From Candidatus Woesebacteria bacterium (lineage in GTDB: Bacteria > Patescibacteriota > Microgenomatia > UBA10105 > UBA927): a stretch of 64,000 nucleotides of DNA. The DNA lies in NCBI GenBank assembly GCA_018062625.1, contig JAGORV010000005.1, positions 86-64,085 of the forward strand. The letters are read 5' to 3'. The notes under the pieces were generated by a model that saw nothing but the letters and a program-made list of their open reading frames with translations, had not been told where the DNA came from and made no database searches. Positions 1 through 64,000 of the stretch are shown here, in pieces; within the stretch, counting starts at the first letter, position 1; every line of letters begins with the position of its first letter. A program made the position numbers and the translations under genes.

Positions 1-983
1 AATGTATTGATATGCATCCGCTCTATTTGCAAAGAATCTATAATCATTTGCTCTTCTTTCGTCGCTCCCAGTATCGCATATTTAGACACATTATTAGTAT
101 GTTGAGAAATTCCCAACTCTTCTAAAATATCATCAGCAGACTCCACAAGTTTCGCACCATTTTTTAATAATTTAGCAGGGCCTCTACTGTATAGACTCGT
201 AATAGGCCCCGGTACCGCAAACACTTCTCTTCCTTGCTCTCCCGCGTTTCGTGCAGTAATAAGCGCGCCGCTATCATCCGCGCCTTCTGTCACAATAATC
301 CCTAAACTCAGTCCGCTGATAATCCGATTTCGAGCAGGAAACAATCCCTTGTTCGGTCGCATCCCTAGCGGCATCTCTGAAACTATCGCACCGTGCCCAT
401 CGGCAATTTGCGTATAAAGATTAGCATTGCTTGATGGCGCAATAATGTCAATACCACATCCCAAAACTGCAATCGTATTACCACCCGCTTTGATTGCAGC
501 TTTGTGGGCTATAGCATCCACGCCATACGCTAATCCAGATACGATAGTGAAGCCATGCGAAACAAGCTCAATCACCAAACGCTCAGTCACCTCTGCGCCA
601 TAGCTTGTCACATGACGAGTGCCTACTACTCCTATCGTTCGTGCCAAATCTATTGGCACCGATGATTTGCTTCCTTTTACATACAACACAAATGGCGCAT
701 CAGAAATCTGCGCAAGAAGCGATGGATATTTTTTATCTTGTAAGGTCAATATCCCAACATGTTGCGCTTCTAACTTTTTACGATATGCATCAATGTCAAA
801 CGATTTTCTAAACGCAATAAATTCCGTACGAATTCGCTCGCTCAGTTTTATAGCGGTAAGGTCCGATTCTGACGCAAGCCAAGCTGATTTTGCTGATCCG
901 AAGTATTCTAAGAGAAGTCTAAATCGCACCGGACCTATACCCGGAAACACACTAAACCCTATCCAATAGGATCGTTCATCCAT
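1..983 (-). CDS. dprA: DNA processing protein DprA/Smf, first ~327 codons (C-terminus runs off the left edge)
   Basis: Not in the ORF track because no stop lies in the window. Own minus-strand translation from ATG 983..981 gives MDERSYWIGFSVFPGIGPVRF...SGLAYGVDAIAHKAAIKAGGNTIAVLGCGIDI...NRIISGLSLGIIVTEGADDSGALITARNAGEQGREVFAVPGPI, the DprA Rossmann core. Confidence 0.85.
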   Translation of the reverse strand, partial: MDERSYWIGFSVFPGIGPVRFRLLLEYFGSAKSAWLASESDLTAIKLSERIRTEFIAFRKSFDIDAYRKKLEAQHVGILTLQDKKYPSLLAQISDAPFVLYVKGSKSSVPIDLARTIGVVGTRHVTSYGAEVTERLVIELVSHGFTIVSGLAYGVDAIAHKAAIKAGGNTIAVLGCGIDIIAPSSNANLYTQIADGHGAIVSEMPLGMRPNKGLFPARNRIISGLSLGIIVTEGADDSGALITARNAGEQGREVFAVPGPITSLYSRGPAKLLKNGAKLVESADDILEELGISQHTNNVSKYAILGATKEEQMIIDSLQIERMHINT

Positions 984-1010
984 CACTATAACGGTAACAG
1001 ATTTGGGAAC

Positions 1011-1733
1011 TTACGGAAAATAATCAAGCACCCGCACCAGATGTTTGAGTAGTGTTCGTAGCGCGCGCATCGTGGCCGGAGGCAGATCGGTAGCCTGTTG
1101 CACAACAAGTTGAGACACTAAATCTTTTACCTCAACTGCGTATGCCAATATGGCGTCCGGTGCTGTTTGTTTTGCCCACTTCCCCAATATGTACACATGA
1201 GCAAGTTTTACGGTAGCAACACGCTTATCTTTGTGTAGGTCGTTTAAGAAAAATTCTACCCCATATCCCACATTCATAAGCGATGCAACGACGGGATGTA
1301 CTATGTGTCGGCGAACGGCACGTAATCCAGTGACATCTTTAAATGGCTCAAAAGACCCTACACTCCAAAATCGCGCAGCCCCCAAAGACATGTCTGCACG
1401 ATTGCTCAGTAACGGTTCTACGATTGCATTAAAATCTTTATGAGTCGCGCCTACCACATCTCCATCAAAAAAGAATAAAATTTCACCAGTGCTTTTTGTA
1501 ACACCTTTGTAGACCGCGTAGCCTTTTCCACGATTTTTCTTGTATGAAATAACAGTGATAGAGTTACCAAACTGCGCTAACGCTCCGAGCGTCTTATCAC
1601 TCGATCCGTCATTCACAATAATAATTTCCAATGCTCTCCCCCACGTTCGAAAAAGCTCGATAATCGAACTTATCGTTCGCTCTTCATTATATACAGGTAT
1701 AATGACAGAAATTGTAGGTTCAATACGCTTCAT
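1011..1733 (-). CDS. family 2 glycosyltransferase (GT-A fold)
   Basis: 240-aa ORF with SVIIPVYNEERTI, IIVNDGSSDKT and FFFDGD (DxD-like) motifs. Confidence 0.8.
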   Translation of the reverse strand: MKRIEPTISVIIPVYNEERTISSIIELFRTWGRALEIIIVNDGSSDKTLGALAQFGNSITVISYKKNRGKGYAVYKGVTKSTGEILFFFDGDVVGATHKDFNAIVEPLLSNRADMSLGAARFWSVGSFEPFKDVTGLRAVRRHIVHPVVASLMNVGYGVEFFLNDLHKDKRVATVKLAHVYILGKWAKQTAPDAILAYAVEVKDLVSQLVVQQATDLPPATMRALRTLLKHLVRVLDYFP

Positions 1734-1739
1734 ATATTG

Positions 1740-2882
1740 TTAGTAAAGCAGATGATATGCCCAAAGGTAAACACCTGCAGTCCATGCAAATGGACCTTCA
1801 CTTCGATAGATAGTTCTACGAACTGGTTTTCCATTTTTTTCAAACACCTCATACACATCCTGTGCTTCGACAATTTTTTTGGATATCGCCTCAAGTACCA
1901 ACTTGCCTTCTTTCTTTCTTCCTACTGTGGCCAAAGCTATGGCATACCAAATTCCGGGCTGTAACCACATGCATCCACGATTGTGATAGTCAGCCATACC
2001 GACCACTCGTTGCAACAGCGGGATACGCCACCATTCATAGCGTGGATAGTTTGACTCCATAGTCCAACCATTCCAGCAATGTTCTTTTGCATAAGCTAAT
2101 ATACTGGTCGCCTGAGTTTTTGTAGCGAGCCCAAACGCAATAGCCAACATATTTGCATGAGTGGCGAGGTAATCATGCCGAGCATAATCGATCCAATCCG
2201 CAAAAAACACACCATTCCAAAATCTACTTTGAAGAAGAGCCTGTATTTTTTCCTGCCACGCATAATACATGGCACTCTCAGTTTTCTTCTTCAGTTTTTT
2301 CGCCATCCACGCCATATCTCCAATCGCTTTCCAATACAACACATTGGTATACAGTGTATGGCCTATTTTTAAAACCGCATCTGCCCATTCACACAAAAAC
2401 CATTCGCGCACCAAACCCATATGAAATTTCTTCCAATACCACACAAGTCCTTTCTCAAGTATTCCGTAGTTCTCTTTCAAAAATCGCAGATCACCAGATG
2501 ATTCTATATATGAACGCATAGCAATAATGGCCATCAACCCTCCATCCATCACTACCCCACCAGATTGATTAGAACGAAAATGTGGCACTGGGGAAGGATA
2601 ATAGGAATGTCGATGAAAATATTTTCCAGCGGTCATTCGACTCCGCAAGACCAAATAAGGAATAAGCCCATCAGCCCGCTGATACGTCAAGAAGCTTTTG
2701 ATCGTCGCTTTGGATCGGCTGGCCTTTCCTACGGTATTTGCACCAAATGTTGCAAATAGACTATCTCTCGCCCAAAGATCGACAAAATGATGAGTCCCGG
2801 CGGCAAATCCAATTTCCGTATCACACGCTACAAGTGCGCGAGTTGCTATAAGCTTAGCTGCACGAATATCTTTCCTGTTCAT
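1740..2882 (-). CDS. glycogen-debranching-enzyme-like (alpha/alpha)6 glycoside hydrolase
   Basis: 380-aa ORF. HFVDLWARDSLFATFG resembles the WGRD motif of the amylo-alpha-1,6-glucosidase C-terminal domain. Trp/Tyr-rich barrel-like sequence. Confidence 0.55.
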   Translation of the reverse strand: MNRKDIRAAKLIATRALVACDTEIGFAAGTHHFVDLWARDSLFATFGANTVGKASRSKATIKSFLTYQRADGLIPYLVLRSRMTAGKYFHRHSYYPSPVPHFRSNQSGGVVMDGGLMAIIAMRSYIESSGDLRFLKENYGILEKGLVWYWKKFHMGLVREWFLCEWADAVLKIGHTLYTNVLYWKAIGDMAWMAKKLKKKTESAMYYAWQEKIQALLQSRFWNGVFFADWIDYARHDYLATHANMLAIAFGLATKTQATSILAYAKEHCWNGWTMESNYPRYEWWRIPLLQRVVGMADYHNRGCMWLQPGIWYAIALATVGRKKEGKLVLEAISKKIVEAQDVYEVFEKNGKPVRRTIYRSEGPFAWTAGVYLWAYHLLY

Positions 2883-2933
2883 ACGAAGATATGCTATCCT
2901 AACAGTCTAGTCTATAAAAATAAAGTCCGATAT

Positions 2934-3659
2934 ATGAAAAAAATTACTGCACCTCACATAAGTGTCGTCATACCAACAAAAAATGAAGCAAAGCTTCTCC
3001 CTGCGTGTCTCCGATCCCTAAAAAATCAAAAAACAAAATATACTTATGAAGTCATTATTGTCGACACACGATCTACCGATGGTACACAAACCATAGCGCG
3101 ATCACTTGGAGCACGAGTCATCACAGAAAAACAAAAAGGGAAAATCTATGCCTTTCGAAAAGGTGCTTCGCTAGCCCGCGGAAAAATTTTGGCGTTTACC
3201 GAAGCAGATTGTGTCGTACCGCCTCATTGGATAGAAACCATAGCCACACATCTCGATAAACATAAACATGTGGCGGCAATCTGTGGCATGTATACGTTTA
3301 GCAAGTCTGGTCTCCTCTCAAAAATCGGCACATATATAGCGCACAGTGTAGGCCACATACTTCACTTTGCATATTTTGGTCACCATGCACTGCGGGCAAG
3401 TAACTTCGCTGTACGAAAAGATATTTACAACGCAATCGGTGGATTTTCGTTACAGTTTTTCGAGCTTTATGATGTGGAGATCGCTCAACGTATCGCTAAA
3501 TATGGCGACATACAAGTCCTCGGAAGTCTTACCACACAAACATCCGATCGAAGAATTCGAGGACGACTATTTCAGTATCTTCAGGAATTATTTCCTGCAA
3601 TTCTTGCACTCATTCAACGCAAACCACTCACCAAGCAAACCTATGCAGACATTCGATAA
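2934..3659 (+). CDS. family 2 glycosyltransferase
   Basis: Start trimmed to ATG 2934 to clear the divergent neighbour. Motifs MKKITAPHISVVIPTKNEA, IIVDTRSTDGT and FTEADC. Confidence 0.8.
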   Translation: MKKITAPHISVVIPTKNEAKLLPACLRSLKNQKTKYTYEVIIVDTRSTDGTQTIARSLGARVITEKQKGKIYAFRKGASLARGKILAFTEADCVVPPHWIETIATHLDKHKHVAAICGMYTFSKSGLLSKIGTYIAHSVGHILHFAYFGHHALRASNFAVRKDIYNAIGGFSLQFFELYDVEIAQRIAKYGDIQVLGSLTTQTSDRRIRGRLFQYLQELFPAILALIQRKPLTKQTYADIR

Positions 3660-3742
3660 TGCACAAACTCTTTCTTGCCCATACCATACTCAACCTATAC
3701 AATTACCACTATTGAAAAATATCTAATTCTTCATATATATCT

Positions 3743-4453
3743 ATGACCGACCTTTCATCTGGTTTCAAATTTGCCCTTTCACAACTCACAAGACTGAATC
3801 ACACGTCTATGTTGGGATTTATTCGATTAGCACAAAACAAATCGAGAATTGGAAAGTATCTTCCCAAAAACGCGGTCATCCTCGAAGCAGGCGCACACAA
3901 AGGTGAAGATACCGCAGAAATGGCAAAACGTTGGCCACATGCCACTATCCATGCTTTTGAACCAGTTCCAGAACTTTTTGCAATTCTTACAAAAAACACG
4001 AAGCAGTATCCCAACGTTCATCGATATCAACTAGCTCTCAGCGACAAAAATGGATCATCTCTCCTACACCTCAGTGAAGGAACCTCTGATGGTTCCAGCT
4101 CGCTCTTGGCTCCTAAGGATCACCTCAAAATTCATCCGACCGTCGCGTTTAAAAAACAAATAAAAGTAAAAACTATGACCCTCGACACATGGGCGAAAGC
4201 ATACAAAGTCACGCATATCGATTTCATGTGGCTCGATATGCAAGGCATGGAATACAGAGTGCTTGTTCCATCGAAAGTTATTTTCCCAAAAACGAATCTC
4301 CTTTACACAGAAATAAACTTAAAAGAAAACTATAAAGGGGCCAGTCTCTATCCAGAGTATCGCAAGTGGCTTACCACTCATGGCATGAAACCAATTGTCG
4401 AAAATACCTATTGGAACGATATGGGGAATTCTTTATTTATCCGCACAAAGTAG
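3743..4453 (+). CDS. FkbM-family SAM-dependent methyltransferase
   Basis: ILEAGAHKGEDT...IHAFEPVPELF...ALSDKNG...TLDTW pattern typical of Methyltransf_21/FkbM. Confidence 0.7.
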   Translation: MTDLSSGFKFALSQLTRLNHTSMLGFIRLAQNKSRIGKYLPKNAVILEAGAHKGEDTAEMAKRWPHATIHAFEPVPELFAILTKNTKQYPNVHRYQLALSDKNGSSLLHLSEGTSDGSSSLLAPKDHLKIHPTVAFKKQIKVKTMTLDTWAKAYKVTHIDFMWLDMQGMEYRVLVPSKVIFPKTNLLYTEINLKENYKGASLYPEYRKWLTTHGMKPIVENTYWNDMGNSLFIRTK

Positions 4454-4457
4454 CTTC

Positions 4458-6338
4458 TTATCTCCCAAACCATTCTTCAAAAATTTTCTTCGCTATGGGG
4501 CCTGCAATTGTACTTCCTTCTCCCGCTCCCTCCACTAGAACCGTGACGGAAATTTCTGGTTCACCACTCACATATCCTTCAGTCGCTCGTATTTCATCAG
4601 GAACATAATCATCTGGAATAGGGCCAAATGCGGTAAACCATGCATGCGTGTCATTCTCGGGATGACCAAATTCTGCGGTTCCAGTTTTGCAAGCAATTGG
4701 CACTGCAATATGCTTTTTGGGTTGTGCAGCTTGAGATGCCTCAGGATTTATTGTCGCGGTAAGATCTGGTTTGGTAACCGAAAAATTAAACAACGGCCAA
4801 CCTGTTCCCCCCGTATCACACGCCCTACGCATACCTTCGACTATGAGTTCTATCGTTTCGTTTTTTATATGTAAATCTTTACAATTAGGGCGTTTGGCAC
4901 GAAATCCCGTACCAATTTTTTCGATAGTGGGTACACATACTTTGCCACCGTTTGCCACTACATTGGTCCACGCATTTACCTGTAAAGGAGTTGTGAGAAG
5001 ATAGCCTTGTCCAATCGAGACATGATAGGTATCACCAAGATACCAATCGTTATTTCGTAGTCGTTTGTCTTCTTCAGTGGTAAATCTCGAATTTTTCCAT
5101 GCCGCATCGGGCATAAGACCACCAACTTCACCGGCAAGCTCAATACCCAGCGGTTTACCGATCCCAACAATACGTGCCCATTTGGCAATATTGGTAATTC
5201 CTATCCACTCCCCAGCTTTGTAAAAGAAAATGTCATTACTTCGCTCCAACGCTTTCACTACATCTACGGGTCCTTCGGTCTTCCCATACTGTATAAAATA
5301 CCAGTTAGGGAACGTAAATGGCCCGATCTTAATGGATCCGTTATCCTCGACAATGGTCTTCCGATTTATGGCACCACCCTCAAGTCCCGCAAGCGATGTC
5401 ACCAGTTTAAACGTAGATCCTGGCGGATACACACCACCGATAACACGATTAAACATAGGCAGATCCGTGTTTTTTACGAGCGCCTCGTATTCTGAAGTCG
5501 TCATACCTAACGAAAATCCATCGGGAGAAAATCCCGGACTTGAAAAAAGAGCTAACACTTCCCCTGTGGAGGGCTTGCTTACGATAATTGCCCCTTTTTT
5601 ACCTTGAGGAAATGCATCTGCCGCGACCCGTGCAAGAATTGCGTCAAAAGCAAGAGATATATTTTCTCCAGAAACTTCTTCCTGACGACCCAGTGTCCGA
5701 AGTGCAGATCCGGCAGCATTTACCTCTACTAACTCTTTTCCATCGCGACCCCGCAAACGCTCATTGTACACAGCCTCAGCGCCCATTCTACCGACTCGAT
5801 CACCCAAACCGTAGTTTCTTATGGAATAATACTCACTTTTAAGCTCATCTTGGGAAAGCTCTCCTGTGTAACCGATCGCGTGGGCAAGTGCATCTCCATA
5901 TGGATAACTTCGCTTGTAGTCTACTTCTAAATATTCTCCCGCAGGTAATTCCGCACGTCGCAATTTATCTCCAGCTTCTTGTGATAAATATGTAACACAA
6001 TTTGCAGGTGTATCACCACATGGTTTTATGAGTCGATATTGTGGTGTATTTATGACCAACGGTTTCCCAGTACGATCGAGCAAAATTCCGCGAGGCGCAT
6101 GCCGAACCAGCTCACGAGTTCTGTTACCATCGGAAAGTTTCCTATATTCTCTCCCGTGCACGATTGATAGATCAAACAATCTCCAAGCAATCACAAAAAA
6201 CCCAACACAGAGAATGGTCGCAAATAGAAGTGCTCGACCCGACCCAGCCCACCAAGGCATCTCGTCATCCATATGACGAGATCTGGCATTATGCCCACTG
6301 GTAAGATTATCTGAAAATGCACTACCGAGTTTCACCAT
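4458..6338 (-). CDS. mrdA: penicillin-binding protein 2 (elongation transpeptidase)
   Basis: SxxK (GSTFK), SxN (RSND) and KTG (KTGTAE) motifs plus an N-terminal TM helix. Start trimmed to ATG 6338, just after the upstream stop at 6349. Confidence 0.9.
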   Translation of the reverse strand: MVKLGSAFSDNLTSGHNARSRHMDDEMPWWAGSGRALLFATILCVGFFVIAWRLFDLSIVHGREYRKLSDGNRTRELVRHAPRGILLDRTGKPLVINTPQYRLIKPCGDTPANCVTYLSQEAGDKLRRAELPAGEYLEVDYKRSYPYGDALAHAIGYTGELSQDELKSEYYSIRNYGLGDRVGRMGAEAVYNERLRGRDGKELVEVNAAGSALRTLGRQEEVSGENISLAFDAILARVAADAFPQGKKGAIIVSKPSTGEVLALFSSPGFSPDGFSLGMTTSEYEALVKNTDLPMFNRVIGGVYPPGSTFKLVTSLAGLEGGAINRKTIVEDNGSIKIGPFTFPNWYFIQYGKTEGPVDVVKALERSNDIFFYKAGEWIGITNIAKWARIVGIGKPLGIELAGEVGGLMPDAAWKNSRFTTEEDKRLRNNDWYLGDTYHVSIGQGYLLTTPLQVNAWTNVVANGGKVCVPTIEKIGTGFRAKRPNCKDLHIKNETIELIVEGMRRACDTGGTGWPLFNFSVTKPDLTATINPEASQAAQPKKHIAVPIACKTGTAEFGHPENDTHAWFTAFGPIPDDYVPDEIRATEGYVSGEPEISVTVLVEGAGEGSTIAGPIAKKIFEEWFGR

Positions 6339-6348
6339 TGTTTCCCTA

Positions 6349-6906
6349 TTATAATGTGGGCAGAAGCAAGATAACACCCGAGTAAAGTACACCGATGATT
6401 ACTTCTTGTATAGTATGGCGCTTGAGTGTGACCCGTGACCATGCCAGCAATGGAATGATAAGTATAAGCGGTATCATGTTTACCCCGAACCACGCTATAC
6501 ACTGACCAATCGCGAGCGTTAGAATCCCCATGTGTCCCGACAACTTTACTTTTAACGTTAAGAGGAAAAATCCAAGATGCCAAAACAGCAACAATAAAAA
6601 TAACGAAGTAAGCACTGTGTTTCCGACACTTCGTATACCGTAGTATGCAAAAGCAAATAACAGTGTGAGTAGGAGCAGTGGCGTAAATCGTTTTTTCCTA
6701 TTCGATATATCCCAGTTGGTCTTATCTTTCCGTTTAAAATAAAGCCGAAGTCCAATCACCAATCCCACAAAAAGCGTAACGCTTCCCACATAGAGCTGTA
6801 ACATTATCTCGGATAAACCTGCGTGCCATCCTCCGATAAGCGCAAGCACATATACCACAAGCATGGGTTCAAACAAACTCGATACTATGAGGGCAAATCG
6901 CATCAT
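6349..6906 (-). CDS. polytopic membrane protein with PAP2-like C2/C3 motifs
   Basis: 185 aa, about 6 TM helices. LSGH and SRVTLKRHTIQE match PAP2 PSGH and SRx5Hx3D (with D to E). The C1 motif is not evident. Confidence 0.45.
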   Translation of the reverse strand: MMRFALIVSSLFEPMLVVYVLALIGGWHAGLSEIMLQLYVGSVTLFVGLVIGLRLYFKRKDKTNWDISNRKKRFTPLLLLTLLFAFAYYGIRSVGNTVLTSLFLLLLFWHLGFFLLTLKVKLSGHMGILTLAIGQCIAWFGVNMIPLILIIPLLAWSRVTLKRHTIQEVIIGVLYSGVILLLPTL

Positions 6907-6914
6907 ATACTCTG

Positions 6915-7970
6915 CTACACCTTTCGGGCTGCAATTTTCACTTTTGCAAGTAGAGCTGGATCATCAAGGAGCTTGCCACATCCACGAACCACTGCGGTTT
7001 GAGGATCATCGGTAATCCATACCGGCATTTTGAGTTCCATGGCGATAAGTTTATCTATCCCTCGCAGTTGCGACCCACCACCAGCAAGCACAATACCGTG
7101 CTCCATGATATCGCCAATGAGCTCTGGAGGTGTCTCCTCTATCGTTTCGCTGATTGCTTCTATAATTTCATGGACGATGGGTGACACTGCCTCTCGCACT
7201 TCTGCTTCGGAAAGTCGCAATGACTTAGGTAGCCCCGTCTCTATATCTCTCCCTCGCACGACGGTTTGTTTTTCTATTTTTTCGGTAGGATATGCGCTCC
7301 CGATGGCTATTTTCACATCCTCTGCGGTGGGCTCACCAATAAGCAGGGAATGTTTGAGTCGTACAAACGAAACAATCGCTTCATCAAGTTCATCTCCAGC
7401 AGTTCTGATACTCCGGTTGACGACGATACCCCCGAGAGACAGTACAGCAATCTCTGTAGTCCCCCCGCCGATGTCACAGATAAACGATCCCCGACTTTCT
7501 TGTATGGGAAGACCAGCGCCAATCGCTGCGGCCATGGGCTCTTCTATAAGATACGCTTCACGTGCCCCTGCCATAATAGCGGCTTCAGCCGCTGCGCGAC
7601 GCTCTACTTCCGTGACCCCACTTGGGATACCTATCACTACTTTTGGTCTCGGAATACTGGGAAATCCTTTACGCTTCGGCTGGTCATGTACCAATCGGAT
7701 GTAATGCGTAAGCATAGCAGCGGTCGCATCAAAATCCGCAATCACTCCATCTTTGAGCGGTCGTAATGCTTCAATAGTGTCGGGGGTTCGCCCAAGCATG
7801 CGTTTGGCTTCTCGGCCTATGGCAACAACTTTTTTGGTCTTTCGGTGACGGGCTACAACGGAAGGTTCACGAATCATAATGCCTTTTCCGCGAACATAAA
7901 CGAGGGTATTTGCTGTACCTAAATCGATACCTAAATCATGAGAAAGTAAACTGAAGAGCCAATCAAACAT
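6915..7970 (-). CDS. mreB: rod-shape protein MreB (actin-like ATPase)
   Basis: DLGIDLGTANTLVY, DIGGGTTE and LAGGGSQLRGID motifs. TGATAGAAT box sits 6 nt upstream of the ATG. Confidence 0.95.
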   Translation of the reverse strand: MFDWLFSLLSHDLGIDLGTANTLVYVRGKGIMIREPSVVARHRKTKKVVAIGREAKRMLGRTPDTIEALRPLKDGVIADFDATAAMLTHYIRLVHDQPKRKGFPSIPRPKVVIGIPSGVTEVERRAAAEAAIMAGAREAYLIEEPMAAAIGAGLPIQESRGSFICDIGGGTTEIAVLSLGGIVVNRSIRTAGDELDEAIVSFVRLKHSLLIGEPTAEDVKIAIGSAYPTEKIEKQTVVRGRDIETGLPKSLRLSEAEVREAVSPIVHEIIEAISETIEETPPELIGDIMEHGIVLAGGGSQLRGIDKLIAMELKMPVWITDDPQTAVVRGCGKLLDDPALLAKVKIAARKV

Positions 7971-7996
7971 GAAGTCATTCTATCATACTTTCTGGC

Positions 7997-8866
7997 TTAT
8001 ACTTTTGGCTTCATGTCGAGATTGAAATACGATTTCATCACAAACCGATTCATGTTGAAGCCTAGACGCGAAATCGCTGCTTGCTTGGGCGAAACATTGC
8101 GGAACCGCAACATATCATAGTCGATGATGCGAATTTTTCCTTGCTCATCTAACAACAAATTAGAAATCTCAAACACACTCGTGCGTTCAAAGAATTTTTT
8201 GAACTGATGTCTCGCCCAGCTCAAAAATCCCGGTACACCGATAAAGTCCATACTGTGCCCTGTATCTTTCATAAGTCTCCGATTACATTTCATGAGCTCC
8301 GCAAGCTGCGCATCTATTTCTGGAGTTTGCGATTTATTGGTAATTGGTGCTCCCTTTATCGCATCTTGGATGATCACATATTTTCCTGTCGTTGGATCCG
8401 ATCGAATTTCCGTAGGAACTGCAAATGCACCGAAGTATTTCGTGATAAGCGTGATGTTTTCACTTTCATCGCGACGCCCCTTGTTCATAAGTCCTTCCGT
8501 TTCAGGTTTTGACACTTTTACCACCTGCGCTCTCCCTTCGGGACTAGTATAGGAAAATACAACATGCGTAAACCCTTCTCCCATAGGGACAGGGTTTATT
8601 CGCGATGAATCCAATCCACAATGCTCAAAAAATTGTTTGGCAGATGGCAAAAATTCCGCTCGAACGAGCGCGGGAGACTCTGGGGTGGGCTCCTGAGGTA
8701 TAAGCTCATGTTTGAGATCTATACGTGGAGCACGCCAAGCCACCACCACATCCCCTTCTTGTGCTACTTCTCGAACCGCATGAACCATACGTTCGGAAAG
8801 TGTATAGGGAGACCGAGGAAAATCTTTTCCTATGGGATGCATCGGCACCGGCTTACTTTCACTCAT
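7997..8866 (-). CDS. hypothetical protein, possibly protein-kinase-like fold
   Basis: 289 aa. GEGFTHVVF...VVKVSK...VIIQDAIKG...NLLLDEQGKIRIIDYD resembles the P-loop/Lys/hinge/DFG order of kinase-like folds. Weak. Confidence 0.35.
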   Translation of the reverse strand: MSESKPVPMHPIGKDFPRSPYTLSERMVHAVREVAQEGDVVVAWRAPRIDLKHELIPQEPTPESPALVRAEFLPSAKQFFEHCGLDSSRINPVPMGEGFTHVVFSYTSPEGRAQVVKVSKPETEGLMNKGRRDESENITLITKYFGAFAVPTEIRSDPTTGKYVIIQDAIKGAPITNKSQTPEIDAQLAELMKCNRRLMKDTGHSMDFIGVPGFLSWARHQFKKFFERTSVFEISNLLLDEQGKIRIIDYDMLRFRNVSPKQAAISRLGFNMNRFVMKSYFNLDMKPKV

Positions 8867-8917
8867 ATAAACATTGTATCACCCTCGCAAATTGCTTCCA
8901 GCGAGTATAATATAGCT

Positions 8918-9427
8918 ATGAGACATGGCGCTGGACGACTTAAAGAACGATATGTGACTATGAATCTCCCTGGAAATGACGGTGAGGGTGACGAGTCAGC
9001 GCATGGGAATCCTACGACGTCAGAGGCTCCTTGGCATGGGTTTGATTCCGCTTGGAATGTGGTTGCCACCATGGCAGAAGCCACGGTTGGCACTATGTTC
9101 ACCTTTCGAGGACAGCGAATGAAAATAGTCCAAGACGAAAAGCGTCGTGCAATAGGTATACAAAATAAACATACAGGAAAAGTAGATTGGGTACCGATGG
9201 ATGTAGGATTTTTTGGATTTGATCAGGTCAGTGATCATGTGGATTTGGGAGATTATCGAGGAGCAGGGATTGCCACGTGGGAAACAGAGCTGGGGAAAAC
9301 TTTACAAAAAGATAGCGCGCGTGCCCCAAGAAGAAGTGTGCGTGATGAATGGGCTAAACGTGGAGCAGATCTCTCCCACCGATCAATCTTTAAACCGAAA
9401 TTTGAAAGAAATAGAAGAATCGCGTAG
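8918..9427 (+). CDS. hypothetical protein
   Basis: ORF 8621..9427 trimmed to ATG 8918, beyond its overlap with the 7997..8866 gene (alternative ATG at 8960). No recognisable domain. Confidence 0.35.
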   Translation: MRHGAGRLKERYVTMNLPGNDGEGDESAHGNPTTSEAPWHGFDSAWNVVATMAEATVGTMFTFRGQRMKIVQDEKRRAIGIQNKHTGKVDWVPMDVGFFGFDQVSDHVDLGDYRGAGIATWETELGKTLQKDSARAPRRSVRDEWAKRGADLSHRSIFKPKFERNRRIA

Positions 9428-9455
9428 AAATCCCGAGTAAGCTACTTAGTAATTT

Positions 9456-10055
9456 TTACTCCCAAATGACTTTATCCTCTTCCAAAGAAGTTGCTGGTGG
9501 CGATTGTGCTCCCTGTTCCCACACCACAGTGGCATCGAGGGCGGGCTTGGGTTTCAATGGAGAATCTTCTGCTAAACCATCAAAAGTATTTGCAATATGC
9601 TTGCGATAGCGCATTTCTGCATCAGCTGCTATATCTATTCTTTTTCTAACAACCGCAGCATGACTTTTTGTAACTCGTAACCTCTGATCGATTTGTACAA
9701 TAGGTCGTCTATATTCTGGTTCTTCGTGTTGTAAAGCTTTCAATTGTTGAAATGTTTCTGCACCAACATGGCTTTCGGTAGGTTGGCGAGATCCTCGACC
9801 TCGAACTACCATAACATTCATATGACGTCGATACGCTACATTTGCACCAGGTAGCCCTCCGTCTATTACTTCAAATATGGATTTTTGAGCTACCTCTGCG
9901 CCTTCAACTAAATTGGGATTTACTGGGTGGGTGTTTCTTGAAAACAATACCTTTCCCTCCGCAACTGCAGCTGGAAGATTACCTAAAAAGGTTTTTATAT
10001 CGCCCATGCGAATATCTCGAAGTGATTTTCTTTTTCGACGTTCTTCTACTGCCAT
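9456..10055 (-). CDS. hypothetical soluble protein ending in VIWE
   Basis: 199-aa ORF. Contains MVVRGRGSRQ and VVWEQG, and ends ...EEDKVIWE. No known domain recognised. Confidence 0.5.
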   Translation of the reverse strand: MAVEERRKRKSLRDIRMGDIKTFLGNLPAAVAEGKVLFSRNTHPVNPNLVEGAEVAQKSIFEVIDGGLPGANVAYRRHMNVMVVRGRGSRQPTESHVGAETFQQLKALQHEEPEYRRPIVQIDQRLRVTKSHAAVVRKRIDIAADAEMRYRKHIANTFDGLAEDSPLKPKPALDATVVWEQGAQSPPATSLEEDKVIWE

Positions 10056-10185
10056 AGAAATGATATTTTACAACTATAGGTCAATACTGTCAATATTTTG
10101 ATGTAAAGGGAAAGACTGCTTGGGTGTATACCACGAATGTGGTAAACGGGTGATACACCCAAGCATTAGCCTCCTTCCTGATTGT

Positions 10186-11628
10186 TTACGAAATGCCAAG
10201 AAAAATGGCACCATTGGTAATAAGGGACACACCGACAGCTGCGCCATCGGCTTTTTGTGTCTTGGCGTACTTCGCCATACCTTTGAGCGCAAGATCAAAG
10301 AACGTTCGTCCAGTGTTAATCTGGCTTTCATCGAAGTTCTTAAAGCGCTCCTCGGCAAGTTCGCCGATGAGACCCATAATGGCACCAGCCACGAACAATG
10401 CGATGTATGCTTGCCAGCCAAGCCAATAACGTGCCAACGCATAAGCAACAACTGTGATGAACATGAAGGAAAGATTCTCCATGGTCTCTTGCATTTGATG
10501 CCCTTTGATGCGCTGTGCCACTTGCATGACTTCAAGCACAAGATGTGCATCACCGATGAGCCACAAAGTCTTGAACAGTACCAGCTCGTCTGCGACGACG
10601 TCCGGTCCGAGTAGCCCGCGCCAATGGAAAAAGTACACGCCAGCCGCCGCCAGCTTCCAAAACACCGCCATGATGGTCAAGTCAGGCGTATTGGAGATGG
10701 CAAACGCGTATGCGACCAACAGCAACCCACCACTGAGCAAGCCGCGCCAGAAATCGCTGGTGATTTGCGGTGCAAAGACCCATGCGACGAGAGCCAGTGC
10801 GGCAAAGACGATGTCGGGTATCTGGTCATTCTTGATGCGATTCATGACCCCGAGGAATGTGAAAATCAAACATCCCACGATAATCATGCTGGTTGCGTCG
10901 GTGGTGCGAGCGATGAGCGTCTGTTGCGCCACTTGAGACTGACCGTTCGCGATGAAATAACCTACCATAGCGATGATAAGCGTGGCGAGAACGATGAGCA
11001 TGGATTTGGTGTTGCTGACGGGTTTTGCTTTCTTTACGTCTGCATCCATAAGCACCTTGAATTGATCATCTTGTGGCTCAATAAGAATAACTTGAGTCTT
11101 AAAATGCGGTGCGCTCACTTCCAGACGTGTAGGCTTCGAGAAAAACGGAATCGTTGCTTCACCGTCTTCTGTCAGGTACACCTCATCATCACCGACGACA
11201 CGAATAACTGCACCGTGAATCGGTTTAAGATCGCGCGTCTTTACGATAATAAGGTGCCCTTCCACATCATGTCCGCCACCGTGCGTATCTCCAAGAGGAG
11301 CCGCGACAGGCTGATCTCCATGAGGAGCAGCGACAGGCTGATCTCCATGATGAGCCGTTGTGGCGGGCACTGGTGCGATTTCGATCGTAGCGCGCAGGGT
11401 ATCCGTGGTATGGTCTGCCGGAATGGTCAAATCCTTCTTGATGGACTTACCGTTCACCAACAACTCCACAGTCTTACCTGCCAAATCCTTTCCAGGAAAT
11501 GTCGCTACCCCGTTCGGATAACTGGTCTGAGCCGTTTGCAAAATTCCAGGACCAACCAGTTTCACTTCAGCACGAACGAGTGGAGCGCCGTGGTTCGTGA
11601 TTGTAAAAACAATTGTTTTTATGTTCAT
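10186..11628 (-). CDS. membrane protein: two beta-sandwich-like N-terminal modules, a His-rich repeat, and a C-terminal domain of about 7 TM helices
   Basis: Start set at ATG 11628, preceded by AAAGGAGAA. The N-terminus MNIKTIVFTITNHG...VKLVGPG looks carboxypeptidase-regulatory-like. The C-terminal half is hydrophobic. Confidence 0.6.
   Translation of the reverse strand: MNIKTIVFTITNHGAPLVRAEVKLVGPGILQTAQTSYPNGVATFPGKDLAGKTVELLVNGKSIKKDLTIPADHTTDTLRATIEIAPVPATTAHHGDQPVAAPHGDQPVAAPLGDTHGGGHDVEGHLIIVKTRDLKPIHGAVIRVVGDDEVYLTEDGEATIPFFSKPTRLEVSAPHFKTQVILIEPQDDQFKVLMDADVKKAKPVSNTKSMLIVLATLIIAMVGYFIANGQSQVAQQTLIARTTDATSMIIVGCLIFTFLGVMNRIKNDQIPDIVFAALALVAWVFAPQITSDFWRGLLSGGLLLVAYAFAISNTPDLTIMAVFWKLAAAGVYFFHWRGLLGPDVVADELVLFKTLWLIGDAHLVLEVMQVAQRIKGHQMQETMENLSFMFITVVAYALARYWLGWQAYIALFVAGAIMGLIGELAEERFKNFDESQINTGRTFFDLALKGMAKYAKTQKADGAAVGVSLITNGAIFLGIS
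11295..11355. repeat. 27-bp tandem duplication inside a CDS
   Basis: gcgacaggctgatctccatga occurs at 11303 and again at 11330 (period 27). It encodes HGDQPVAAPHGDQPVAAP. Confidence 0.85.
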
Positions 11629-11639
11629 GGGGTTCTCCT

Positions 11640-12272
11640 TTATTCCCATTCAACTTTGACGTCAGAATCGCCTGATTTGCGACCACGACCTGACACAACC
11701 ATTGCAACCTTCGGACCTTCTGCCTCAGTCTTTGCGTTACCGTTCTGGTCCACAGTTGACGTAAACTTGCCACCACTGACGCGAAGCCCAAAACCTCCGC
11801 CCATGGCGAAAAATCCGAACACGCCAGCATAGAAGGCAATTTTCTGAACAAGCGCTCCGCCGCCGGGGATGTTGTAAATCATGATCCCACCGACGACCAC
11901 AACGATGCCAGCGATGATCAAGCTCGTATTGAACGAATACTTGTACGCCTCTGGGCTTGTGGGACGGCTAAACAACGTCAGCACCTGCATCAGAAAAATG
12001 ATGACAATAACCAGTCCTCCGAGTGTGGTCATTGCCGCGGCAACCAACAACGTGGGACCAAAGGTCTCCATGCCGTAAAGGATGCCAATCGTAATGATGA
12101 GCGTCTTGCCCCAGTCAGGCAGTTTGTCCATGACTTGCTGTGCTTGCAGTGCTTCGAGTTGACTCTGCTCGGCCTTTGCCGCATTGCGTGCATCAATAGC
12201 GTTGCCAATGCCATTAACTGCAAAAACGCCCACAACAATAAGCACGAACGCGATAAACAGTATCTTTTTCAT
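11640..12272 (-). CDS. polytopic membrane protein ending in KVEWE
   Basis: Start at ATG 12272 (MKKILFIAFVLIV), which overlaps the upstream stop by 4 nt. Tail is MVVSGRGRKSGDSDVKVEWE. Confidence 0.6.
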   Translation of the reverse strand: MKKILFIAFVLIVVGVFAVNGIGNAIDARNAAKAEQSQLEALQAQQVMDKLPDWGKTLIITIGILYGMETFGPTLLVAAAMTTLGGLVIVIIFLMQVLTLFSRPTSPEAYKYSFNTSLIIAGIVVVVGGIMIYNIPGGGALVQKIAFYAGVFGFFAMGGGFGLRVSGGKFTSTVDQNGNAKTEAEGPKVAMVVSGRGRKSGDSDVKVEWE

Positions 12273-12646
12273 GATTTTCGTCTGCTCCCAATTGCACTTC
12301 CTGCCGCGCCAAATAACCAATTCAGCAGGATTAAAATCAACAGGATCCCCATACCCTTCATTCCGAATTTGACCCCGTACGGATCGCCCGGATCATAGTT
12401 GGGTGTGGTGTCCTGCCGAGTCCATTCGCCAGATGTATCTGAGACGACTGGAGCGGTTGTAGCGGTCGGTGTGGCGGTTTCAACTTGTGACAGCTGGGTA
12501 CCATCTTGCGTGGCAAGAATGGTCGGCAAAACCACATGGGTGGCCGAACTGGTACCTTGCATGCCATTGATGACGTAATATCCGATGGCGAGAGCGATCA
12601 ACACTACCGCCCATTTGACGATTTCTCGTCGAGTTTTTTCTTTCAT
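12269..12646 (-). CDS. small two-TM membrane protein
   Basis: 125 aa, preceded by AAAGGAGAACACC. Thr/Pro-rich middle and a hydrophobic C-terminus. Confidence 0.55.
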   Translation of the reverse strand: MKEKTRREIVKWAVVLIALAIGYYVINGMQGTSSATHVVLPTILATQDGTQLSQVETATPTATTAPVVSDTSGEWTRQDTTPNYDPGDPYGVKFGMKGMGILLILILLNWLFGAAGSAIGSRRKS

Positions 12647-12824
12647 GGTGTTCTCCTTTGTTTTCTTTCTGATAGATAGAACAGATTGGTTGGAAGTAGG
12701 TATCTACAATTCCCCATCGATACAGTAAATACGGTACGATTATTTGTTCAGTTTCTTTTCAATTTCTTATATGCATTCTCCTTTTTCTTCGATATGAATG
12801 AATGTGGGAATAAATTACTTCGAT

Positions 12825-12879
12825 GTAACAGCTATGTCCTCAGTGAGAACTGTATTCTCACCAAAAACATAGCTGTTAC
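12825..12879. other. 55-nt nested hairpin (13 bp + 7 bp)
   Basis: GTAACAGCTATGT..GTGAGAA ctgta TTCTCAC..ACATAGCTGTTAC, with symmetric 5-nt internal loops and no flanking U-run. Confidence 0.6.
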
Positions 12880-13170
12880 GACCAATCTATAAAAACATAG
12901 GATTCCATGAAAGCACCACGATCACATCTTCAAGTCCAATTTCTTGGCTCTCAATGTATATATAAACAATCAGGATGTTAATGTGCCCGCCTGTGCCGAA
13001 CATTAAACAAAATATTGTCTAACCTCGATCACAAACGAAACCTAACATAAATACTTTGACATCTCGGAACTTCCTGCTCGAAAGCAGTCTCCAATCGATA
13101 CCAAAGCTACAACTAAACAACATGCTTAGCTGTTTTGAACCCCGAACCTTTTTCGGGACTCGAAACAACA

Positions 13171-13229
13171 GGTCACACAGAGAAACGCCAAAAGGCGAGT
13201 GCCGATAAAGGCGAATTCTCTGTGTGACC
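13171..13229 (-). terminator. 14-bp stem enclosing two mini-hairpins, downstream of the 13255 stop
   Basis: GGTCACACAGAGAA...TTCTCTGTGTGACC with inner CGCC-AAAA-GGCG and GCC-GATAAA-GGC. On the minus strand it is followed by TGTTGTTT and a second hairpin at 13141-13157. Confidence 0.5.
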
Positions 13230-13254
13230 GTAGGTCAAGTTGAACGAAAGAAAC

Positions 13255-14157
13255 TTACTTATCTTTTTTAACCCCTTCCCATGTTACGGAAGCGCCAGCT
13301 TGTGAACCATCTTTAGCCACCGACTCACCTTTTTCAAGGTGTCGCATTTTTGTTGGTACAGACCTTGCTGGAGTACGTGTGCGAGCAGGACCTGTTCCTC
13401 TCCACCTTTCAGCAAAATCGCCAAGAGCGCCGAGCTGCATAGCCGTACCTTTGTTCCATCCTTCGAGGACGGTTGCAAGCAATTGACGGGCTTGATCGCG
13501 AGAACTGGCATCGCTGATGGCGTGACTCATGGCGACATGAGCTCCGACATAGTCAGACAACTTCAGCTGATGCGCAACACCGTTCGGATCAATGTGCACC
13601 ATCTGTGTACCGTATGCACGGACGTCTACCACGATGAACTGATCAGCTTGATTCGCATGATTTGGATCCCCAGGGATGCGCGCGACGATTAGACCATCCT
13701 TTTCACGGATGTCTGGCGCAATTTCTTCCTTCGGAATCTTCACACGATAGTGCCAATACAGCTGATATAACCCCCAAACTACAGCATACAGAATCGCGAT
13801 GACGACAACAGCCCAAAGCGCTGTGATAAACACATTGCTCCGTGCATTATCTTCATTTTGCTGGTTGGCAATCTGCTCAGGCGAAAGTGTTGGCGTAGGA
13901 ACAGGAGCATTTGCCGCAAGCATTTGTTCGTACTGCTTCTGGGCGTTTTCCAATTCCAACTTTTTTGCATCAGCAACACCCTGACAAAACTCCGCACTGC
14001 CGATGCACACATCTGCATTCACGCTGCCGGACGGTTGTGCCGTGGCTTCGAATGCAATTCCCTGAGGGGCTTGTTGAGCCGACTGGGAATTCCAATACTG
14101 ATATCCAAAAAATCCCGAAGCTAACAGGACTAATAGGATGATGATTTTCGCTTTCAT
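13255..14157 (-). CDS. bitopic membrane protein (signal/TM, second TM, cytoplasmic tail)
   Basis: 300 aa with AAAAGGAGAAG SD. The tail contains RWRGTGPARTRT and ends SVTWEGVKKDK. Confidence 0.55.
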   Translation of the reverse strand: MKAKIIILLVLLASGFFGYQYWNSQSAQQAPQGIAFEATAQPSGSVNADVCIGSAEFCQGVADAKKLELENAQKQYEQMLAANAPVPTPTLSPEQIANQQNEDNARSNVFITALWAVVVIAILYAVVWGLYQLYWHYRVKIPKEEIAPDIREKDGLIVARIPGDPNHANQADQFIVVDVRAYGTQMVHIDPNGVAHQLKLSDYVGAHVAMSHAISDASSRDQARQLLATVLEGWNKGTAMQLGALGDFAERWRGTGPARTRTPARSVPTKMRHLEKGESVAKDGSQAGASVTWEGVKKDK

Positions 14158-14172
14158 GAATTCTTCTCCTTT

Positions 14173-15036
14173 TTATCTAGTAGACGCTTTTTCGATAGCA
14201 TCTTTAATTTTTTGATGCAGAATGAAATCTAGATCTGCGACAATTTTTGCGAACTGCTCAACTGAATGAACCCCCGCTAGGTCTCGTCTGTGTGTCCTAC
14301 GAAACTCCAGAAGCGCTTCAGCCAATCCCTTGTCATGCGCTCCGAGAAGCTTAATGAAACCCATAACCGGATCGGTTGATTCCGCAGACGGTCTTGCAAG
14401 ACCCGCCCCCGATGACGCACTTGCAGTCAGTTGACGAGGCTGAGGTTGTAGCTTTTTGCGTTCTTGGGCTTGTTTCCATTTCCGATACTCATTACTAAGC
14501 ACCAGAATTATGAAAAATCCCGCTATAACAGCAAAAGCTATCACGATCACCTTTATTGCAAGATTTTGTGGTTTATTCCATGGAGTTCCACAAATCTTTT
14601 GAACAGGTACATCGTTAACGACAGTCCATATATCCATGCCCGGATACCCCCATTCACCCGAACATTCAGGTTGAAATTCCGACCGAAAAACTACTTGCCC
14701 TATCTTATTATCCACCACATAAAATCCATTAAATGGCGGTATAGGAGTAGCGGTCGCAGTTGGTGGGATCGGCGTAATCGTCGCGGTCGTTGTCGGCGTC
14801 GGTGACGGTGTAAACGTCGCTGTCGGCGTAAACGTACCGATTTTCTGTTGCACTGCCGTCAAATTATCTTCCGACTCCGCAGTTGCCAACCACGATTCGT
14901 ACGGAATGTTCGATGTTGACCCGTCAGGATTAGTGACAGTTACCGGCCCGCAACCTGCGAGTATTACAGCGGTGAGCGCCAAAAGGATCAAGGTCCAACG
15001 ACGCTTAAAACGGGTTTTTGTCGCGAAATGCCACAT
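14173..15036 (-). CDS. putative lipoprotein with a second TM helix and cytoplasmic tail
   Basis: LILLALTAVILAGC lipobox, Thr/Pro linker, TM helix IKVIVIAFAVIAGFFIILVL, and AAAGGAGG SD. Confidence 0.55.
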   Translation of the reverse strand: MWHFATKTRFKRRWTLILLALTAVILAGCGPVTVTNPDGSTSNIPYESWLATAESEDNLTAVQQKIGTFTPTATFTPSPTPTTTATITPIPPTATATPIPPFNGFYVVDNKIGQVVFRSEFQPECSGEWGYPGMDIWTVVNDVPVQKICGTPWNKPQNLAIKVIVIAFAVIAGFFIILVLSNEYRKWKQAQERKKLQPQPRQLTASASSGAGLARPSAESTDPVMGFIKLLGAHDKGLAEALLEFRRTHRRDLAGVHSVEQFAKIVADLDFILHQKIKDAIEKASTR

Positions 15037-15187
15037 TTGGCACCTCCTTTCTGTATGCGACTAGATGAAGATCAACACGGCGAATCCGTGGAGATCAGAT
15101 AAAAACAGACTCGACTATACGATAGCCGGTCTGATAAAGGATAAAAGTCGATCACCACTGGTGATCGACTGGTAAAAAGTGCAGGAG

Positions 15188-15397
15188 TTATTCCTCGAAT
15201 TCGATTTCCTCCTCTTTTTCATCGTCAAGCAACTGAAGCAATTCATTTGTACGAGGTCGATGTCTCGCTCCCGTCCTATGCTTCTTGCCTTGAGCCGCAA
15301 CCTTTTTGGGTCGTTTAACGGTGGAAACTTTCTCACCTTCGGTCTCAAAGACTACTTCGACGACACCTTCTTCCTTCTTCTTACCTTTCTTAGCCAT
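15188..15397 (-). CDS. small highly charged protein (69 aa)
   Basis: Start at ATG 15397 (MAKKGKKKEEG) after GAAGGAG. Ends with the acidic run DDEKEEEIEFEE. Confidence 0.4.
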   Translation of the reverse strand: MAKKGKKKEEGVVEVVFETEGEKVSTVKRPKKVAAQGKKHRTGARHRPRTNELLQLLDDEKEEEIEFEE

Positions 15398-16226
15398 GAT
15401 GAATTCGGCTCCTTCAATGTTGGATTCCAACAGACTACTCTACTTTAGAGTGCCTGAATTGGTTTTTGTAGCCCAATGTCAACGTGTGACACGGGAATAA
15501 CTTATTTGTTGTGTAACAAAAAACATTTCATACACAAACATGGGATTGTCTTTCAAGACTTTTCTTATTCCCCTAAGTCGATATCGATATAACATACAAT
15601 CGATGATTAATTTTCTTACTTTTCCCTCTATAGAACTCAGATCAAGAAAGAATATGCTTCTTTCTTCAAGTGAGTCCTATAGTGAGCTCCAAAAAAATCC
15701 ACAGTCGATACAGAAAAACTCGTTTCACCGCATGCATTTCCATTGCAGCGAAAAAAATCTCTTATTTTTTTCTTTCGTTCACTTGTTAATGTGCAATTCT
15801 ATGCAAATAAAAGTAACGGGCTTTCCGTTAGCATTTGCGTAGATTTTCAAAATTACTATTCGTCCATTACAGCGCATTGCCACAAGGACAAATAACTAGC
15901 GTTTTACGGCCAGTGCTGCGGGTTTCCTGCCTGAAAGCCCGCACCACCAATCGTAAACTTTTATACTCCCCAACCACGACAAAACCCCCTAAAATGGGGT
16001 ATTTTATCGCCGGCAGGACAGTACGGCGTCATATTTACTTACCATAAAAAGCATGTTCTTGGGCATGTACTATTGAGGCTATTTAGCCTCAAGTTTCTAC
16101 GCACAAAAACTAACCTTTCTTATCCACATTTCTCAAACTAGGCTATAAGCCCATAATGAGAAGTGGAACATATCCTATAGCATATTTTGGGAGTAAATGC
16201 AAATATTTCATGATATACTTGGTGTC

Positions 16227-18461
16227 ATGCAAGTTTCGCAAACCTCTCGTTTTTTCCAAGCAATCATCAAATATAGTTTTTATCTGCTGTTTATTTTGGT
16301 CCCACTTCTGCTCACTCCATGGAACTATGAACTCTTCGAATACAACAAAATGATGGCAGTTTATCTCCTCACCGCTGTTATTTGCACTGCATGGATGGCA
16401 AAAATGCTAACCGAAAAACAAATTCGGGTGAGACGAACCATTTTAGACCTACCGATTCTCCTTTTTGCCAGCTCGCAACTGGTCAGCACACTCTTCTCGA
16501 TCGACCCACACGTATCGTGGCTAGGGTATTACAGTAGATTTAATGGTGGCATGTGGTCGATCATCAGCTACACACTACTCTATTTTGCATTTACGACCAA
16601 CGCAGAGCTTTTTGTGCCTAAATTATCCGAGGTCAAACCCACCAAAACCAAACAACCACCCAGCACATCAGCCTCGTTCTCACTCCCACCACTGATTTTG
16701 GCAGGAATTATATCCGCATCCTTTGTAGCCATCTACGGAGTACTCGAACGACTTGGTATCGACAAGGACATATGGGTACAAGATGTACAAAATCGAGTCT
16801 TCTCTACCCTAGGTCAACCCAACTGGCTAGCTGCCTATATTGTAGCCATGATTCCTACGGCACTTGTCATGACGATGTTAAGTAAAAAAACATGGTCGTT
16901 GGCCAAAGCTCTGTGGGGAATGATATCTATATTGTTATTTTGCGTATTGCTGTTTACCCGATCCAGATCAGGAATATTTGGTTTAGCAGTAGCTGATTTA
17001 GTTTGGTGTGCTTTAACACTCTTTCCTGTATGGAAAAATAGCGTTGAAAGAAATGCAAAGTTGCTACCCATCATCGTGCTCCATGGTATTTTTGCCATCA
17101 TTGTATTTGTAAACGGTACAGGAACGCCTGCTCTAGACAAATATGTCACATTCAGAGGTTTGCAAACTATGGTCGCCCCACTTCGCTCAGGGAGCTTCGA
17201 GGGGCAGCAGGCCAAAGCGCCTACTGGTCCAGCGCTTGAGGTTGGAGGCACAGAATCAGCGGTCATCAGAAAATTCGTATGGCAAGGAGCAATATCCGCA
17301 TGGCGCAGTTCTACCAAGACCTTACTTATCGGCACAGGTACAGAAACATTTGCCTTTGCGTTCTATCAACACAGGCCAGAAGGACATAATCTCACCAGTG
17401 AATGGGACTTCCTTTATAACAAAGCACACAATGAATATCTCAATTTCTTGGCAACAACTGGAATTTTTGGTCTTGGGTCATACGTACTGTTTATCGGGAC
17501 CTTTATATGGTGGTACCTCACACGCGTTTTTCATGCAGTCAGAAAAAATACTCACGATCAGGACACGCTTTCGTTCACCAATGCAATATTTGCCGGCTGG
17601 GTATCTCTGCTGGTTACCAACTTTTTTGGATTCTCTGTCGTCATCGGTCAAATCTTTTTCTTCCTGTTCCCTGCCTTATGCATACTATTGGTGGAATCAC
17701 GAGAACATACGAAAGAGCTAAACGTGAAGCTCAACGACACACCGGCATTTCTGACATTTCTCCCTGTGACCTTTCAGACTAAATCACTCACCGTCGCTCG
17801 CGCAATCGTAGTGCTTGTCGGTATCACAGGAATGGTAATGGTCTGCGTATATTGGTACGCAGACGTTTTGTATGCACAAGGGTATCATCTGGGTAGATCT
17901 GGTAGTGGTGCGTCTGCTGTTCAATACATATCCCAAGCGATCGCCCTCAATCCCCGTGAGCCACTCTATCACGACGAACTTTCTGGAAACTATGCCGCGC
18001 TTTCCCTTGCTGCTTACCAAAACAAGCAAGCCACTGAAGCAGCTCAGCTTTCACAACTTGCACTCACAGAGAGCAACAAAGCACTTTCTACAGCCCCTAA
18101 AAATGTGAACTTTTGGAAAACCCGAACAAAAATATTTTATACATTATCCAGTATCGATCCAGCGCTGAACGATTCCGCAGTAGAAGCGCTCAAGCAAGCA
18201 TCCCTGCTCTCGCCAAACGATCCCAAAATTTACTACAACTTGGCAATTTTGACCGGACGCTCAGGTAATACTGACACAGCGGTTGCGTACCTCCTCAAGG
18301 CAAAAGAGTTGAAAAAAAACTATCGTGATGTATACTTCGCTCTCTACGTCTTCTATACAGAGATGAAAAAATTCGTAGAAGCAAAAGCAATTTTGTTAGA
18401 CTATGTCACCAATATTGATGCCCAAGATAAAGATTTTCAAGATCGCATAAGCAAATTTTAA
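16227..18461 (+). CDS. O-antigen-ligase-like (Wzy_C) polytopic membrane protein with C-terminal TPR repeats
   Basis: KAHNEYLNFLATTGIFGLGSYV matches the Wzy_C signature and the C-terminal ~230 aa are TPR-like. Start chosen at ATG 16227, 7 nt after TGATATACT. Confidence 0.75.
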   Translation: MQVSQTSRFFQAIIKYSFYLLFILVPLLLTPWNYELFEYNKMMAVYLLTAVICTAWMAKMLTEKQIRVRRTILDLPILLFASSQLVSTLFSIDPHVSWLGYYSRFNGGMWSIISYTLLYFAFTTNAELFVPKLSEVKPTKTKQPPSTSASFSLPPLILAGIISASFVAIYGVLERLGIDKDIWVQDVQNRVFSTLGQPNWLAAYIVAMIPTALVMTMLSKKTWSLAKALWGMISILLFCVLLFTRSRSGIFGLAVADLVWCALTLFPVWKNSVERNAKLLPIIVLHGIFAIIVFVNGTGTPALDKYVTFRGLQTMVAPLRSGSFEGQQAKAPTGPALEVGGTESAVIRKFVWQGAISAWRSSTKTLLIGTGTETFAFAFYQHRPEGHNLTSEWDFLYNKAHNEYLNFLATTGIFGLGSYVLFIGTFIWWYLTRVFHAVRKNTHDQDTLSFTNAIFAGWVSLLVTNFFGFSVVIGQIFFFLFPALCILLVESREHTKELNVKLNDTPAFLTFLPVTFQTKSLTVARAIVVLVGITGMVMVCVYWYADVLYAQGYHLGRSGSGASAVQYISQAIALNPREPLYHDELSGNYAALSLAAYQNKQATEAAQLSQLALTESNKALSTAPKNVNFWKTRTKIFYTLSSIDPALNDSAVEALKQASLLSPNDPKIYYNLAILTGRSGNTDTAVAYLLKAKELKKNYRDVYFALYVFYTEMKKFVEAKAILLDYVTNIDAQDKDFQDRISKF

Positions 18462-18465
18462 TATC

Positions 18466-19011
18466 ATGAAACGCGCCATCGTCTCGGTACCACATCCAGT
18501 TCTCTCTACCCCAGCAAAACGCATAACGACTTTCGACAAGAAGCTTCACGATCTTGTCGCTGTCATGACAGACACACTCCTTGTCACAGTAAATCCCAAA
18601 GGCGTAGGGCTTGCCGCTACACAAATCGGCGTCGGGTCACAGGTTTTTATCACCAAGCCAAATGCCCAATCCGCTGTACGGGTATTTATAAATCCCATCA
18701 TCTTGGATCGCGATCCAAGTGTCACTGATGGCGTACCTGAGCGTGGCAATAAACTCGAAGGCTGTCTTTCTATCCCCAATGTCTGGGGAAAAGTAAAACG
18801 CACCACAAAACTAAAACTCCAATACCAAGATGAAACCGGTGAAATTCATGTAGAAGAATTTTCTGGATTTCTCGCCACCATTATCCAGCATGAAACGGAT
18901 CATATAAATGGGATATTATTTACCCAACGGGTACTAGAACAAAAAGGGAAACTTTATCAGGTCGGAAAAGATGATGAAGGCAAAGAAGAGTTACAAGAAC
19001 TCACTATATAA
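18466..19011 (+). CDS. def: peptide deformylase
   Basis: GVGLAATQIG, EGCLSIP and HETDHINGILF motifs. Confidence 0.95.
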   Translation: MKRAIVSVPHPVLSTPAKRITTFDKKLHDLVAVMTDTLLVTVNPKGVGLAATQIGVGSQVFITKPNAQSAVRVFINPIILDRDPSVTDGVPERGNKLEGCLSIPNVWGKVKRTTKLKLQYQDETGEIHVEEFSGFLATIIQHETDHINGILFTQRVLEQKGKLYQVGKDDEGKEELQELTI

Positions 19012-19014
19012 TTC

Positions 19015-19929
19015 ATGACCACACCCGCTACCGTATTATTTTTTGGTTCAACGACTGATTCCGTTATTATCCTAGAGCAACTTACGACAGTCAAAAGCGT
19101 AAAACTCACCGGCGTCGTGACCCAACCTCCTCGACCTGTTGGTCGGAAACAAATAGTGACACCAACTCCTGTAGAAGTATGGGCACATGCACACGATGTA
19201 TCGGTAGTATCATTTGCCAGCAATGGAGAAAAGCCATGGCTCTATAATGACGAGTTACAAGTTATCAATACTCTCTCTAGCGTAAAACCAGATCTGATCA
19301 TCTCTGCATCATATGGACAAAAGATTCCATGGGAAACAATCTCTAAAACTCCATATGGCGGAATAAACATTCACCCCTCTATCCTTCCCCGATGGCGCGG
19401 CGCTGATCCAGTCCCTTGGGCAATTCTTTCTGGCGATGCACAAATAGGCGTAAGTGTTGTACGGCTCTCAGAAAAATTTGATGACGGAAAAATACTCGCA
19501 CAACAAAAAATCCCCCTTACCATTCATGATACCAGCGACCCGCTTCGCACAAAACTTTTTGAAATAGGCGCGACATTGCTTTCAGAGATACTTCCCGATT
19601 ACCTTTTGGGGAAAATCAAAGAAATTCCTCAACACGAAACAGAAACGCCACGTGCCAAAAAATTTACTCGAGCAGACGGATTTGAAAACTGGACCATACT
19701 GCAGACGGCTATGCTTATAGGAGCTGATGCAGCACGACTGGAGCGCAAATTTCGTGCATTTACTCCATGGCCGGGAATCTGGACCTCGATTACCCATGAC
19801 TCAATAGAAAAACGACTAAAAATTCTCTCTCTTCATTTAGACAATGAGAAACTCGTGATAGATCAAGTTCAACTCGAGGGGAAAAATCCCGTTTCGTGGA
19901 AAGAATTCAGCAAAGCCTACTTAGCGTAA
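19015..19929 (+). CDS. fmt: methionyl-tRNA formyltransferase
   Basis: NIHPSILPRWRGADPVPWAI motif, placed directly after def. Confidence 0.9.
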   Translation: MTTPATVLFFGSTTDSVIILEQLTTVKSVKLTGVVTQPPRPVGRKQIVTPTPVEVWAHAHDVSVVSFASNGEKPWLYNDELQVINTLSSVKPDLIISASYGQKIPWETISKTPYGGINIHPSILPRWRGADPVPWAILSGDAQIGVSVVRLSEKFDDGKILAQQKIPLTIHDTSDPLRTKLFEIGATLLSEILPDYLLGKIKEIPQHETETPRAKKFTRADGFENWTILQTAMLIGADAARLERKFRAFTPWPGIWTSITHDSIEKRLKILSLHLDNEKLVIDQVQLEGKNPVSWKEFSKAYLA

Positions 19930-19997
19930 AAAATTTCGTGAAATGTCCTATTGACACACCTTGCCTCTTTCCGTACGCTGGATAAGGAGGAAAACAT

Positions 19998-20288
19998 ATG
20001 GCAAAGAAAAAAGTTCGTTCAGCAAAAGTATCCGCATCATTTGTCCGCAAAGATCTCGCGTCTTGGAACTTTGTCATATTCTTAACCCTCGCATTTATTT
20101 TGCTTGTCGTTATATTGGTCAGCATGAAAGGCGTCGCTCTCGATATGAGAACTCGTGCGGGGCTAGCTTGTCCAAATCCTTTGGCAGCATTTAACGGTAG
20201 ATTGCCTCAACCTGCCGATTGTAGTGGAGACTGGAAACTCTCCAATGATGCACGTGGCTGCCAAGTCTTCTTGTGCCAATCAAAATAA
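19998..20288 (+). CDS. small membrane-anchored Cys-containing protein
   Basis: 96 aa with GGAGG SD, one TM helix and four Cys in the C-terminal part. Confidence 0.5.
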   Translation: MAKKKVRSAKVSASFVRKDLASWNFVIFLTLAFILLVVILVSMKGVALDMRTRAGLACPNPLAAFNGRLPQPADCSGDWKLSNDARGCQVFLCQSK

Positions 20289-20301
20289 CAGTTAACAAAT
20301 T
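20287..20301. repeat. left arm of a 15-bp imperfect inverted repeat
   Basis: AACAGTTAACAAATT. Its partner at 20708-20722 reads AACAGTTAACCAATT when reverse-complemented (14/15 match). Confidence 0.8.
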
Positions 20302-20321
20302 GACAAAGCAACAAAGTAACT

Positions 20322-20687
20322 GTGGAAACTTTTAGATTCACTAAATTTCCAGTTTATATCGCTAGCAAGCACTTCTATTACACCTGTCTAACCGTGACAA
20401 ATTCTTTTCCTAGAGCATATTGGGAATTAGCTGATCAACTAAGACGCGCAGCATTGTCTGTATGCTTGAATATTGCTGAAGGTTCTGCAAAATATTCAGA
20501 CAAAGACTTTAAAAGATTTATTGAGAATGCATTAGGATCTATAAACGAATCGTTTGCTTGTTTAGATATAGCAAAAGACCACAAACTCATCAAACAAAAT
20601 GAATTCAACGATATGCAACTAGAGGCTGAGAGTATCACGAAACAACTTGGTGGATTATCAAAAAAATTGCGATCAACGCATTATTGA
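20322..20687 (+). CDS. four-helix-bundle protein (23S rRNA intervening-sequence protein family)
   Basis: GTG start. QLRRAALSVCLNIAEGSAKYSDKDFKRFIENALGSINE matches the family signature. Confidence 0.8.
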   Translation: METFRFTKFPVYIASKHFYYTCLTVTNSFPRAYWELADQLRRAALSVCLNIAEGSAKYSDKDFKRFIENALGSINESFACLDIAKDHKLIKQNEFNDMQLEAESITKQLGGLSKKLRSTHY

Positions 20688-20707
20688 AGTTAATTGGTAA
20701 ATTTGTG

Positions 20708-20722
20708 AATTGGTTAACTGTT
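20708..20722. repeat. right arm of the 15-bp inverted repeat
   Basis: AATTGGTTAACTGTT. Overlaps the stop codon of the convergent rpmB-like gene. Confidence 0.8.
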
Positions 20723-20978
20723 AAACAGCGGCTACCGCAACAGCTGTTGCTGCTTTTTTCTTGATATCAAATCTCACGCGCTTGATGCATTTGGCACATG
20801 CGCGCAAACGGGTAGATGCGCCGTTTATCGGCATAGTCACCCAATGCAAGTTCACACTGATGGTTCGAAGTGTGTGTTGTGCTCGGCGTTTCCACTGACC
20901 TCCCGCGATACCACGGTGATGTTTGTGTGTGCCACCAGCTACTGATTTCTTACTGCAGAGATCGCATTTGTACGCCAT
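20721..20978 (-). CDS. rpmB: 50S ribosomal protein L28 (long form)
   Basis: Start at ATG 20978. MAYKCDLCSKKSVAGGTHKHHRGIAGGQWKRRAQHTLRT...NLHWV...RLRACAKCIKR fits the L28 CxxC...PNL...C pattern. Confidence 0.55.
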   Translation of the reverse strand: MAYKCDLCSKKSVAGGTHKHHRGIAGGQWKRRAQHTLRTISVNLHWVTMPINGASTRLRACAKCIKRVRFDIKKKAATAVAVAAV

Positions 20979-20997
20979 AGAGGTTATACTATACCAT

Positions 20998-21660
20998 ATG
21001 ATCGGTGAGTTATTCAATAACCCTATCGGATTTCTCTTTTATATCGTAGCTCTCGTGATAGCTATAACCGTGCATGAGTTTGCCCATGCGCTTCTAGCAG
21101 ATCGCCTAGGCGATCCTACGCCGAGACTCCAAGGAAGACTGACACTAAATCCTCTCGCTCATTTAGACCTTGTCGGAAGCATTATGATGCTTGTAGCAAG
21201 GTTTGGTTGGGGTAAGCCAGTTGTGTTTGATGAATATAATCTCCGTAATCCTCGTCGCGACGCTGCAGTTATCTCAATTGCTGGCCCTGTATCCAACTTA
21301 CTTGTGGCTATCGCCGCATCGATTATCTTGCATATACTCGTAGCCTCTCACATAACCACAGGATTGCTCGGGATAGTGCTGTATAGCTTTCTGCAACCGT
21401 TGATAATGATGAATGTAGTACTAGCTATATTCAATCTCGTGCCTATTCACCCATTAGATGGATTCAAAATAGTCGGTGGCATACTTCCCCCAGAATACGC
21501 TCATCAATGGAAAGAACTCGAGCCATATGGCATGATTTTTCTCATTTTCATGATCTTTCCTTTTTTTGGTGGAGTAGCTCCAATTCATCAACTCATCAAC
21601 CCAGCTATAAGCGTACTTTTGAAGTTGCTTTTGCCGAGCGTGGGCATAACAGGGATATAA
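20998..21660 (+). CDS. site-2 protease family (peptidase M50) membrane metalloprotease
   Basis: HEFAHALLA and NLVPIHPLDG motifs. Start at ATG 20998, 7 nt after TATACT. Confidence 0.85.
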   Translation: MIGELFNNPIGFLFYIVALVIAITVHEFAHALLADRLGDPTPRLQGRLTLNPLAHLDLVGSIMMLVARFGWGKPVVFDEYNLRNPRRDAAVISIAGPVSNLLVAIAASIILHILVASHITTGLLGIVLYSFLQPLIMMNVVLAIFNLVPIHPLDGFKIVGGILPPEYAHQWKELEPYGMIFLIFMIFPFFGGVAPIHQLINPAISVLLKLLLPSVGITGI

Positions 21661-21697
21661 ACTCAAAAATTTGAGCTTCTCAGAAGAATTTCGGTGC

Positions 21698-21835
21698 TTA
21701 AAGCAACCCGAGTATACCAAACAAACCTTGTAAAAAGAGGTTCATCGGAGCAAACAAAAATCCCCATACTGCTTCCGACTCCGAAAGCACGGGTATTCCG
21801 CCTCCTCCACCACCTCCACTTTCTACATGTGACAT
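21698..21835 (-). CDS. possible 45-aa Gly-run/hydrophobic peptide
   Basis: Own translation gives MSHVESGGGGGGGIPVLSESEAVWGFLFAPMNLFLQGLFGILGLL. It is below the ORF-track length cutoff and has no clear RBS. Confidence 0.2.
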   Translation of the reverse strand: MSHVESGGGGGGGIPVLSESEAVWGFLFAPMNLFLQGLFGILGLL

Positions 21836-21898
21836 AGCCTTATGATATCATAGGATATCAACTTGAGACAATTCCAAGAATAACCTATACTACATCTC

Positions 21899-22462
21899 AT
21901 GCGCGCTTATTTCACCGCCTCCATAGTCGGAAAAAAATATCATCAATCCCATTACGAACAAATTGTAGACCTCCTCAAGTCCAAAAACGTAGAAATGATA
22001 AGTGATCACATCTTAAACGTCACAGAGAAAGACATTCAGCTACAAACCAAAGATCAGCGTCTCAAATTTCATCATGATCTAGAAACACAGATAAATTCAT
22101 CAGATTTTCTCATCGCTGAGACTAGTTTTCCGAGTATCAGTGTGGGTTATGAGATTTCCATGGCTCTGGATCGCGGCAAACCGGTACTCATCCTCTACAG
22201 CGAGGGTGATCCTCCATCTATTTTCGCGTATCACGAAAATCAAAAAATAGTCTGTGAAAAATACACAGCATCAACACTTGATGCTATTTTGACAGATTTT
22301 TTGCGTTATGTAAGTGGCGAAGGTGATTCTCGATACACATTCTATCTATCTAGTGCTCAGGCTGCATATCTAGATAAGCAAGGCAAAAAACATCGTGTGC
22401 CTAAATCTGTCTACCTTCGACTCCTCATAGATCAAGACATGACCAAAAACACCGGAAAATAG
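21899..22462 (+). CDS. nucleoside 2-deoxyribosyltransferase-fold protein (DNPH1/Rcl-like) with an RHH-like C-terminal tail
   Basis: MRAYFTASIVGK and SDFLIAETSFPSISVGYEISMALDRGKPVLILY resemble DNPH1. The tail is RYTFYLSSAQAAYL...PKSVYLRLLI. TTGAGA-N17-TATACT-N7-ATG lies upstream. Confidence 0.55.
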   Translation: MRAYFTASIVGKKYHQSHYEQIVDLLKSKNVEMISDHILNVTEKDIQLQTKDQRLKFHHDLETQINSSDFLIAETSFPSISVGYEISMALDRGKPVLILYSEGDPPSIFAYHENQKIVCEKYTASTLDAILTDFLRYVSGEGDSRYTFYLSSAQAAYLDKQGKKHRVPKSVYLRLLIDQDMTKNTGK

Positions 22463-22574
22463 AATCAACTTCTGATAGACCAACTCCCTGTGTGACATCA
22501 TACCGATTCATAATGCATCATCGTGATGCATAACAGTTATCCTCACCAGCCTCGTATACTTCTAGGAAGAATAT

Positions 22575-22790
22575 ATGAGAGCACTAGCTAAGAGTATTAA
22601 ATTGCACTTTGCCGGATCTGCGGCGGGCATAAGCACGCTGGTAAACGGACCAAGCATGCACATGTGGACCCAAGACTTTGACACAGCATGGGCATCGCTT
22701 CGTACCCATGAAAAACTTACTTGGATCGTGTTTATCGGCAATACCGTAGCCATCCTTACACTAATCGAAGTTTTAGTCCTCCACAAATAA
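22575..22790 (+). CDS. possible 71-aa protein with a C-terminal TM helix
   Basis: AGGAAG lies 7 nt upstream of the ATG. An overlapping 90-aa antisense ORF also exists, so coding status is uncertain. Confidence 0.3.
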   Translation: MRALAKSIKLHFAGSAAGISTLVNGPSMHMWTQDFDTAWASLRTHEKLTWIVFIGNTVAILTLIEVLVLHK

Positions 22791-22812
22791 CCTTTTAGCC
22801 TCAATAAAGCGC

Positions 22813-22841
22813 TTGACAGTCCCGATATATTCACCTACTAT
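22813..22841 (+). promoter_or_regulatory. sigma70-like promoter TTGACA-N17-TACTAT
   Basis: Perfect -35 at 22813-22818 and -10 at 22836-22841. No ORF follows for about 260 nt. Confidence 0.55.
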
Positions 22842-23102
22842 AAATATGCCCGTGTGGAGTTAAAAAATATTTTCCTCCACAAAAGTTTTCCAATGAGGTA
22901 GTCTCACAAGATTTGTGAGGCAACAGGACAACGTGCTACGGTAACCTTGGTTAACGTGCCAGTCCTTCCGATATAAATCGGGGAAAATATTTTAACCCCT
23001 CACGTGGCAGGAATTATTTATTTTATTATTTCGCTTCTTTATTCCCCTCTTTTTCTATTTTCTATTCTCTGGTAATTTTGTTACAATAACGAAGTCTATT
23101 TC

Positions 23103-23173
23103 GCCTCCATAGCTCAACGGCAGAGCAGCGGTTTTGTAAACCGTAGATGTCAGTCCAATTCTGACTGGGGGCT
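23103..23173 (+). tRNA. tRNA-Thr (anticodon UGU)
   Basis: Hand-folded cloverleaf: acceptor GCCTCCA/TGGGGGC, anticodon loop TTTGTAA, T-arm GTCAG-TCCAATT-CTGAC. CCA is not encoded. TGTTACAAT box lies 14 nt upstream. Confidence 0.85.
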
Positions 23174-23175
23174 CA

Positions 23176-24057
23176 CTAATTTACGGAGAAGCCAATCTTC
23201 TTTCCTTCAAGTCCAAGCGGTGGTTGAATTACTCCTGTAGCCCATGCACGAGCTATAGTGGAGAGAAAAATACCATCTGTATTTGTCATAACGAGCTTGG
23301 GAAGGTCACTCATGGGAAATGCTATAGCGCCACTATTAAGCTCATATGCATCTCCATTTATGTGATTTGTGGGAATTTTTTCTGCATCAGATGCATCGAT
23401 GAACGCTGCGAAAATCTTTGGCTCATTATTCGTCATGCCGACATCGGTATTTACTCGTCCCAAATCCACTTTTCGTGTGATCTTTATATTTGGCACGCCT
23501 AATTCTTCTTCCATTTCTTTGATCGTTCGCTCATCAAGTTTTGTGACCCCATCGGATCCTATATCAGAAAATCCCCCCACAGAATCAAAGCTTTTCTTCC
23601 CCGTGGCAAATTTATCCCCATGAAGCACAATGAAATGTGTAGTTTCTCCATTTTTCTCGACAAATACCACACCTTTTTCGCCACTGAGCGGACCATTGCG
23701 CCAGCTCGCATATTCATAGGTATATCGCATCGCGGGATTGTCTATCCTAGATACTTCAAATTTGGGTATCAGTGCAAACGATCCATGAGGCAAATCTATC
23801 AACCGCTCTACTTTGATGTTTGAAATCTCTTCTGGTCGTTCTGCGAGATTTTGTAAGAACCCATCATGATTCTCTCTTCCTTTGTCAGGAAGTGTCAGTA
23901 ATTTTTTTTGCAATTCTGGGGAAGTGTTTGCAAACCAACTTTTCTCTGATAGTGACTCAAATATTGCGCGCCGTTCTGGAGTTGTACGTGCAAGAAGCGT
24001 ATCCATTTCTTGTTTATGAATCATATCAGGCGTAAACACTGGTGCAGTATGCTCCAT
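23176..24057 (-). CDS. Nudix-domain protein with an unknown N-terminal domain
   Basis: GGFSDIGSDGVTKLDERTIKEMEEELGV approximates the Nudix box Gx5Ex7REUxEExGU (K in place of R). Confidence 0.45.
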   Translation of the reverse strand: MEHTAPVFTPDMIHKQEMDTLLARTTPERRAIFESLSEKSWFANTSPELQKKLLTLPDKGRENHDGFLQNLAERPEEISNIKVERLIDLPHGSFALIPKFEVSRIDNPAMRYTYEYASWRNGPLSGEKGVVFVEKNGETTHFIVLHGDKFATGKKSFDSVGGFSDIGSDGVTKLDERTIKEMEEELGVPNIKITRKVDLGRVNTDVGMTNNEPKIFAAFIDASDAEKIPTNHINGDAYELNSGAIAFPMSDLPKLVMTNTDGIFLSTIARAWATGVIQPPLGLEGKKIGFSVN

Positions 24058-24059
24058 AA

Positions 24060-24368
24060 TTAGGTTTTCTTTCTGGTTAATGGCGTGTCATCGAGTAGCT
24101 TCGGAATTTCTTTAAATATTTTCTCATTCAAACTGTATTCCACATGCTTTCCGATGCGTTCTTTTTTGAGCCAACCCGATTTCATCATCTGCTTCACATG
24201 ATGCGAGACCAAATTTTGAGGAATCCCCAAATGATTTTTGAGATCTTTGATCCACATAGGATCATGTGCGAGTAAATAAACGATAGCAATTCGATGTGGA
24301 TGTGCTACTCCGCGCACCATGGCGGCAAACGGGGCAACTTTTGCAAGTAATCGTTTTCCAGTAGTCAT
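24060..24368 (-). CDS. ArsR/SmtB-family winged-helix regulator
   Basis: HPHRIAIVYLL...IKDLKNHLGIPQNLVSHHVKQMMKSGWL. Confidence 0.8.
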   Translation of the reverse strand: MTTGKRLLAKVAPFAAMVRGVAHPHRIAIVYLLAHDPMWIKDLKNHLGIPQNLVSHHVKQMMKSGWLKKERIGKHVEYSLNEKIFKEIPKLLDDTPLTRKKT

Positions 24369-24374
24369 AATAGT

Positions 24375-24462
24375 TGGTGCTGAGGCTAGGATTCGAACCT
24401 AGGTAGCCTGTTAGGGCGACAGTTTTACAGACTGTTGTGATTGTCCACTCCACCACCTCAGC
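24375..24462 (-). tRNA. tRNA-Tyr (anticodon GUA), type II, CCA encoded
   Basis: Acceptor GCTGAGG/CCTCAGC, anticodon loop CTGTAAA, long variable arm, T-arm CTAGG-TTCGAAT-CCTAG. Confidence 0.9.
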
Positions 24463-24506
24463 AATTTAAATATCACAAAATACATTCGTTTCATCAGCAA
24501 TTGAAG

Positions 24507-24572
24507 TGTGATTGTCCACTCCACCCGCCTCGCGTCGACTACCTCTTCGCGAGTCGAGGCGGGCCACCTCAG
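24507..24572 (-). pseudogene. duplicated 5' fragment (nt 1-27) of tRNA-Tyr, split by a 40-nt GC-rich palindrome
   Basis: The minus strand reads GCTGAGGTGG[CCCGCCTCGACTCGCGAAGAGGTAGTCGACGCGAGGCGG]GTGGAGTGGACAATCACA. Anticodon and T arms are absent. Confidence 0.8.
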
Positions 24573-24686
24573 CGAGATTTCAATTATACCAAGAAATCGA
24601 AAGATCCAATAGGGCGTTAATTATTTCATAAATATTCAAATTGCCCCCTTGCAATTATGAGAAAAATATCCCTATACTACTTTCAT

Positions 24687-25184
24687 ATGGAAAAAGAAGA
24701 AATGAATGAATCCTCATCTATGATGACGTATGTCATCGGCGCAGTATTGTTGGTGGCAGTTGTTGCCGGAGCTTGGTATTTCAAAGCCAAAGCGCCTACC
24801 GCAATGACGGAACCTACCGCACAAACACAGGTAGTCGCAACCCCAACTCCGGGACCAATCACCGAGTTAAATTGTGACGTGCAATATATGAATTCCAAGG
24901 TTGGATTTGCAGAATATTATCTCTCCGTAGAAGGTGGAGATGTATCAGATGCAAAAGAAGTAACCTGCGATTTTGTAGTCAAAGCTGATGACAAAGTTAT
25001 AGCAAAAGCATCTGCTGATGGTCCACTTTCTGCGGCCCCTCAGCGTGGAGGTTCTACATTCCGATGTACTACCAAAGCTCTTGCTATCACACCAAATGTG
25101 TTAACAACAGTAGAAGTATCATTGAAAGATGATCTCAAAAAGACTGCAACATGTAGTGCACCATTTACATTCCCAAGTCCGTAA
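24687..25184 (+). CDS. membrane-anchored hypothetical protein
   Basis: Start at ATG 24687 (MEKEEM), 8 nt after TTGCAA-N18-TATACT. One TM helix. Confidence 0.5.
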   Translation: MEKEEMNESSSMMTYVIGAVLLVAVVAGAWYFKAKAPTAMTEPTAQTQVVATPTPGPITELNCDVQYMNSKVGFAEYYLSVEGGDVSDAKEVTCDFVVKADDKVIAKASADGPLSAAPQRGGSTFRCTTKALAITPNVLTTVEVSLKDDLKKTATCSAPFTFPSP

Positions 25185-25210
25185 TGGGAATGCCCTAAAC
25201 TTTGAAACAT

Positions 25211-25243
25211 AAAAAAAGACCTACATATGTAGGTCTTTTTTTT
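25211..25243. terminator. bidirectional intrinsic terminator
   Basis: AAAAAAA-AGACCTACATATGTAGGTCT-TTTTTT, lying between convergent genes. Confidence 0.9.
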
Positions 25244-25262
25244 CATATACTAATGCGTTGAA

Positions 25263-26468
25263 TTATATAATCCCCAACTCTTTTCCAACTTTTGCAAATG
25301 CTGCAATACCTACATCCAAATCCTTCTTTGTGTGCGTAGCACTTGGCATAACGCGAATTCGAGCCTTACCCAAAGCCACCATAGGGAACTTGATGGGAGT
25401 TGCAAAAACACCCTCTTCCATAAGTCGTTTAGAAAATTCTTTGGCCACGTTTTCATCCCCAATCATGACGGGAGTTATAGGCGTTTGCGTCACACCTGTA
25501 TTAAATCCCAATTTTTGAAATTTGGATCGTAAATACTTTCCATTATTCCATAACTTTTTCACTAACTTATCGGATTCAGAAAGTATCCGCACCCCTTCAA
25601 CAACCGCCGCCGCATCTGCTACAGAAATACCTGTAGAAAATAAGTATGGTCTTCCTTTTTGACGGTAATATTCTATAAGTTCTTTTTTCCCTGTGATTAC
25701 CCCTCCGATGATGCCAAATGCTTTCGAAAGAGTTCCCACCTCTATATCCAATTGCCCCTCTAGTCCAAAGTGATGAGCTATCCCCTTGCCATCTCCCAAC
25801 ACTCCCTCACCATGCGCATCATCTACCATCGTAATCGCTCCATACTGCTTCGCTAGACGAACAATTTCTGGAAGTGGAGCGATGTCGCCATCCATACTAA
25901 ACACGCCGTCAGAGACCACGAGAATCACCGGTTTTGTGCCATCTGCTTTTGGTGTTTTAGCGAACTCAACAGCTTCCTGTAGCCGCTTCTCCAACTCTCC
26001 CATATCATTATGCTTATATATCGATTTATTTTTTACTTGTGAAAGTTTTATGGCGTCTATAATACTCGCGTGGTTTAGTTCATCAGAAATCACAATATCT
26101 TCTTTTCCCACGATCGTCGCAATTGCGACGATATTTGCGATAAAGCCTCCCGATAACAGGAATGCCGCTTCTGCACCTTTGTATTCAGCGAGCGCCTTTT
26201 CTGCCTGCATATGTAGAGCGAGATTTCCAGAAATTGGCCGTACGGCACCGGCTCCTACGCCGTATTGCTTCACTGCTTTTATCACAGCGCGAACGATACG
26301 TTTATCTTGAGCAAATCCTAAATAATTATTTGAACAAAAATTGAGAAGTCGCTTACCATCAATCGTAATCCATGAACCCTGTGAAGACTCTAGAACTCGT
26401 ACGGGTGTATATAAGCCTTTCGACTTCATGTCTTCTATAGTGTCAAAATAATGCTGTAATGGATGCAT
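25263..26468 (-). CDS. kbl: 2-amino-3-ketobutyrate CoA ligase (glycine C-acetyltransferase)
   Basis: Class II aminotransferase-like alpha-oxoamine synthase with DDAHG and GTLSKAFG (PLP Lys). Paired with tdh. Confidence 0.8.
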   Translation of the reverse strand: MHPLQHYFDTIEDMKSKGLYTPVRVLESSQGSWITIDGKRLLNFCSNNYLGFAQDKRIVRAVIKAVKQYGVGAGAVRPISGNLALHMQAEKALAEYKGAEAAFLLSGGFIANIVAIATIVGKEDIVISDELNHASIIDAIKLSQVKNKSIYKHNDMGELEKRLQEAVEFAKTPKADGTKPVILVVSDGVFSMDGDIAPLPEIVRLAKQYGAITMVDDAHGEGVLGDGKGIAHHFGLEGQLDIEVGTLSKAFGIIGGVITGKKELIEYYRQKGRPYLFSTGISVADAAAVVEGVRILSESDKLVKKLWNNGKYLRSKFQKLGFNTGVTQTPITPVMIGDENVAKEFSKRLMEEGVFATPIKFPMVALGKARIRVMPSATHTKKDLDVGIAAFAKVGKELGII

Positions 26469-26486
26469 AATGTCCTTTCTTTAATC

Positions 26487-27431
26487 TTACTTTTTTAATT
26501 TTTCCTTTAAACCCTCAATCATTACCGATGTTAATGTATGAAGGTCAAACTCTGGTTTCCAACCCCAATCGGCTTGCGCCACACTATCATCTATAGATTG
26601 TGGCCAACTTTCTGCAATTTTTTGCTTCACAGGGTCTGGATTATACGTGGCCAAAAAATCTGGATATAGTTTGATGATTTCATCCACCAATTCTCGGGGT
26701 GTGAAGTTAATCGCACCAAAGTTATATGCGGTACGGATAGAAATTTTTTCTTTGGGCGCTTCCATAAGATCTATGGTTCCTTTTATGGCATCATCTATAT
26801 ACATCATGGGTAGCCGTGCATCTTCTTTGAGAAACACGCTATATTTCATATCTTTTAACAATCCATAAAATATATGCACAGAATACTCTGTGGTACCGTC
26901 TCCAGGAGGCGCCTGATAGCCGATAAGCCCTGGATATCGAAGAGAACGTACATCTACACCCCACCGTTTGAAATAATACTGACAAAGCAACTCACCCGTT
27001 ACTTTTGTCACCCCATAAATGGTGGTCGGTTCAAGTACAGTATTTTGTGGCGTCATCACCTTTGGTGTCGTCGGACCAAATGCAGCGATAGAGCTAGGCC
27101 AAAATACTCGAAGAGTAAATTCTCGAGCTAACTCGAGGACATTACGAAGCCCTTCGACATTTACATCCCACGCAAGATCTGGATTTTTTTCACCACCGAC
27201 AGAAAGAAGCCCTGCAAGATGATATACGTCAATAATCGCATGATCTTCTATAATTTTTTTGAGCGAAGACTTATCCGTCACATCCCCTTTTACTAATTGA
27301 CCTTGAAAGTTTTCTGGGATAGTTTTATTGCCTAACGCGAATACATGCTCTGCCCCAAATTTTTTGCTTAATGCTGGAACTAAATCTGAACCAACCAACC
27401 CAAATGCGCCCGTTACTAAAATGTTTTTCAT
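26487..27431 (-). CDS. tdh: L-threonine 3-dehydrogenase, SDR/epimerase-like type
   Basis: VTGAFGLVGSDL Rossmann motif, 314 aa, directly upstream of kbl. Confidence 0.7.
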   Translation of the reverse strand: MKNILVTGAFGLVGSDLVPALSKKFGAEHVFALGNKTIPENFQGQLVKGDVTDKSSLKKIIEDHAIIDVYHLAGLLSVGGEKNPDLAWDVNVEGLRNVLELAREFTLRVFWPSSIAAFGPTTPKVMTPQNTVLEPTTIYGVTKVTGELLCQYYFKRWGVDVRSLRYPGLIGYQAPPGDGTTEYSVHIFYGLLKDMKYSVFLKEDARLPMMYIDDAIKGTIDLMEAPKEKISIRTAYNFGAINFTPRELVDEIIKLYPDFLATYNPDPVKQKIAESWPQSIDDSVAQADWGWKPEFDLHTLTSVMIEGLKEKLKK

Positions 27432-27644
27432 ATCAGGTTGTGAAATTTCGATCGTTGTTTTTTACGCGATCTAAAATCTATTCTCCTTATCCTTCAAACA
27501 ATATTATATGTACAGGCAATCTATTCTACGACAACGAATTAATCGCGTATCGAAATTCTACTACCTGACATAGTGAATATGTAGTCGCAGGGTAGAAACA
27601 AATCATGCGCACCAATTCGATCGTATGATACAATTACCAACATC

Positions 27645-27716
27645 GCCTGGGTGGCTCAGTGGTAGAGCACGTTCTTGGTAAGAACGTGGTCGCGGGTCCG
27701 ATTCCCGCCCCAGGCT
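27645..27716 (+). tRNA. tRNA-Thr (anticodon GGU)
   Basis: Acceptor GCCTGGG/CCCAGGC, anticodon loop TTGGTAA, T-arm GCGGG-TCCGATT-CCCGC. TGATACAAT box lies upstream. Confidence 0.9.
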
Positions 27717-27724
27717 CACAAAAA

Positions 27725-28162
27725 CTATCTCCTTTTTCTTATCTCCCTATATAGCGGATGCTCACGCAATACAAGCTCTTGGTACACTGCACCCGAAACT
27801 CCCCGAATATTTTCTTGAATAATAGATTTTGGTATTAACCGACGCATAATTCGAGAAAACAGCGTCCCTCTTTTACTGCGATGTGTATCGATAGCAATCT
27901 GTGTAAGTGTGGGCAGCACATCATCACCAGCCTCTCCAAACACCATGTCCCTCCCCAAAGCGATATCGTGATAAACAAATCCACGATTAGACATACGAAG
28001 ATCACCACGCTCTACAGAATCTGCGAGTGAAATCACAACACGATCAGCAAATCTCCCTCTTCCTTCACTGGCAAACGCGTGACTTATTTGCTGTGCAAGC
28101 TTGGCAGCCTCTTGTCCATGAGCTCTAGCTATATAAGATATTCCAACTTCCTTTTTGGGCAT
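27725..28162 (-). CDS. hypothetical protein (145 aa)
   Basis: ORF trimmed to ATG 28162 (MPKKEVG), after the histidine-kinase stop. Last gene of the NOX/TCS gene string. Confidence 0.45.
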   Translation of the reverse strand: MPKKEVGISYIARAHGQEAAKLAQQISHAFASEGRGRFADRVVISLADSVERGDLRMSNRGFVYHDIALGRDMVFGEAGDDVLPTLTQIAIDTHRSKRGTLFSRIMRRLIPKSIIQENIRGVSGAVYQELVLREHPLYREIRKRR

Positions 28163-28217
28163 GCGGAAGATTATAACAAGTAAAATCGCATATTTTCCAG
28201 TGGTGAATCTCTCATTT

Positions 28218-29606
28218 CTATGATAGATTTCCTGATAGTTCGACGCGTATATTATCTGGATCTGTTGCGATAAATCGTACTTCAATCCCCAATTGCTTAC
28301 AAATATCTCTCACGATAGCCATTCCTAAACCATGTCCTTGTATAGAAGAAGTTACTAATCCTCGATAATGGCGTACAAATATATTTGCGGAAGACTCAAT
28401 TCCCGCTCGAGATGCATTGATAACTATCAATCGCCATTGTGCTTTAGTCTGTGTGACTTTGATAACTATCCGACCATGTGCTGGACCATACTTAGCGGCA
28501 TTTTCTAATATATTTCGCAGCAGTGTTCTTGCGAGTCCTATCGGGATTGGGAGTACACATTGACTCGGAATTTCCATCATAACTCTCGATGGATTTGGTA
28601 AAGACTGTATCAACTCTCGACACAGCGACTGTAGCTTCCAATGATTATTTTTTGATTGCAACGTAGATATCTCGTGGATCGCTACGTCGAGTAGACCATC
28701 TACCTGCTCCCCCAAGCCAACCATTTCATGGATCACTTCATCGAGTGTTTTTTGATGCACTTTCTTTACATGGGGCCGCATCAACGATAGTCTTGCGTTC
28801 ACACGTGCTAACGGTGTTTTAAATTCATGAGATAAATTTTGCGCCATTTCTCGCTGTCTCGTAAGCGAAGATCGAACCCGTGATATCAGCGCTTGTAGCG
28901 TCTCAGTGAGCACGCGGACATCATGATCCATGCGGGATGAGAGGGAAAATGTTTCTGGGAGCTCATCTACCTTCATCGCTTCTACCTTTTTCACTAATTC
29001 TCGCAACGGGGCAAGTGTTGTTTGTGTTCCCCATCGAATCACAATCGCTGATACAATCCACGTAATAGGCAACTGAATCATCAATGCCCAAAACAATGAG
29101 TTCACCAATACTGGCCAAATATAATTTACTCGGGTAAGTTGTATATATCCAACAACCGTAGATCCTGATCGAAGAGGCGCGGTAAATACATCCAGCCGAC
29201 CAATCTTTGCCACCTCCACATCTTTATATGTCTCATCTTTCTCCTGATGCATGTCTTTTTCCGAAAACAACGAGGCCAATTCCCCCGTGTTTATGTTTCG
29301 ATATATGCCATATTTTGCCAATGATGCACCCGATGCACTGGCTATATATAAACTCATGTCCATATTTCGTAATAAAACAACCAACGAAGCACCCTCATCC
29401 TTTTTTTGTAACACGACGTTTCCATTTACCCCCATGAGATGTTCTGAAATGATTTGCTGTGACGCTTGTGCTAATTGTTGTTGGATTTGCTGTTCTGTTT
29501 GCACATACACGAGAATTCCAATCACCAGTGTCGCGATAGTCACGATAACTGACGCTAATATACCAACGGTGAAGATAAGTTTGGTAGATAATCCTATGTT
29601 GTGCAT
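28218..29606 (-). CDS. sensor histidine kinase (two TM helices, HisKA + HATPase_c)
   Basis: H-box LSHEFKTPLARV, N-box NILENAAKYG, G-box GHGLGMAIV. Confidence 0.9.
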   Translation of the reverse strand: MHNIGLSTKLIFTVGILASVIVTIATLVIGILVYVQTEQQIQQQLAQASQQIISEHLMGVNGNVVLQKKDEGASLVVLLRNMDMSLYIASASGASLAKYGIYRNINTGELASLFSEKDMHQEKDETYKDVEVAKIGRLDVFTAPLRSGSTVVGYIQLTRVNYIWPVLVNSLFWALMIQLPITWIVSAIVIRWGTQTTLAPLRELVKKVEAMKVDELPETFSLSSRMDHDVRVLTETLQALISRVRSSLTRQREMAQNLSHEFKTPLARVNARLSLMRPHVKKVHQKTLDEVIHEMVGLGEQVDGLLDVAIHEISTLQSKNNHWKLQSLCRELIQSLPNPSRVMMEIPSQCVLPIPIGLARTLLRNILENAAKYGPAHGRIVIKVTQTKAQWRLIVINASRAGIESSANIFVRHYRGLVTSSIQGHGLGMAIVRDICKQLGIEVRFIATDPDNIRVELSGNLS

Positions 29607-30274
29607 ATCATGTATCCTTTACCACGCACCGTGGTGATAATAGACTTTACTCCCGCCTTGTCTAATTTTTCTCGAATATAACGCACATGCACATCCACGG
29701 TATTTGAAAACATGTCAATATCCTCACCCCATACATGTTCCAGTATTGTTTGTCTATCCATCGCAACACCAATATGATCGATAAGATACGCAAATAACTG
29801 ATACTCCTTGGGGGATAAATCCATCAACTCCCCACGTCGCGTAACCGTATGTGAATTTGTATTCACGCATATATCTCCCACACAAATTACCGATTGCGTG
29901 ACTGGTCTATCTTTCCGTCGTACCAAGGATCGCACACGTGCTAACAACACCTGCGGAAGAAATGGTTTAGATAGATAATCATCAGCACCTGCATCTAACC
30001 CATCAATCACATCATGCGGTTGATATTTTGCGGTGAGCATAAGTATGGGAACACCAATGGACTCTTTTCGTACTTTGTCCACGATTTGTGTCCCATCTCC
30101 ATCCGGAAGACCTCTATCTAAGATAAGACAGTCGTACGATTCGATTTCTATACGCTCTAAACTCTTTGCTATAGTCGATTCGTGATCTACAACATATCCA
30201 TCCGTCCGAAGCAATGCCATGAGACCGTCAGCAATTATCTGATCATCTTCTACTAATAGTATTCGCATACGCAC
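29594..30274 (-). CDS. OmpR-family response regulator
   Basis: RILLVEDD...LILDRGLPDGDG receiver domain plus a winged-helix C-terminus. Overlaps the kinase start by 13 nt. Confidence 0.9.
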   Translation of the reverse strand: MRMRILLVEDDQIIADGLMALLRTDGYVVDHESTIAKSLERIEIESYDCLILDRGLPDGDGTQIVDKVRKESIGVPILMLTAKYQPHDVIDGLDAGADDYLSKPFLPQVLLARVRSLVRRKDRPVTQSVICVGDICVNTNSHTVTRRGELMDLSPKEYQLFAYLIDHIGVAMDRQTILEHVWGEDIDMFSNTVDVHVRYIREKLDKAGVKSIITTVRGKGYMICTT

Positions 30275-30283
30275 ATACTATAC

Positions 30284-30799
30284 CTAAACGCGAAATCTTG
30301 CCATGTAATCAAGCAAGCTTTTGCCATGTTTTGACCAAAACACCTGACTCATATCGGCACCGCATGTGAATACGTTTCCTCCAGAATGTGCAGAACGAAA
30401 TGCTGTTATGTCATATGCTACTCCGTCTATCTGTATCAAACATCTATTGTCTACAGGTGATGGTGGTGGAGCTGTGGTTGGTGGTGCGCTCGTCGGGGCA
30501 ACAGCGCTCCCCCCAGATGAGGTGACAGTCGTGGTAACCGCAGGAGCAGGCACCGAACCCGATGTGACCTGTCCCGCAACTTGTGCTTTACGAACCACGC
30601 GAACTATACGACGTTTTGGTATTTTTGTGGGCGTAGGACTAGAAATTTCTGTAGCGGGCGTGGGAATTGGCGTTTCTGTTTTTACAAGAAATGAATTACG
30701 AATTACCGCTTGTTTTACCAACGGTCCCCAACTTATGACACCTATCATAAGCACGGCATTCACAAATGCTATCGCTATAAATTGCTTTAACGTGTTCAT
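30284..30799 (-). CDS. membrane-anchored cytochrome b5-like heme domain protein
   Basis: N-terminal TM helix, Pro/Thr linker, then VAYDITAFRSAHSGG...WSKHGKS (compare HPGG...GHS of b5). Confidence 0.65.
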   Translation of the reverse strand: MNTLKQFIAIAFVNAVLMIGVISWGPLVKQAVIRNSFLVKTETPIPTPATEISSPTPTKIPKRRIVRVVRKAQVAGQVTSGSVPAPAVTTTVTSSGGSAVAPTSAPPTTAPPPSPVDNRCLIQIDGVAYDITAFRSAHSGGNVFTCGADMSQVFWSKHGKSLLDYMARFRV

Positions 30800-32061
30800 C
30801 GAAATGAAAAGTCTTCAAATGATATATGTTTTTTTTGAATTCCTAACTCATACAGCTGATCACTCAACGTGTGCATCATCGCTTGTGGTCCACACAACCA
30901 CACGCGCATTCCAGGGGCTACAGATACATAGGAGCAGATGCGATCTGCAGTAAGTCTACCTGCTTGTTGGGTGTCATGTACGACAAACGAAACCTGTGGC
31001 AAATGTGAAACAAGTTGACGAACGATTTGTATAAGCAATCGTGGTCCTTCTCCACGAACGGAAAGTATTAACGTCAATTGTTGATGCGTCTGTAGCGCAG
31101 AAAGTAACGAAACAAATGGCGTAATCCCAATGCCGCCAGCCACCCACAGCATACGAGGTGTAGCCCGTATATTTTGACCAAATGTTCCATATGGTCCACG
31201 AACTAAAATATTTGTACCAATTTGGGATTGCGCAAGTTGCAAAGTAAATCCCCCTGTCACTTTTATGCCAAATTTCACCAGATCACCTTCATGCGCTATC
31301 ACTGAAAATGGATGTTCATGACGAACACTTTTTGGATGATCGAATGCCAAAAATCCAAACTGCCCCGACTGAAACATGATCGCATCTTGCTCCGTTTTTG
31401 CACGAAGTGTTACCACAACAACGTCATGTTCCCACTGTAATTGCTCAAGAACATATCGCTTTGCAGAAAATAATGAATAATATAAAAATCTTTTGTAGAG
31501 ATATGCTGCAATCGCAATAACACTCCACGCACTCATCCATATAGTCAACGGTAAAAATGTCGACATATCCGATGACACGAGTAACCCATGCCATGCACCA
31601 AATATAATCACAATTCCCATCCATTCATGTGTTTGTTTCCATAGCTTATACGGCATATCTACAAACAACGTAAGAACAATCAATAATATAAGCACATATA
31701 ATGCAATCATCCCAAGCGTATAGGAAAATATTCCCCCAGGCAAAAGATACGTCGCAAGCATATTTGATGGTAACTGACGAAGAATAAGCAAGAGTGGATG
31801 ATGCAATAGAAGTAAAAATGAAACTCCCCCCAATAGGTGATGCAGCTTGTATTGCTTATCGATACCACCAAATAATCGCTCTATAAAGCTATGACGAATT
31901 GCGAGAATATACGTCCATGAAAGGGTAAATAGTCCAAAAATTCCAGTACCTTGTGCTAACCATTGCCACACATCCGATGCGGGACTTGCACGTTTAGCCA
32001 AAAAAAACATAAACGCAGTTTCAAATACCATGCTCCAAAAAATTATATTGCCGTATTTCAT
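30796..32061 (-). CDS. NOX/ferric-reductase-family flavocytochrome (FRD TM domain + FAD + NAD(P)H domains)
   Basis: His pairs HHLLGGVSFLLLLHH and HEWMGIVIIFGAWH, plus HPFSV and GGIGITPF motifs. ATGA overlaps at both ends. Confidence 0.8.
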   Translation of the reverse strand: MKYGNIIFWSMVFETAFMFFLAKRASPASDVWQWLAQGTGIFGLFTLSWTYILAIRHSFIERLFGGIDKQYKLHHLLGGVSFLLLLHHPLLLILRQLPSNMLATYLLPGGIFSYTLGMIALYVLILLIVLTLFVDMPYKLWKQTHEWMGIVIIFGAWHGLLVSSDMSTFLPLTIWMSAWSVIAIAAYLYKRFLYYSLFSAKRYVLEQLQWEHDVVVVTLRAKTEQDAIMFQSGQFGFLAFDHPKSVRHEHPFSVIAHEGDLVKFGIKVTGGFTLQLAQSQIGTNILVRGPYGTFGQNIRATPRMLWVAGGIGITPFVSLLSALQTHQQLTLILSVRGEGPRLLIQIVRQLVSHLPQVSFVVHDTQQAGRLTADRICSYVSVAPGMRVWLCGPQAMMHTLSDQLYELGIQKKHISFEDFSFR

Positions 32062-32444
32062 AATTTCACCCTACCTACTACAGAATATTTTTGTGTAATG
32101 ATATCTCCGCCGACTAGATGAAGTAATGAGCTTGCGTCCGTTCCCGCAAGCATATGATATGGTTTGTCAGGTGCATAAAACGCATCTCTTCCGCGAGAAA
32201 TGTCATATACCAGACCATCCAACGCAAGATATACCGGTTTATGGATGTCTGAACCGTCATACGCTGCCAATTCTGACAGCGTATACTCTGGAAGCGTTGT
32301 ATTATCTTCTGATTTATGCGGTGATTGATACTTCCGCGTAGCGAGAAATGCTACGTCGCCTACCAACATCACACAAAGAAACAATCCTAGATATAGCCTA
32401 TTATTTCGCTGACTCTGTTTCTGGTGTTTCATGCTCGTCTTCAT
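32058..32444 (-). CDS. membrane-anchored MAPR-type cytochrome b5-like heme/steroid-binding domain protein
   Basis: YTLSELAAYDGSDIHKPVYLALDGLVYDISRGRDAFYAPDKPYHMLAGTDAS parallels the PGRMC1 core. Confidence 0.7.
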   Translation of the reverse strand: MKTSMKHQKQSQRNNRLYLGLFLCVMLVGDVAFLATRKYQSPHKSEDNTTLPEYTLSELAAYDGSDIHKPVYLALDGLVYDISRGRDAFYAPDKPYHMLAGTDASSLLHLVGGDIITQKYSVVGRVKL

Positions 32445-32865
32445 CCTTTTTTATCTCAGATGACTCATGCTTCTCCACGGATATCCGATCATCATCGCCA
32501 TCTTCAAATTCATCTTCATCTTCATCTTCAATTTTTCCTGACATCGAGACACCAGTTACGACAGGAAATTTTGAGGAACTAGCTCCAGATGCACCCGTCG
32601 ATCCGCTTGATCCAGAAAATTTGGGAGCTACAGTTGGACTTGGAGACGTACCCGTTGGAAGCACCTGTGACACCTCTTCCACAATAGTCTCTACAATCTC
32701 TTCCTGTTCATCTTCTGGTGTTGCCGTAGGCGATGGTAATGACGGTACAACAACCCTTTGCTCAAGTGGTGCAGCAAAAATTTTGTAACCTGCAAAACTC
32801 GTTGTCGATAACGACACGATTAACCCAAGGATTGGTCCTATTTTCCCTAACATCTGTTTATTCAT
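32401..32865 (-). CDS. exported or anchored protein with a strongly acidic C-terminus
   Basis: GGAGG SD, N-terminal hydrophobic segment, and EDEDEDEFEDGDDD...DEDEHETPETE. Confidence 0.5.
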   Translation of the reverse strand: MNKQMLGKIGPILGLIVSLSTTSFAGYKIFAAPLEQRVVVPSLPSPTATPEDEQEEIVETIVEEVSQVLPTGTSPSPTVAPKFSGSSGSTGASGASSSKFPVVTGVSMSGKIEDEDEDEFEDGDDDRISVEKHESSEIKKDEDEHETPETESAK

Positions 32866-32956
32866 ACATCCTCCTATATAACCCTTTCAAACGATAATAT
32901 ATGTACTATATCTGGTGCATGATTAAGAGAAGATTAAGAAGTAGGTCTTCAAAAAA

Positions 32957-33955
32957 CTAGAATAATCGAAAGGGACTAACCGCTGCATCAAATTTATTTT
33001 TACGGTCAGAATTTATTATACCCGCGCGAATAGCGTATACCATTTTCCAAATCATAGTGCGCAATCGATATATGTTTATTTTTTCCTCATATAAATCAGG
33101 TAGTCTGCGTACAGACTGATATCCTTCGATAAGCTTTTGATCTCGTGGAAAATGCGTCTTCCACGTGGGTGCACTGGCTAAATCCAACATGGGATCGCCC
33201 GTTACAGCCGCCTCCCAGTCAAATATCCCCGTGATTGTTTGATTACCGTCAAGCATAATATTGTGATCGGCTAAATCGTAATGCACTAAAGTAGATGTCG
33301 CTACACTCATCACATCTTTATATGTATCAAATATCTTTCGGAGCGCTCCCCCTTGTGACATAGACACAATACCCGCAGTAACCAAAAATTGAATGTCCGC
33401 ATCTAACTGAACAATTATATAGTCGTACATTGACCGCTTTGTGCCTTTCAGTGTTTCGTCAAATCTACCAAATCCCTCAAACGACAATCCTCCCCACTGG
33501 GCAATATACGATCCAAGTTGAAAAGACAGTGCGTCGTAGGACTCTTGTGAGCCGTCGAAATGATCCTCTACGTCTTTCCCAACTAACTGTTCCTGTATCT
33601 GAAAATCAAATGCAAATTTTTTCCTAGAAATATCTACTCCGAGAATTTTGTTCACCGGAATCCCAAGTGATGAAACTTTGTCTGTAAGCAATTTTTCGAC
33701 CAACATATATATCTCTGGAGAACCGTATCCAATATTTGCACGTAAAATAAGCGGGATTGCGAGTTCTTTCACAGTCACTATAAAAACGACGTGACTGGTT
33801 CCCCAAGAAGTAGGTTTTATCCACGAAACTGCAGTAAATCTGTGCTCACGAAAAACATCAGGAATAATCGATGCATCAAAAGACTCGTATCTATTTTTGA
33901 GTGCGGCTATTTCAGCATCCGTCCTATGGGCAACTGGATAAAATATATCGCTCAT
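32957..33955 (-). CDS. phosphotransferase-family (APH/choline-kinase-like) kinase
   Basis: LVHYDLADHNIMLDG...GIFDWEAA catalytic and Mg loops. Confidence 0.7.
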   Translation of the reverse strand: MSDIFYPVAHRTDAEIAALKNRYESFDASIIPDVFREHRFTAVSWIKPTSWGTSHVVFIVTVKELAIPLILRANIGYGSPEIYMLVEKLLTDKVSSLGIPVNKILGVDISRKKFAFDFQIQEQLVGKDVEDHFDGSQESYDALSFQLGSYIAQWGGLSFEGFGRFDETLKGTKRSMYDYIIVQLDADIQFLVTAGIVSMSQGGALRKIFDTYKDVMSVATSTLVHYDLADHNIMLDGNQTITGIFDWEAAVTGDPMLDLASAPTWKTHFPRDQKLIEGYQSVRRLPDLYEEKINIYRLRTMIWKMVYAIRAGIINSDRKNKFDAAVSPFRLF

Positions 33956-34815
33956 AATACGAGAAGCATTAAGCCTAAAATAACACCGATAATGCCAATA
34001 AACTTTCTCGTGTTAAGCTCATCTCGAAACAACACGGCAGAAAACAACGATATACCCGCAATAGATGATGCATTAAATGCATTGATATAACCTATATTTG
34101 GAGCCACACTGTAACCCACTTGTATAAAGTAATTGAACGATGCGGATAATAGTCCGATAAGCAATAATATACCCGCTGTCTTACCACTCAATGGGAATCG
34201 CTGTTTCTTTCCAAGAATCATTTCTATACAGATTATTCCACTTACTATAGCCGCTAGATATATAAGACGGGTATAGACTGGCACACCCAAATCCAACAAA
34301 TATTTCGACATAATCGCCAACATCCCAAAACAGAGAAAAGCTCCCAACGCGTACGGTAACCATCGAAGTCGAACATGTGACTGATCGGATTTTGGCTTTC
34401 CGATCATGACCATTGCGGAAGCTAAAATAATCAAAAGAATGGCAAGCCCTGACCTAATCGTCACCACACCGCCTAAAAACAACACAGCTACCAGTGTAGT
34501 AAACACCACATAACTTTTTTGAATAATCAAACTGTATCCAGGGTTTGGCGCGTATTCTATACTTTTCAGGGAAAATATATTTCCCAAATAACTACAGAAA
34601 ATAGATATAAGCACAATGATGCTTAGCGCGTGCGGTGTAACGTGCAATGACGTATCGGTCATACGGGCAAACACTAAGTACAACGGGAGCGGCACGATAA
34701 ACATACTCAAGTTTTGATAGATAAGTGGAACCTTTAACGCGTTACTCATTCGGACAAGCAGATACATTGCCACTGAGGACGCAAAAACCAAAAATCCAGC
34801 GAGTATCCAATTCAT
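33952..34815 (-). CDS. EamA/DMT-family transporter
   Basis: About 10 TM helices, 287 aa. 4-nt overlap with the downstream kinase gene. Confidence 0.7.
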   Translation of the reverse strand: MNWILAGFLVFASSVAMYLLVRMSNALKVPLIYQNLSMFIVPLPLYLVFARMTDTSLHVTPHALSIIVLISIFCSYLGNIFSLKSIEYAPNPGYSLIIQKSYVVFTTLVAVLFLGGVVTIRSGLAILLIILASAMVMIGKPKSDQSHVRLRWLPYALGAFLCFGMLAIMSKYLLDLGVPVYTRLIYLAAIVSGIICIEMILGKKQRFPLSGKTAGILLLIGLLSASFNYFIQVGYSVAPNIGYINAFNASSIAGISLFSAVLFRDELNTRKFIGIIGVILGLMLLVL

Positions 34816-34827
34816 ATGATTATTATA

Positions 34828-35691
34828 TTATGTTGACAGCCCCAATGCTGCTACAAACATCACTGCGGCCGCTACAAGGCGGATGGCGTACACCTTTCCT
34901 GTGTGTTTTTCTAGGATATGCGGAGCAAATTTTGCTATAGCCATAGTCATAAGCATCGCCAAAGGTAGCGATATAATGGCGATAGATATACCTATATTTT
35001 CACCAAATGCTTTTATAGAAAACAACAATCCTGCAGTGTATAACATAGTCGTAATCGCAATCCCAACGTGATGAGAGGGTTTGGTCCGAACCAACTCTTT
35101 ATAAAATAATGGTAATGTCGGCAAATATATGATCACAGCAATCACTGCTGGCCATAGCGACACTTCCCAAAACCCGTTGGTAAGCGAAGCATATTTAATC
35201 ATGGAATTAAACCAAACCGAAGAAAGTATCCAAGCAAACGCAAGCAAAATATTTCTATTCAAGACACTTTTAATACTAAATTTTTCATCGAGATTCACGA
35301 GTATTCCTGCCAAAAACACGACCCCGATCAACGCCCATTGCACCACGGTAAGTTTTTCACCAAATATCAATGCACCACTTAACGCCAATAGCGGTGTACG
35401 GAGCATGGCTAGAGGGCTCAAAATACTCAGATCCACCGCAAAAAATGCAAGAATAAAAAGCAATCCCGATACAGCATTGGCAACACCCAACCACAACATG
35501 CTACCCCAGTCTTGGGGCAAACCCACATGCCCCATGATCGCAAAAGGCAAAATCGAAATTACCGTAAGCACTGCCCAAACAAAATTATAGTGCCAAGGAT
35601 TCGTAATCTGATGTTTGGTCGAAATTTTTCCCACCACAGAGCCCAATCCATATGTAAAACTCGTAAGCCATGCATACAATATATACGACAT
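34828..35691 (-). CDS. EamA/DMT-family transporter (tandem paralogue)
   Basis: Start trimmed to ATG 35691 (MSYILYAWLTS). About 10 TM helices. Confidence 0.65.
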   Translation of the reverse strand: MSYILYAWLTSFTYGLGSVVGKISTKHQITNPWHYNFVWAVLTVISILPFAIMGHVGLPQDWGSMLWLGVANAVSGLLFILAFFAVDLSILSPLAMLRTPLLALSGALIFGEKLTVVQWALIGVVFLAGILVNLDEKFSIKSVLNRNILLAFAWILSSVWFNSMIKYASLTNGFWEVSLWPAVIAVIIYLPTLPLFYKELVRTKPSHHVGIAITTMLYTAGLLFSIKAFGENIGISIAIISLPLAMLMTMAIAKFAPHILEKHTGKVYAIRLVAAAVMFVAALGLST

Positions 35692-35846
35692 AGATGTGAG
35701 TATAGTGCAAACCGATATATTGACAAGTGTGCAGAAATACCGTTGACTAATGCAATATATTATAAATTTTATTGTCATCGTAGACTTGGCAGAAGCTCGT
35801 CATAACACTTCATCGCTTTGATCTTCGCACTGACCTGAATTTCACT

Positions 35847-36233
35847 ATGTTAAACAGCACCGATCCAAAAGAAGCAGATATGTTTGGCCAAGAACTCACC
35901 CTTAATTTATACGATTGTGATCTGGCAAAAATATCTAGTGGCGAAGAAATAAAGAAATTTGTCATCGAACTTTGTGACAACGTGATCCATATGAAACGAT
36001 ATGGCGAACCACTTATCCCACATTTCGGTCACGATAACCCGATCACCAGTGGATATTCACTCGTACAACTTATCGAGACAAGTTCGGTGACTGCACACTT
36101 TTCTGAATATAAAAAAAGTGTCTATCTCAACGTATTTTCGTGTGCATGGTTTGATCCCAAGGCGACGGAAGAATTTTGTAAATCATTTTTTGGAGCAGGT
36201 CGAGTCGAAGCGCATCTGTTGAAGCGAGTATAA
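35847..36233 (+). CDS. speD: S-adenosylmethionine decarboxylase-family (class 1b, pyruvoyl) protein
   Basis: GQELTLNLYDCD and SLVQLIETSSVTAHFSEY...NVFSC parallel the Thermotoga/Bacillus SpeD sequence VVISESHLTIHTWPE...DLFTC. Confidence 0.6.
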   Translation: MLNSTDPKEADMFGQELTLNLYDCDLAKISSGEEIKKFVIELCDNVIHMKRYGEPLIPHFGHDNPITSGYSLVQLIETSSVTAHFSEYKKSVYLNVFSCAWFDPKATEEFCKSFFGAGRVEAHLLKRV

Positions 36234-36266
36234 TATCTATAGTGTCTTTTCAACTGCGACGAGAAC

Positions 36267-37628
36267 ATGCGAAAAACTAGCGTTTACAAAAATATTTTAT
36301 ACGTATTAATATTCGCTGGATTGGCAACGACCTTTATCTTTTCACTTCTCGTCACAAAAAACTCAACAGAGCTCCGATCAAAAGCTACAAGCTCACCACT
36401 ACCTATATCAGGCACATTTATCATGTCTGATCTCCCCAGCGCTGCAGCAAATCAGGCGTTGTTTGATGAAATGAAAACTACGGGCATAGACACCGTCATA
36501 TTTCTGGCATCTGGTGGACTTGAAGGCCCGTGTTCACCCACTCCACCAGCTTTTGTTGAACGATATTATTTCACGCTCCCTGAGCCAAATTGGTATTTGC
36601 AATCACTCAAATTAGCAAAGTCACATGGCATGAATATCTACTTTGGATTAGTAAATGTAGACGCGTATTATTGCATGCCGTTTTGGGTTGGAACACCAAG
36701 CGACACCGCAACATACATGGGAAGAAATCTAGATTATTCACAGCGACTCGTCTCTCAGGTCAAACAAACAGTAGCAGCACAAGGTTGGTCATGGAATGAT
36801 CCGCAATTCGCTGGATTTTATGTATTTGAAGGAGGATTAGGCAACTTTGTCGACCCAAATAGCCAAGATACAAAATTTTATACCGCTTTGGTTTCAAAAA
36901 TCAAATCTGTTTCCAATGGAAAAAAAATACTCATGTCCCCTTGGGTGATCGAATCCTATACGTATGCAAATGCAAAAACTGCGTACATAAATTTATATCG
37001 TGCAGGAATCGATATCATTGCGCCACAGGATAGCATGGGTACGCTAAAGGTCACCTCATACGCAAAAAGCGCTGAATTATACAGAGCACTCCGTGATGCA
37101 CGCGATAGTGTGGGTGGCACAAAAGAAGCGTGGGCAAATATAGAATCACAATTGCAGCAATCCCCCACGAGTGATTACGATCCATCTACAATCACCCGTG
37201 TATCATCACAAATAACCGCTGCTAAACCCTATGTTTCAAAAATTATTACTTGGATATTTCAACACACTCTTTCTAGTGTTTCCCAATTAGATAGCGCACC
37301 AAACGTCTGGACACATCAATACACTACCGCGCATGCAACCGCACGAAAGAAGCTAAAAAATGATTATATAACGATGTATGACCCAACACGTGTGATTACC
37401 CCTAGCCCCACACCTACCCAAATCCCCACCCCTACACCGACAGTTATGACGAGTATCGGTAAGGAAGATTTAAATAAAGACGGTAAAATATCTGTCGTAG
37501 ACTATACCTTATTTATGAACGCATGGTGGTCAAAAAATATTCAAGAAGTTGACTTCAATGCAGATGGAAAAGTTACCGTAATTGACTACACGCTATTTAT
37601 GAATGCATGGAATAGCTCAAATAAATAA
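36267..37628 (+). CDS. secreted protein with a C-terminal dockerin-type repeat pair
   Basis: DLNKDGKISVVDYTLFMNAW and DFNADGKVTVIDYTLFMNAW, with a PT linker. The N-terminal ~340 aa may be a TIM-barrel hydrolase (DUF4434-like), but this is uncertain. Confidence 0.6.
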   Translation: MRKTSVYKNILYVLIFAGLATTFIFSLLVTKNSTELRSKATSSPLPISGTFIMSDLPSAAANQALFDEMKTTGIDTVIFLASGGLEGPCSPTPPAFVERYYFTLPEPNWYLQSLKLAKSHGMNIYFGLVNVDAYYCMPFWVGTPSDTATYMGRNLDYSQRLVSQVKQTVAAQGWSWNDPQFAGFYVFEGGLGNFVDPNSQDTKFYTALVSKIKSVSNGKKILMSPWVIESYTYANAKTAYINLYRAGIDIIAPQDSMGTLKVTSYAKSAELYRALRDARDSVGGTKEAWANIESQLQQSPTSDYDPSTITRVSSQITAAKPYVSKIITWIFQHTLSSVSQLDSAPNVWTHQYTTAHATARKKLKNDYITMYDPTRVITPSPTPTQIPTPTPTVMTSIGKEDLNKDGKISVVDYTLFMNAWWSKNIQEVDFNADGKVTVIDYTLFMNAWNSSNK

Positions 37629-37711
37629 ATCGTCCTGTAGAGTCTCACCACAACGAGCGTAACTATTCCATTTTGATATAGAAAAGCATTCTAGCAAAGC
37701 AATCACAGAAT

Positions 37712-38626
37712 TTGTATGATACATGCATGTCTTTGTTTCAAATACTTGGTCTCATAGTGTATGCTGCCGAATCGATAATTTCCCCACTTCCCGACGATCA
37801 AATCGTCTACCCCAACATAACAGAGACGCGAGAATCTGCACCAGCTACATCGTTTGCATCAATCTATGATATCGCTATGGGTGAGTCTCCAGTATTTACG
37901 GTGACACCCTCTCCCACCTCCACACCTACCCCTACACCGAAAGCATTGGCAAAAACAGCAAGAAAAAAAGCATTTACCATTTCTATCATTGGAGACTCTA
38001 TGGTGGACACACTGGGACCAGATGGTGGCGGTTTGGATTCAAAACTTCGAGCCATATACCCAAGTGCCTCGTTTACGATCATCAATCATGGAGTTGGCGC
38101 TACAAATATAGACTACGGTCTTGAACGCCTCACCCATGGATACAGTTATTTGGGGACAAATAGACCATCTGTGATATCTCAAAATCCTGATGTCATTGTG
38201 ATTGAATCATTTGGGTACAACCCATATCCATATGATGAAGGCGCAATTTCAAAGCACTGGACACAACTTGCCGCAATGGTAAACACCATCCACACTCAAT
38301 TGCCATCAACCAAAATTGTCATCGCAACAACCATAGCACCGAATTGGGATGTATTTGGCGATGGTGCGCCGTTTATAAACATGAGCCCTGAAGGGAAGCG
38401 TCAAAAGGTAAACACCATAAAACAATACCTAGAAAGCACCGTATCGTTTGCCCGCGGAGAACACCTGCCACTTGCGGATGCATATCACCCAAGCTTGGAT
38501 GCGCAGGGTAATGGAAAAATTGGCTATATCAATGGTGGCGATCATATCCATTATTCTGGAGAGGGACGATCGTTTATGGCTAGCACGATAGCCCGCACCA
38601 TCTCCGAGAATAGACTTCTTGAGTAG
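37712..38626 (+). CDS. SGNH/GDSL-family hydrolase
   Basis: Block I IIGDSMVDTLG and block V GGDHIHYS, with a PT-rich linker after the N-terminal anchor. Confidence 0.75.
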   Translation: MYDTCMSLFQILGLIVYAAESIISPLPDDQIVYPNITETRESAPATSFASIYDIAMGESPVFTVTPSPTSTPTPTPKALAKTARKKAFTISIIGDSMVDTLGPDGGGLDSKLRAIYPSASFTIINHGVGATNIDYGLERLTHGYSYLGTNRPSVISQNPDVIVIESFGYNPYPYDEGAISKHWTQLAAMVNTIHTQLPSTKIVIATTIAPNWDVFGDGAPFINMSPEGKRQKVNTIKQYLESTVSFARGEHLPLADAYHPSLDAQGNGKIGYINGGDHIHYSGEGRSFMASTIARTISENRLLE

Positions 38627-38656
38627 TGGAGCATTTTACGCTATAATTACAAAACT

Positions 38657-38830
38657 ATGGCAAAGAAAGATCAACGAATATTGTTTGCGCTGGTATGTAC
38701 CGTGTGCAAAAGTCAAAATTATATTTCCAACCGGAACAAAATAAACACACCGGAAAAAGTTGTGCTGAAAAAATATTGTCCACACTGCAAAAAGCACACC
38801 GAACACAAGGAATCAAGTAAATTAGACTAA
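38657..38830 (+). CDS. rpmG: 50S ribosomal protein L33
   Basis: Below the ORF-track cutoff. Own translation gives MAKKDQRILFALVCTVCKSQNYISNRNKINTPEKVVLKKYCPHCKKHTEHKESSKLD. Confidence 0.9.
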   Translation: MAKKDQRILFALVCTVCKSQNYISNRNKINTPEKVVLKKYCPHCKKHTEHKESSKLD

Positions 38831-38842
38831 AGACAACTGTGT

Positions 38843-39364
38843 ATGCATCGTAATACCCTGCTCTTCGTTTCGTCACTTGCCGTGGTAGCCGCATTCTTGG
38901 TCGGAACACTTGTAGGTCGAAATTTACCTAGGTCATCCACGATAACAGTAGCTCCTGCACCTACTCCATCTATACAACTAACTCCCACACCAGTATCTCT
39001 GCGTACGTACATGGATAAAACATGTGATCTATCACTCGAATATCCAAGCACTCTGGAAATCCTCGAGAGCACAGATAGTGGCACCATCCTCACTGATCCT
39101 AACAATGATAAAGATACGGTGATAGTAGTCTGTCAAACTGATATTCCACGCGTACCACTCGCACCAAACAAGATCACAACAGTGATACTCCAAGCAGCAA
39201 AAGGTGCCACGGTTTCTGCGAAAATTTACCATGACGCGTCTGCAAAGGATGGCGCACCTATTGATAAGCTCATCTTTACGCATCCCACAAGCGGCATGGA
39301 TGTGTTAATCGGCGGATTTGGCGCGATGTATGATCGCCTCATAACCTCAGTAAAGATCAACTAA
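38843..39364 (+). CDS. membrane-anchored hypothetical protein
   Basis: 173 aa with an N-terminal TM helix LLFVSSLAVVAAFLVGTLVG. Confidence 0.5.
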   Translation: MHRNTLLFVSSLAVVAAFLVGTLVGRNLPRSSTITVAPAPTPSIQLTPTPVSLRTYMDKTCDLSLEYPSTLEILESTDSGTILTDPNNDKDTVIVVCQTDIPRVPLAPNKITTVILQAAKGATVSAKIYHDASAKDGAPIDKLIFTHPTSGMDVLIGGFGAMYDRLITSVKIN

Positions 39365-39449
39365 CTTCGAGTAATTTCTCCATATCTAGTCAATCTTGGA
39401 TATCATTGCGTTTCCTTTTGATACCAAAACTTGATAAAATAGATCCATT

Positions 39450-39520
39450 AGGCTCGTAGTTAAACGGTATAACAGAGGTCTCCAAAACCTCTATTAGGGG
39501 TTCGATTCCCTTCGAGCCTG
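39450..39520 (+). tRNA. tRNA-Trp (anticodon CCA)
   Basis: Acceptor AGGCTCG/CGAGCCT, anticodon loop CTCCAAA, T-arm AGGGG-TTCGATT-CCCTT. Confidence 0.9.
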
Positions 39521-39601
39521 CAATATAAATCGAACCCGCCGGAATGAGCGAAGGCGAACGAGGCGCGGTCGCTGGTCTTGCCAGCAGGCAAGAACCGAGA
39601 C

Positions 39602-39619
39602 TCGATTCCCTTCGAGCCT
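39602..39619 (+). repeat. 18-bp perfect direct repeat of the tRNA-Trp 3' end
   Basis: TCGATTCCCTTCGAGCCT occurs at 39502-39519 and again at 39602-39619. The intervening 82 bp are GC-rich and include the CTTGCC-AGCA-GGCAAG hairpin. Confidence 0.9.
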
Positions 39620-39674
39620 ACAAGCGGAACTCTAACTTATTGTTGTCATAGAAGCCATGTGAGATACTTAATAT

Positions 39675-40538
39675 ATGGAACCTATAACTCCACAAAATTC
39701 ATCGCCTCAAATTAGCACTGAACCGCTAGCTAGTAGTTCTAAAAATACAAAATTTTTAACTTATTTAGTAATAGGTTTATTAGTATTGTTACCCATTGTA
39801 GGGATTGGCGGTTACTATATTGGTGCACAGGCCGTGCGTAACTCAACAAATACCGATCTAAACCCTACTCCAACAGCTGATCCAAATAATCAAGTAGCAT
39901 GTACAATGGATGCCAAATTATGTCCTGATGGTAGTTCTGTAGGAAGAACTGGTCCAAACTGTGAATTTGATTCTTGCCCCAATCAAAATACTCAACAAAA
40001 TTTACAAACTATCACAAATGTAAAAGGTGGATACACTTTAAAGATTCCATCTACATGGAAAGTAACGACAAAAAATGAAGATGACAGTCTTTTGCGAGGT
40101 CAAGATTATGTAGTGAACTTAACGTTATCGTCTGAAAAAGGTGAACCAGATGGTCAAATGCAATTCGTAAATGCCATAACTATCCCTTTCCCCTACACCA
40201 TCAAAGGTCCTCATTATGATATGGGCAAAAAATTTGAAAATGGGCTTGAGGGCTTAGTTGTAAATAATCCCAATCCAGTGAATGCTAAAAGCATTACATC
40301 AAAATATCTCACAGTAAATACCATGAAAGCGCTTACTGTTACCACGGTAATGGTAGATAAAAACAGTGATTTATCTGAAGGCTTCGCTGGGGAGTATTTA
40401 TTCGGTTCAACAACAAAAGTCGTGTATATAGATATGGGAAATGGAAAAATTTTAGAAATAAGTGGAACGTGGACACAAGACTACCCTCAATTTGAGACAG
40501 TTTTTGATCAAATTATCCAAACCCTTGCGGTAAAATAA
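39675..40538 (+). CDS. membrane-anchored secreted hypothetical protein
   Basis: TM helix, then the Cys motif CTMDAKLCPDGSSVGRTGPNCEFDSCP. GATACT box 6 nt before the ATG. Confidence 0.55.
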   Translation: MEPITPQNSSPQISTEPLASSSKNTKFLTYLVIGLLVLLPIVGIGGYYIGAQAVRNSTNTDLNPTPTADPNNQVACTMDAKLCPDGSSVGRTGPNCEFDSCPNQNTQQNLQTITNVKGGYTLKIPSTWKVTTKNEDDSLLRGQDYVVNLTLSSEKGEPDGQMQFVNAITIPFPYTIKGPHYDMGKKFENGLEGLVVNNPNPVNAKSITSKYLTVNTMKALTVTTVMVDKNSDLSEGFAGEYLFGSTTKVVYIDMGNGKILEISGTWTQDYPQFETVFDQIIQTLAVK

Positions 40539-40570
40539 GTTTTCGCTTTGTTTACTAGCGCCTGCATAGA

Positions 40571-40828
40571 ATGCTTACCATTATATTATTTTCAATTATC
40601 GGATTTGCTATTGCATTCATTTGGGAATTCTTTTGCACTCACGTTATAAGAAAAACATCTTTAATACTATTGGGATACAGATTACATCACAGTATATTTG
40701 GACTGCTTATTATCGCACTTGGATTATCTATCCAAAACATTCCACTGACCGGAATAGGAGTCGGCATTCTCATTCAACACACAGTAACTGACGGATTTCG
40801 ATTTATATCCAAAGAATCCAAACACTAA
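40571..40828 (+). CDS. small three-TM membrane protein
   Basis: 85 aa, hydrophobic. Confidence 0.4.
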   Translation: MLTIILFSIIGFAIAFIWEFFCTHVIRKTSLILLGYRLHHSIFGLLIIALGLSIQNIPLTGIGVGILIQHTVTDGFRFISKESKH

Positions 40829-40852
40829 ACTCACTCACATCATGCATGGCGC

Positions 40853-41083
40853 ATGATTTATAAATACGCTAGACTGTTAGTGAGTATGAAAAAGATAAAA
40901 AAACGTTCCACTATGCACGTCATGCTTGTCGCTAGTGCAGTGATATTTTTTTGGCGGGGTGCATGGGGACTTATGGATCTCTACATATTTCCTGATCATG
41001 AACTATTTAGCTATATCACATCCGTCGTATTTGCGATCGTTATTTTACTCGCTACACGCAGACTAGATGACGAGCTAATCTAA
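40853..41083 (+). CDS. small two-TM membrane protein
   Basis: 76 aa. An alternative start at 40886 (MKKIKKRS) is plausible. Confidence 0.4.
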   Translation: MIYKYARLLVSMKKIKKRSTMHVMLVASAVIFFWRGAWGLMDLYIFPDHELFSYITSVVFAIVILLATRRLDDELI

Positions 41084-41108
41084 AACACTTCATACAACAA
41101 TCCAAAGT

Positions 41109-42794
41109 ATGGTTCACACACACAGCCTCTTGGAACGAATTCGCATATATTTTCTCGCGCACTTTGCATCCTTTTGGAAACACAGTCTTGGTATTTGCCT
41201 GATACTCATCATTCCTTTTATAGAGGTTTTATCACTCTATATTCCTGTAGCCGGTAAAATTGGCACAGTTACGTGGATACTTTTGTGGATTTACATCGCG
41301 GCATTTACGTTGGTGCAAGGAATAAATCTTGTTAAAACTTCAATACATCAGCGATCGCCATTTGCACTACTCACTATTGGGTTATTTCTTTTTTTATGTG
41401 CGACAAACATACAGAGTATTTATAGTATAAATGGGGAAAATACCCAAGAGATCGCATGCGCTTTAACCCAACTTCAACAGAGTTCTGACTGGGGATACAG
41501 ACAATCATGTTTATTTGGCTATCCCACACGACAATTTATCGTGCCTGCCATTCCTAGCCTGCTCTTCGGCAATTCTTTGGCTGCGCTCAATATCGGAGGA
41601 GCAATATACTTTATCCTAGGACTCATACTTTTTTGCCGAGGAATCCAAGTGTATGTCCAAGACAGCAGAAAGGGCGACGCACTGACTCTGCTCATCTTCG
41701 GATCCCTGCTTCATTTTCACTATATAAATCATTTCCTCTTTCTATTTGAACAAAGTATATTTCCATTGAGCTTTGCACTGGCGGGATGTGGTATTTGGCT
41801 TATGTACCTCCGTACAAAATTGCACACCTATCTGATCCCACTTACTCTACTGCTCTTCGTTATTGTTTTCTCATATACACCAAGCTTAGTCCTGCTTCCA
41901 TTATCGTATGGAGCTATCCTGTGGCAATCGAGAAGAAATCAAACACAATGGTTCAAAATACTTGGATTAGTCATTGTGGTACTAACCGCAATAATGATCT
42001 TAAGCTCTTTTATGTTTCGATCAGACATAAAATTAGGACATCAATATCCTGGGGGTATTCCATCTGCATTGGGGGAAATAGGTCTCGCCATAAAACATCT
42101 TGCTATGCATATATACCCTACGCCATTTACCACGTGGGCTATGACGCCTATATATATCATCCTACTGCTTGCTCCTTTACTTGGACTATTTGGTCGTGTT
42201 CCACAACTCATAGCACTTTGGTGTTTTGGTGTATTTTGTATCTCTATCTATGCCAAAGGATTCTCCTACTATCACATAGAATTTCGTATGCATCGAAGCA
42301 TGGTAATGCTTCCTGTATTACTGACACTTTGGATACATCTGTTTAATAAATACCGCTCATACATACCACTTGCTTTCATTATATTTGCGGCATTTGGCAT
42401 AACCATAAGCGGACTCCAAAATTATAAAACAACACAGCTAGCCCGCCCAATCAGCCAACAATATAAATTTTTACGGTGGTACGCGTCACAAAAAATCTCA
42501 CAAGACACCACCCTCTATTTGCTGAGTGCACAGACACCAAAAAACAATTTCATTTCCATGCGCGATATTTCACAATATTTTATCCCCCACCTTGCTATAA
42601 ACAATAGCTACAAACTCCCCGCTAATTGCTCTGTGAATGATATAGAAGGAATATTTTTGCTACAAGAAACAGATCGCTGTAGCAATACCCTCCGCCAGAT
42701 GCTGACACAAGATGAAACACTTGCATTTATTGCAACCTACGATGGAGTCGCTTCCGAACCACTTTTAGTATTTTCTCGTAAATCAGAGCTCTAG
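41109..42794 (+). CDS. large polytopic membrane protein, possibly a GT-C-type glycosyltransferase
   Basis: 561 aa, more than 10 TM helices and a soluble C-terminal ~130 aa. No diagnostic motif seen. Confidence 0.35.
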   Translation: MVHTHSLLERIRIYFLAHFASFWKHSLGICLILIIPFIEVLSLYIPVAGKIGTVTWILLWIYIAAFTLVQGINLVKTSIHQRSPFALLTIGLFLFLCATNIQSIYSINGENTQEIACALTQLQQSSDWGYRQSCLFGYPTRQFIVPAIPSLLFGNSLAALNIGGAIYFILGLILFCRGIQVYVQDSRKGDALTLLIFGSLLHFHYINHFLFLFEQSIFPLSFALAGCGIWLMYLRTKLHTYLIPLTLLLFVIVFSYTPSLVLLPLSYGAILWQSRRNQTQWFKILGLVIVVLTAIMILSSFMFRSDIKLGHQYPGGIPSALGEIGLAIKHLAMHIYPTPFTTWAMTPIYIILLLAPLLGLFGRVPQLIALWCFGVFCISIYAKGFSYYHIEFRMHRSMVMLPVLLTLWIHLFNKYRSYIPLAFIIFAAFGITISGLQNYKTTQLARPISQQYKFLRWYASQKISQDTTLYLLSAQTPKNNFISMRDISQYFIPHLAINNSYKLPANCSVNDIEGIFLLQETDRCSNTLRQMLTQDETLAFIATYDGVASEPLLVFSRKSEL

Positions 42795-42832
42795 TAATTT
42801 TACCGTTGATCATATAAAATTTTTCTCAATAT

Positions 42833-43450
42833 ATGAAACGCATAGATCTCACACATAGCTTCATTCCAGAAATGCCAGCATATCCCGGTGATCCCAAGGC
42901 CACACTCACACAAGCCGCAAACATAGATACAGATGGCTACACAGACCATCAGCTCCACACCCTCATGCATGTAGGTACGCATATGGATGCGCCACTACAC
43001 ATGATAAAAGATGGTGCATATATGGATGAAATTTCGTTAGACACATTTTTTGGTACCGGAATCCTGATCGATGCTCGAGGAAAACAAATCATAGATGCAT
43101 CTATACTCGCTGGGTTAACGATAGAACCAAACACGATCGTATTGGTCTACACAGGTTTTGGTGATCTATATCATACCCCACAATACTTTGAAAATTATCC
43201 TCAAATAGATGAGTCTTTTGCCAAACGCATGGTAGAGTTGAAAGTAAAAATTGTCGGTATGGATATAGTTGGCCCAGACCAGCCTCCATTCCCCACCCAT
43301 AAACAACTTCTAGGCCACGGTATATTGATTATAGAAAATCTCGCTAATCTGGACGCATTACTTGATGTGAAGAATTTTGAAGTACTCGCCCTACCAGCTA
43401 AGCTTCATACAGACGCAACCCCAGTTCGTGTCATCGCAACAATTTTATAA
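42833..43450 (+). CDS. cyclase-family protein (kynurenine-formamidase-like)
   Basis: HVGTHMDAPLHM matches the HxGTHxDxPxH motif. Confidence 0.8.
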   Translation: MKRIDLTHSFIPEMPAYPGDPKATLTQAANIDTDGYTDHQLHTLMHVGTHMDAPLHMIKDGAYMDEISLDTFFGTGILIDARGKQIIDASILAGLTIEPNTIVLVYTGFGDLYHTPQYFENYPQIDESFAKRMVELKVKIVGMDIVGPDQPPFPTHKQLLGHGILIIENLANLDALLDVKNFEVLALPAKLHTDATPVRVIATIL

Positions 43451-43470
43451 ATATTTGGTATACTGCTCCT

Positions 43471-43662
43471 ATGGCAAAGAAACTCAAACTACCCAAATCA
43501 CTCACCACAGTTACGCCATTTTCAAAAACACTTGCGCTTTCCATGTTCATCATATTCCCAATCGTCGCCTTTCTATTGGGGCGTATATATGAAAAAGAAA
43601 TCACACCCGTAGGATTTTGCGCCCCTTCGGAAAATACACTTCGAATAGATCGCTCAAAATAA
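43471..43662 (+). CDS. small membrane protein (63 aa)
   Basis: TATACT box 6 nt before the ATG. One TM helix. Confidence 0.4.
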   Translation: MAKKLKLPKSLTTVTPFSKTLALSMFIIFPIVAFLLGRIYEKEITPVGFCAPSENTLRIDRSK

Positions 43663-43672
43663 ACCAATACTC

Positions 43673-44083
43673 ATGAACACTATAGTCAAGGATTCGCATA
43701 TACATGGTCTCGGAGTTTTTGCGACAAGCGATATACCCGCAGGCACCCGCATATTTGAATACACAGGAGAACTCATCACACGCGAGGAAGAAGATAGACG
43801 TGAGATAGAAAACGATAAAACAGGCGTCACCTATATATATCAACTCAACGACCACGAAAGCATAGATGGAGCGCACGGTGGAAATGACTCACGATATGTG
43901 AACCATTCGTGTGAGCCAAACGTAGAGGGAATCATAGAAAATAGACACATATACTATGTAGCAAAACGCGATATCAGAAAAGATGAGGAGTTGTTTATCG
44001 ACTACGCATTCGATAAAGATTCAAAAGCCGAACCATGCCATTGTGGATCAGTCAATTGCCGTGGTGTCATGAATGCTGTATAA
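43673..44083 (+). CDS. SET-domain protein (putative lysine methyltransferase)
   Basis: RYVNHSCEPN, ELFIDY and the post-SET motif CHCGSVNCRG. Confidence 0.9.
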   Translation: MNTIVKDSHIHGLGVFATSDIPAGTRIFEYTGELITREEEDRREIENDKTGVTYIYQLNDHESIDGAHGGNDSRYVNHSCEPNVEGIIENRHIYYVAKRDIRKDEELFIDYAFDKDSKAEPCHCGSVNCRGVMNAV

Positions 44084-44091
44084 CGATTTGT

Positions 44092-44649
44092 ATGAAAATT
44101 ATATTTGCTCACGGCTATACTGCTAACACAACCACTGATTGGTACCCGCAAATTACCGCGGAACTTCGTAGGCTTAAAATAGCATATGCTATCCCCAACC
44201 TTCCCGGAGAAGAACATCCACATAGCGCAGAATGGATTGAATTGCTTCATGCGGAAATCGAAAAGGCAAAAGAACCTCCTATATTGGTCGGACATAGCCT
44301 AGGCACTCGAGCGGCTCTTTTGACGCTCGAAAAATATCCTACAAAACTTAAAGCGCTCATTCTCGTTGCCACGTTTGCCAACAAATTAGAAAATGCCAAG
44401 CGAAGAGATGAAGCATACGCTGATTTTTTTGATCATCTCATCGATTTGGAAAAAATAAAGGAAACTACCCCTACACGAGTAATCCTACACTCTATGGATG
44501 ATGACTCTATCCCATATCGACAAGGACAAGAAATGACGAGAGATCTCGGCGCACACCTACTGACCTACAATGGTAAAGGGCACTTTGATCAACCGGAAAA
44601 TTATATTTATATTCTCGATGTGATCAAAAACATCTTGAATATTAAGTAA
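44092..44649 (+). CDS. alpha/beta hydrolase (YdeN/RBBP9-like serine hydrolase)
   Basis: Start at ATG 44092 (MKIIFAHGY). GHSLG nucleophile elbow. Confidence 0.7.
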   Translation: MKIIFAHGYTANTTTDWYPQITAELRRLKIAYAIPNLPGEEHPHSAEWIELLHAEIEKAKEPPILVGHSLGTRAALLTLEKYPTKLKALILVATFANKLENAKRRDEAYADFFDHLIDLEKIKETTPTRVILHSMDDDSIPYRQGQEMTRDLGAHLLTYNGKGHFDQPENYIYILDVIKNILNIK

Positions 44650-44669
44650 TATCACGGTATATTTGACGT

Positions 44670-45047
44670 ATGTTTCATAAAGTATCCACTATCCTTATTT
44701 GGTCTGAAGATTTCCGAAAGCTCTCAGATTGGTACCTTCACACATTTCAGTTAAAGGTTGTCGAAGAACTTGATCATCCACAAGACACAGGGGTACTTAT
44801 GGAATTTCCCGATGGTGGCCCATGGATATGGGTAGGACAACATTCTGAAATTCATGGAAAAAGTCGAGATCCACTCCGCGTCATGTTTAATATAACGGTA
44901 GACTCTGTAGAGGAAACGTATGAATATCTTGTAAAAAATGGCGCCCCAGTCATCGCTAAACCATTTAAAGCTCCTACATTTGATAAATGGTTTGCGACAT
45001 TTTCTGATCCTGATGGTAACACGATACAGATCATCGGTCCTAAATAA
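44670..45047 (+). CDS. VOC/glyoxalase-family protein
   Basis: 125 aa, with the DPDGNTIQIIG C-terminal motif. Confidence 0.7.
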   Translation: MFHKVSTILIWSEDFRKLSDWYLHTFQLKVVEELDHPQDTGVLMEFPDGGPWIWVGQHSEIHGKSRDPLRVMFNITVDSVEETYEYLVKNGAPVIAKPFKAPTFDKWFATFSDPDGNTIQIIGPK

Positions 45048-45075
45048 TTACCACATTCAATGATATACTGTGTTC

Positions 45076-45408
45076 ATGAATAAACCCCCTATCAAATCAC
45101 CGTTTGGTAAATACATAACGCTTTTGGAAAAAGTGGATAAAGATGTGAAAAATCAAGATGAGTTTGGATCATTTCTGATCCTTTCTCTCGTAGAAGAAAT
45201 CGGCGAAATGGCGAGAGCATATCTAGCCAAACACGGTCGAAAACCTACTAATCTCGCAGCACAACGAGATGAAACATACGAACAAGAACTCGGAGATATC
45301 ATTGTCGCAGTTTTGCGATTTGCCCGTATCAAAAATATAGACCTACATAAGCGCGTGCTATACACGATACACAAAATTGAAAAGCGACAAACCGCACCTA
45401 AAGAATAA
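45076..45408 (+). CDS. MazG-like nucleotide pyrophosphohydrolase
   Basis: EEIGEMARAY and ELGDIIVAVLRFA motifs. Start at ATG 45076, 6 nt after TGATATACT. Confidence 0.7.
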   Translation: MNKPPIKSPFGKYITLLEKVDKDVKNQDEFGSFLILSLVEEIGEMARAYLAKHGRKPTNLAAQRDETYEQELGDIIVAVLRFARIKNIDLHKRVLYTIHKIEKRQTAPKE

Positions 45409-45421
45409 TATATTTTCGTAT

Positions 45422-45937
45422 ATGACTACCATCTCTCATGTAGCAGTGGGCGTAATCATCACTCGATATTTTATTGAGCATGGTATCCTTCCCAATGTTG
45501 GCATCGCCCCGTATGTTCTTGGAGTAACATTTGCAAATATACCCGATATTGATGGATTGATTTCCATGCGACGCATTTACGATCACCATAACACGCTAAA
45601 AAACATGACACACTATCCTGCAAATTGGCTCTTTGTGATCTGCTTTACGGCTATCTTAGGATTATTTACTCACATTCCACATTTTTATAACTATCTAGCC
45701 CTCGTGAGTATAAATGTGCTACTGCATTTTGTACTCGATACATTTTCTATATACGGAGGCATAGCATGGCTTGGACCTTGGAATAAGAAAAAATATAGCT
45801 TTATCAAAATTCTTCCGTATGTACCGAGCAACACACATGAATGGGTACACTGGTATATGAAGCACTGGATACTCTATATGGAAATTGCACTCTGGATTAT
45901 CGCAGCGCTCATCATCGCGCATCAATTTATCCAGTAG
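45422..45937 (+). CDS. membrane-bound metal-dependent hydrolase-like protein (YdjM/DUF457-like)
   Basis: Start at ATG 45422 (MTTISHVAVG). His/Asp-bearing TM helices. Confidence 0.45.
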   Translation: MTTISHVAVGVIITRYFIEHGILPNVGIAPYVLGVTFANIPDIDGLISMRRIYDHHNTLKNMTHYPANWLFVICFTAILGLFTHIPHFYNYLALVSINVLLHFVLDTFSIYGGIAWLGPWNKKKYSFIKILPYVPSNTHEWVHWYMKHWILYMEIALWIIAALIIAHQFIQ

Positions 45938-45950
45938 TCCTATCGAGGAA

Positions 45951-46457
45951 TTATTTCTTTCTCCCACTACCCCAGCGTTTCCAATTGGGATTCATGTGTC
46001 CAAGCTGGACAATATCATCTGCAATGTCAAAAAGATAATGACTCACCATGGCGCCGAGCAACACCACACCCACTTCCCAATCTATAAATGATGAAGCCGC
46101 CGCACAAATCATGAGAATTCCGACAACGTAAATGTTGTGATAAGACAAACTTGTATTGTATTTATGCCCTGTGGCGACAAAGTGAAACAAATTACGCCAC
46201 TCATGATGGGATATATAGGACATCACTTGTTTGGTATAACTATCATTCCTGCCGTAGCCCAAAAAATATCGTATATGTTCCACGTCTGGCAACACTGATC
46301 CAATTACCGCTGTCCACACCCACTTCTGATTAAACTCTCCCCATCGTTCACGCAAAAACCACGCCCAAAGCAACCCAAGCATCACATGATAGGCCATGTG
46401 TCTCGATTGCCACAATATATAGCCCAATCCTCGAATACGTGCGATAGATCGTCGCAT
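45951..46457 (-). CDS. His-rich membrane protein, possibly YdjM-like
   Basis: 168 aa, 4-5 TM helices, many His. Weak call. Confidence 0.3.
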   Translation of the reverse strand: MRRSIARIRGLGYILWQSRHMAYHVMLGLLWAWFLRERWGEFNQKWVWTAVIGSVLPDVEHIRYFLGYGRNDSYTKQVMSYISHHEWRNLFHFVATGHKYNTSLSYHNIYVVGILMICAAASSFIDWEVGVVLLGAMVSHYLFDIADDIVQLGHMNPNWKRWGSGRKK

Positions 46458-46531
46458 AAATAACTCCTACTCCCAGTATACCCAAAATAAATGCTTTGAC
46501 AAATAAATAAAAACTGTGCATAGTATTTATA

Positions 46532-47272
46532 ATGTCAGTAGCCCATAAATCCACGTATATCCCTTCTATATTAGGACTTATCGCTCTATTTGGAGTAGCT
46601 ATGGCATTTATTGCCTTACCTCTGCGAGAACTTACTCAGAACAATCAGTCGCTTGCAGATCCTATAAGTCTACAGATGCTTATAGAAGGTAAATCACTCC
46701 CGCAGCCACAGGAGCAGTCCGAGGCAATGTTTCACAAACAATTTGCCATACCACCAGCGCTGGCAAGTCTTCAGCAAAAACGGGGTGTTTTGGGAGTCAC
46801 AACTGGTGCTGTAGAAGCAGAAAAACGCATTGAGGTAGATCTCTCTCATCAAAAAGTTTACGCATTTGAGGGTAACACAAAGGTATATGAATTTATTATT
46901 TCTAGTGGCAAATGGGGTCGCACACCCACCGGTGAGTTTCGCATATGGACAAAGGTAAAAAGTCAGCTTATGAAAGGTGGAGATCCAAATCTAGGCACCT
47001 ACTACTATTTACCAAATGTTCCATGGGTCATGTTTTTTTATAATGACCAGATCGCCAAAATGCGTGGCTTTAGCTTTCACGGCACGTATTGGCACGACAA
47101 CTTTGGGTATCCTATGAGTCATGGATGCGTAAATATGAGAAGTAGCGAAGCCAAACTGCTCTACGATTGGGCGTCACCAAGCGTGACAAACGAATCAGCA
47201 TGGTCCACATCTGCCTCAGCAGAGAATCCTGGAACACGCGTAATCATCTACGGCGAAGCTCCTACGGAATAA
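46532..47272 (+). CDS. L,D-transpeptidase (YkuD domain)
   Basis: FHGTYWHDNFGYPMSHGCVNM catalytic motif and an N-terminal TM helix. Confidence 0.9.
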   Translation: MSVAHKSTYIPSILGLIALFGVAMAFIALPLRELTQNNQSLADPISLQMLIEGKSLPQPQEQSEAMFHKQFAIPPALASLQQKRGVLGVTTGAVEAEKRIEVDLSHQKVYAFEGNTKVYEFIISSGKWGRTPTGEFRIWTKVKSQLMKGGDPNLGTYYYLPNVPWVMFFYNDQIAKMRGFSFHGTYWHDNFGYPMSHGCVNMRSSEAKLLYDWASPSVTNESAWSTSASAENPGTRVIIYGEAPTE

Positions 47273-47303
47273 ACGATATAGACGTTTAGAAAGATTGTGA
47301 TCC

Positions 47304-48182
47304 TTACAAATTGAGGCTCTTGAGGTATTCTCGAAACTCACCATTGAGGTCTTTGTGTAACAGTGCGAACTCCACAACAGTTTTGAGGTATTCTAGCTTG
47401 TTGCCCGTGTCATAATACCTGCCATCTTTGATCTCACACGCATATACAGGGCGTGTCTTCATAAGCTCTCGGATAGCATCAGTAAGCCACACTTCGCCAC
47501 TTTTCCCAGGTCCAAGTTTCTCTAATATAGGAAAAATATCTGGGGTCAGCACGTAACATCCGTGAGCTGCGAGATTACTTGGCGCTTCTTCTTTCTTGGG
47601 CTTTTCTATGAGGTTTTTGATCTGATATACAGAATCCTCTACCTTAGTCGCTTCGACAATTCCGTAACGCGATACGTCATCTTTTGCCACTTGGATGGCA
47701 GATATAACAGGATCACCATACTTGTTAAACACATCGATACACTGTTTGGCGCGTGGTGGATTAGAGTAAATAAACTCATCTCCCCATATGGCGACAAACG
47801 GCTCGTCTCCAATCACGTTTTTCGCACACAACACCGGAGTGCCATTTCCGTACGGACCTTTTTGACGAATATAGATAAAGTTAGCAAGTTCCGCTGTACG
47901 CTTCACCTCTGCCATAAGTTCATGTTTACCTTGCTCTTTGAGCGTCTGGATGAGTTCGTTGGGATAATCGAAATGATCCTCAATCGATCGTTTGTGCCAC
48001 CCCGTTACTATCACAATATCGGTGATGCCACTGGCGACCAACTCTTCTACCACATACTGAATAACCGGTTTATCAACGATAGGAAGCATCTCTTTTGGCA
48101 TGGCTTTGGTCTGTGGTAAAAACCGTGTGCCAAAACCGGCTGCGGGGATAACTGCTTTACGAATTTTTTGCTGTGTTTTCAT
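47304..48182 (-). CDS. galU: UTP--glucose-1-phosphate uridylyltransferase
   Basis: KAVIPAAGFGTRFLPQTKAMPKEMLPIVDKPVIQY. Confidence 0.95.
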   Translation of the reverse strand: MKTQQKIRKAVIPAAGFGTRFLPQTKAMPKEMLPIVDKPVIQYVVEELVASGITDIVIVTGWHKRSIEDHFDYPNELIQTLKEQGKHELMAEVKRTAELANFIYIRQKGPYGNGTPVLCAKNVIGDEPFVAIWGDEFIYSNPPRAKQCIDVFNKYGDPVISAIQVAKDDVSRYGIVEATKVEDSVYQIKNLIEKPKKEEAPSNLAAHGCYVLTPDIFPILEKLGPGKSGEVWLTDAIRELMKTRPVYACEIKDGRYYDTGNKLEYLKTVVEFALLHKDLNGEFREYLKSLNL

Positions 48183-48278
48183 GTTTGTCTATTTGCTGTT
48201 AGGGCAAAAGAACGAACCAACTTTGTAATTGTACAGTTCGTGAATTTCATTTGTCAATTTGGTAAGATAAGAACACTC

Positions 48279-50180
48279 ATGAAACGAACCGCCACATTCT
48301 TCATAACCTTGTTATTATTACTCGTGGGATTTCTCTGGACGCCCCAAGTGGTACGTGCAGAAGACACAATTTTTACCACTACCCGCTTGAGTGAGTGGCA
48401 AACAAAAGCAGTGATCATATTAAACGAATTTGGATTTGATGTCGCTGGACTTATAAAACCATCTTTTGAAAGCGAAAAAGAAAACGCAATCGTAGACTAT
48501 GAGCCATTTAAAATTTACATGGATGCCTATACCCAATGGAATATGCCCGGTCAATACCTACAAGACAATAGAATTATTTTTTGGCAAGGACCTATCAAAA
48601 GATATTCTCTCTACGGCATTATTCTGAAAGCATGGTCAGAACACGGTGAAAATAACACGTCTCCCGAGTGTTACATTTCGGTAGGACCACAAGTATCCGA
48701 ACCAATCCCCAACTTGCCAGAGCTTACCACGAGTGGAGAATTGATTGGGAGTATGCGTGGATTACTACCAAAAGAGACAAACGATGCTGGTGTCATAGAC
48801 ACCACAAAACCTACTAATCTTGGTATAGGAGGCATGAATGCTGGTGAGGATTGCAAAAAACAAACATCCGGAGTCGAATGGAAACCGTTTGCCAATCCAC
48901 AACAACGGCTTTCATCATTTGCTGGTGGCTCTAGTGTACTTGCACACATGTTAGAAACCATCATGGTCATCGTCGAGCGAATTGTTCGCCTTGCGGGTGG
49001 TGGCACACAAGTTGAACTCCATGAAGAACCACTAAAAGAAGTTACCAATCGCATGGGTATACTTACTAAAAAAACGAAACAATGGTACCAACAAATACTC
49101 TGTCAATTTGGATCAACTCCATGCCCAAGTAATCAAGTTGGCGACTACTCAAAAAATCTCGATGTTACCGGTGGTTGGCCTGCAGGATTTATCGGTGCAA
49201 ATGAACAAAAAAAGGTCAATCCTCATCTAGAGCTAGAGGATCAAATAGAAGTGGTAAACCTAAGAGCAGGAAAGATGCGAGAACCAGAAGCTGTAGCAAA
49301 TCAACTCCTCACCGGCCTTGCCGAAGCCAGTTGCACCGTCGTACCTGCTGGAAAATTGCAAGCTGAAGCTGTGATGGGAAAAGCCGGTGCTAAAAATGCC
49401 ATCAAAATAAAACCATGGTGCAGAGATGAAATAGAAGAAACGGGCAAATGCCCAATAGATCTGATCGAAAAAGGGCTCGCTAAATCTAGCATGTCATGTA
49501 ATTTAAAAAACCCTGGTGCATATGCATCATCAAACACCTATCTCACGAGCCTTGAAAAACAAGCACTGCCTAACGGTGTGTCTCCCCTCATGCAAAAAGT
49601 TCTAGAAGCAGCTGGTGCTACATATAATGTCCCTGCATCAGTATTACTGGGCACCATGCTCGAAGAAGGGTCATTTAATCACGCGGACGTATGGAGCTGG
49701 ACCGATGAAAACGTACGATTATTTAGCGACTGCACAACTATGGACCCAATGCCAAGCTGTCGTGAATTTGGCGATGCGACCTCAGAAGGAGCTACTGGAC
49801 CGTTCGGATTTATCGCAAATTGGTGGCAAAACTATATCGAATCAGATGGTCCATACAAAGCATATCTGACCGATCCCAGCTGGAAAGATGCCCTAGCTAC
49901 CGCAAAACCAAACTATAGTGAATGCAACTTTGTAGATGCGGCATTTACCGCAGCAAGAGAACTTGGGGAAGATGCTAGCCATTATCAACCAGATTACGTA
50001 CCACCAGCGCCACAAACTTGTACAATCGATGGAGCCACATACAACACAAACATCTCATTCATACCGGCCTCATGTAGTAGCTGGACCGCAGATACAGTAG
50101 CTCTCGCACGTATGCAATATGGAGATCGTACATGTAGCGCAGATGTGGGTCGCATGATACGCACATATAAAGGTATCTAA
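48279..50180 (+). CDS. large secreted protein with a possible C-terminal lysozyme-like (SLT-like) domain
   Basis: Start at ATG 48279 (signal peptide MKRTATFFITLLLLLVGFLW). LLGTMLEEGSFNH...GATGPFGFI resembles the ES...GAxGLMQ pattern. Confidence 0.45.
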   Translation: MKRTATFFITLLLLLVGFLWTPQVVRAEDTIFTTTRLSEWQTKAVIILNEFGFDVAGLIKPSFESEKENAIVDYEPFKIYMDAYTQWNMPGQYLQDNRIIFWQGPIKRYSLYGIILKAWSEHGENNTSPECYISVGPQVSEPIPNLPELTTSGELIGSMRGLLPKETNDAGVIDTTKPTNLGIGGMNAGEDCKKQTSGVEWKPFANPQQRLSSFAGGSSVLAHMLETIMVIVERIVRLAGGGTQVELHEEPLKEVTNRMGILTKKTKQWYQQILCQFGSTPCPSNQVGDYSKNLDVTGGWPAGFIGANEQKKVNPHLELEDQIEVVNLRAGKMREPEAVANQLLTGLAEASCTVVPAGKLQAEAVMGKAGAKNAIKIKPWCRDEIEETGKCPIDLIEKGLAKSSMSCNLKNPGAYASSNTYLTSLEKQALPNGVSPLMQKVLEAAGATYNVPASVLLGTMLEEGSFNHADVWSWTDENVRLFSDCTTMDPMPSCREFGDATSEGATGPFGFIANWWQNYIESDGPYKAYLTDPSWKDALATAKPNYSECNFVDAAFTAARELGEDASHYQPDYVPPAPQTCTIDGATYNTNISFIPASCSSWTADTVALARMQYGDRTCSADVGRMIRTYKGI

Positions 50181-50242
50181 CAACATTGAGCTATACCCCA
50201 CTCTTTACACAGTATGAGGATTTTGGTATTATAAAGATTGTC

Positions 50243-50265
50243 GTCCCCGGGGAGGGGGCTTTTGT
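50243..50265 (+). terminator. intrinsic terminator candidate
   Basis: TCCCC-GGGGA-GGGGG followed by CTTTTGTT. Confidence 0.45.
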
Positions 50266-50277
50266 TAGGTAAACATC

Positions 50278-50490
50278 ATGGATAAGCCAAGCGTTAATCT
50301 GCCAAAGTCTGCGCCAACTAAATTTTTTAGTGAAGTAGCAGCAGAACTTCGCAAAGTCACTTGGCCGACACGTGCAGAAACGACCAAACTGACCATAGCA
50401 GTGATCGTAATTTCACTAGCAGTTGGACTGTTTGTAGGGGGACTTGATATACTATTTTTGAACATAACATCATCACTTTTTAGAAAATAA
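50278..50490 (+). CDS. secE: preprotein translocase subunit SecE
   Basis: FFSEVAAELRKVTWPTRAET followed by a single TM helix. Directly upstream of nusG. Confidence 0.9.
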   Translation: MDKPSVNLPKSAPTKFFSEVAAELRKVTWPTRAETTKLTIAVIVISLAVGLFVGGLDILFLNITSSLFRK

Positions 50491-50492
50491 AT

Positions 50493-51095
50493 ATGATAGA
50501 CGAACCAGTAAAGTCAACAGAAGCAGTGGCTCCAATCGATCCGATAGTCGATAAACCAGTCATAGATTCCAGTGCCGGCCGATGGTATGTGGTACACACC
50601 TACTCTGGTCACGAGAATAAAGTCGCAGCAAACCTCAGACAACGCGTAGAAACTCAAAAACTCACACTCAAAATCTTTGACATCGTCGTCCCTACTCGTA
50701 ATGTAGTGAAAGTTTCTCATGGCAAAAAAGAGGAAATAAAAGAAAAGATTTTCCCAGGATACATCTTGGTAAAAATGATTCTTGCAGACGATAGCTGGTT
50801 GGCTGTACGGACCACACAAGGCGTTACCGCATTCGTAGGAGCAGGAAACAAACCAACCCCTATCTCTGATCGTGAAGTTGAAGCTATTCGTAAATTTATG
50901 GCTATGGAAGCACCTAAATACAAAGCTTCCTTCTCTGTGTCTGAGGCAGTGAAAATCGTGGACGGGCCGTTTGCAGACTTCCTTGGTACAATCGACTCTA
51001 TCGACGAAGAAAAAGGCAAAGTCAAAGTACTCGTCTCTATCTTTGGTCGTGAAACACCAGTCGAACTCGACTTCCTACAGATCGCAAAGCTTTAA
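50493..51095 (+). CDS. nusG: transcription antitermination factor NusG
   Basis: WYVVHTYSGHENKV NGN domain and the KOW motif VKIVDGPFADFLGTI. Confidence 0.95.
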   Translation: MIDEPVKSTEAVAPIDPIVDKPVIDSSAGRWYVVHTYSGHENKVAANLRQRVETQKLTLKIFDIVVPTRNVVKVSHGKKEEIKEKIFPGYILVKMILADDSWLAVRTTQGVTAFVGAGNKPTPISDREVEAIRKFMAMEAPKYKASFSVSEAVKIVDGPFADFLGTIDSIDEEKGKVKVLVSIFGRETPVELDFLQIAKL

Positions 51096-51098
51096 CTC

Positions 51099-51352
51099 CT
51101 ACCTACTTACCCATCTTGTCAGAATTTGACGATCTTTCCGTTGTCGCTTATGACGCATCGCAAACAAAAGCTTTTGCTCAACAAGCTCCACTGCGCTAAT
51201 CTCGTCTGCTTCGTAGATTATCTCTTCACCTTTCATAGCAGCACGCCATGCTTTTTGTGATGCCCGTTGATAAGACATACGCACGTCAGGATCTAATCTG
51301 GCTACAATGAGATCGCGTATATGCGTGTGTTTTTCAAATCCTCAATAGACAT
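51099..51352 (-). pseudogene. small ORF split between two frames
   Basis: ATG 51352 opens MSIEDLKNTRIYAISL*. The 61-aa ORF (GTG 51284) continues in the -1 frame, which stays open upstream (GFEKHTHIRDLIVARLDPDV) back to an in-frame TGA about 12 nt after the ATG. Confidence 0.35.
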
Positions 51353-51360
51353 ACCCCGAG

Positions 51361-51388
51361 ATTATACGCGTATCCTTGAAAGGATCAA
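51361..51388 (-). promoter_or_regulatory. promoter TTGATC-N16-TATAAT, 8 nt before ATG 51352
   Basis: Read on the minus strand. The -35 box lies a few nt downstream of the 415-aa gene's stop codon (51393-51395). Confidence 0.55.
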
Positions 51389-51392
51389 GCGC

Positions 51393-52583
51393 TTATTGGT
51401 TTGACTTATAGAAGACGTAGCCACCAAATCCGACTGCGGCGATAACCATAATAAGGATGATCGTACCGAATCCAAATCCACCGCCACCCACAGAAGTAAA
51501 CTGTTTGGTGACTTGCCCCTGTGCACCATCTTTGGTCGCAACGACAAGCACACTTTTTGGTCCGGGCGTAAGCTTTTTGGTAGGTCTAAATGACCATTTA
51601 CCATTCTTATCTGCAAATACTTCTGCTCCTATCCCGTCGGGATATATGGTTACTGTGATTTTCGCATCCGGTTCACTGGTTCCTGAAATCGTGGGTTGCA
51701 GATTGGTTTGAGACTTTCCATCGGTAAATCCTCCTACGGTAAGCGCGAGCAATCTCCCACCTCCTGAGACTCCTGGGCCACTGGTGGGGGTGGCAAATAT
51801 AAACGATCCGCCATTGCTATCCTCGCAGAGACATCCCGGTTTTTCTGGGCACAACTTATTCCGACACGCATGGAGCGTGCCAAAAACTGTGGTGCATCCC
51901 AAATTCAGCTGACAGTCATTATCTGTGGTACAAGATTTTCCACACACATCGATAAGTGAAGGAGTTTTGGTGGGGGTAGGCGTAATCGTAGGTCTCACGG
52001 TCGATGTTGGACGAGGTACAGATGTTGGCCTCGGTGTCGATGTTGGCCTCGGTGTCGATGTAGGACGTGGTGTACCTGTGGCACTCGGGTATGGAGTGTA
52101 GGTAGGATATGGTGTATAGGTAGGAATAGGAGTGTTTGTAGTCGCTGGTCTCGTCGTCGCTGTCGGAGCTGTAGATGGAGCCACACATGGTCCTTCATAC
52201 ACATTCCCAGCACACGCGGTCATCGTAGTCGTCCATCTCTGCCCCATCCCCGGACAGCAATACTGTTGGCCACCGCATAATCCTACTCGACCCGCAGTAT
52301 TACACAGCTGTTGATCACCATCAGGCTCTGCAGGACAGTTCGTGACATTACGTATATCGTACGCACCACTGACTAAACACTGATTACAATTATCTAGCTG
52401 ACATCCTGCTGCTTTTTGTCGCAACTCTGTGGGCTGTACTGCAGCAAGTACCGATAATACGATACCAATTCCCACGACTAGAAGGAATATTATTGTACGC
52501 AAATCAAATCCTTTTCTTCGAGAAGAAGAAAATGCAACGGATTTCTTGCTGGATTTACGTGCCAATGATTTCTTTGCTTTCAT
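51393..52583 (-). CDS. Cys-rich, Pro/Thr-repeat surface protein with N- and C-terminal TM helices and an Ig-like module
   Basis: Start at ATG 52583 (MKAKKSLARK). Two Cys clusters, a TPRPTS repeat, and a C-terminal anchor IILIMVIAAVGFGGYVF. Confidence 0.6.
   Translation of the reverse strand: MKAKKSLARKSSKKSVAFSSSRRKGFDLRTIIFLLVVGIGIVLSVLAAVQPTELRQKAAGCQLDNCNQCLVSGAYDIRNVTNCPAEPDGDQQLCNTAGRVGLCGGQQYCCPGMGQRWTTTMTACAGNVYEGPCVAPSTAPTATTRPATTNTPIPTYTPYPTYTPYPSATGTPRPTSTPRPTSTPRPTSVPRPTSTVRPTITPTPTKTPSLIDVCGKSCTTDNDCQLNLGCTTVFGTLHACRNKLCPEKPGCLCEDSNGGSFIFATPTSGPGVSGGGRLLALTVGGFTDGKSQTNLQPTISGTSEPDAKITVTIYPDGIGAEVFADKNGKWSFRPTKKLTPGPKSVLVVATKDGAQGQVTKQFTSVGGGGFGFGTIILIMVIAAVGFGGYVFYKSNQ
51995..52090. 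repeat. roughly five tandem 18-bp units inside a CDS
   Basis: gtgtcgatgttggcctcg repeated (two perfect copies plus degenerate ones). Encodes (T/S)PRPTS. Confidence 0.8.
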
Positions 52584-52680
52584 AACGATAGATATGATCT
52601 CACAGTACTGTATATCATCATGCCGAATTTTTCGACCCAAATCAAGAGGCAGGCAGAACTAAATCGAAAAATATACCCCG

Positions 52681-52709
52681 TTGATTTTCGGCCTTTATTT
52701 TGGTATAGT
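52681..52709 (+). promoter_or_regulatory. promoter TTGATT-N17-TATAGT upstream of rplK
   Basis: Followed by a ~95-nt leader containing the hairpin CCTCGA-aactc-TCGAGG. No SD before the rplK ATG. Confidence 0.5.
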
Positions 52710-52803
52710 ACTGATTACCTCGAAACTCTCGAGGGAGAAACAGGAATGTTTCGAAAGATAGTTTGCTCCGCATTCACTCCTTTCGTAATATTCCCCAACC
52801 ACT

Positions 52804-53229
52804 ATGGCAGCAAAGAAAGTAAAAACATTACTCAAATTAAACCTAAAAGCAGGTGAAGCAACCGCAGCTCCTCCAGTGGGACCAGCACTAGGTCAACATG
52901 GACTCAATATCATGGAGTTTGTGAAATCCTACAATGAAAAGACAGCCAAGCTCAAAGGTCAGATCATTCCAGCAGTTATCACCGTATTTGACGATCGTAC
53001 ATTTACCTTTATCACCAAGCTTCCTCCAGTGGCAGCGATGATCAAAAAGGCACTCGGAATCGAAAAAGGTGGCGGTAAAGCAGGTCGAGAATCCGCAGGA
53101 AAACTCACAAAAGCACAGGTCACACAAATAGCGACCGACAAACTCGGCGATTTAAACACAGACAACGTCGCAGCAGCTTCTAAAGTAGTAGAAGGCACTG
53201 CTCGAAGCATGGGTATACAGGTAGAGTAA
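52804..53229 (+). CDS. rplK: 50S ribosomal protein L11
   Basis: KLNLKAGEATAAPPVGPALGQHGLNIMEF. Confidence 0.95.
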   Translation: MAAKKVKTLLKLNLKAGEATAAPPVGPALGQHGLNIMEFVKSYNEKTAKLKGQIIPAVITVFDDRTFTFITKLPPVAAMIKKALGIEKGGGKAGRESAGKLTKAQVTQIATDKLGDLNTDNVAAASKVVEGTARSMGIQVE

Positions 53230-53242
53230 TTTTTATAAAACT

Positions 53243-54070
53243 ATGGGAAAAATACGCGCAGTAACTCTCGGTGACGAAAAAGAAGAAAAAAAAGCTAAAG
53301 CCAAAGCTGAAGCTCGTCGCCAAACCAAAGCCAGTAAAAAAGGTAAAGACAATGTCGTAGAGGGCACAGAGCTCAAACCTGAATACCAGAAACTCGTCGA
53401 CGAAGTCGAAAGTGGCGAAACAGTCGAAGAAACCGCAAAAAAAGCAGCAAAAAAGAAAAAAGCGAAGATCAAAGTACGATCCAAACGCTACGTAGAAGTC
53501 ATGAAGCTGGTAGACAAAGAAAAGCTCTACCCTCTTACTGACGCAATCTCTCTCGTCAAACAAACGACTCTTACAAAATTCGATGGAACTGTTGAGCTCC
53601 ATGTGAGCCTCAATCCACTCAGTCTTGGTGACAAAAAAGACTATAGAACCGCAGTATCCTTGCCACACGGAACAGGCAAAGAAGTACGAGTTGCCATAGC
53701 TGACGACAAAATAGTAGCAGAAATCGAAGCAGGAAAGATAAATTTTGATATTTTGGTCGCTCATCCTACGATGATGGCCAAACTTGCCAAAGTAGCTCGT
53801 GTGTTAGGACCACGAGGACTCATGCCAAATCCAAAAACAGGCACAGTATCTCCAGATCCCGAAAAGCGAGCCAAAGAGCTTTCTAGTGGACAGGTTAACC
53901 TCAAAACGGAACCGGGAAATCCACTCATTCACATGCCTATCGGAAAAGTGAGCTTTGAGGATAAAAAGATTGCAGAAAACATAAAAGCTGTACTCAAAGC
54001 TTTAGGCACAAAAGTTGCAAAAGTGACCCTATCTGCTACGATGGGTCCAGGGGTAAAAGTACAATTCTAA
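53243..54070 (+). CDS. rplA: 50S ribosomal protein L1 with a ~75-aa Lys/Glu-rich N-terminal extension
   Basis: The core begins around KVRSKRYVEVMKLVDKEKLYPLTDAISLVK. GPRGLMPNPKTGTV motif. Confidence 0.9.
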   Translation: MGKIRAVTLGDEKEEKKAKAKAEARRQTKASKKGKDNVVEGTELKPEYQKLVDEVESGETVEETAKKAAKKKKAKIKVRSKRYVEVMKLVDKEKLYPLTDAISLVKQTTLTKFDGTVELHVSLNPLSLGDKKDYRTAVSLPHGTGKEVRVAIADDKIVAEIEAGKINFDILVAHPTMMAKLAKVARVLGPRGLMPNPKTGTVSPDPEKRAKELSSGQVNLKTEPGNPLIHMPIGKVSFEDKKIAENIKAVLKALGTKVAKVTLSATMGPGVKVQF

Positions 54071-54165
54071 CTTCAGACTGAAACTTTTTCCCGACGAGTT
54101 GCGTACTATAGTATTACTAGGTGCAGGATTTATATCCAAAGCATCATTATTCTTAAAGGAGGCAT

Positions 54166-54504
54166 ATGGGAGATGAATTAGAAACACGACTTAAAAATGG
54201 ATTAGATGCAGCGTTAAATCGTCCAAAGACGCAAGCTACCCCACAAGAGGTAGCTCAAGTAAACAGATTTGTATTTGCTGCAAATGTCATAGGACCTATC
54301 AAAAAACTATTTGAACGGAGTCAAGGTGCGGGCGGAATCCAAGTTATCGACCCAGCAGAAAGAGATGCAGTAACGCATACCATGGGAGTTGCATTAGAAA
54401 AACTCGCCAACGAAACTGCAACTAGGGATTTTAGACGTAAAGAACGCGCTGCAAATCGCTGGGCTCGTCAAGCTGCTAAAAGCAGAAAAACAGGTAAAGG
54501 TTGA
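54166..54504 (+). CDS. hypothetical protein (112 aa) inserted between rplA and rplJ
   Basis: Strong SD AAAGGAGG 5 nt before the ATG. No recognisable domain, basic C-terminus. Confidence 0.5.
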   Translation: MGDELETRLKNGLDAALNRPKTQATPQEVAQVNRFVFAANVIGPIKKLFERSQGAGGIQVIDPAERDAVTHTMGVALEKLANETATRDFRRKERAANRWARQAAKSRKTGKG

Positions 54505-54528
54505 TAAATCCAACACACCTGCTATAAT
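54501..54528 (+). promoter_or_regulatory. promoter TTGATA-N16-TATAAT
   Basis: The -35 box overlaps the stop of the 112-aa ORF. Confidence 0.55.
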
Positions 54529-54694
54529 AGACAAATCCTAAAGACCGTAGGTTCCAGCAAATCGCTGATGAATTCACGAAAGTGAGCCTACCGAGGGAAA
54601 ACATATTTGCACACGGTGTGCATCGTTTTACCCGCTTTAGGCGGGTTTTATTTGGCCTATTAGTAAATAAATTGATCTTAAGAAAGGAAATATT
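54529..54694 (+). promoter_or_regulatory. rplJ 5' leader (L10-leader-like, with terminator/attenuator hairpin)
   Basis: CCGTAGG...CCTACCG long-range stem, GCACA-CGG-TGTGC hairpin, then ACCCGC-TTTA-GGCGGGT + TTTATTT just before the rplJ RBS. Confidence 0.5.
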
Positions 54695-55225
54695 ATGGAC
54701 AAAGCATTATCAGCAAACAAAACAATCAAAGCAGAAACCATAGCGCATCTTTCAGAAAAAGTAAGTCGAGCTAAGGCTCTTATCGTAGCCGACTATCGTG
54801 GCATCAAGCACAAACAACTCGAAGAACTCCGACGAGCACTCAAGAAAAACAATGCAGAAATCGTTGTGGCCAAAAACCGCCTTCTCCTTCGTGCTCTTGG
54901 CGAACAAGGCGAAGGACTCAAAAGTGCCCTAGAAGACACTTCAGCAACAGTATTTGCCTATGCAGACGAAATAGCACCACTAAAGGACTTACTGAAATTC
55001 TTTAAGACTGTGGGCATGGGAAAAACCAAAGGTGGTCTCTTGGGCGTCCAAGTGCTCACCGATGCCGATGTAACCAGACTAGCTGCTCTTCCATCACGCG
55101 ATATGCTTTTGGGTAAATTAGTCCGACAGCTCAATGCTCCAATCCAAGGCCTACACTATGGCTTGCAATGGAATCTCAACAAGCTTGTCTGGGCGCTCGA
55201 TGCTGTCAAAACAAAGAAAAGTTAA
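54695..55225 (+). CDS. rplJ: 50S ribosomal protein L10
   Basis: ALIVADYRGIKHKQLEELRRAL. Confidence 0.95.
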   Translation: MDKALSANKTIKAETIAHLSEKVSRAKALIVADYRGIKHKQLEELRRALKKNNAEIVVAKNRLLLRALGEQGEGLKSALEDTSATVFAYADEIAPLKDLLKFFKTVGMGKTKGGLLGVQVLTDADVTRLAALPSRDMLLGKLVRQLNAPIQGLHYGLQWNLNKLVWALDAVKTKKS

Positions 55226-55263
55226 ATTATTGATCGTTTTTGAGAGGAGGTGACACACAAACT

Positions 55264-55650
55264 ATGGCAAAATTATCTAAAGATGAAATATTATCAGCCG
55301 TCGAAGAAATGACCGTTTTGGAACTTTCTGAATTGGTCAAAGCTCTTGAAGAAAAATTTGGTGTCACCGCAGCGCCTGTCGCAGTAGCGGGAGCCGCAGC
55401 TGCAACCGCAGATGCAGGAGAACCAAAAGAAGAGCAGACGAGCTTTGATGTTATTCTTACCGAAGCTGGCGCCAACAAAATTGGTGCAATTAAAGCAGTT
55501 CGCGAACTCGTCCCAACTCTTGGTCTCCAAGAAGCAAAGACCCTCGTTGAATCCGCTCCTAAAGAAGTTCTTACAGGAGTTGCTAAATCAGCAGCAGAAG
55601 AAGCAAAGAAAAAGCTTGAAGCAGCAGGTGCTAAGGCTCAACTTAAGTAA
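55264..55650 (+). CDS. rplL: 50S ribosomal protein L7/L12
   Basis: Start at ATG 55264 after [26 protein letters not shown] and [10 protein letters not shown] motifs. Confidence 0.95.
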
Positions 55651-55680
55651 CACAAAAAATAAGAGTACAAAACAAAAAGT

Positions 55681-55707
55681 CCCCAGCCTCATCGGCGGGG
55701 ATTTTTT
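55681..55707 (+). terminator. intrinsic terminator after rplL
   Basis: CCCCAGCC-tcatc-GGCGGGG followed by ATTTTTTG. Confidence 0.8.
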
Positions 55708-55730
55708 GTGAATCACACCCAAATAAAATT

Positions 55731-56027
55731 TTATGACACGTTAAGGGTAACTACCAAATCATGCGTACATTTCGTCTTAGCATGAACTTTTTGTGCCACA
55801 CGTGTTGCGTGTCTCAAAGCATCAAGATATTCTTCTTCTGATCTGCACACTAGCGGCAGAAGATATTGGTCTTCTGTAGCCCACGCTTCCACTTTGCCTC
55901 TTCCGATTGGATCATGGGACACACAGCTAGCCACATATCCCCCAATCCGCACAGCCTTATATTCAGTTCGGGCCAAAAGCCCCCTCGCTTCTTTTCGTAT
56001 TTTAGCTGTTCTGCGCTCAACTGACAT
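55731..56027 (-). CDS. hypothetical protein (98 aa)
   Basis: ORF trimmed to ATG 56027 (MSVERRTAKIRKEARG). Confidence 0.35.
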   Translation of the reverse strand: MSVERRTAKIRKEARGLLARTEYKAVRIGGYVASCVSHDPIGRGKVEAWATEDQYLLPLVCRSEEEYLDALRHATRVAQKVHAKTKCTHDLVVTLNVS

Positions 56028-56107
56028 ATTACTAATCCTTTCTCTATATTTGTCTACAAATATTGAAGTTAGTATTATACCAAATATATCTGGTATAATC
56101 ATCTCTA

Positions 56108-56755
56108 ATGGATAAGTTTTTTTCAGTATTTGGAAAATTTGTACTCATTGCACTTATATTGGGTGGTGTCGCATACGGCGCATACCGATTAGGCACAAAC
56201 ACTGCTTCCAACACACCATATGGTGCGGTATCAGTAACTTCTGCCCCGTCTCCAACTATCGATCCCGGTCTTACACCAGACAATTTGCCAGTAGCTACGA
56301 AAACACCAAGTGTAATAAGTGCAGGACTCGGTGCTGAGTCGGGTCTCAGCTTTACCAAATATAAACTCACCGTGTTAGACAACTGGACACCAAATCACAC
56401 TACGACCAACGAAGGTACATGGATGGATACACTGACTCTTACCCGCGGAACCGCGCAAATCAAGATATTTCAAGGCGCGACTGGTGGCGCTATGTGTTTC
56501 TACCCCGGAGACACAGTTGCAGAAGGTCCTAGCTCCTCATTTGACGAATTCACAGAAATCACTACAACCGAAGGAGTTAAATTTCGCCGAGGTAATACAA
56601 AAGGTGTAGCGAGCTTTACCATATGTGCCAAAGGGTCAGACACATACGGGCAACCTACAAACTTTGGTCACATTTCCTATAAAACAGCAAATCCACCAGA
56701 CCTCGTAACCCTCACCGAGATGGATGCGATGATTGCCTCAATCAAAAAACAATAA
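56108..56755 (+). CDS. membrane-anchored hypothetical protein
   Basis: TGGTATAAT box 8 nt before the ATG. One TM helix, then a ~180-aa domain. Confidence 0.5.
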   Translation: MDKFFSVFGKFVLIALILGGVAYGAYRLGTNTASNTPYGAVSVTSAPSPTIDPGLTPDNLPVATKTPSVISAGLGAESGLSFTKYKLTVLDNWTPNHTTTNEGTWMDTLTLTRGTAQIKIFQGATGGAMCFYPGDTVAEGPSSSFDEFTEITTTEGVKFRRGNTKGVASFTICAKGSDTYGQPTNFGHISYKTANPPDLVTLTEMDAMIASIKKQ

Positions 56756-56967
56756 TTCTCCATTTCAGAAAATTATTTTTTTATTTTATACACGTCGCAA
56801 AACATATTTTATACCCTCAAGTTATCCACATTTTCTAAAAATCATACAGAATTGTGCGACTACCTATTGACAGCGTCTGATGATAAGTGATACTTTTTGA
56901 TTGGTTTGATAATGTTTATTTCTGCTCAGAAAGAACTTAATGTGTACAACACATTAACAACATCACT

Positions 56968-57168
56968 ATGGCATTAGGCGATGAATGGCCAGATTTATTG
57001 ACCGTCCGAGAAGTAGCAAAAATTTTGCGCGTCTCACCTCTTACGATCAAACGTTGGGGCAAACGCGGGAAACTTCCTGCAATCCGCATAAATTCTCGTG
57101 GTGACCGCCGATACAAAAAAGAAGCAGTTTTATGGCTACTGGGCCAACAGCAAAAAGGCACAGTCTAG
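56968..57168 (+). CDS. excisionase-family/MerR-like helix-turn-helix DNA-binding protein
   Basis: LLTVREVAKILRVSPLTIKRWGKRGKLPAIRI...RRYKKEAV. Confidence 0.7.
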   Translation: MALGDEWPDLLTVREVAKILRVSPLTIKRWGKRGKLPAIRINSRGDRRYKKEAVLWLLGQQQKGTV

Positions 57169-57228
57169 ACATAAGTTGTATCCTATAGTATAATATTTAG
57201 CTCTTGAGCAATCAGGAGCTATTTTTTT

Positions 57229-57627
57229 ATGGGAGAACTTCTTGAAAATATTTTCACCGCTGGCAAACCTGCACACCTCGTTGCAGATACAAAATCTCAC
57301 CTTCCGTCACGACGCCATGAGGCTTGGGATACACTTCGTGCGCTTCCTAGTACCCGCATCACGATCGTAGAAGCCACGGGTAGTACGGAAAAATCTGCTC
57401 ATAACCGCGGGTGGGGTGTTTTGCGAAGAATTCAACGATCCGGTGGGTGTATAGGCTTTGATAGTTCTACAGCTGGTGGATCAAATAATCGCGCACTCAT
57501 TCGCGTTGATCGCATCGTTGAGTACGTATCGGATTGTGGTGGTTGCTCAGCAGCTAAAACGGGATGCCCCATCAATAACGCCATGGCTAATGCACATCGA
57601 TACTCACGACAACCAGATTGGTCTTAA
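57229..57627 (+). CDS. hypothetical protein (132 aa)
   Basis: ATG immediately follows a T-run. No domain recognised. Its stop overlaps the galT stop. Confidence 0.35.
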   Translation: MGELLENIFTAGKPAHLVADTKSHLPSRRHEAWDTLRALPSTRITIVEATGSTEKSAHNRGWGVLRRIQRSGGCIGFDSSTAGGSNNRALIRVDRIVEYVSDCGGCSAAKTGCPINNAMANAHRYSRQPDWS

Positions 57628-58487
57628 GGTTTACTTGCAGCTCGGAGAATTTTAGCGGCCTCGGTAGGATCAATAATATTCACATTTAACCCTGTCCCCA
57701 ATTCAAATCCGGCGCGATGAACAAATCGAGGAATGATTCGCAGGTACCAATTAGTCCCATGATAAATATAATAGTTGTACACAAATCCGCTATCAGGATA
57801 CAGCGGTTTGATCAGATGTTTACCTTGTGCTACTCGAATACTCTGTATGGCTCCTTGTAACACCTGCGCAAGGTCGGTCATCTGATCTTGTGGTACATCG
57901 CTAAACTTCCCTACCTCATGAGCTTTTGGTGCAATCCATATCTCAAACGGCCATTGAGAAAAATCCGGACAGTATGTCACAAAATTAGTATTATCATTCA
58001 CGACATTGGCCACAGGTTCACGCGATATAGTATCGAGATTGATCTGGCGGGGTACCACAACCAACTGGCTATGTGGATGTGCTAGGCTGGCGCCACCTGC
58101 TAAGCCGTGATTACAAAAAATCAACACTTGCCCATCGTTTTCGTGTGCTCGATATCGATCACGATACACGGTGAGAATTTTTGCCAATTGCTCTATCGGC
58201 AAATCTTCTACATCCATATCATGATTTGGACTATGAATGATCACTTCATGAAGGTCGGTGATGGGAAAAAGATTTGGCACCACTCGCACATCCCAACCTG
58301 CAGTATTTGGCTCACCTACTCCATATCGATACACCTCTGGCGGGGTCATGCTTTCGTTACCTGAACAAAACGGACAAGCGCCGTGAGACTGTTTCGTGCG
58401 ACTGGCGCTATCATCTGGTCGCGCTACACGCCCCGGAGCGATAATCACCCACCGTTCACTTCCGACATCGGGAACATATTTTGCCAT
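57624..58487 (-). CDS. galT: galactose-1-phosphate uridylyltransferase (HIT superfamily)
   Basis: CPFCSGNE zinc motif and HPHSQLV active site. Confidence 0.85.
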   Translation of the reverse strand: MAKYVPDVGSERWVIIAPGRVARPDDSASRTKQSHGACPFCSGNESMTPPEVYRYGVGEPNTAGWDVRVVPNLFPITDLHEVIIHSPNHDMDVEDLPIEQLAKILTVYRDRYRAHENDGQVLIFCNHGLAGGASLAHPHSQLVVVPRQINLDTISREPVANVVNDNTNFVTYCPDFSQWPFEIWIAPKAHEVGKFSDVPQDQMTDLAQVLQGAIQSIRVAQGKHLIKPLYPDSGFVYNYYIYHGTNWYLRIIPRFVHRAGFELGTGLNVNIIDPTEAAKILRAASKP

Positions 58488-58537
58488 TAGATTTAGTATT
58501 CATGATTAGGCAATAACTATCAAGAGGAAAGGATGTT

Positions 58538-59521
58538 TTATACGATAAATTTTGCCAATAATGTTTTCGCAATCTCTTTGTTCTGCTTATTTACCACAAC
58601 TTCTACTACCCCCTCTACAATTGGCCCATTTGCCTGTGAGGTGACTTTTGGTTGTCCATAATACATAACCGAGGTATATGGCAACGCTGCCAATACAGGC
58701 AGTGCTAGCAAATCCTCTTCTCCATCAATCTCCAAGATTAATTGTTTCTGAGTATCTTTTACCCACTCGTCTATCCGACGAACCACCGCGCGACTTATAA
58801 ACCCTGGACCACTCACAAACTTCTCTCGGGTTTTTTTATGTAAAGCGAGCCACTCATGTAATTTTGTAAACTCTTTTCGATTTACCCTATTATCGATAAC
58901 GACAAGACTTGGCGTAACCCCTGCATCTATAAGCGTTTTGGTTGTCATGTCGCCTACCGTGACGATTACTGTATCTTTATGCGCAAGAACAGAACGGGCT
59001 ATCATATCGCCAGTAGATAAAATTGTACCAAGAGGTATCGCTAATTCTTCTCTCATGTTATCTGGCATCACCAAGTTTCCTTCCCCATCGATCTCACCAC
59101 GACGAATGCGCGTTGAGGAAATCACGAAAGTATCTTCTGCAGAAACAAGTGGCACTTCAATCAAAGTGAGTGGTGGTTTGTGCAATGTCGCTCGTAATGT
59201 ATTTATCTGCTCGCCTACACCACGATTTTGCGAGGTAACAATAAGCGCATGTATATCGACTGAAGCTGCTGGCCCGACTGGATCATCAATACGAATAATT
59301 TCAGAGCGATCAAATACACTATGTGATTGTAACCACGCGACTAACGCTTCACGACGCTTGATATATCCAGCTACCTCTCGACCTTTGTATGCCCGTACAA
59401 ACGCATCAGAAGTCAATGCAATGATAACGTACTCCCCTTGTGTAAATGCGGCAGTAAGCATCGCCTCATGACCTCTGTGTAACCCATCAAATGTCCCTGC
59501 AACACATACTCGATTAAACAT
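58538..59521 (-). CDS. fusion of archaeal-type phosphopantetheine adenylyltransferase and a DUF359 (GTP-dependent dephospho-CoA kinase) domain
   Basis: N-terminus has AGTFDGLHRGH and ISSTRIRRGEID. C-terminus has VTVGDMTTKTLIDAGVTP...VIDNRVNR and DGEEDLLALP...VMYYGQP. Confidence 0.7.
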   Translation of the reverse strand: MFNRVCVAGTFDGLHRGHEAMLTAAFTQGEYVIIALTSDAFVRAYKGREVAGYIKRREALVAWLQSHSVFDRSEIIRIDDPVGPAASVDIHALIVTSQNRGVGEQINTLRATLHKPPLTLIEVPLVSAEDTFVISSTRIRRGEIDGEGNLVMPDNMREELAIPLGTILSTGDMIARSVLAHKDTVIVTVGDMTTKTLIDAGVTPSLVVIDNRVNRKEFTKLHEWLALHKKTREKFVSGPGFISRAVVRRIDEWVKDTQKQLILEIDGEEDLLALPVLAALPYTSVMYYGQPKVTSQANGPIVEGVVEVVVNKQNKEIAKTLLAKFIV

Positions 59522-59564
59522 GGGGCTAGTATAACGGAGAATGCTTCAGAAAAAAATGTCCTAC

Positions 59565-59987
59565 CTATTTCTTTTTCAAAATCTCTCGTGCCATAGCAGC
59601 AAGCTTGCGCAATCCTTCCCAGTTTACGTCATCACCGGGCTGTGGAAAAATATAATCTTTAAATTCTCGCTTTTTTTTATGCGCGCTGCCACCTTGCCCC
59701 ACAAAGGTAATTGATCGATCACGTGGAGGTGCACGAAGCGTACTTGATTCTTCATTGTGCATGATCAGATCAAATATCCTCCATCCCCGAACCGCAATCC
59801 TTTTTTCATGTACTGTCACATACGGTTTATGCCAAGCGCTGACTGTGCCGTTCGCTTGACGTTTAGACCTTGTTTTCCCATTGGGAAGCAAATTTGGATT
59901 TTCAAATTTAGGGGCAGACGGCTGCTCCATTCCAACAAATGAAGACTGTTGATCATTCGAAGTTTCTTTACGCTTTCTTCCTGCCAT
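59565..59987 (-). CDS. basic hypothetical protein (140 aa)
   Basis: Lys/Arg-rich termini. No domain recognised. Confidence 0.4.
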   Translation of the reverse strand: MAGRKRKETSNDQQSSFVGMEQPSAPKFENPNLLPNGKTRSKRQANGTVSAWHKPYVTVHEKRIAVRGWRIFDLIMHNEESSTLRAPPRDRSITFVGQGGSAHKKKREFKDYIFPQPGDDVNWEGLRKLAAMAREILKKK

Positions 59988-60062
59988 GATAAAGAATTGT
60001 AATAAGTATTACATATTATGTATTACAGACAAGAGGTCAAACGTTTGTGATAGAATAAATTT

Positions 60063-60770
60063 ATGGATCCACTTGCCCAACACTTGGACTTTGCAAATCA
60101 TCACGCAAACAGTACCCCTGCTGACATTCGCAAACTTTGTGATGAGGTCATAAAATATGGATTCCATGCAGCATTTGTAAACCCCACATACGTAACGCTA
60201 GCAAAGGAGTATCTTGGAGGAAAAGCGCCGGTCGGCACCGTCGTTTCGTTCCCCTTGGGTCAAGACACCCAAGCACTGAAAATGGCCATCACCAACAATG
60301 CTGTGTCACAAGGCGTCGACGAACTTGATGTCGTACCAAACATTGGCACGTTTTTAGCAGGAGACGAGGATGCATTTCTTTCTGAACTCTCACACATCAT
60401 CGAAAGCGCACATATGCTCTCGCGACCTATCATAGTGAAATTTATTCTCGAACCCGGATACTTTGACAAACTCCCTGACCGCAAAATCAAACTTGCTCGG
60501 GCAGCTGAGCTTATTCTCGCATCTGGTGCTGATTACGTAAAAATCGGCAGTGGCATGGGACCACGAAACCCCACACTCGAAGATTTGGAGATAGTAAAAG
60601 AAGTCATAGGCACTCGAATAAAAATAAAAGTCGCAGGAGGCATCGAGACACGAGCACAAGCAAAGGCATTTCTTGACGCAGGAGCATATCATCTGGGAAC
60701 ATCACATGCTATCGATATTGTCAGTAGCAAAACATCCAACAATAATAATTCGAAGATATTAGGTGAATAG
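60063..60770 (+). CDS. deoC: deoxyribose-phosphate aldolase
   Basis: DELDVVPNIG, ADYVKIGSG and KVAGGIETRAQAKAFLDAGAYHLGTS motifs. TGATAGAAT box 6 nt before the ATG. Confidence 0.85.
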   Translation: MDPLAQHLDFANHHANSTPADIRKLCDEVIKYGFHAAFVNPTYVTLAKEYLGGKAPVGTVVSFPLGQDTQALKMAITNNAVSQGVDELDVVPNIGTFLAGDEDAFLSELSHIIESAHMLSRPIIVKFILEPGYFDKLPDRKIKLARAAELILASGADYVKIGSGMGPRNPTLEDLEIVKEVIGTRIKIKVAGGIETRAQAKAFLDAGAYHLGTSHAIDIVSSKTSNNNNSKILGE

Positions 60771-60777
60771 CACAAAA

Positions 60778-60996
60778 CTAAGAAACTCTGTCTGAAAGAT
60801 AAATTTCTAACGAATTCTCTGTGCGCCATGTTTTTATAACGGCTCCTCTCCCTTGTTCACGCCATTTTGCAATCCTTTTCTCCACACGCTTCATTTGTTT
60901 TTTATCTGGTAACCCTTCAACCATCTTGACAGTTCCCACACAATGATCCGAGGGATGAATAAGCGTTTCTTTGTATATGCGACCTGATGAGCTCAT
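60778..60996 (-). CDS. hypothetical protein (72 aa)
   Basis: ORF only. No domain recognised. Confidence 0.3.
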   Translation of the reverse strand: MSSSGRIYKETLIHPSDHCVGTVKMVEGLPDKKQMKRVEKRIAKWREQGRGAVIKTWRTENSLEIYLSDRVS

Positions 60997-61075
60997 AAAT
61001 AGAAAAGATATGATACCAAAATTTGAAAGAAATGTAAACTATAGGACTATAATGAGAATAATGAACCAGAAGGTA

Positions 61076-61711
61076 CTACCGCTGAAGCGACTCGATGGTT
61101 TCTGCCATACTTTCAGGATTTTTGAATAAGAAACTCGTAGAGACGATGCGTGTAGCGCCCACATCGGCCACAGCCTTGGCAGTCTCTGCGTTTATCCCTC
61201 CATCGGCCTCTATAATGAGGTCTGGAACGTTTTGATGGATAAGCTTAACCTTCTCTATAGACTCCGGTAAAAACGGTTGCCCAGAAAATCCAGCTTCCAC
61301 CATCATGATAAGCACAAAATCTATTTCCTCCAAAAATGGCTCTATCTCCCGAAGCTCACTTCCGCCATCCAAAGCAAGTCCCACTTCAAGCTCTTCATAC
61401 CGTACTTTTTCCAAAAAGGCACGTGGATCGTTTGACTCGATTTGTGCAATGATGCGCGTAAACCCTGCATCTGCCACTGCTCGTATATATTTCTCAGGAT
61501 TTGCGACCATCAAGTGCGCTTCAAATACGATGTTTGGATATTGGGCGATAACTGGAGCAAACAACGAAAGATCCGTGATCGTTTCGTTCGGGACCAATAT
61601 ATTATCGGCAATTTCGATTTGTATCGTCGTGAGGTGTACTGCAGCGAGCGCAATTTTACGCTCTGCGTCATGAATATCTTTCTCGAGAATGCCAGCAACA
61701 ATTTCAACCAT
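61076..61711 (-). CDS. rpe: ribulose-phosphate 3-epimerase
   Basis: FEAHLMV...IEADGGINAETAKAVADVGATRIVSTS. Confidence 0.75.
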   Translation of the reverse strand: MVEIVAGILEKDIHDAERKIALAAVHLTTIQIEIADNILVPNETITDLSLFAPVIAQYPNIVFEAHLMVANPEKYIRAVADAGFTRIIAQIESNDPRAFLEKVRYEELEVGLALDGGSELREIEPFLEEIDFVLIMMVEAGFSGQPFLPESIEKVKLIHQNVPDLIIEADGGINAETAKAVADVGATRIVSTSFLFKNPESMAETIESLQR

Positions 61712-61754
61712 AGTATGAGGTTACAGGAAATAGAAAAACACTGTAAAGAGGCAA

Positions 61755-62093
61755 TTATCGAACTCGTTGCAAACTCTCAGACAGCTTGGCGTACTTGTCG
61801 TCCATGGGCTTAAACGTATCATCGTTTATAAGTCCACGACCCCAAGCTACTGCCAAATGCGTACGAGCGATAGCGATTAGCCCTATGGCATCAAGGAGGA
61901 TTTGTCGACCAAATCGTCGATCCTCACGGGATAATCCATCTGCGATCTTTGAGGTCACTGCAGTAGTACTTTCCAGTACGTCCTCGACGATTTCTCCCAT
62001 TTCGCCTTCTCGTTGCCCGTCAAAGAGATCATGCACTTCCATAAGTGCTACATACGAATCCTGCCATAATTTATCTTCGTGAAAGTTCATCAT
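61755..62093 (-). CDS. four-helix-bundle protein (divergent second copy of the 23S IVS-protein family)
   Basis: LWQDSYVALMEVHDL...TSKIADGLSREDRRFGRQILLDAIG follows the family layout. TTGTAG-N17-TACAAT lies 9 nt before the ATG. Confidence 0.55.
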   Translation of the reverse strand: MMNFHEDKLWQDSYVALMEVHDLFDGQREGEMGEIVEDVLESTTAVTSKIADGLSREDRRFGRQILLDAIGLIAIARTHLAVAWGRGLINDDTFKPMDDKYAKLSESLQRVR

Positions 62094-62230
62094 ATAGGAG
62101 GTATTGTACCGCCAAGCGAGCTTGGCTACAAGGGGAAAATCAACGAACGGAAGTATACTATAGGTTATTACAAGTATGTACTAATATCTTTACAAGTTCT
62201 TACTAGTATTTACCAATAAATTGAGGCTAA

Positions 62231-62677
62231 TTAGGGCGTCACAACGGGAGTTTCGGGGGTTTGTGAACCATCTTGTGGGGTACTAATTCCCGCATTATTT
62301 GTGGTTCCCGAAGGAGTTGCGGTATCACTGACATTTATAGTGCCTACGTTGATAATTTTATTCGCTTTATCGTCATAGAGAATGGCCAATCGCCCATTGG
62401 TATACAAAATCACACGATACCCGTTCTTCGCTTTGGCAAAAAATGGCTGTGAGATAATTTGGTCTGCGTTGGTCACGGTGGCAACAGTGGGTTCTTCTGC
62501 GGGTAAATCTATAAGCTTACCAAGCTTCACAAGTAATTCTTTGGCTTCTATCTTAGGGTCACTGGCACGTTTAACTGATTGCGTATATTGATTGTAATAA
62601 TACAAACCAACCCCTGCGCCCCCTAGTGCAATGATGATTAGAACAACAAACGATAAAATAACTAATTTCTTTTCCAT
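62231..62677 (-). CDS. membrane-anchored hypothetical protein
   Basis: 148 aa with an N-terminal TM helix. Confidence 0.45.
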   Translation of the reverse strand: MEKKLVILSFVVLIIIALGGAGVGLYYYNQYTQSVKRASDPKIEAKELLVKLGKLIDLPAEEPTVATVTNADQIISQPFFAKAKNGYRVILYTNGRLAILYDDKANKIINVGTINVSDTATPSGTTNNAGISTPQDGSQTPETPVVTP

Positions 62678-62735
62678 GATTAATCGTATAGTACGCTACC
62701 AGACACTCACGATCAAGCGCACATGCCTGACTCTC

Positions 62736-62933
62736 TTAAAATGCTGTGTATAAAAATGGAATAATCGGAGACGACTGTGCAAATATCAAAAGTAAGGCGA
62801 CGATGATAAGGACAAGCACAAACGGAATCATCCACCATAATCGCTCACGCCAAAAAAAATGAAGAAGTTCTTTAACGGTATTTGCTCGATGCTTCACGTG
62901 TGTTAACATAAAAACTCCCTTTCTGTACTTCAT
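62736..62933 (-). CDS. DUF5989-like small membrane protein (carbamoyltransferase companion)
   Basis: TVKELLHFFWRERLWWMIPFVLVLIIVALLLIFAQSSPIIPFLYTAF. An alternative start at 62909 is possible. Confidence 0.65.
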   Translation of the reverse strand: MKYRKGVFMLTHVKHRANTVKELLHFFWRERLWWMIPFVLVLIIVALLLIFAQSSPIIPFLYTAF

Positions 62934-62938
62934 TTAGT

Positions 62939-64000
62939 CTACTTCGCGATAATACAATTTTCAAGCACAAGGATGTCTATGCCACTTCGCATAAACGTGT
63001 CGTATGCGTTTTTCGGCGTATTTACAATCGGCTCGCCTTTGAGGTTAAAGGATGTATTGAGCAATATCGGTCTCCCTGTTTTTTTATAAAACAATTCCAG
63101 CAACTTCCGATACCGTCCTTGGTAATCTTTTGACACGATTTGTATACGGCTCGATCCATCAACGTGCACGGTAGCCGCTGCAATACGCTTAGCCAGGGAT
63201 GACGCATGAAACGTCGCCAACATAAAAGTGCTCATGAGACTATCTGCGTCAGGAAAGTACCTGTGAATCTTCTCAGCAAGTATAACGGGCGCAAAGGGTC
63301 GAAATTCTTCTCGAAATTTGATTTTGCTATTTACTATATCCTTCATCTTTGACTTCTTGGGATCTGCAAGAATTGACCGATGCCCTAGCGCTCGTGGACC
63401 AAATTCTTCCCTACCCTCAAACCACCCTATGACCTTTCCTTTTATAAGTGCATCGGATATTTGTGTATACAGCACCGCATCCGTTACGCGTCGGTAAGAA
63501 ATAGCATTGGCCTTCAAAAATTTCTCTATATCACTATTTGTGTGCTCGTCACCCAAAAACATATGCTTAAGGGCATATCGTTTCTTATGTCCTAGCACAT
63601 GATGGTACACATATAAGGCCGCCCCTACCGCTCCACCATCATCACCAGCAGCGGGGAAAATAAATACACGCTTAAATGGTGTTTTGGCCAATATAGCTGC
63701 GTTTATCACGCTGTTGAGCGCGACGCCTCCCCCATAGACGAGATCTGTGCACTTCGTGTGTTTGTAAAGCGCGCGCGCCATATTCAGCACAACATCCTCA
63801 ACCACTTCCTGCAAACTCGCTGCCAAATCGAACTTATCGCATCCTTCAAACAGATCCATGAATTTCTGTGTGTACATGCGCTTATTACTGTACTGAAATG
63901 CAAAATACGTAAGATCCAATATAAAAGAACCATCTTCTACCTGCACAAAGAGTTTACGAATTTTTTTGACGTATCGAGGTTTTCCATACGCAGCCATGCC
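62939..64000 (-). CDS. carbamoyltransferase (NodU/CmcH family), C-terminal part (N-terminus off the right edge)
   Basis: GMAAYGKP, FPAAGDDGGAVGAAL and NTSFNLKGEPIV motifs. The frame stays open to position 64000. Confidence 0.85.
   Translation of the reverse strand, partial: GMAAYGKPRYVKKIRKLFVQVEDGSFILDLTYFAFQYSNKRMYTQKFMDLFEGCDKFDLAASLQEVVEDVVLNMARALYKHTKCTDLVYGGGVALNSVINAAILAKTPFKRVFIFPAAGDDGGAVGAALYVYHHVLGHKKRYALKHMFLGDEHTNSDIEKFLKANAISYRRVTDAVLYTQISDALIKGKVIGWFEGREEFGPRALGHRSILADPKKSKMKDIVNSKIKFREEFRPFAPVILAEKIHRYFPDADSLMSTFMLATFHASSLAKRIAAATVHVDGSSRIQIVSKDYQGRYRKLLELFYKKTGRPILLNTSFNLKGEPIVNTPKNAYDTFMRSGIDILVLENCIIAK

Follow-up and report, generated by a model that had tools for sequence, protein, structure and literature searches.

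A repeated tRNA-Trp 3′ end as a probable scar of tRNA gene replacement in a CPR bacterial lineage

The neighbourhood between tRNA-Trp and secE

The window analysed here is a 64-kb stretch of DNA from a CPR lineage whose records are labelled Woesebacteria or Gottesmanbacteria. Its tRNA-Trp locus begins, on the forward strand, with rpmG, encoding ribosomal protein L33 (38657–38830; Pfam Ribosomal_L33, E = 1.2e-19), followed by the gene of a lineage-specific membrane-anchored protein of 173 aa with no Pfam match (38843–39364) and by a tRNA-Trp(CCA) gene with no encoded CCA, placed at 39450–39521/39520 by both ARAGORN and Rfam (Rfam tRNA, 64.9 bits) and referred to here as the W-type allele. Beyond the tRNA lie a GC-rich hairpin element, a 287-aa ORF and a series of genes at 40571–50180, and then secE-nusG on the same strand (50278–51095; Pfam SecE at 50278–50490, NusG/KOW at 50493–51095). 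Pfam, ARAGORN and Rfam together confirm the initial annotation in that 10.7 kb separate rpmG and tRNA-Trp from secE-nusG. The genes at 40571–50180 encode an 85-aa protein, a Fuseless-like protein of 76 aa, a 561-aa membrane protein, a cyclase, a SET-domain protein, a hydrolase, a VOC protein, MazG, two YdjM proteins, YkuD, GalU and a secreted protein of 633 aa; most labels first given to them (cyclase, SET, alpha/beta-hydrolase, VOC, MazG, both YdjM, YkuD and galU) agree with Pfam, but 'GT-C-like' for the 561-aa protein finds no support there.

This neighbourhood recurs across the lineage, as seen by Pfam and by tblastn synteny in L001–L018 and L025. The order common to about 15 relatives is GDSL lipase, L33, a protein of about 170 aa, tRNA-Trp, a block of 5.5–11 kb, and secE-nusG, and it holds down to 46% identity in the 173-aa protein and 23% in the 633-aa protein. 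rpmG is 75–100% identical at the same position in all relatives, the 173-aa protein (420 homologues at E ≤ 1e-10) keeps its place in every related locus, and secE-nusG is likewise in the same position. The block lies between tRNA-Trp and secE in every relative that covers both ends (L001, L004/5, L008–L013, L016 and L025) and is seen too where only the secE side is covered (L006/7, L017, L018 and a JGI contig); in none of this lineage's loci examined does tRNA-Trp adjoin secE. The core of MazG, YdjM, YkuD, galU and the 633-aa gene, which includes the housekeeping-type genes galU, YkuD and MazG, has the same order and orientation in most relatives examined, with MazG missing from L004/L005 and YkuD from L006/L007. 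The composition of the block is ordinary, with a GC content of 0.413 versus 0.435 outside and a tetranucleotide distance inside the window's range; no repeat was found at its distal end, and a Pfam scan of its ORFs found no integrase, as first reported. The sequence comparisons indicate that the 10.7-kb block is an old, conserved, vertically inherited neighbourhood of this CPR lineage, and its initial description as a genomic island does not hold, given that relatives share the block at the same position, that its composition is unremarkable and that it has no integrase.

A repeated tRNA end within a conserved hairpin

The terminal 18 nt of tRNA-Trp, TCGATTCCCTTCGAGCCT, which start in the T-loop and reach the end of the acceptor stem (39502–39519), recur exactly on the same strand at 39602–39619, and the repetition 100 bp downstream that the initial annotation described is thus real. 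These are the only two exact occurrences in the 64 kb, and the absence of a third near 50.2 kb is likewise upheld; no extra copy appears anywhere in the window with up to three mismatches, and two matches were found in 0 of 100 shuffled sequences. If one mismatch is allowed, a G/A difference at the discriminator position, the repeat lengthens to 21–22 nt. The 82-nt spacer is GC-rich, as had been noted, with a GC content of 0.64 at 39529–39601 versus 0.43 for the window. Because three independent assemblies of the same population (L021–L023) have an identical layout, the arrangement is not an assembly artefact. A weak candidate for a third, degenerate tRNA 3′ end is CTAGCGCCTGCA (40555–40566, forward strand), immediately before the 85-aa gene, whose position relative to that gene's start codon is the one taken by the tRNA-Trp 3′ end in L001 and L008; free local alignment of 40555–40566 to the tRNA 3′ end is not significant.

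In the hairpin element (type 1, about 100 nt; 39524–39623, forward strand) the second copy supplies the 3′ strand of the basal helices, with a partner strand AGGC...GAGG at about 39551–39565. The repeat is thus att-like, as proposed, but in form only: its distal copy makes up one strand of a hairpin whose structure is conserved and does not mark the end of an island. At the 5′ edge of the element is AATCGAACCC (39528–39537), the reverse complement of GGGTTCGATT and hence an inverted copy of the tRNA T-arm, which also lies 3′ of tRNA-Trp in L010, L009 and L019. The terminal hairpin, GGTCTTGCC-AGCA-GGCAAGAACC (39574–39596; an RNAalifold helix), is invariant, its helix being identical in the window, L010 and L009 and its core common to the type-2 variant. 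A covariance model trained on the copies of the window, L010 and L009 gives these same copies 111–127 bits, which follows from its construction; L024 scores 109 bits and a variant in L012 scores 26 bits. In the alignment 94.7% of cells are paired, against 25–45% when the partners are slid; six pairs are altered on both sides, and the observed covariation was reached by 0 of 500 shuffles. RNAalifold and pair counts place compensatory changes in helix 4 (L009/window) and in the acceptor-like basal helix of L012, where the second copy has diverged from the tRNA and yet the helix is retained via two compensatory pairs. In the consensus rod fold the window copy is less clean than that of L010. The fold is under selection, and would act either in an RNA that trails the tRNA or in single-stranded DNA.

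Besides the window, three distant species have the hairpin 3′ of tRNA-Trp. The element is carried by window/L024, by L010/L015 and by L009, which also has a tandem copy, with the variant in L012. The closest relatives, L001 and L008, do not have it, and neither do L004, L011, L013, L016 and L025. No Rfam family matches it, a degenerate-pattern scan of a metagenome collection returned a single contig, of the same species as L010, and viral contigs gave zero matches. Because it is known from few genomes and solely after tRNA-Trp, and because these scans were nearly empty, it does not appear to be an actively dispersing element.

tRNA alleles and tRNA stubs among relatives

The window tRNA-Trp is identical to that of the distant L010 at 68 of 71 positions and to that of the close relative L001 at only 50 of 71 (70%), and the difference between close relatives spans the whole gene, including its 5′ half. 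L001 has a different (L-type) allele, with the 85-aa gene no more than 4 nt downstream of it, and the outgroup L016 carries this allele type too; in L008 the window's allele precedes a 39-nt 3′ piece of the L001-type allele, after which comes the 85-aa gene. Neither the hairpin nor the 287-aa ORF is present in these closest relatives. The ORF (39675–40538, forward strand) is a putative cargo gene whose product is secreted or membrane-anchored and has a Cys-rich motif. None of the syntenic relatives carries it, no other gene of the region has so low a GC3 (0.25), and the single full-length homologue of its product, 58% identical, is encoded in an unrelated context in another genome, directly 3′ of a tRNA-Trp. 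The foreign-looking DNA thus looks limited to about 1.1 kb, comprising tRNA-Trp, the hairpin and this ORF.

Immediately upstream of the tRNA is TTGATAAAAT (39427–39449, forward strand), an extended −10 type region that probably acts as the tRNA-Trp promoter. Within it, cTTGATAAAATag is conserved 5′ of tRNA-Trp in L001, L009 and L024, and in L004 and L011 overlaps the stop codon of a GIY-YIG gene. The region also contains the left break point of a segment shared with L024, whose identity to the window is about 80% across the upstream 1.4 kb and 99–100% from 39427 on, the jump falling 23 nt before tRNA-Trp and the final differences lying at 39425–39426. This sharp break has its sole basis in L024, one metagenomic scaffold of 1,967 nt, which may be an assembly chimera with its junction in the conserved tRNA.

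Relatives also have 5′ or 3′ stubs at tRNA-Trp, tRNA-Thr and tRNA-Tyr genes, some of them split by GC-rich palindromes and with a small GIY-YIG endonuclease gene after them. For example, L004 and L011 have a tRNA-Trp 5′ stub split by a GC palindrome of 22–24 nt, a GIY-YIG ORF and then an intact tRNA-Trp; L014 has the same arrangement at tRNA-Thr, and the tRNA-Tyr locus of L025 has 5′ stubs, a new allele and the 3′ remnant of the old one. The window itself has a 27-nt 5′ stub at tRNA-Tyr, split by a 40-nt palindrome, and this stub and the L014 tRNA-Thr stub have CCCGCCTCGACTCGC...GTCGACGCGAGGCGGG in common. The relatives' GIY-YIG proteins had no tblastn match in the 64 kb, and no endonuclease or recombinase gene was found in or near the window's tRNA-Trp locus.

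Proposed replacement of tRNA-Trp and competing explanations

We favor the view, with a probability of about 0.6, that the 18-nt repeat is a scar of tRNA gene replacement rather than the edge of a 10.7-kb island. Its observed basis consists of the repeat, the block synteny, the conservation and covariation of the hairpin, the allele incongruence, and the relatives' stubs with GIY-YIG genes. An incoming segment with a complete tRNA-Trp would have landed on the resident tRNA-Trp, with the conserved promoter or tRNA sequence as its anchor, and would have left tRNA stubs behind. In the window the incoming unit would be the 1.1 kb of W-type tRNA-Trp, hairpin (its 3′ strand copying the tRNA's final 18 nt) and 287-aa cargo ORF; the gene replaced would be the L-type tRNA-Trp, which in the closest relatives still stands directly before the 85-aa gene, and the hairpin would have arrived with the tRNA from an L010-like lineage.

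A possible but clearly less probable explanation is that the element is passed on vertically as a functional structured RNA, co-transcribed as a 3′ trailer of tRNA-Trp, whose basal helices imitate the tRNA's stacked acceptor and T stems and which could serve in 3′-end processing (RNase Z/CCA addition), as a tRNA/mRNA processing mark, or as a stable trailer-derived small RNA. Selection, or gene conversion with the adjacent tRNA, would then maintain the 18-nt identity, and lineages free of the element would represent losses. In every case the element lies immediately after tRNA-Trp and on its strand, and besides the compensatory changes it has invariant G-U pairs, which would be C-A mismatches on the opposite strand. 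Each copy has the T-stem letters of its own genome's tRNA, CCCTT for the window and CCCTC for both L010 and L009; divergence of the element roughly follows species distance, L010 and L009 being separated by 7 differences and the window and L010 by about 13; and L009 has an intrinsic-terminator-like hairpin, with a T run, downstream of the element. In L012, however, a terminator-like hairpin with a T run stands between tRNA and element; L009 carries one tandem and one truncated copy, the downstream genes differ in every genome, and the patchy distribution and the lack of an Rfam match also count against this explanation. We note that vertical inheritance of a functional RNA accounts for the compensatory changes, and for the 87% identity across distant species, as well as replacement does. 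The E. coli 3′ETS of leuZ is a tRNA-trailer-derived RNA that acts as a small-RNA sponge; it resembles the element in being a conserved structured sequence directly 3′ of a tRNA, potentially released by tRNA processing, but the two have no relation in sequence or structure, and here the element copies the tRNA's own 3′ end.

We consider it unlikely that the two copies represent attL and attR, left by a tyrosine-integrase element at the tRNA-Trp T-loop, now a miniature non-autonomous remnant, with the 287-aa ORF as the cargo of a second insertion bounded by the second copy and the remnant at 40555–40566, in a serial hotspot on the scale of 0.1–1 kb. Identity from the T-loop to the tRNA 3′ end is typical of T-loop att sites, and as in tRNA-targeted islands and prophages the window has such a direct repeat just 3′ of an intact tRNA; the segment is present in some relatives and missing from others, L009 has tandem copies, and the homologue of the 287-aa gene adjoins tRNA-Trp, with a weak ...CCCTGCA remnant after it in L019. 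However, the window copies are only 100 bp apart, no integrase occurs among the Pfam-scanned block ORFs or the precomputed Pfam families of related-locus genes, and the proposed third copies are not significant. Moreover, compensatory changes that preserve a hairpin, to which the distal copy belongs, are not expected in double-stranded att sites, and integrase integration alters the 3′ part of a tRNA only, whereas here the 5′ half is also replaced between close relatives. Least probable by far is that the entire 10.7 kb is a degenerate genomic island or an accumulation of recent serial insertions, for although rpmG and tRNA-Trp are split from secE-nusG, block content varies among relatives (extra methyltransferase, NicO, MFS and cupin genes) and identity to L001 is 61–81% near the tRNA versus 87–99% near secE, the conserved synteny of the block contradicts it; of the initial idea of a serial insertion hotspot, what stands is the tRNA-proximal end, where small insertions and replacements do recur, but not the whole block.

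The proposed replacement of the tRNA gene has partial parallels elsewhere. Mobile GC-rich palindromic clusters occur in AT-rich genomes, including the GC clusters of yeast mitochondria, double-hairpin elements and bacterial REP-like elements. The palindromes here are similarly GC-rich, 22–47 nt long and inserted in a lower-GC genome, with related copies at different loci and in different species (the window tRNA-Tyr and L014 tRNA-Thr stubs), but they are seen only inside tRNA stubs, are too few for a dispersed family, and have inconsistent apparent target duplications of about 2, 4 and 6 nt. Fungal mitochondrial mobile ORFs insert with a duplicated gene end, as in Allomyces atp6 and the Glomus atp6/atp9/cox2/nad3 hybrids (PMC3630166); the ORF brings its own 3′ gene part, keeping the gene intact, the native 3′ stub lies just downstream, and the two 3′ copies differ in phylogenetic origin (PMC3630166). 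L008 has exactly such a layout, with a W-type tRNA and then the 3′ half of an L-type, although the host genes here are tRNAs, stubs are both 5′ and 3′, and the window copies, 82 nt apart with no ORF between them, are of the same allele.

A further parallel is T4 SegB, a free-standing GIY-YIG homing endonuclease in a tRNA gene cluster, whose recognition site takes in the conserved T-psi-C stem-loop motif (PMC2330249); it cleaves the endonuclease-free allele, so that neighbouring tRNA genes are co-converted, and drives the inheritance of the tRNA region (PMC2330249). Similarly, an 82-aa-class GIY-YIG ORF lies directly upstream of the intact tRNA in L004, L011 and L014, and the window's duplicated tract begins in the T-loop. 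The setting here is a cellular CPR chromosome and not a phage, old tRNA stubs and GC-rich palindromes remain in the lineage, and the window's tRNA-Trp locus has no endonuclease gene. Because overwriting in the relatives goes with GIY-YIG genes and GC-rich palindromes, we infer that replacement is driven by gene conversion or by double-strand-break repair of the homing type; an endonuclease would then have had a part in bringing the W-type tRNA-Trp to the window.

The interval between tRNA-Trp and secE

In the window, rpmG (38657-38830) and tRNA-Trp are separated by 10.7 kb from secE (50278-50490) and nusG (50493-51095), a split that the Pfam and ARAGORN coordinates bear out and that the initial annotation read as a degenerate genomic island or an insertion hotspot. 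Pfam supports a cyclase, SET, alpha/beta-hydrolase, VOC, MazG, two YdjM, YkuD and galU among the genes of this block; the description of the 561-aa protein as GT-C-like found no confirmation in the Pfam scan. As had been noted, there is no integrase, and Pfam scans of all block ORFs revealed no recombinase either.

Related loci (labelled L001 to L025) were gathered by exact-protein look-ups of homologues of the 633-aa block protein, by a scan of a genome collection with the 173-aa protein encoded at 38843-39364, and by further look-ups, and synteny was judged from tblastn of the window genes against these loci together with their called genes. A common order emerges, in which a GDSL lipase, L33, a protein of ~170 aa and tRNA-Trp are followed by a variable stretch and then by a core of (Fuseless, SET, VOC) MazG, YdjM, YkuD, galU (on the minus strand), a ~630-aa protein and secE-nusG; beyond nusG there is at least one inserted gene, and then rplK-rplA-rplJ-rplL. 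This order is shared by L001, L016, L004/5, L006/7, L008-L013, L017, L018 and L025, and by a JGI contig without DNA. The window's 633-aa protein is 89% identical to that of L001, 51% to that of L016, 45% to that of L004/5 and 34% to that of L006/7, and tRNA-Trp and secE lie between ~5.5 kb (L013) and 10.7 kb (window) apart. All relatives examined have the block, with variation confined to its first ~1.1 kb, and among these relatives tRNA-Trp never lies directly beside secE in this lineage. Its composition is unremarkable, with a GC content of 0.413 versus 0.435 outside and a tetranucleotide distance within the range of the window.

The block is vertically inherited, with some internal gene turnover. 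Vertical inheritance of shared content, or a tRNA-Trp not normally linked to secE, was what the initial annotation had said would count against an island, and both are what the relatives display. An integrase-type island is rejected, as the repeats do not lie at both ends, the integrase is missing, the relatives are not empty at this position and the composition is ordinary. The supposed 10.7-kb island is an ordinary case of conserved synteny and is unfit to be carried forward as a case of horizontal transfer; the idea of insertion survives in part, at the scale of 1 kb.

Several other variable or atypical spots were observed. A better candidate than the block for compositionally atypical DNA is the stretch at 7500-15000, which has the highest GC content of the window (0.48-0.50) and departs most from the window average in tetranucleotides (distance 0.22-0.25, versus 0.12-0.18 elsewhere), and within which a 27-nt tandem duplicate lies at 11287-11340. 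Between nusG and rplK the window carries a minus-strand gene (51393-52640) for a 415-aa protein with weak matches to bacterial Ig-like domains, and relatives have at least one inserted gene there (Big_13-like, MFS or PaaX_M-like), so the nusG-rplK junction constitutes a second variable slot of the lineage. PaaX_M-like genes occur at further variable spots, as in L006, after nusG. The outgroup locus L016 has a minus-strand PaaX_M-like gene (2570-3316) between the ~170-aa gene and tRNA-Trp, flanked by near-identical direct repeats of ~33 nt (tgactaa...gcgaccgcacaaagttagtca), and this gene may be another small mobile cassette.

A conserved hairpin downstream of tRNA-Trp

The tRNA-Trp(CCA) gene lies at 39450-39521 on the plus strand (ARAGORN; 64.9 bits to the Rfam tRNA model). 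Its final 18 nt, TCGATTCCCTTCGAGCCT (39502-39519), are repeated 100 bp downstream at 39602-39619, and this repeat, described initially as att-like, is present in exactly two copies; no third was found within the 64 kb, nor near 50.2 kb, with up to three mismatches allowed, and two matches of the 18-mer were seen in none of 100 shuffles. Identity between the copies runs three bases further, save for a G/A mismatch at the discriminator position. The 82-nt spacer is indeed GC-rich (0.64 versus 0.43 for the window), and L021-L023, three further assemblies from the same population, have an identical layout.

Alignment of the downstream DNA across relatives reveals that the GC-rich spacer and the second repeat copy form a single conserved element of ~100 nt (39524-39623), bearing an inverted T-arm motif, AATCGAACCC, at its 5′ edge (39528-39537). 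The element is ~87% identical between the window and L010, a distant relative whose neighbouring proteins are only ~50-57% identical and whose intergenic DNA cannot otherwise be aligned; L009 has the element as well, along with a further tandem copy and a truncated one, and L012 has a variant with the 3′ module in common. RNAalifold applied to the three type 1 copies (window, L010 and L009) predicts a rod in which AGGC pairs with GCCT of the acceptor-end copy and GGAGG with CCTCC of the T-stem copy, followed by a 5-bp helix and, at the tip, an invariant terminal hairpin, GGTCTTGCC-AGCA-GGCAAGAACC. In the 5-bp helix, compensatory change occurred twice independently, with G-C becoming A-U in L009 and C-G becoming U-A in the window, and while the L012 copy (GATCCGGCA) has diverged from the tRNA, it retains the basal helix through two more compensatory pairs. 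In an alignment of only five distinct sequences that was fitted to the model, pairing is found in 94.7% of cells, versus 25-45% with slid partners; both-sided changes occur at six pairs, and on the same five sequences and model-fitted alignment the observed covariation was reached by none of 500 shuffles. G-U pairs that never vary favour the plus strand. The conserved fold and its compensatory changes indicate that the att-like copy forms one side of a hairpin whose structure is under selection, and the whole is a candidate new tRNA-linked structured element, backed by covariation. It may act as a tRNA-trailer RNA imitating the acceptor/T minihelix, or as a folded DNA site.

No Rfam 15 family fits the element at E≤10, the tRNA itself being the sole credible match; searches of the window locus and L009 at gathering thresholds and at E≤10 gave chance-level sR38, mir-2329 and rli42. 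ARAGORN found no tRNA or tmRNA hidden in the spacer, and a tRNA-Ser-like gene read by hand on the minus strand fails because its loop has 6 nt and the 3′ T-stem and acceptor are missing. An intrinsic terminator is not indicated, with the T run absent after 39619 and none listed on the plus strand by a terminator scan. Nor does it look like a dispersed mobile element, in that a 24-nt degenerate core pattern matched nothing among viral contigs and a single metagenome contig, which came from the species of L010; a covariance model found no further copy in 329 kb of window and related sequence, and the type-2 5′ module was found at tRNA-Trp only. We note also a long perfect hairpin between tRNA-Trp and the GC-rich element in L009 (11532-11572) and L010 (2940-2980), conserved between the two with a compensatory G-C to A-T change. 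The window has lost it, and L012 carries instead a terminator-like hairpin with a T run (11535-11570).

Probable exchange of tRNA-Trp alleles

Only ~1.1 kb at the tRNA-Trp end appears to behave as foreign DNA. The four lineages of the window subclade (window, L001, L008 and L024) share ~80% DNA identity with one another upstream of the tRNA and differ sharply at it. L001 has another tRNA-Trp allele (L-type; 50 of 71 positions identical), followed within 4 nt by the gene for an 85-aa protein, with neither the hairpin nor the 287-aa ORF, and the outgroup L016 also has the L-type allele. The window has the W-type tRNA, the hairpin and the 287-aa ORF ahead of the 85-aa gene, with a weak remnant (...GCGCCTGCA) at the expected L-type 3′ end, and its W-type allele is identical at 68 of 71 positions to that of the distant L010. 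In L008 (8084-8215) an intact W-type tRNA-Trp is followed after 17 nt by the 3′ 39 nt of an L-type gene, from the anticodon loop onward, and then by the 85-aa gene; upstream, L008 has a 294-aa minus-strand ORF, which has no Pfam match and is absent from the window.

The fourth lineage, L024, is ~65-90% identical to the window across the GDSL, L33 and 173-aa genes, and from 39427, 23 nt ahead of the tRNA, its identity is 99-100% up to where its contig stops within the 287-aa ORF. This is a single short scaffold, and the jump reflects either a recent exchange or a chimera. The tRNA allele and the genome background are clearly incongruent, with the sharp identity break seen in L024 alone, which may be chimeric. 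The main rival explanation, that the element is a functional RNA inherited vertically and lost in some lineages, is less probable but still credible.

At 0.25, the GC3 of the 287-aa ORF (39675-40538) is lower than anywhere else in the region, and this ORF was the sole compositional outlier when the block was tested. No homologue was found by tblastn in any syntenic locus; the only full-length one (58% identity) is in an unrelated context, directly 3′ of a tRNA-Trp that has the motif GAGAATCGAACC after it. A third repeat copy bounding the ORF was sought, and local alignments did not rise above shuffled background, which leaves the position of the weak remnant as the argument for one. A Cys-rich motif in the ORF, CTMDAKLCPDGSSVGRTGPNCEFDSCP, recurs at 60-90% identity in hundreds of small secreted CPR proteins that are otherwise unrelated, and Hint, Kazal-like or other domains are found in some of them.

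Stubs and the proposed overwriting of tRNA genes

Partial tRNA genes beside intact ones recur in the clade. In L004 (2187-2589) and L011 (10571-10952) a 5′ stub of tRNA-Trp, split by a GC-rich palindrome of 22-24 nt, is followed directly by an 82-aa GIY-YIG ORF (Pfam, E ~1e-13) and then by an intact tRNA-Trp. The same architecture occurs in L014 (2890-3290), where a 13-nt 5′ stub of tRNA-Thr(GGU), split by a 47-nt palindrome, precedes a GIY-YIG ORF, called from a tblastn match and its sequence, and an intact tRNA-Thr. At tRNA-Tyr of L025 (2110-2370) the picture of an overwritten tRNA is complete. Two 5′ stubs derive from one allele, and a short hairpin comes after one of them; the intact tRNA-Tyr belongs to another allele (acceptor CTAGGAT), and a 3′ remnant of the old one lies downstream.

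A partial copy beside an intact target gene is likewise present twice in the window, as the 3′ stub of tRNA-Trp (39602-39619) and as a 5′ stub of tRNA-Tyr. The latter gene is on the minus strand (24462-24375), and its first 27 nt are repeated 71 nt farther upstream, immediately following a TATAAT box, in a stub (~24507-24573, within the region 24375-24590) that a 40-nt GC-rich palindrome, CCCGCCTCGACTCGCGAAGAGGTAGTCGACGCGAGGCGGG, interrupts after GCTGAGGTGG; the palindrome in L014 belongs to the same family. The 44-nt spacer holds ATGTATTTTGT, 11 nt identical to the start of the L014 GIY-YIG ORF; its reading as a GIY-YIG remnant was not upheld by tblastn, which found no GIY-YIG gene in the window, and it may be mere promoter-like AT-rich sequence. 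A check for REP/MITE-like dispersed repeats showed this to be the one clear palindrome in the 64 kb, a partial genome, along with a looser likeness in the 5′ portion of the Trp element, whose ~60% resemblance to the stub palindromes (CCCGCC...GCGAAG...GAGGCG) is suggestive only and was not accepted as homology.

The best-supported reading is that the tRNA genes of this clade have been repeatedly overwritten by incoming segments carrying a complete tRNA, leaving stubs; the 18-nt repeat and hairpin of the window would belong to one such segment. The GIY-YIG genes beside stubs in relatives suggest homing-type break repair, and such repair with co-conversion would be the driver. There are precedents in SegB of phage T4, which acts by homing-type break repair with co-conversion and whose recognition site includes a T-psi-C stem-loop motif (PMC2330249), and in mobile ORFs of fungal mitochondria, which carry a duplicated gene end while the native end stays downstream (PMC3630166). 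A miniature remnant of an integrase-type att site is a less likely source of the element, because the 5′ half of the tRNA has been replaced too and the hairpin covaries.

A bolder proposal, which we regard as improbable, is that this CPR clade hosts an undescribed selfish system that overwrites chromosomal tRNA genes, the hairpin being part of its traffic. A cassette consisting of a small GIY-YIG endonuclease, a GC-rich palindrome and a replacement tRNA allele would home into the resident tRNA and leave stubs behind; the hairpin, mimicking the tRNA end, would be either a novel structured RNA or a site of folded single-stranded DNA, and could serve for landing or processing, with cargo genes, the 287-aa ORF for instance, captured singly behind it.

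Overwriting of tRNA genes would account for the odd partial tRNA matches in CPR assemblies. Essential tRNA genes of these reduced genomes appear to have been exchanged between species, with stubs left behind, and in relatives the swapping accompanies tiny GIY-YIG genes and GC-rich palindromes. This would extend to tRNA genes on the chromosomes of uncultivated bacteria a homing-type gene replacement hitherto known from the tRNA clusters of phage T4 and from fungal mitochondria.
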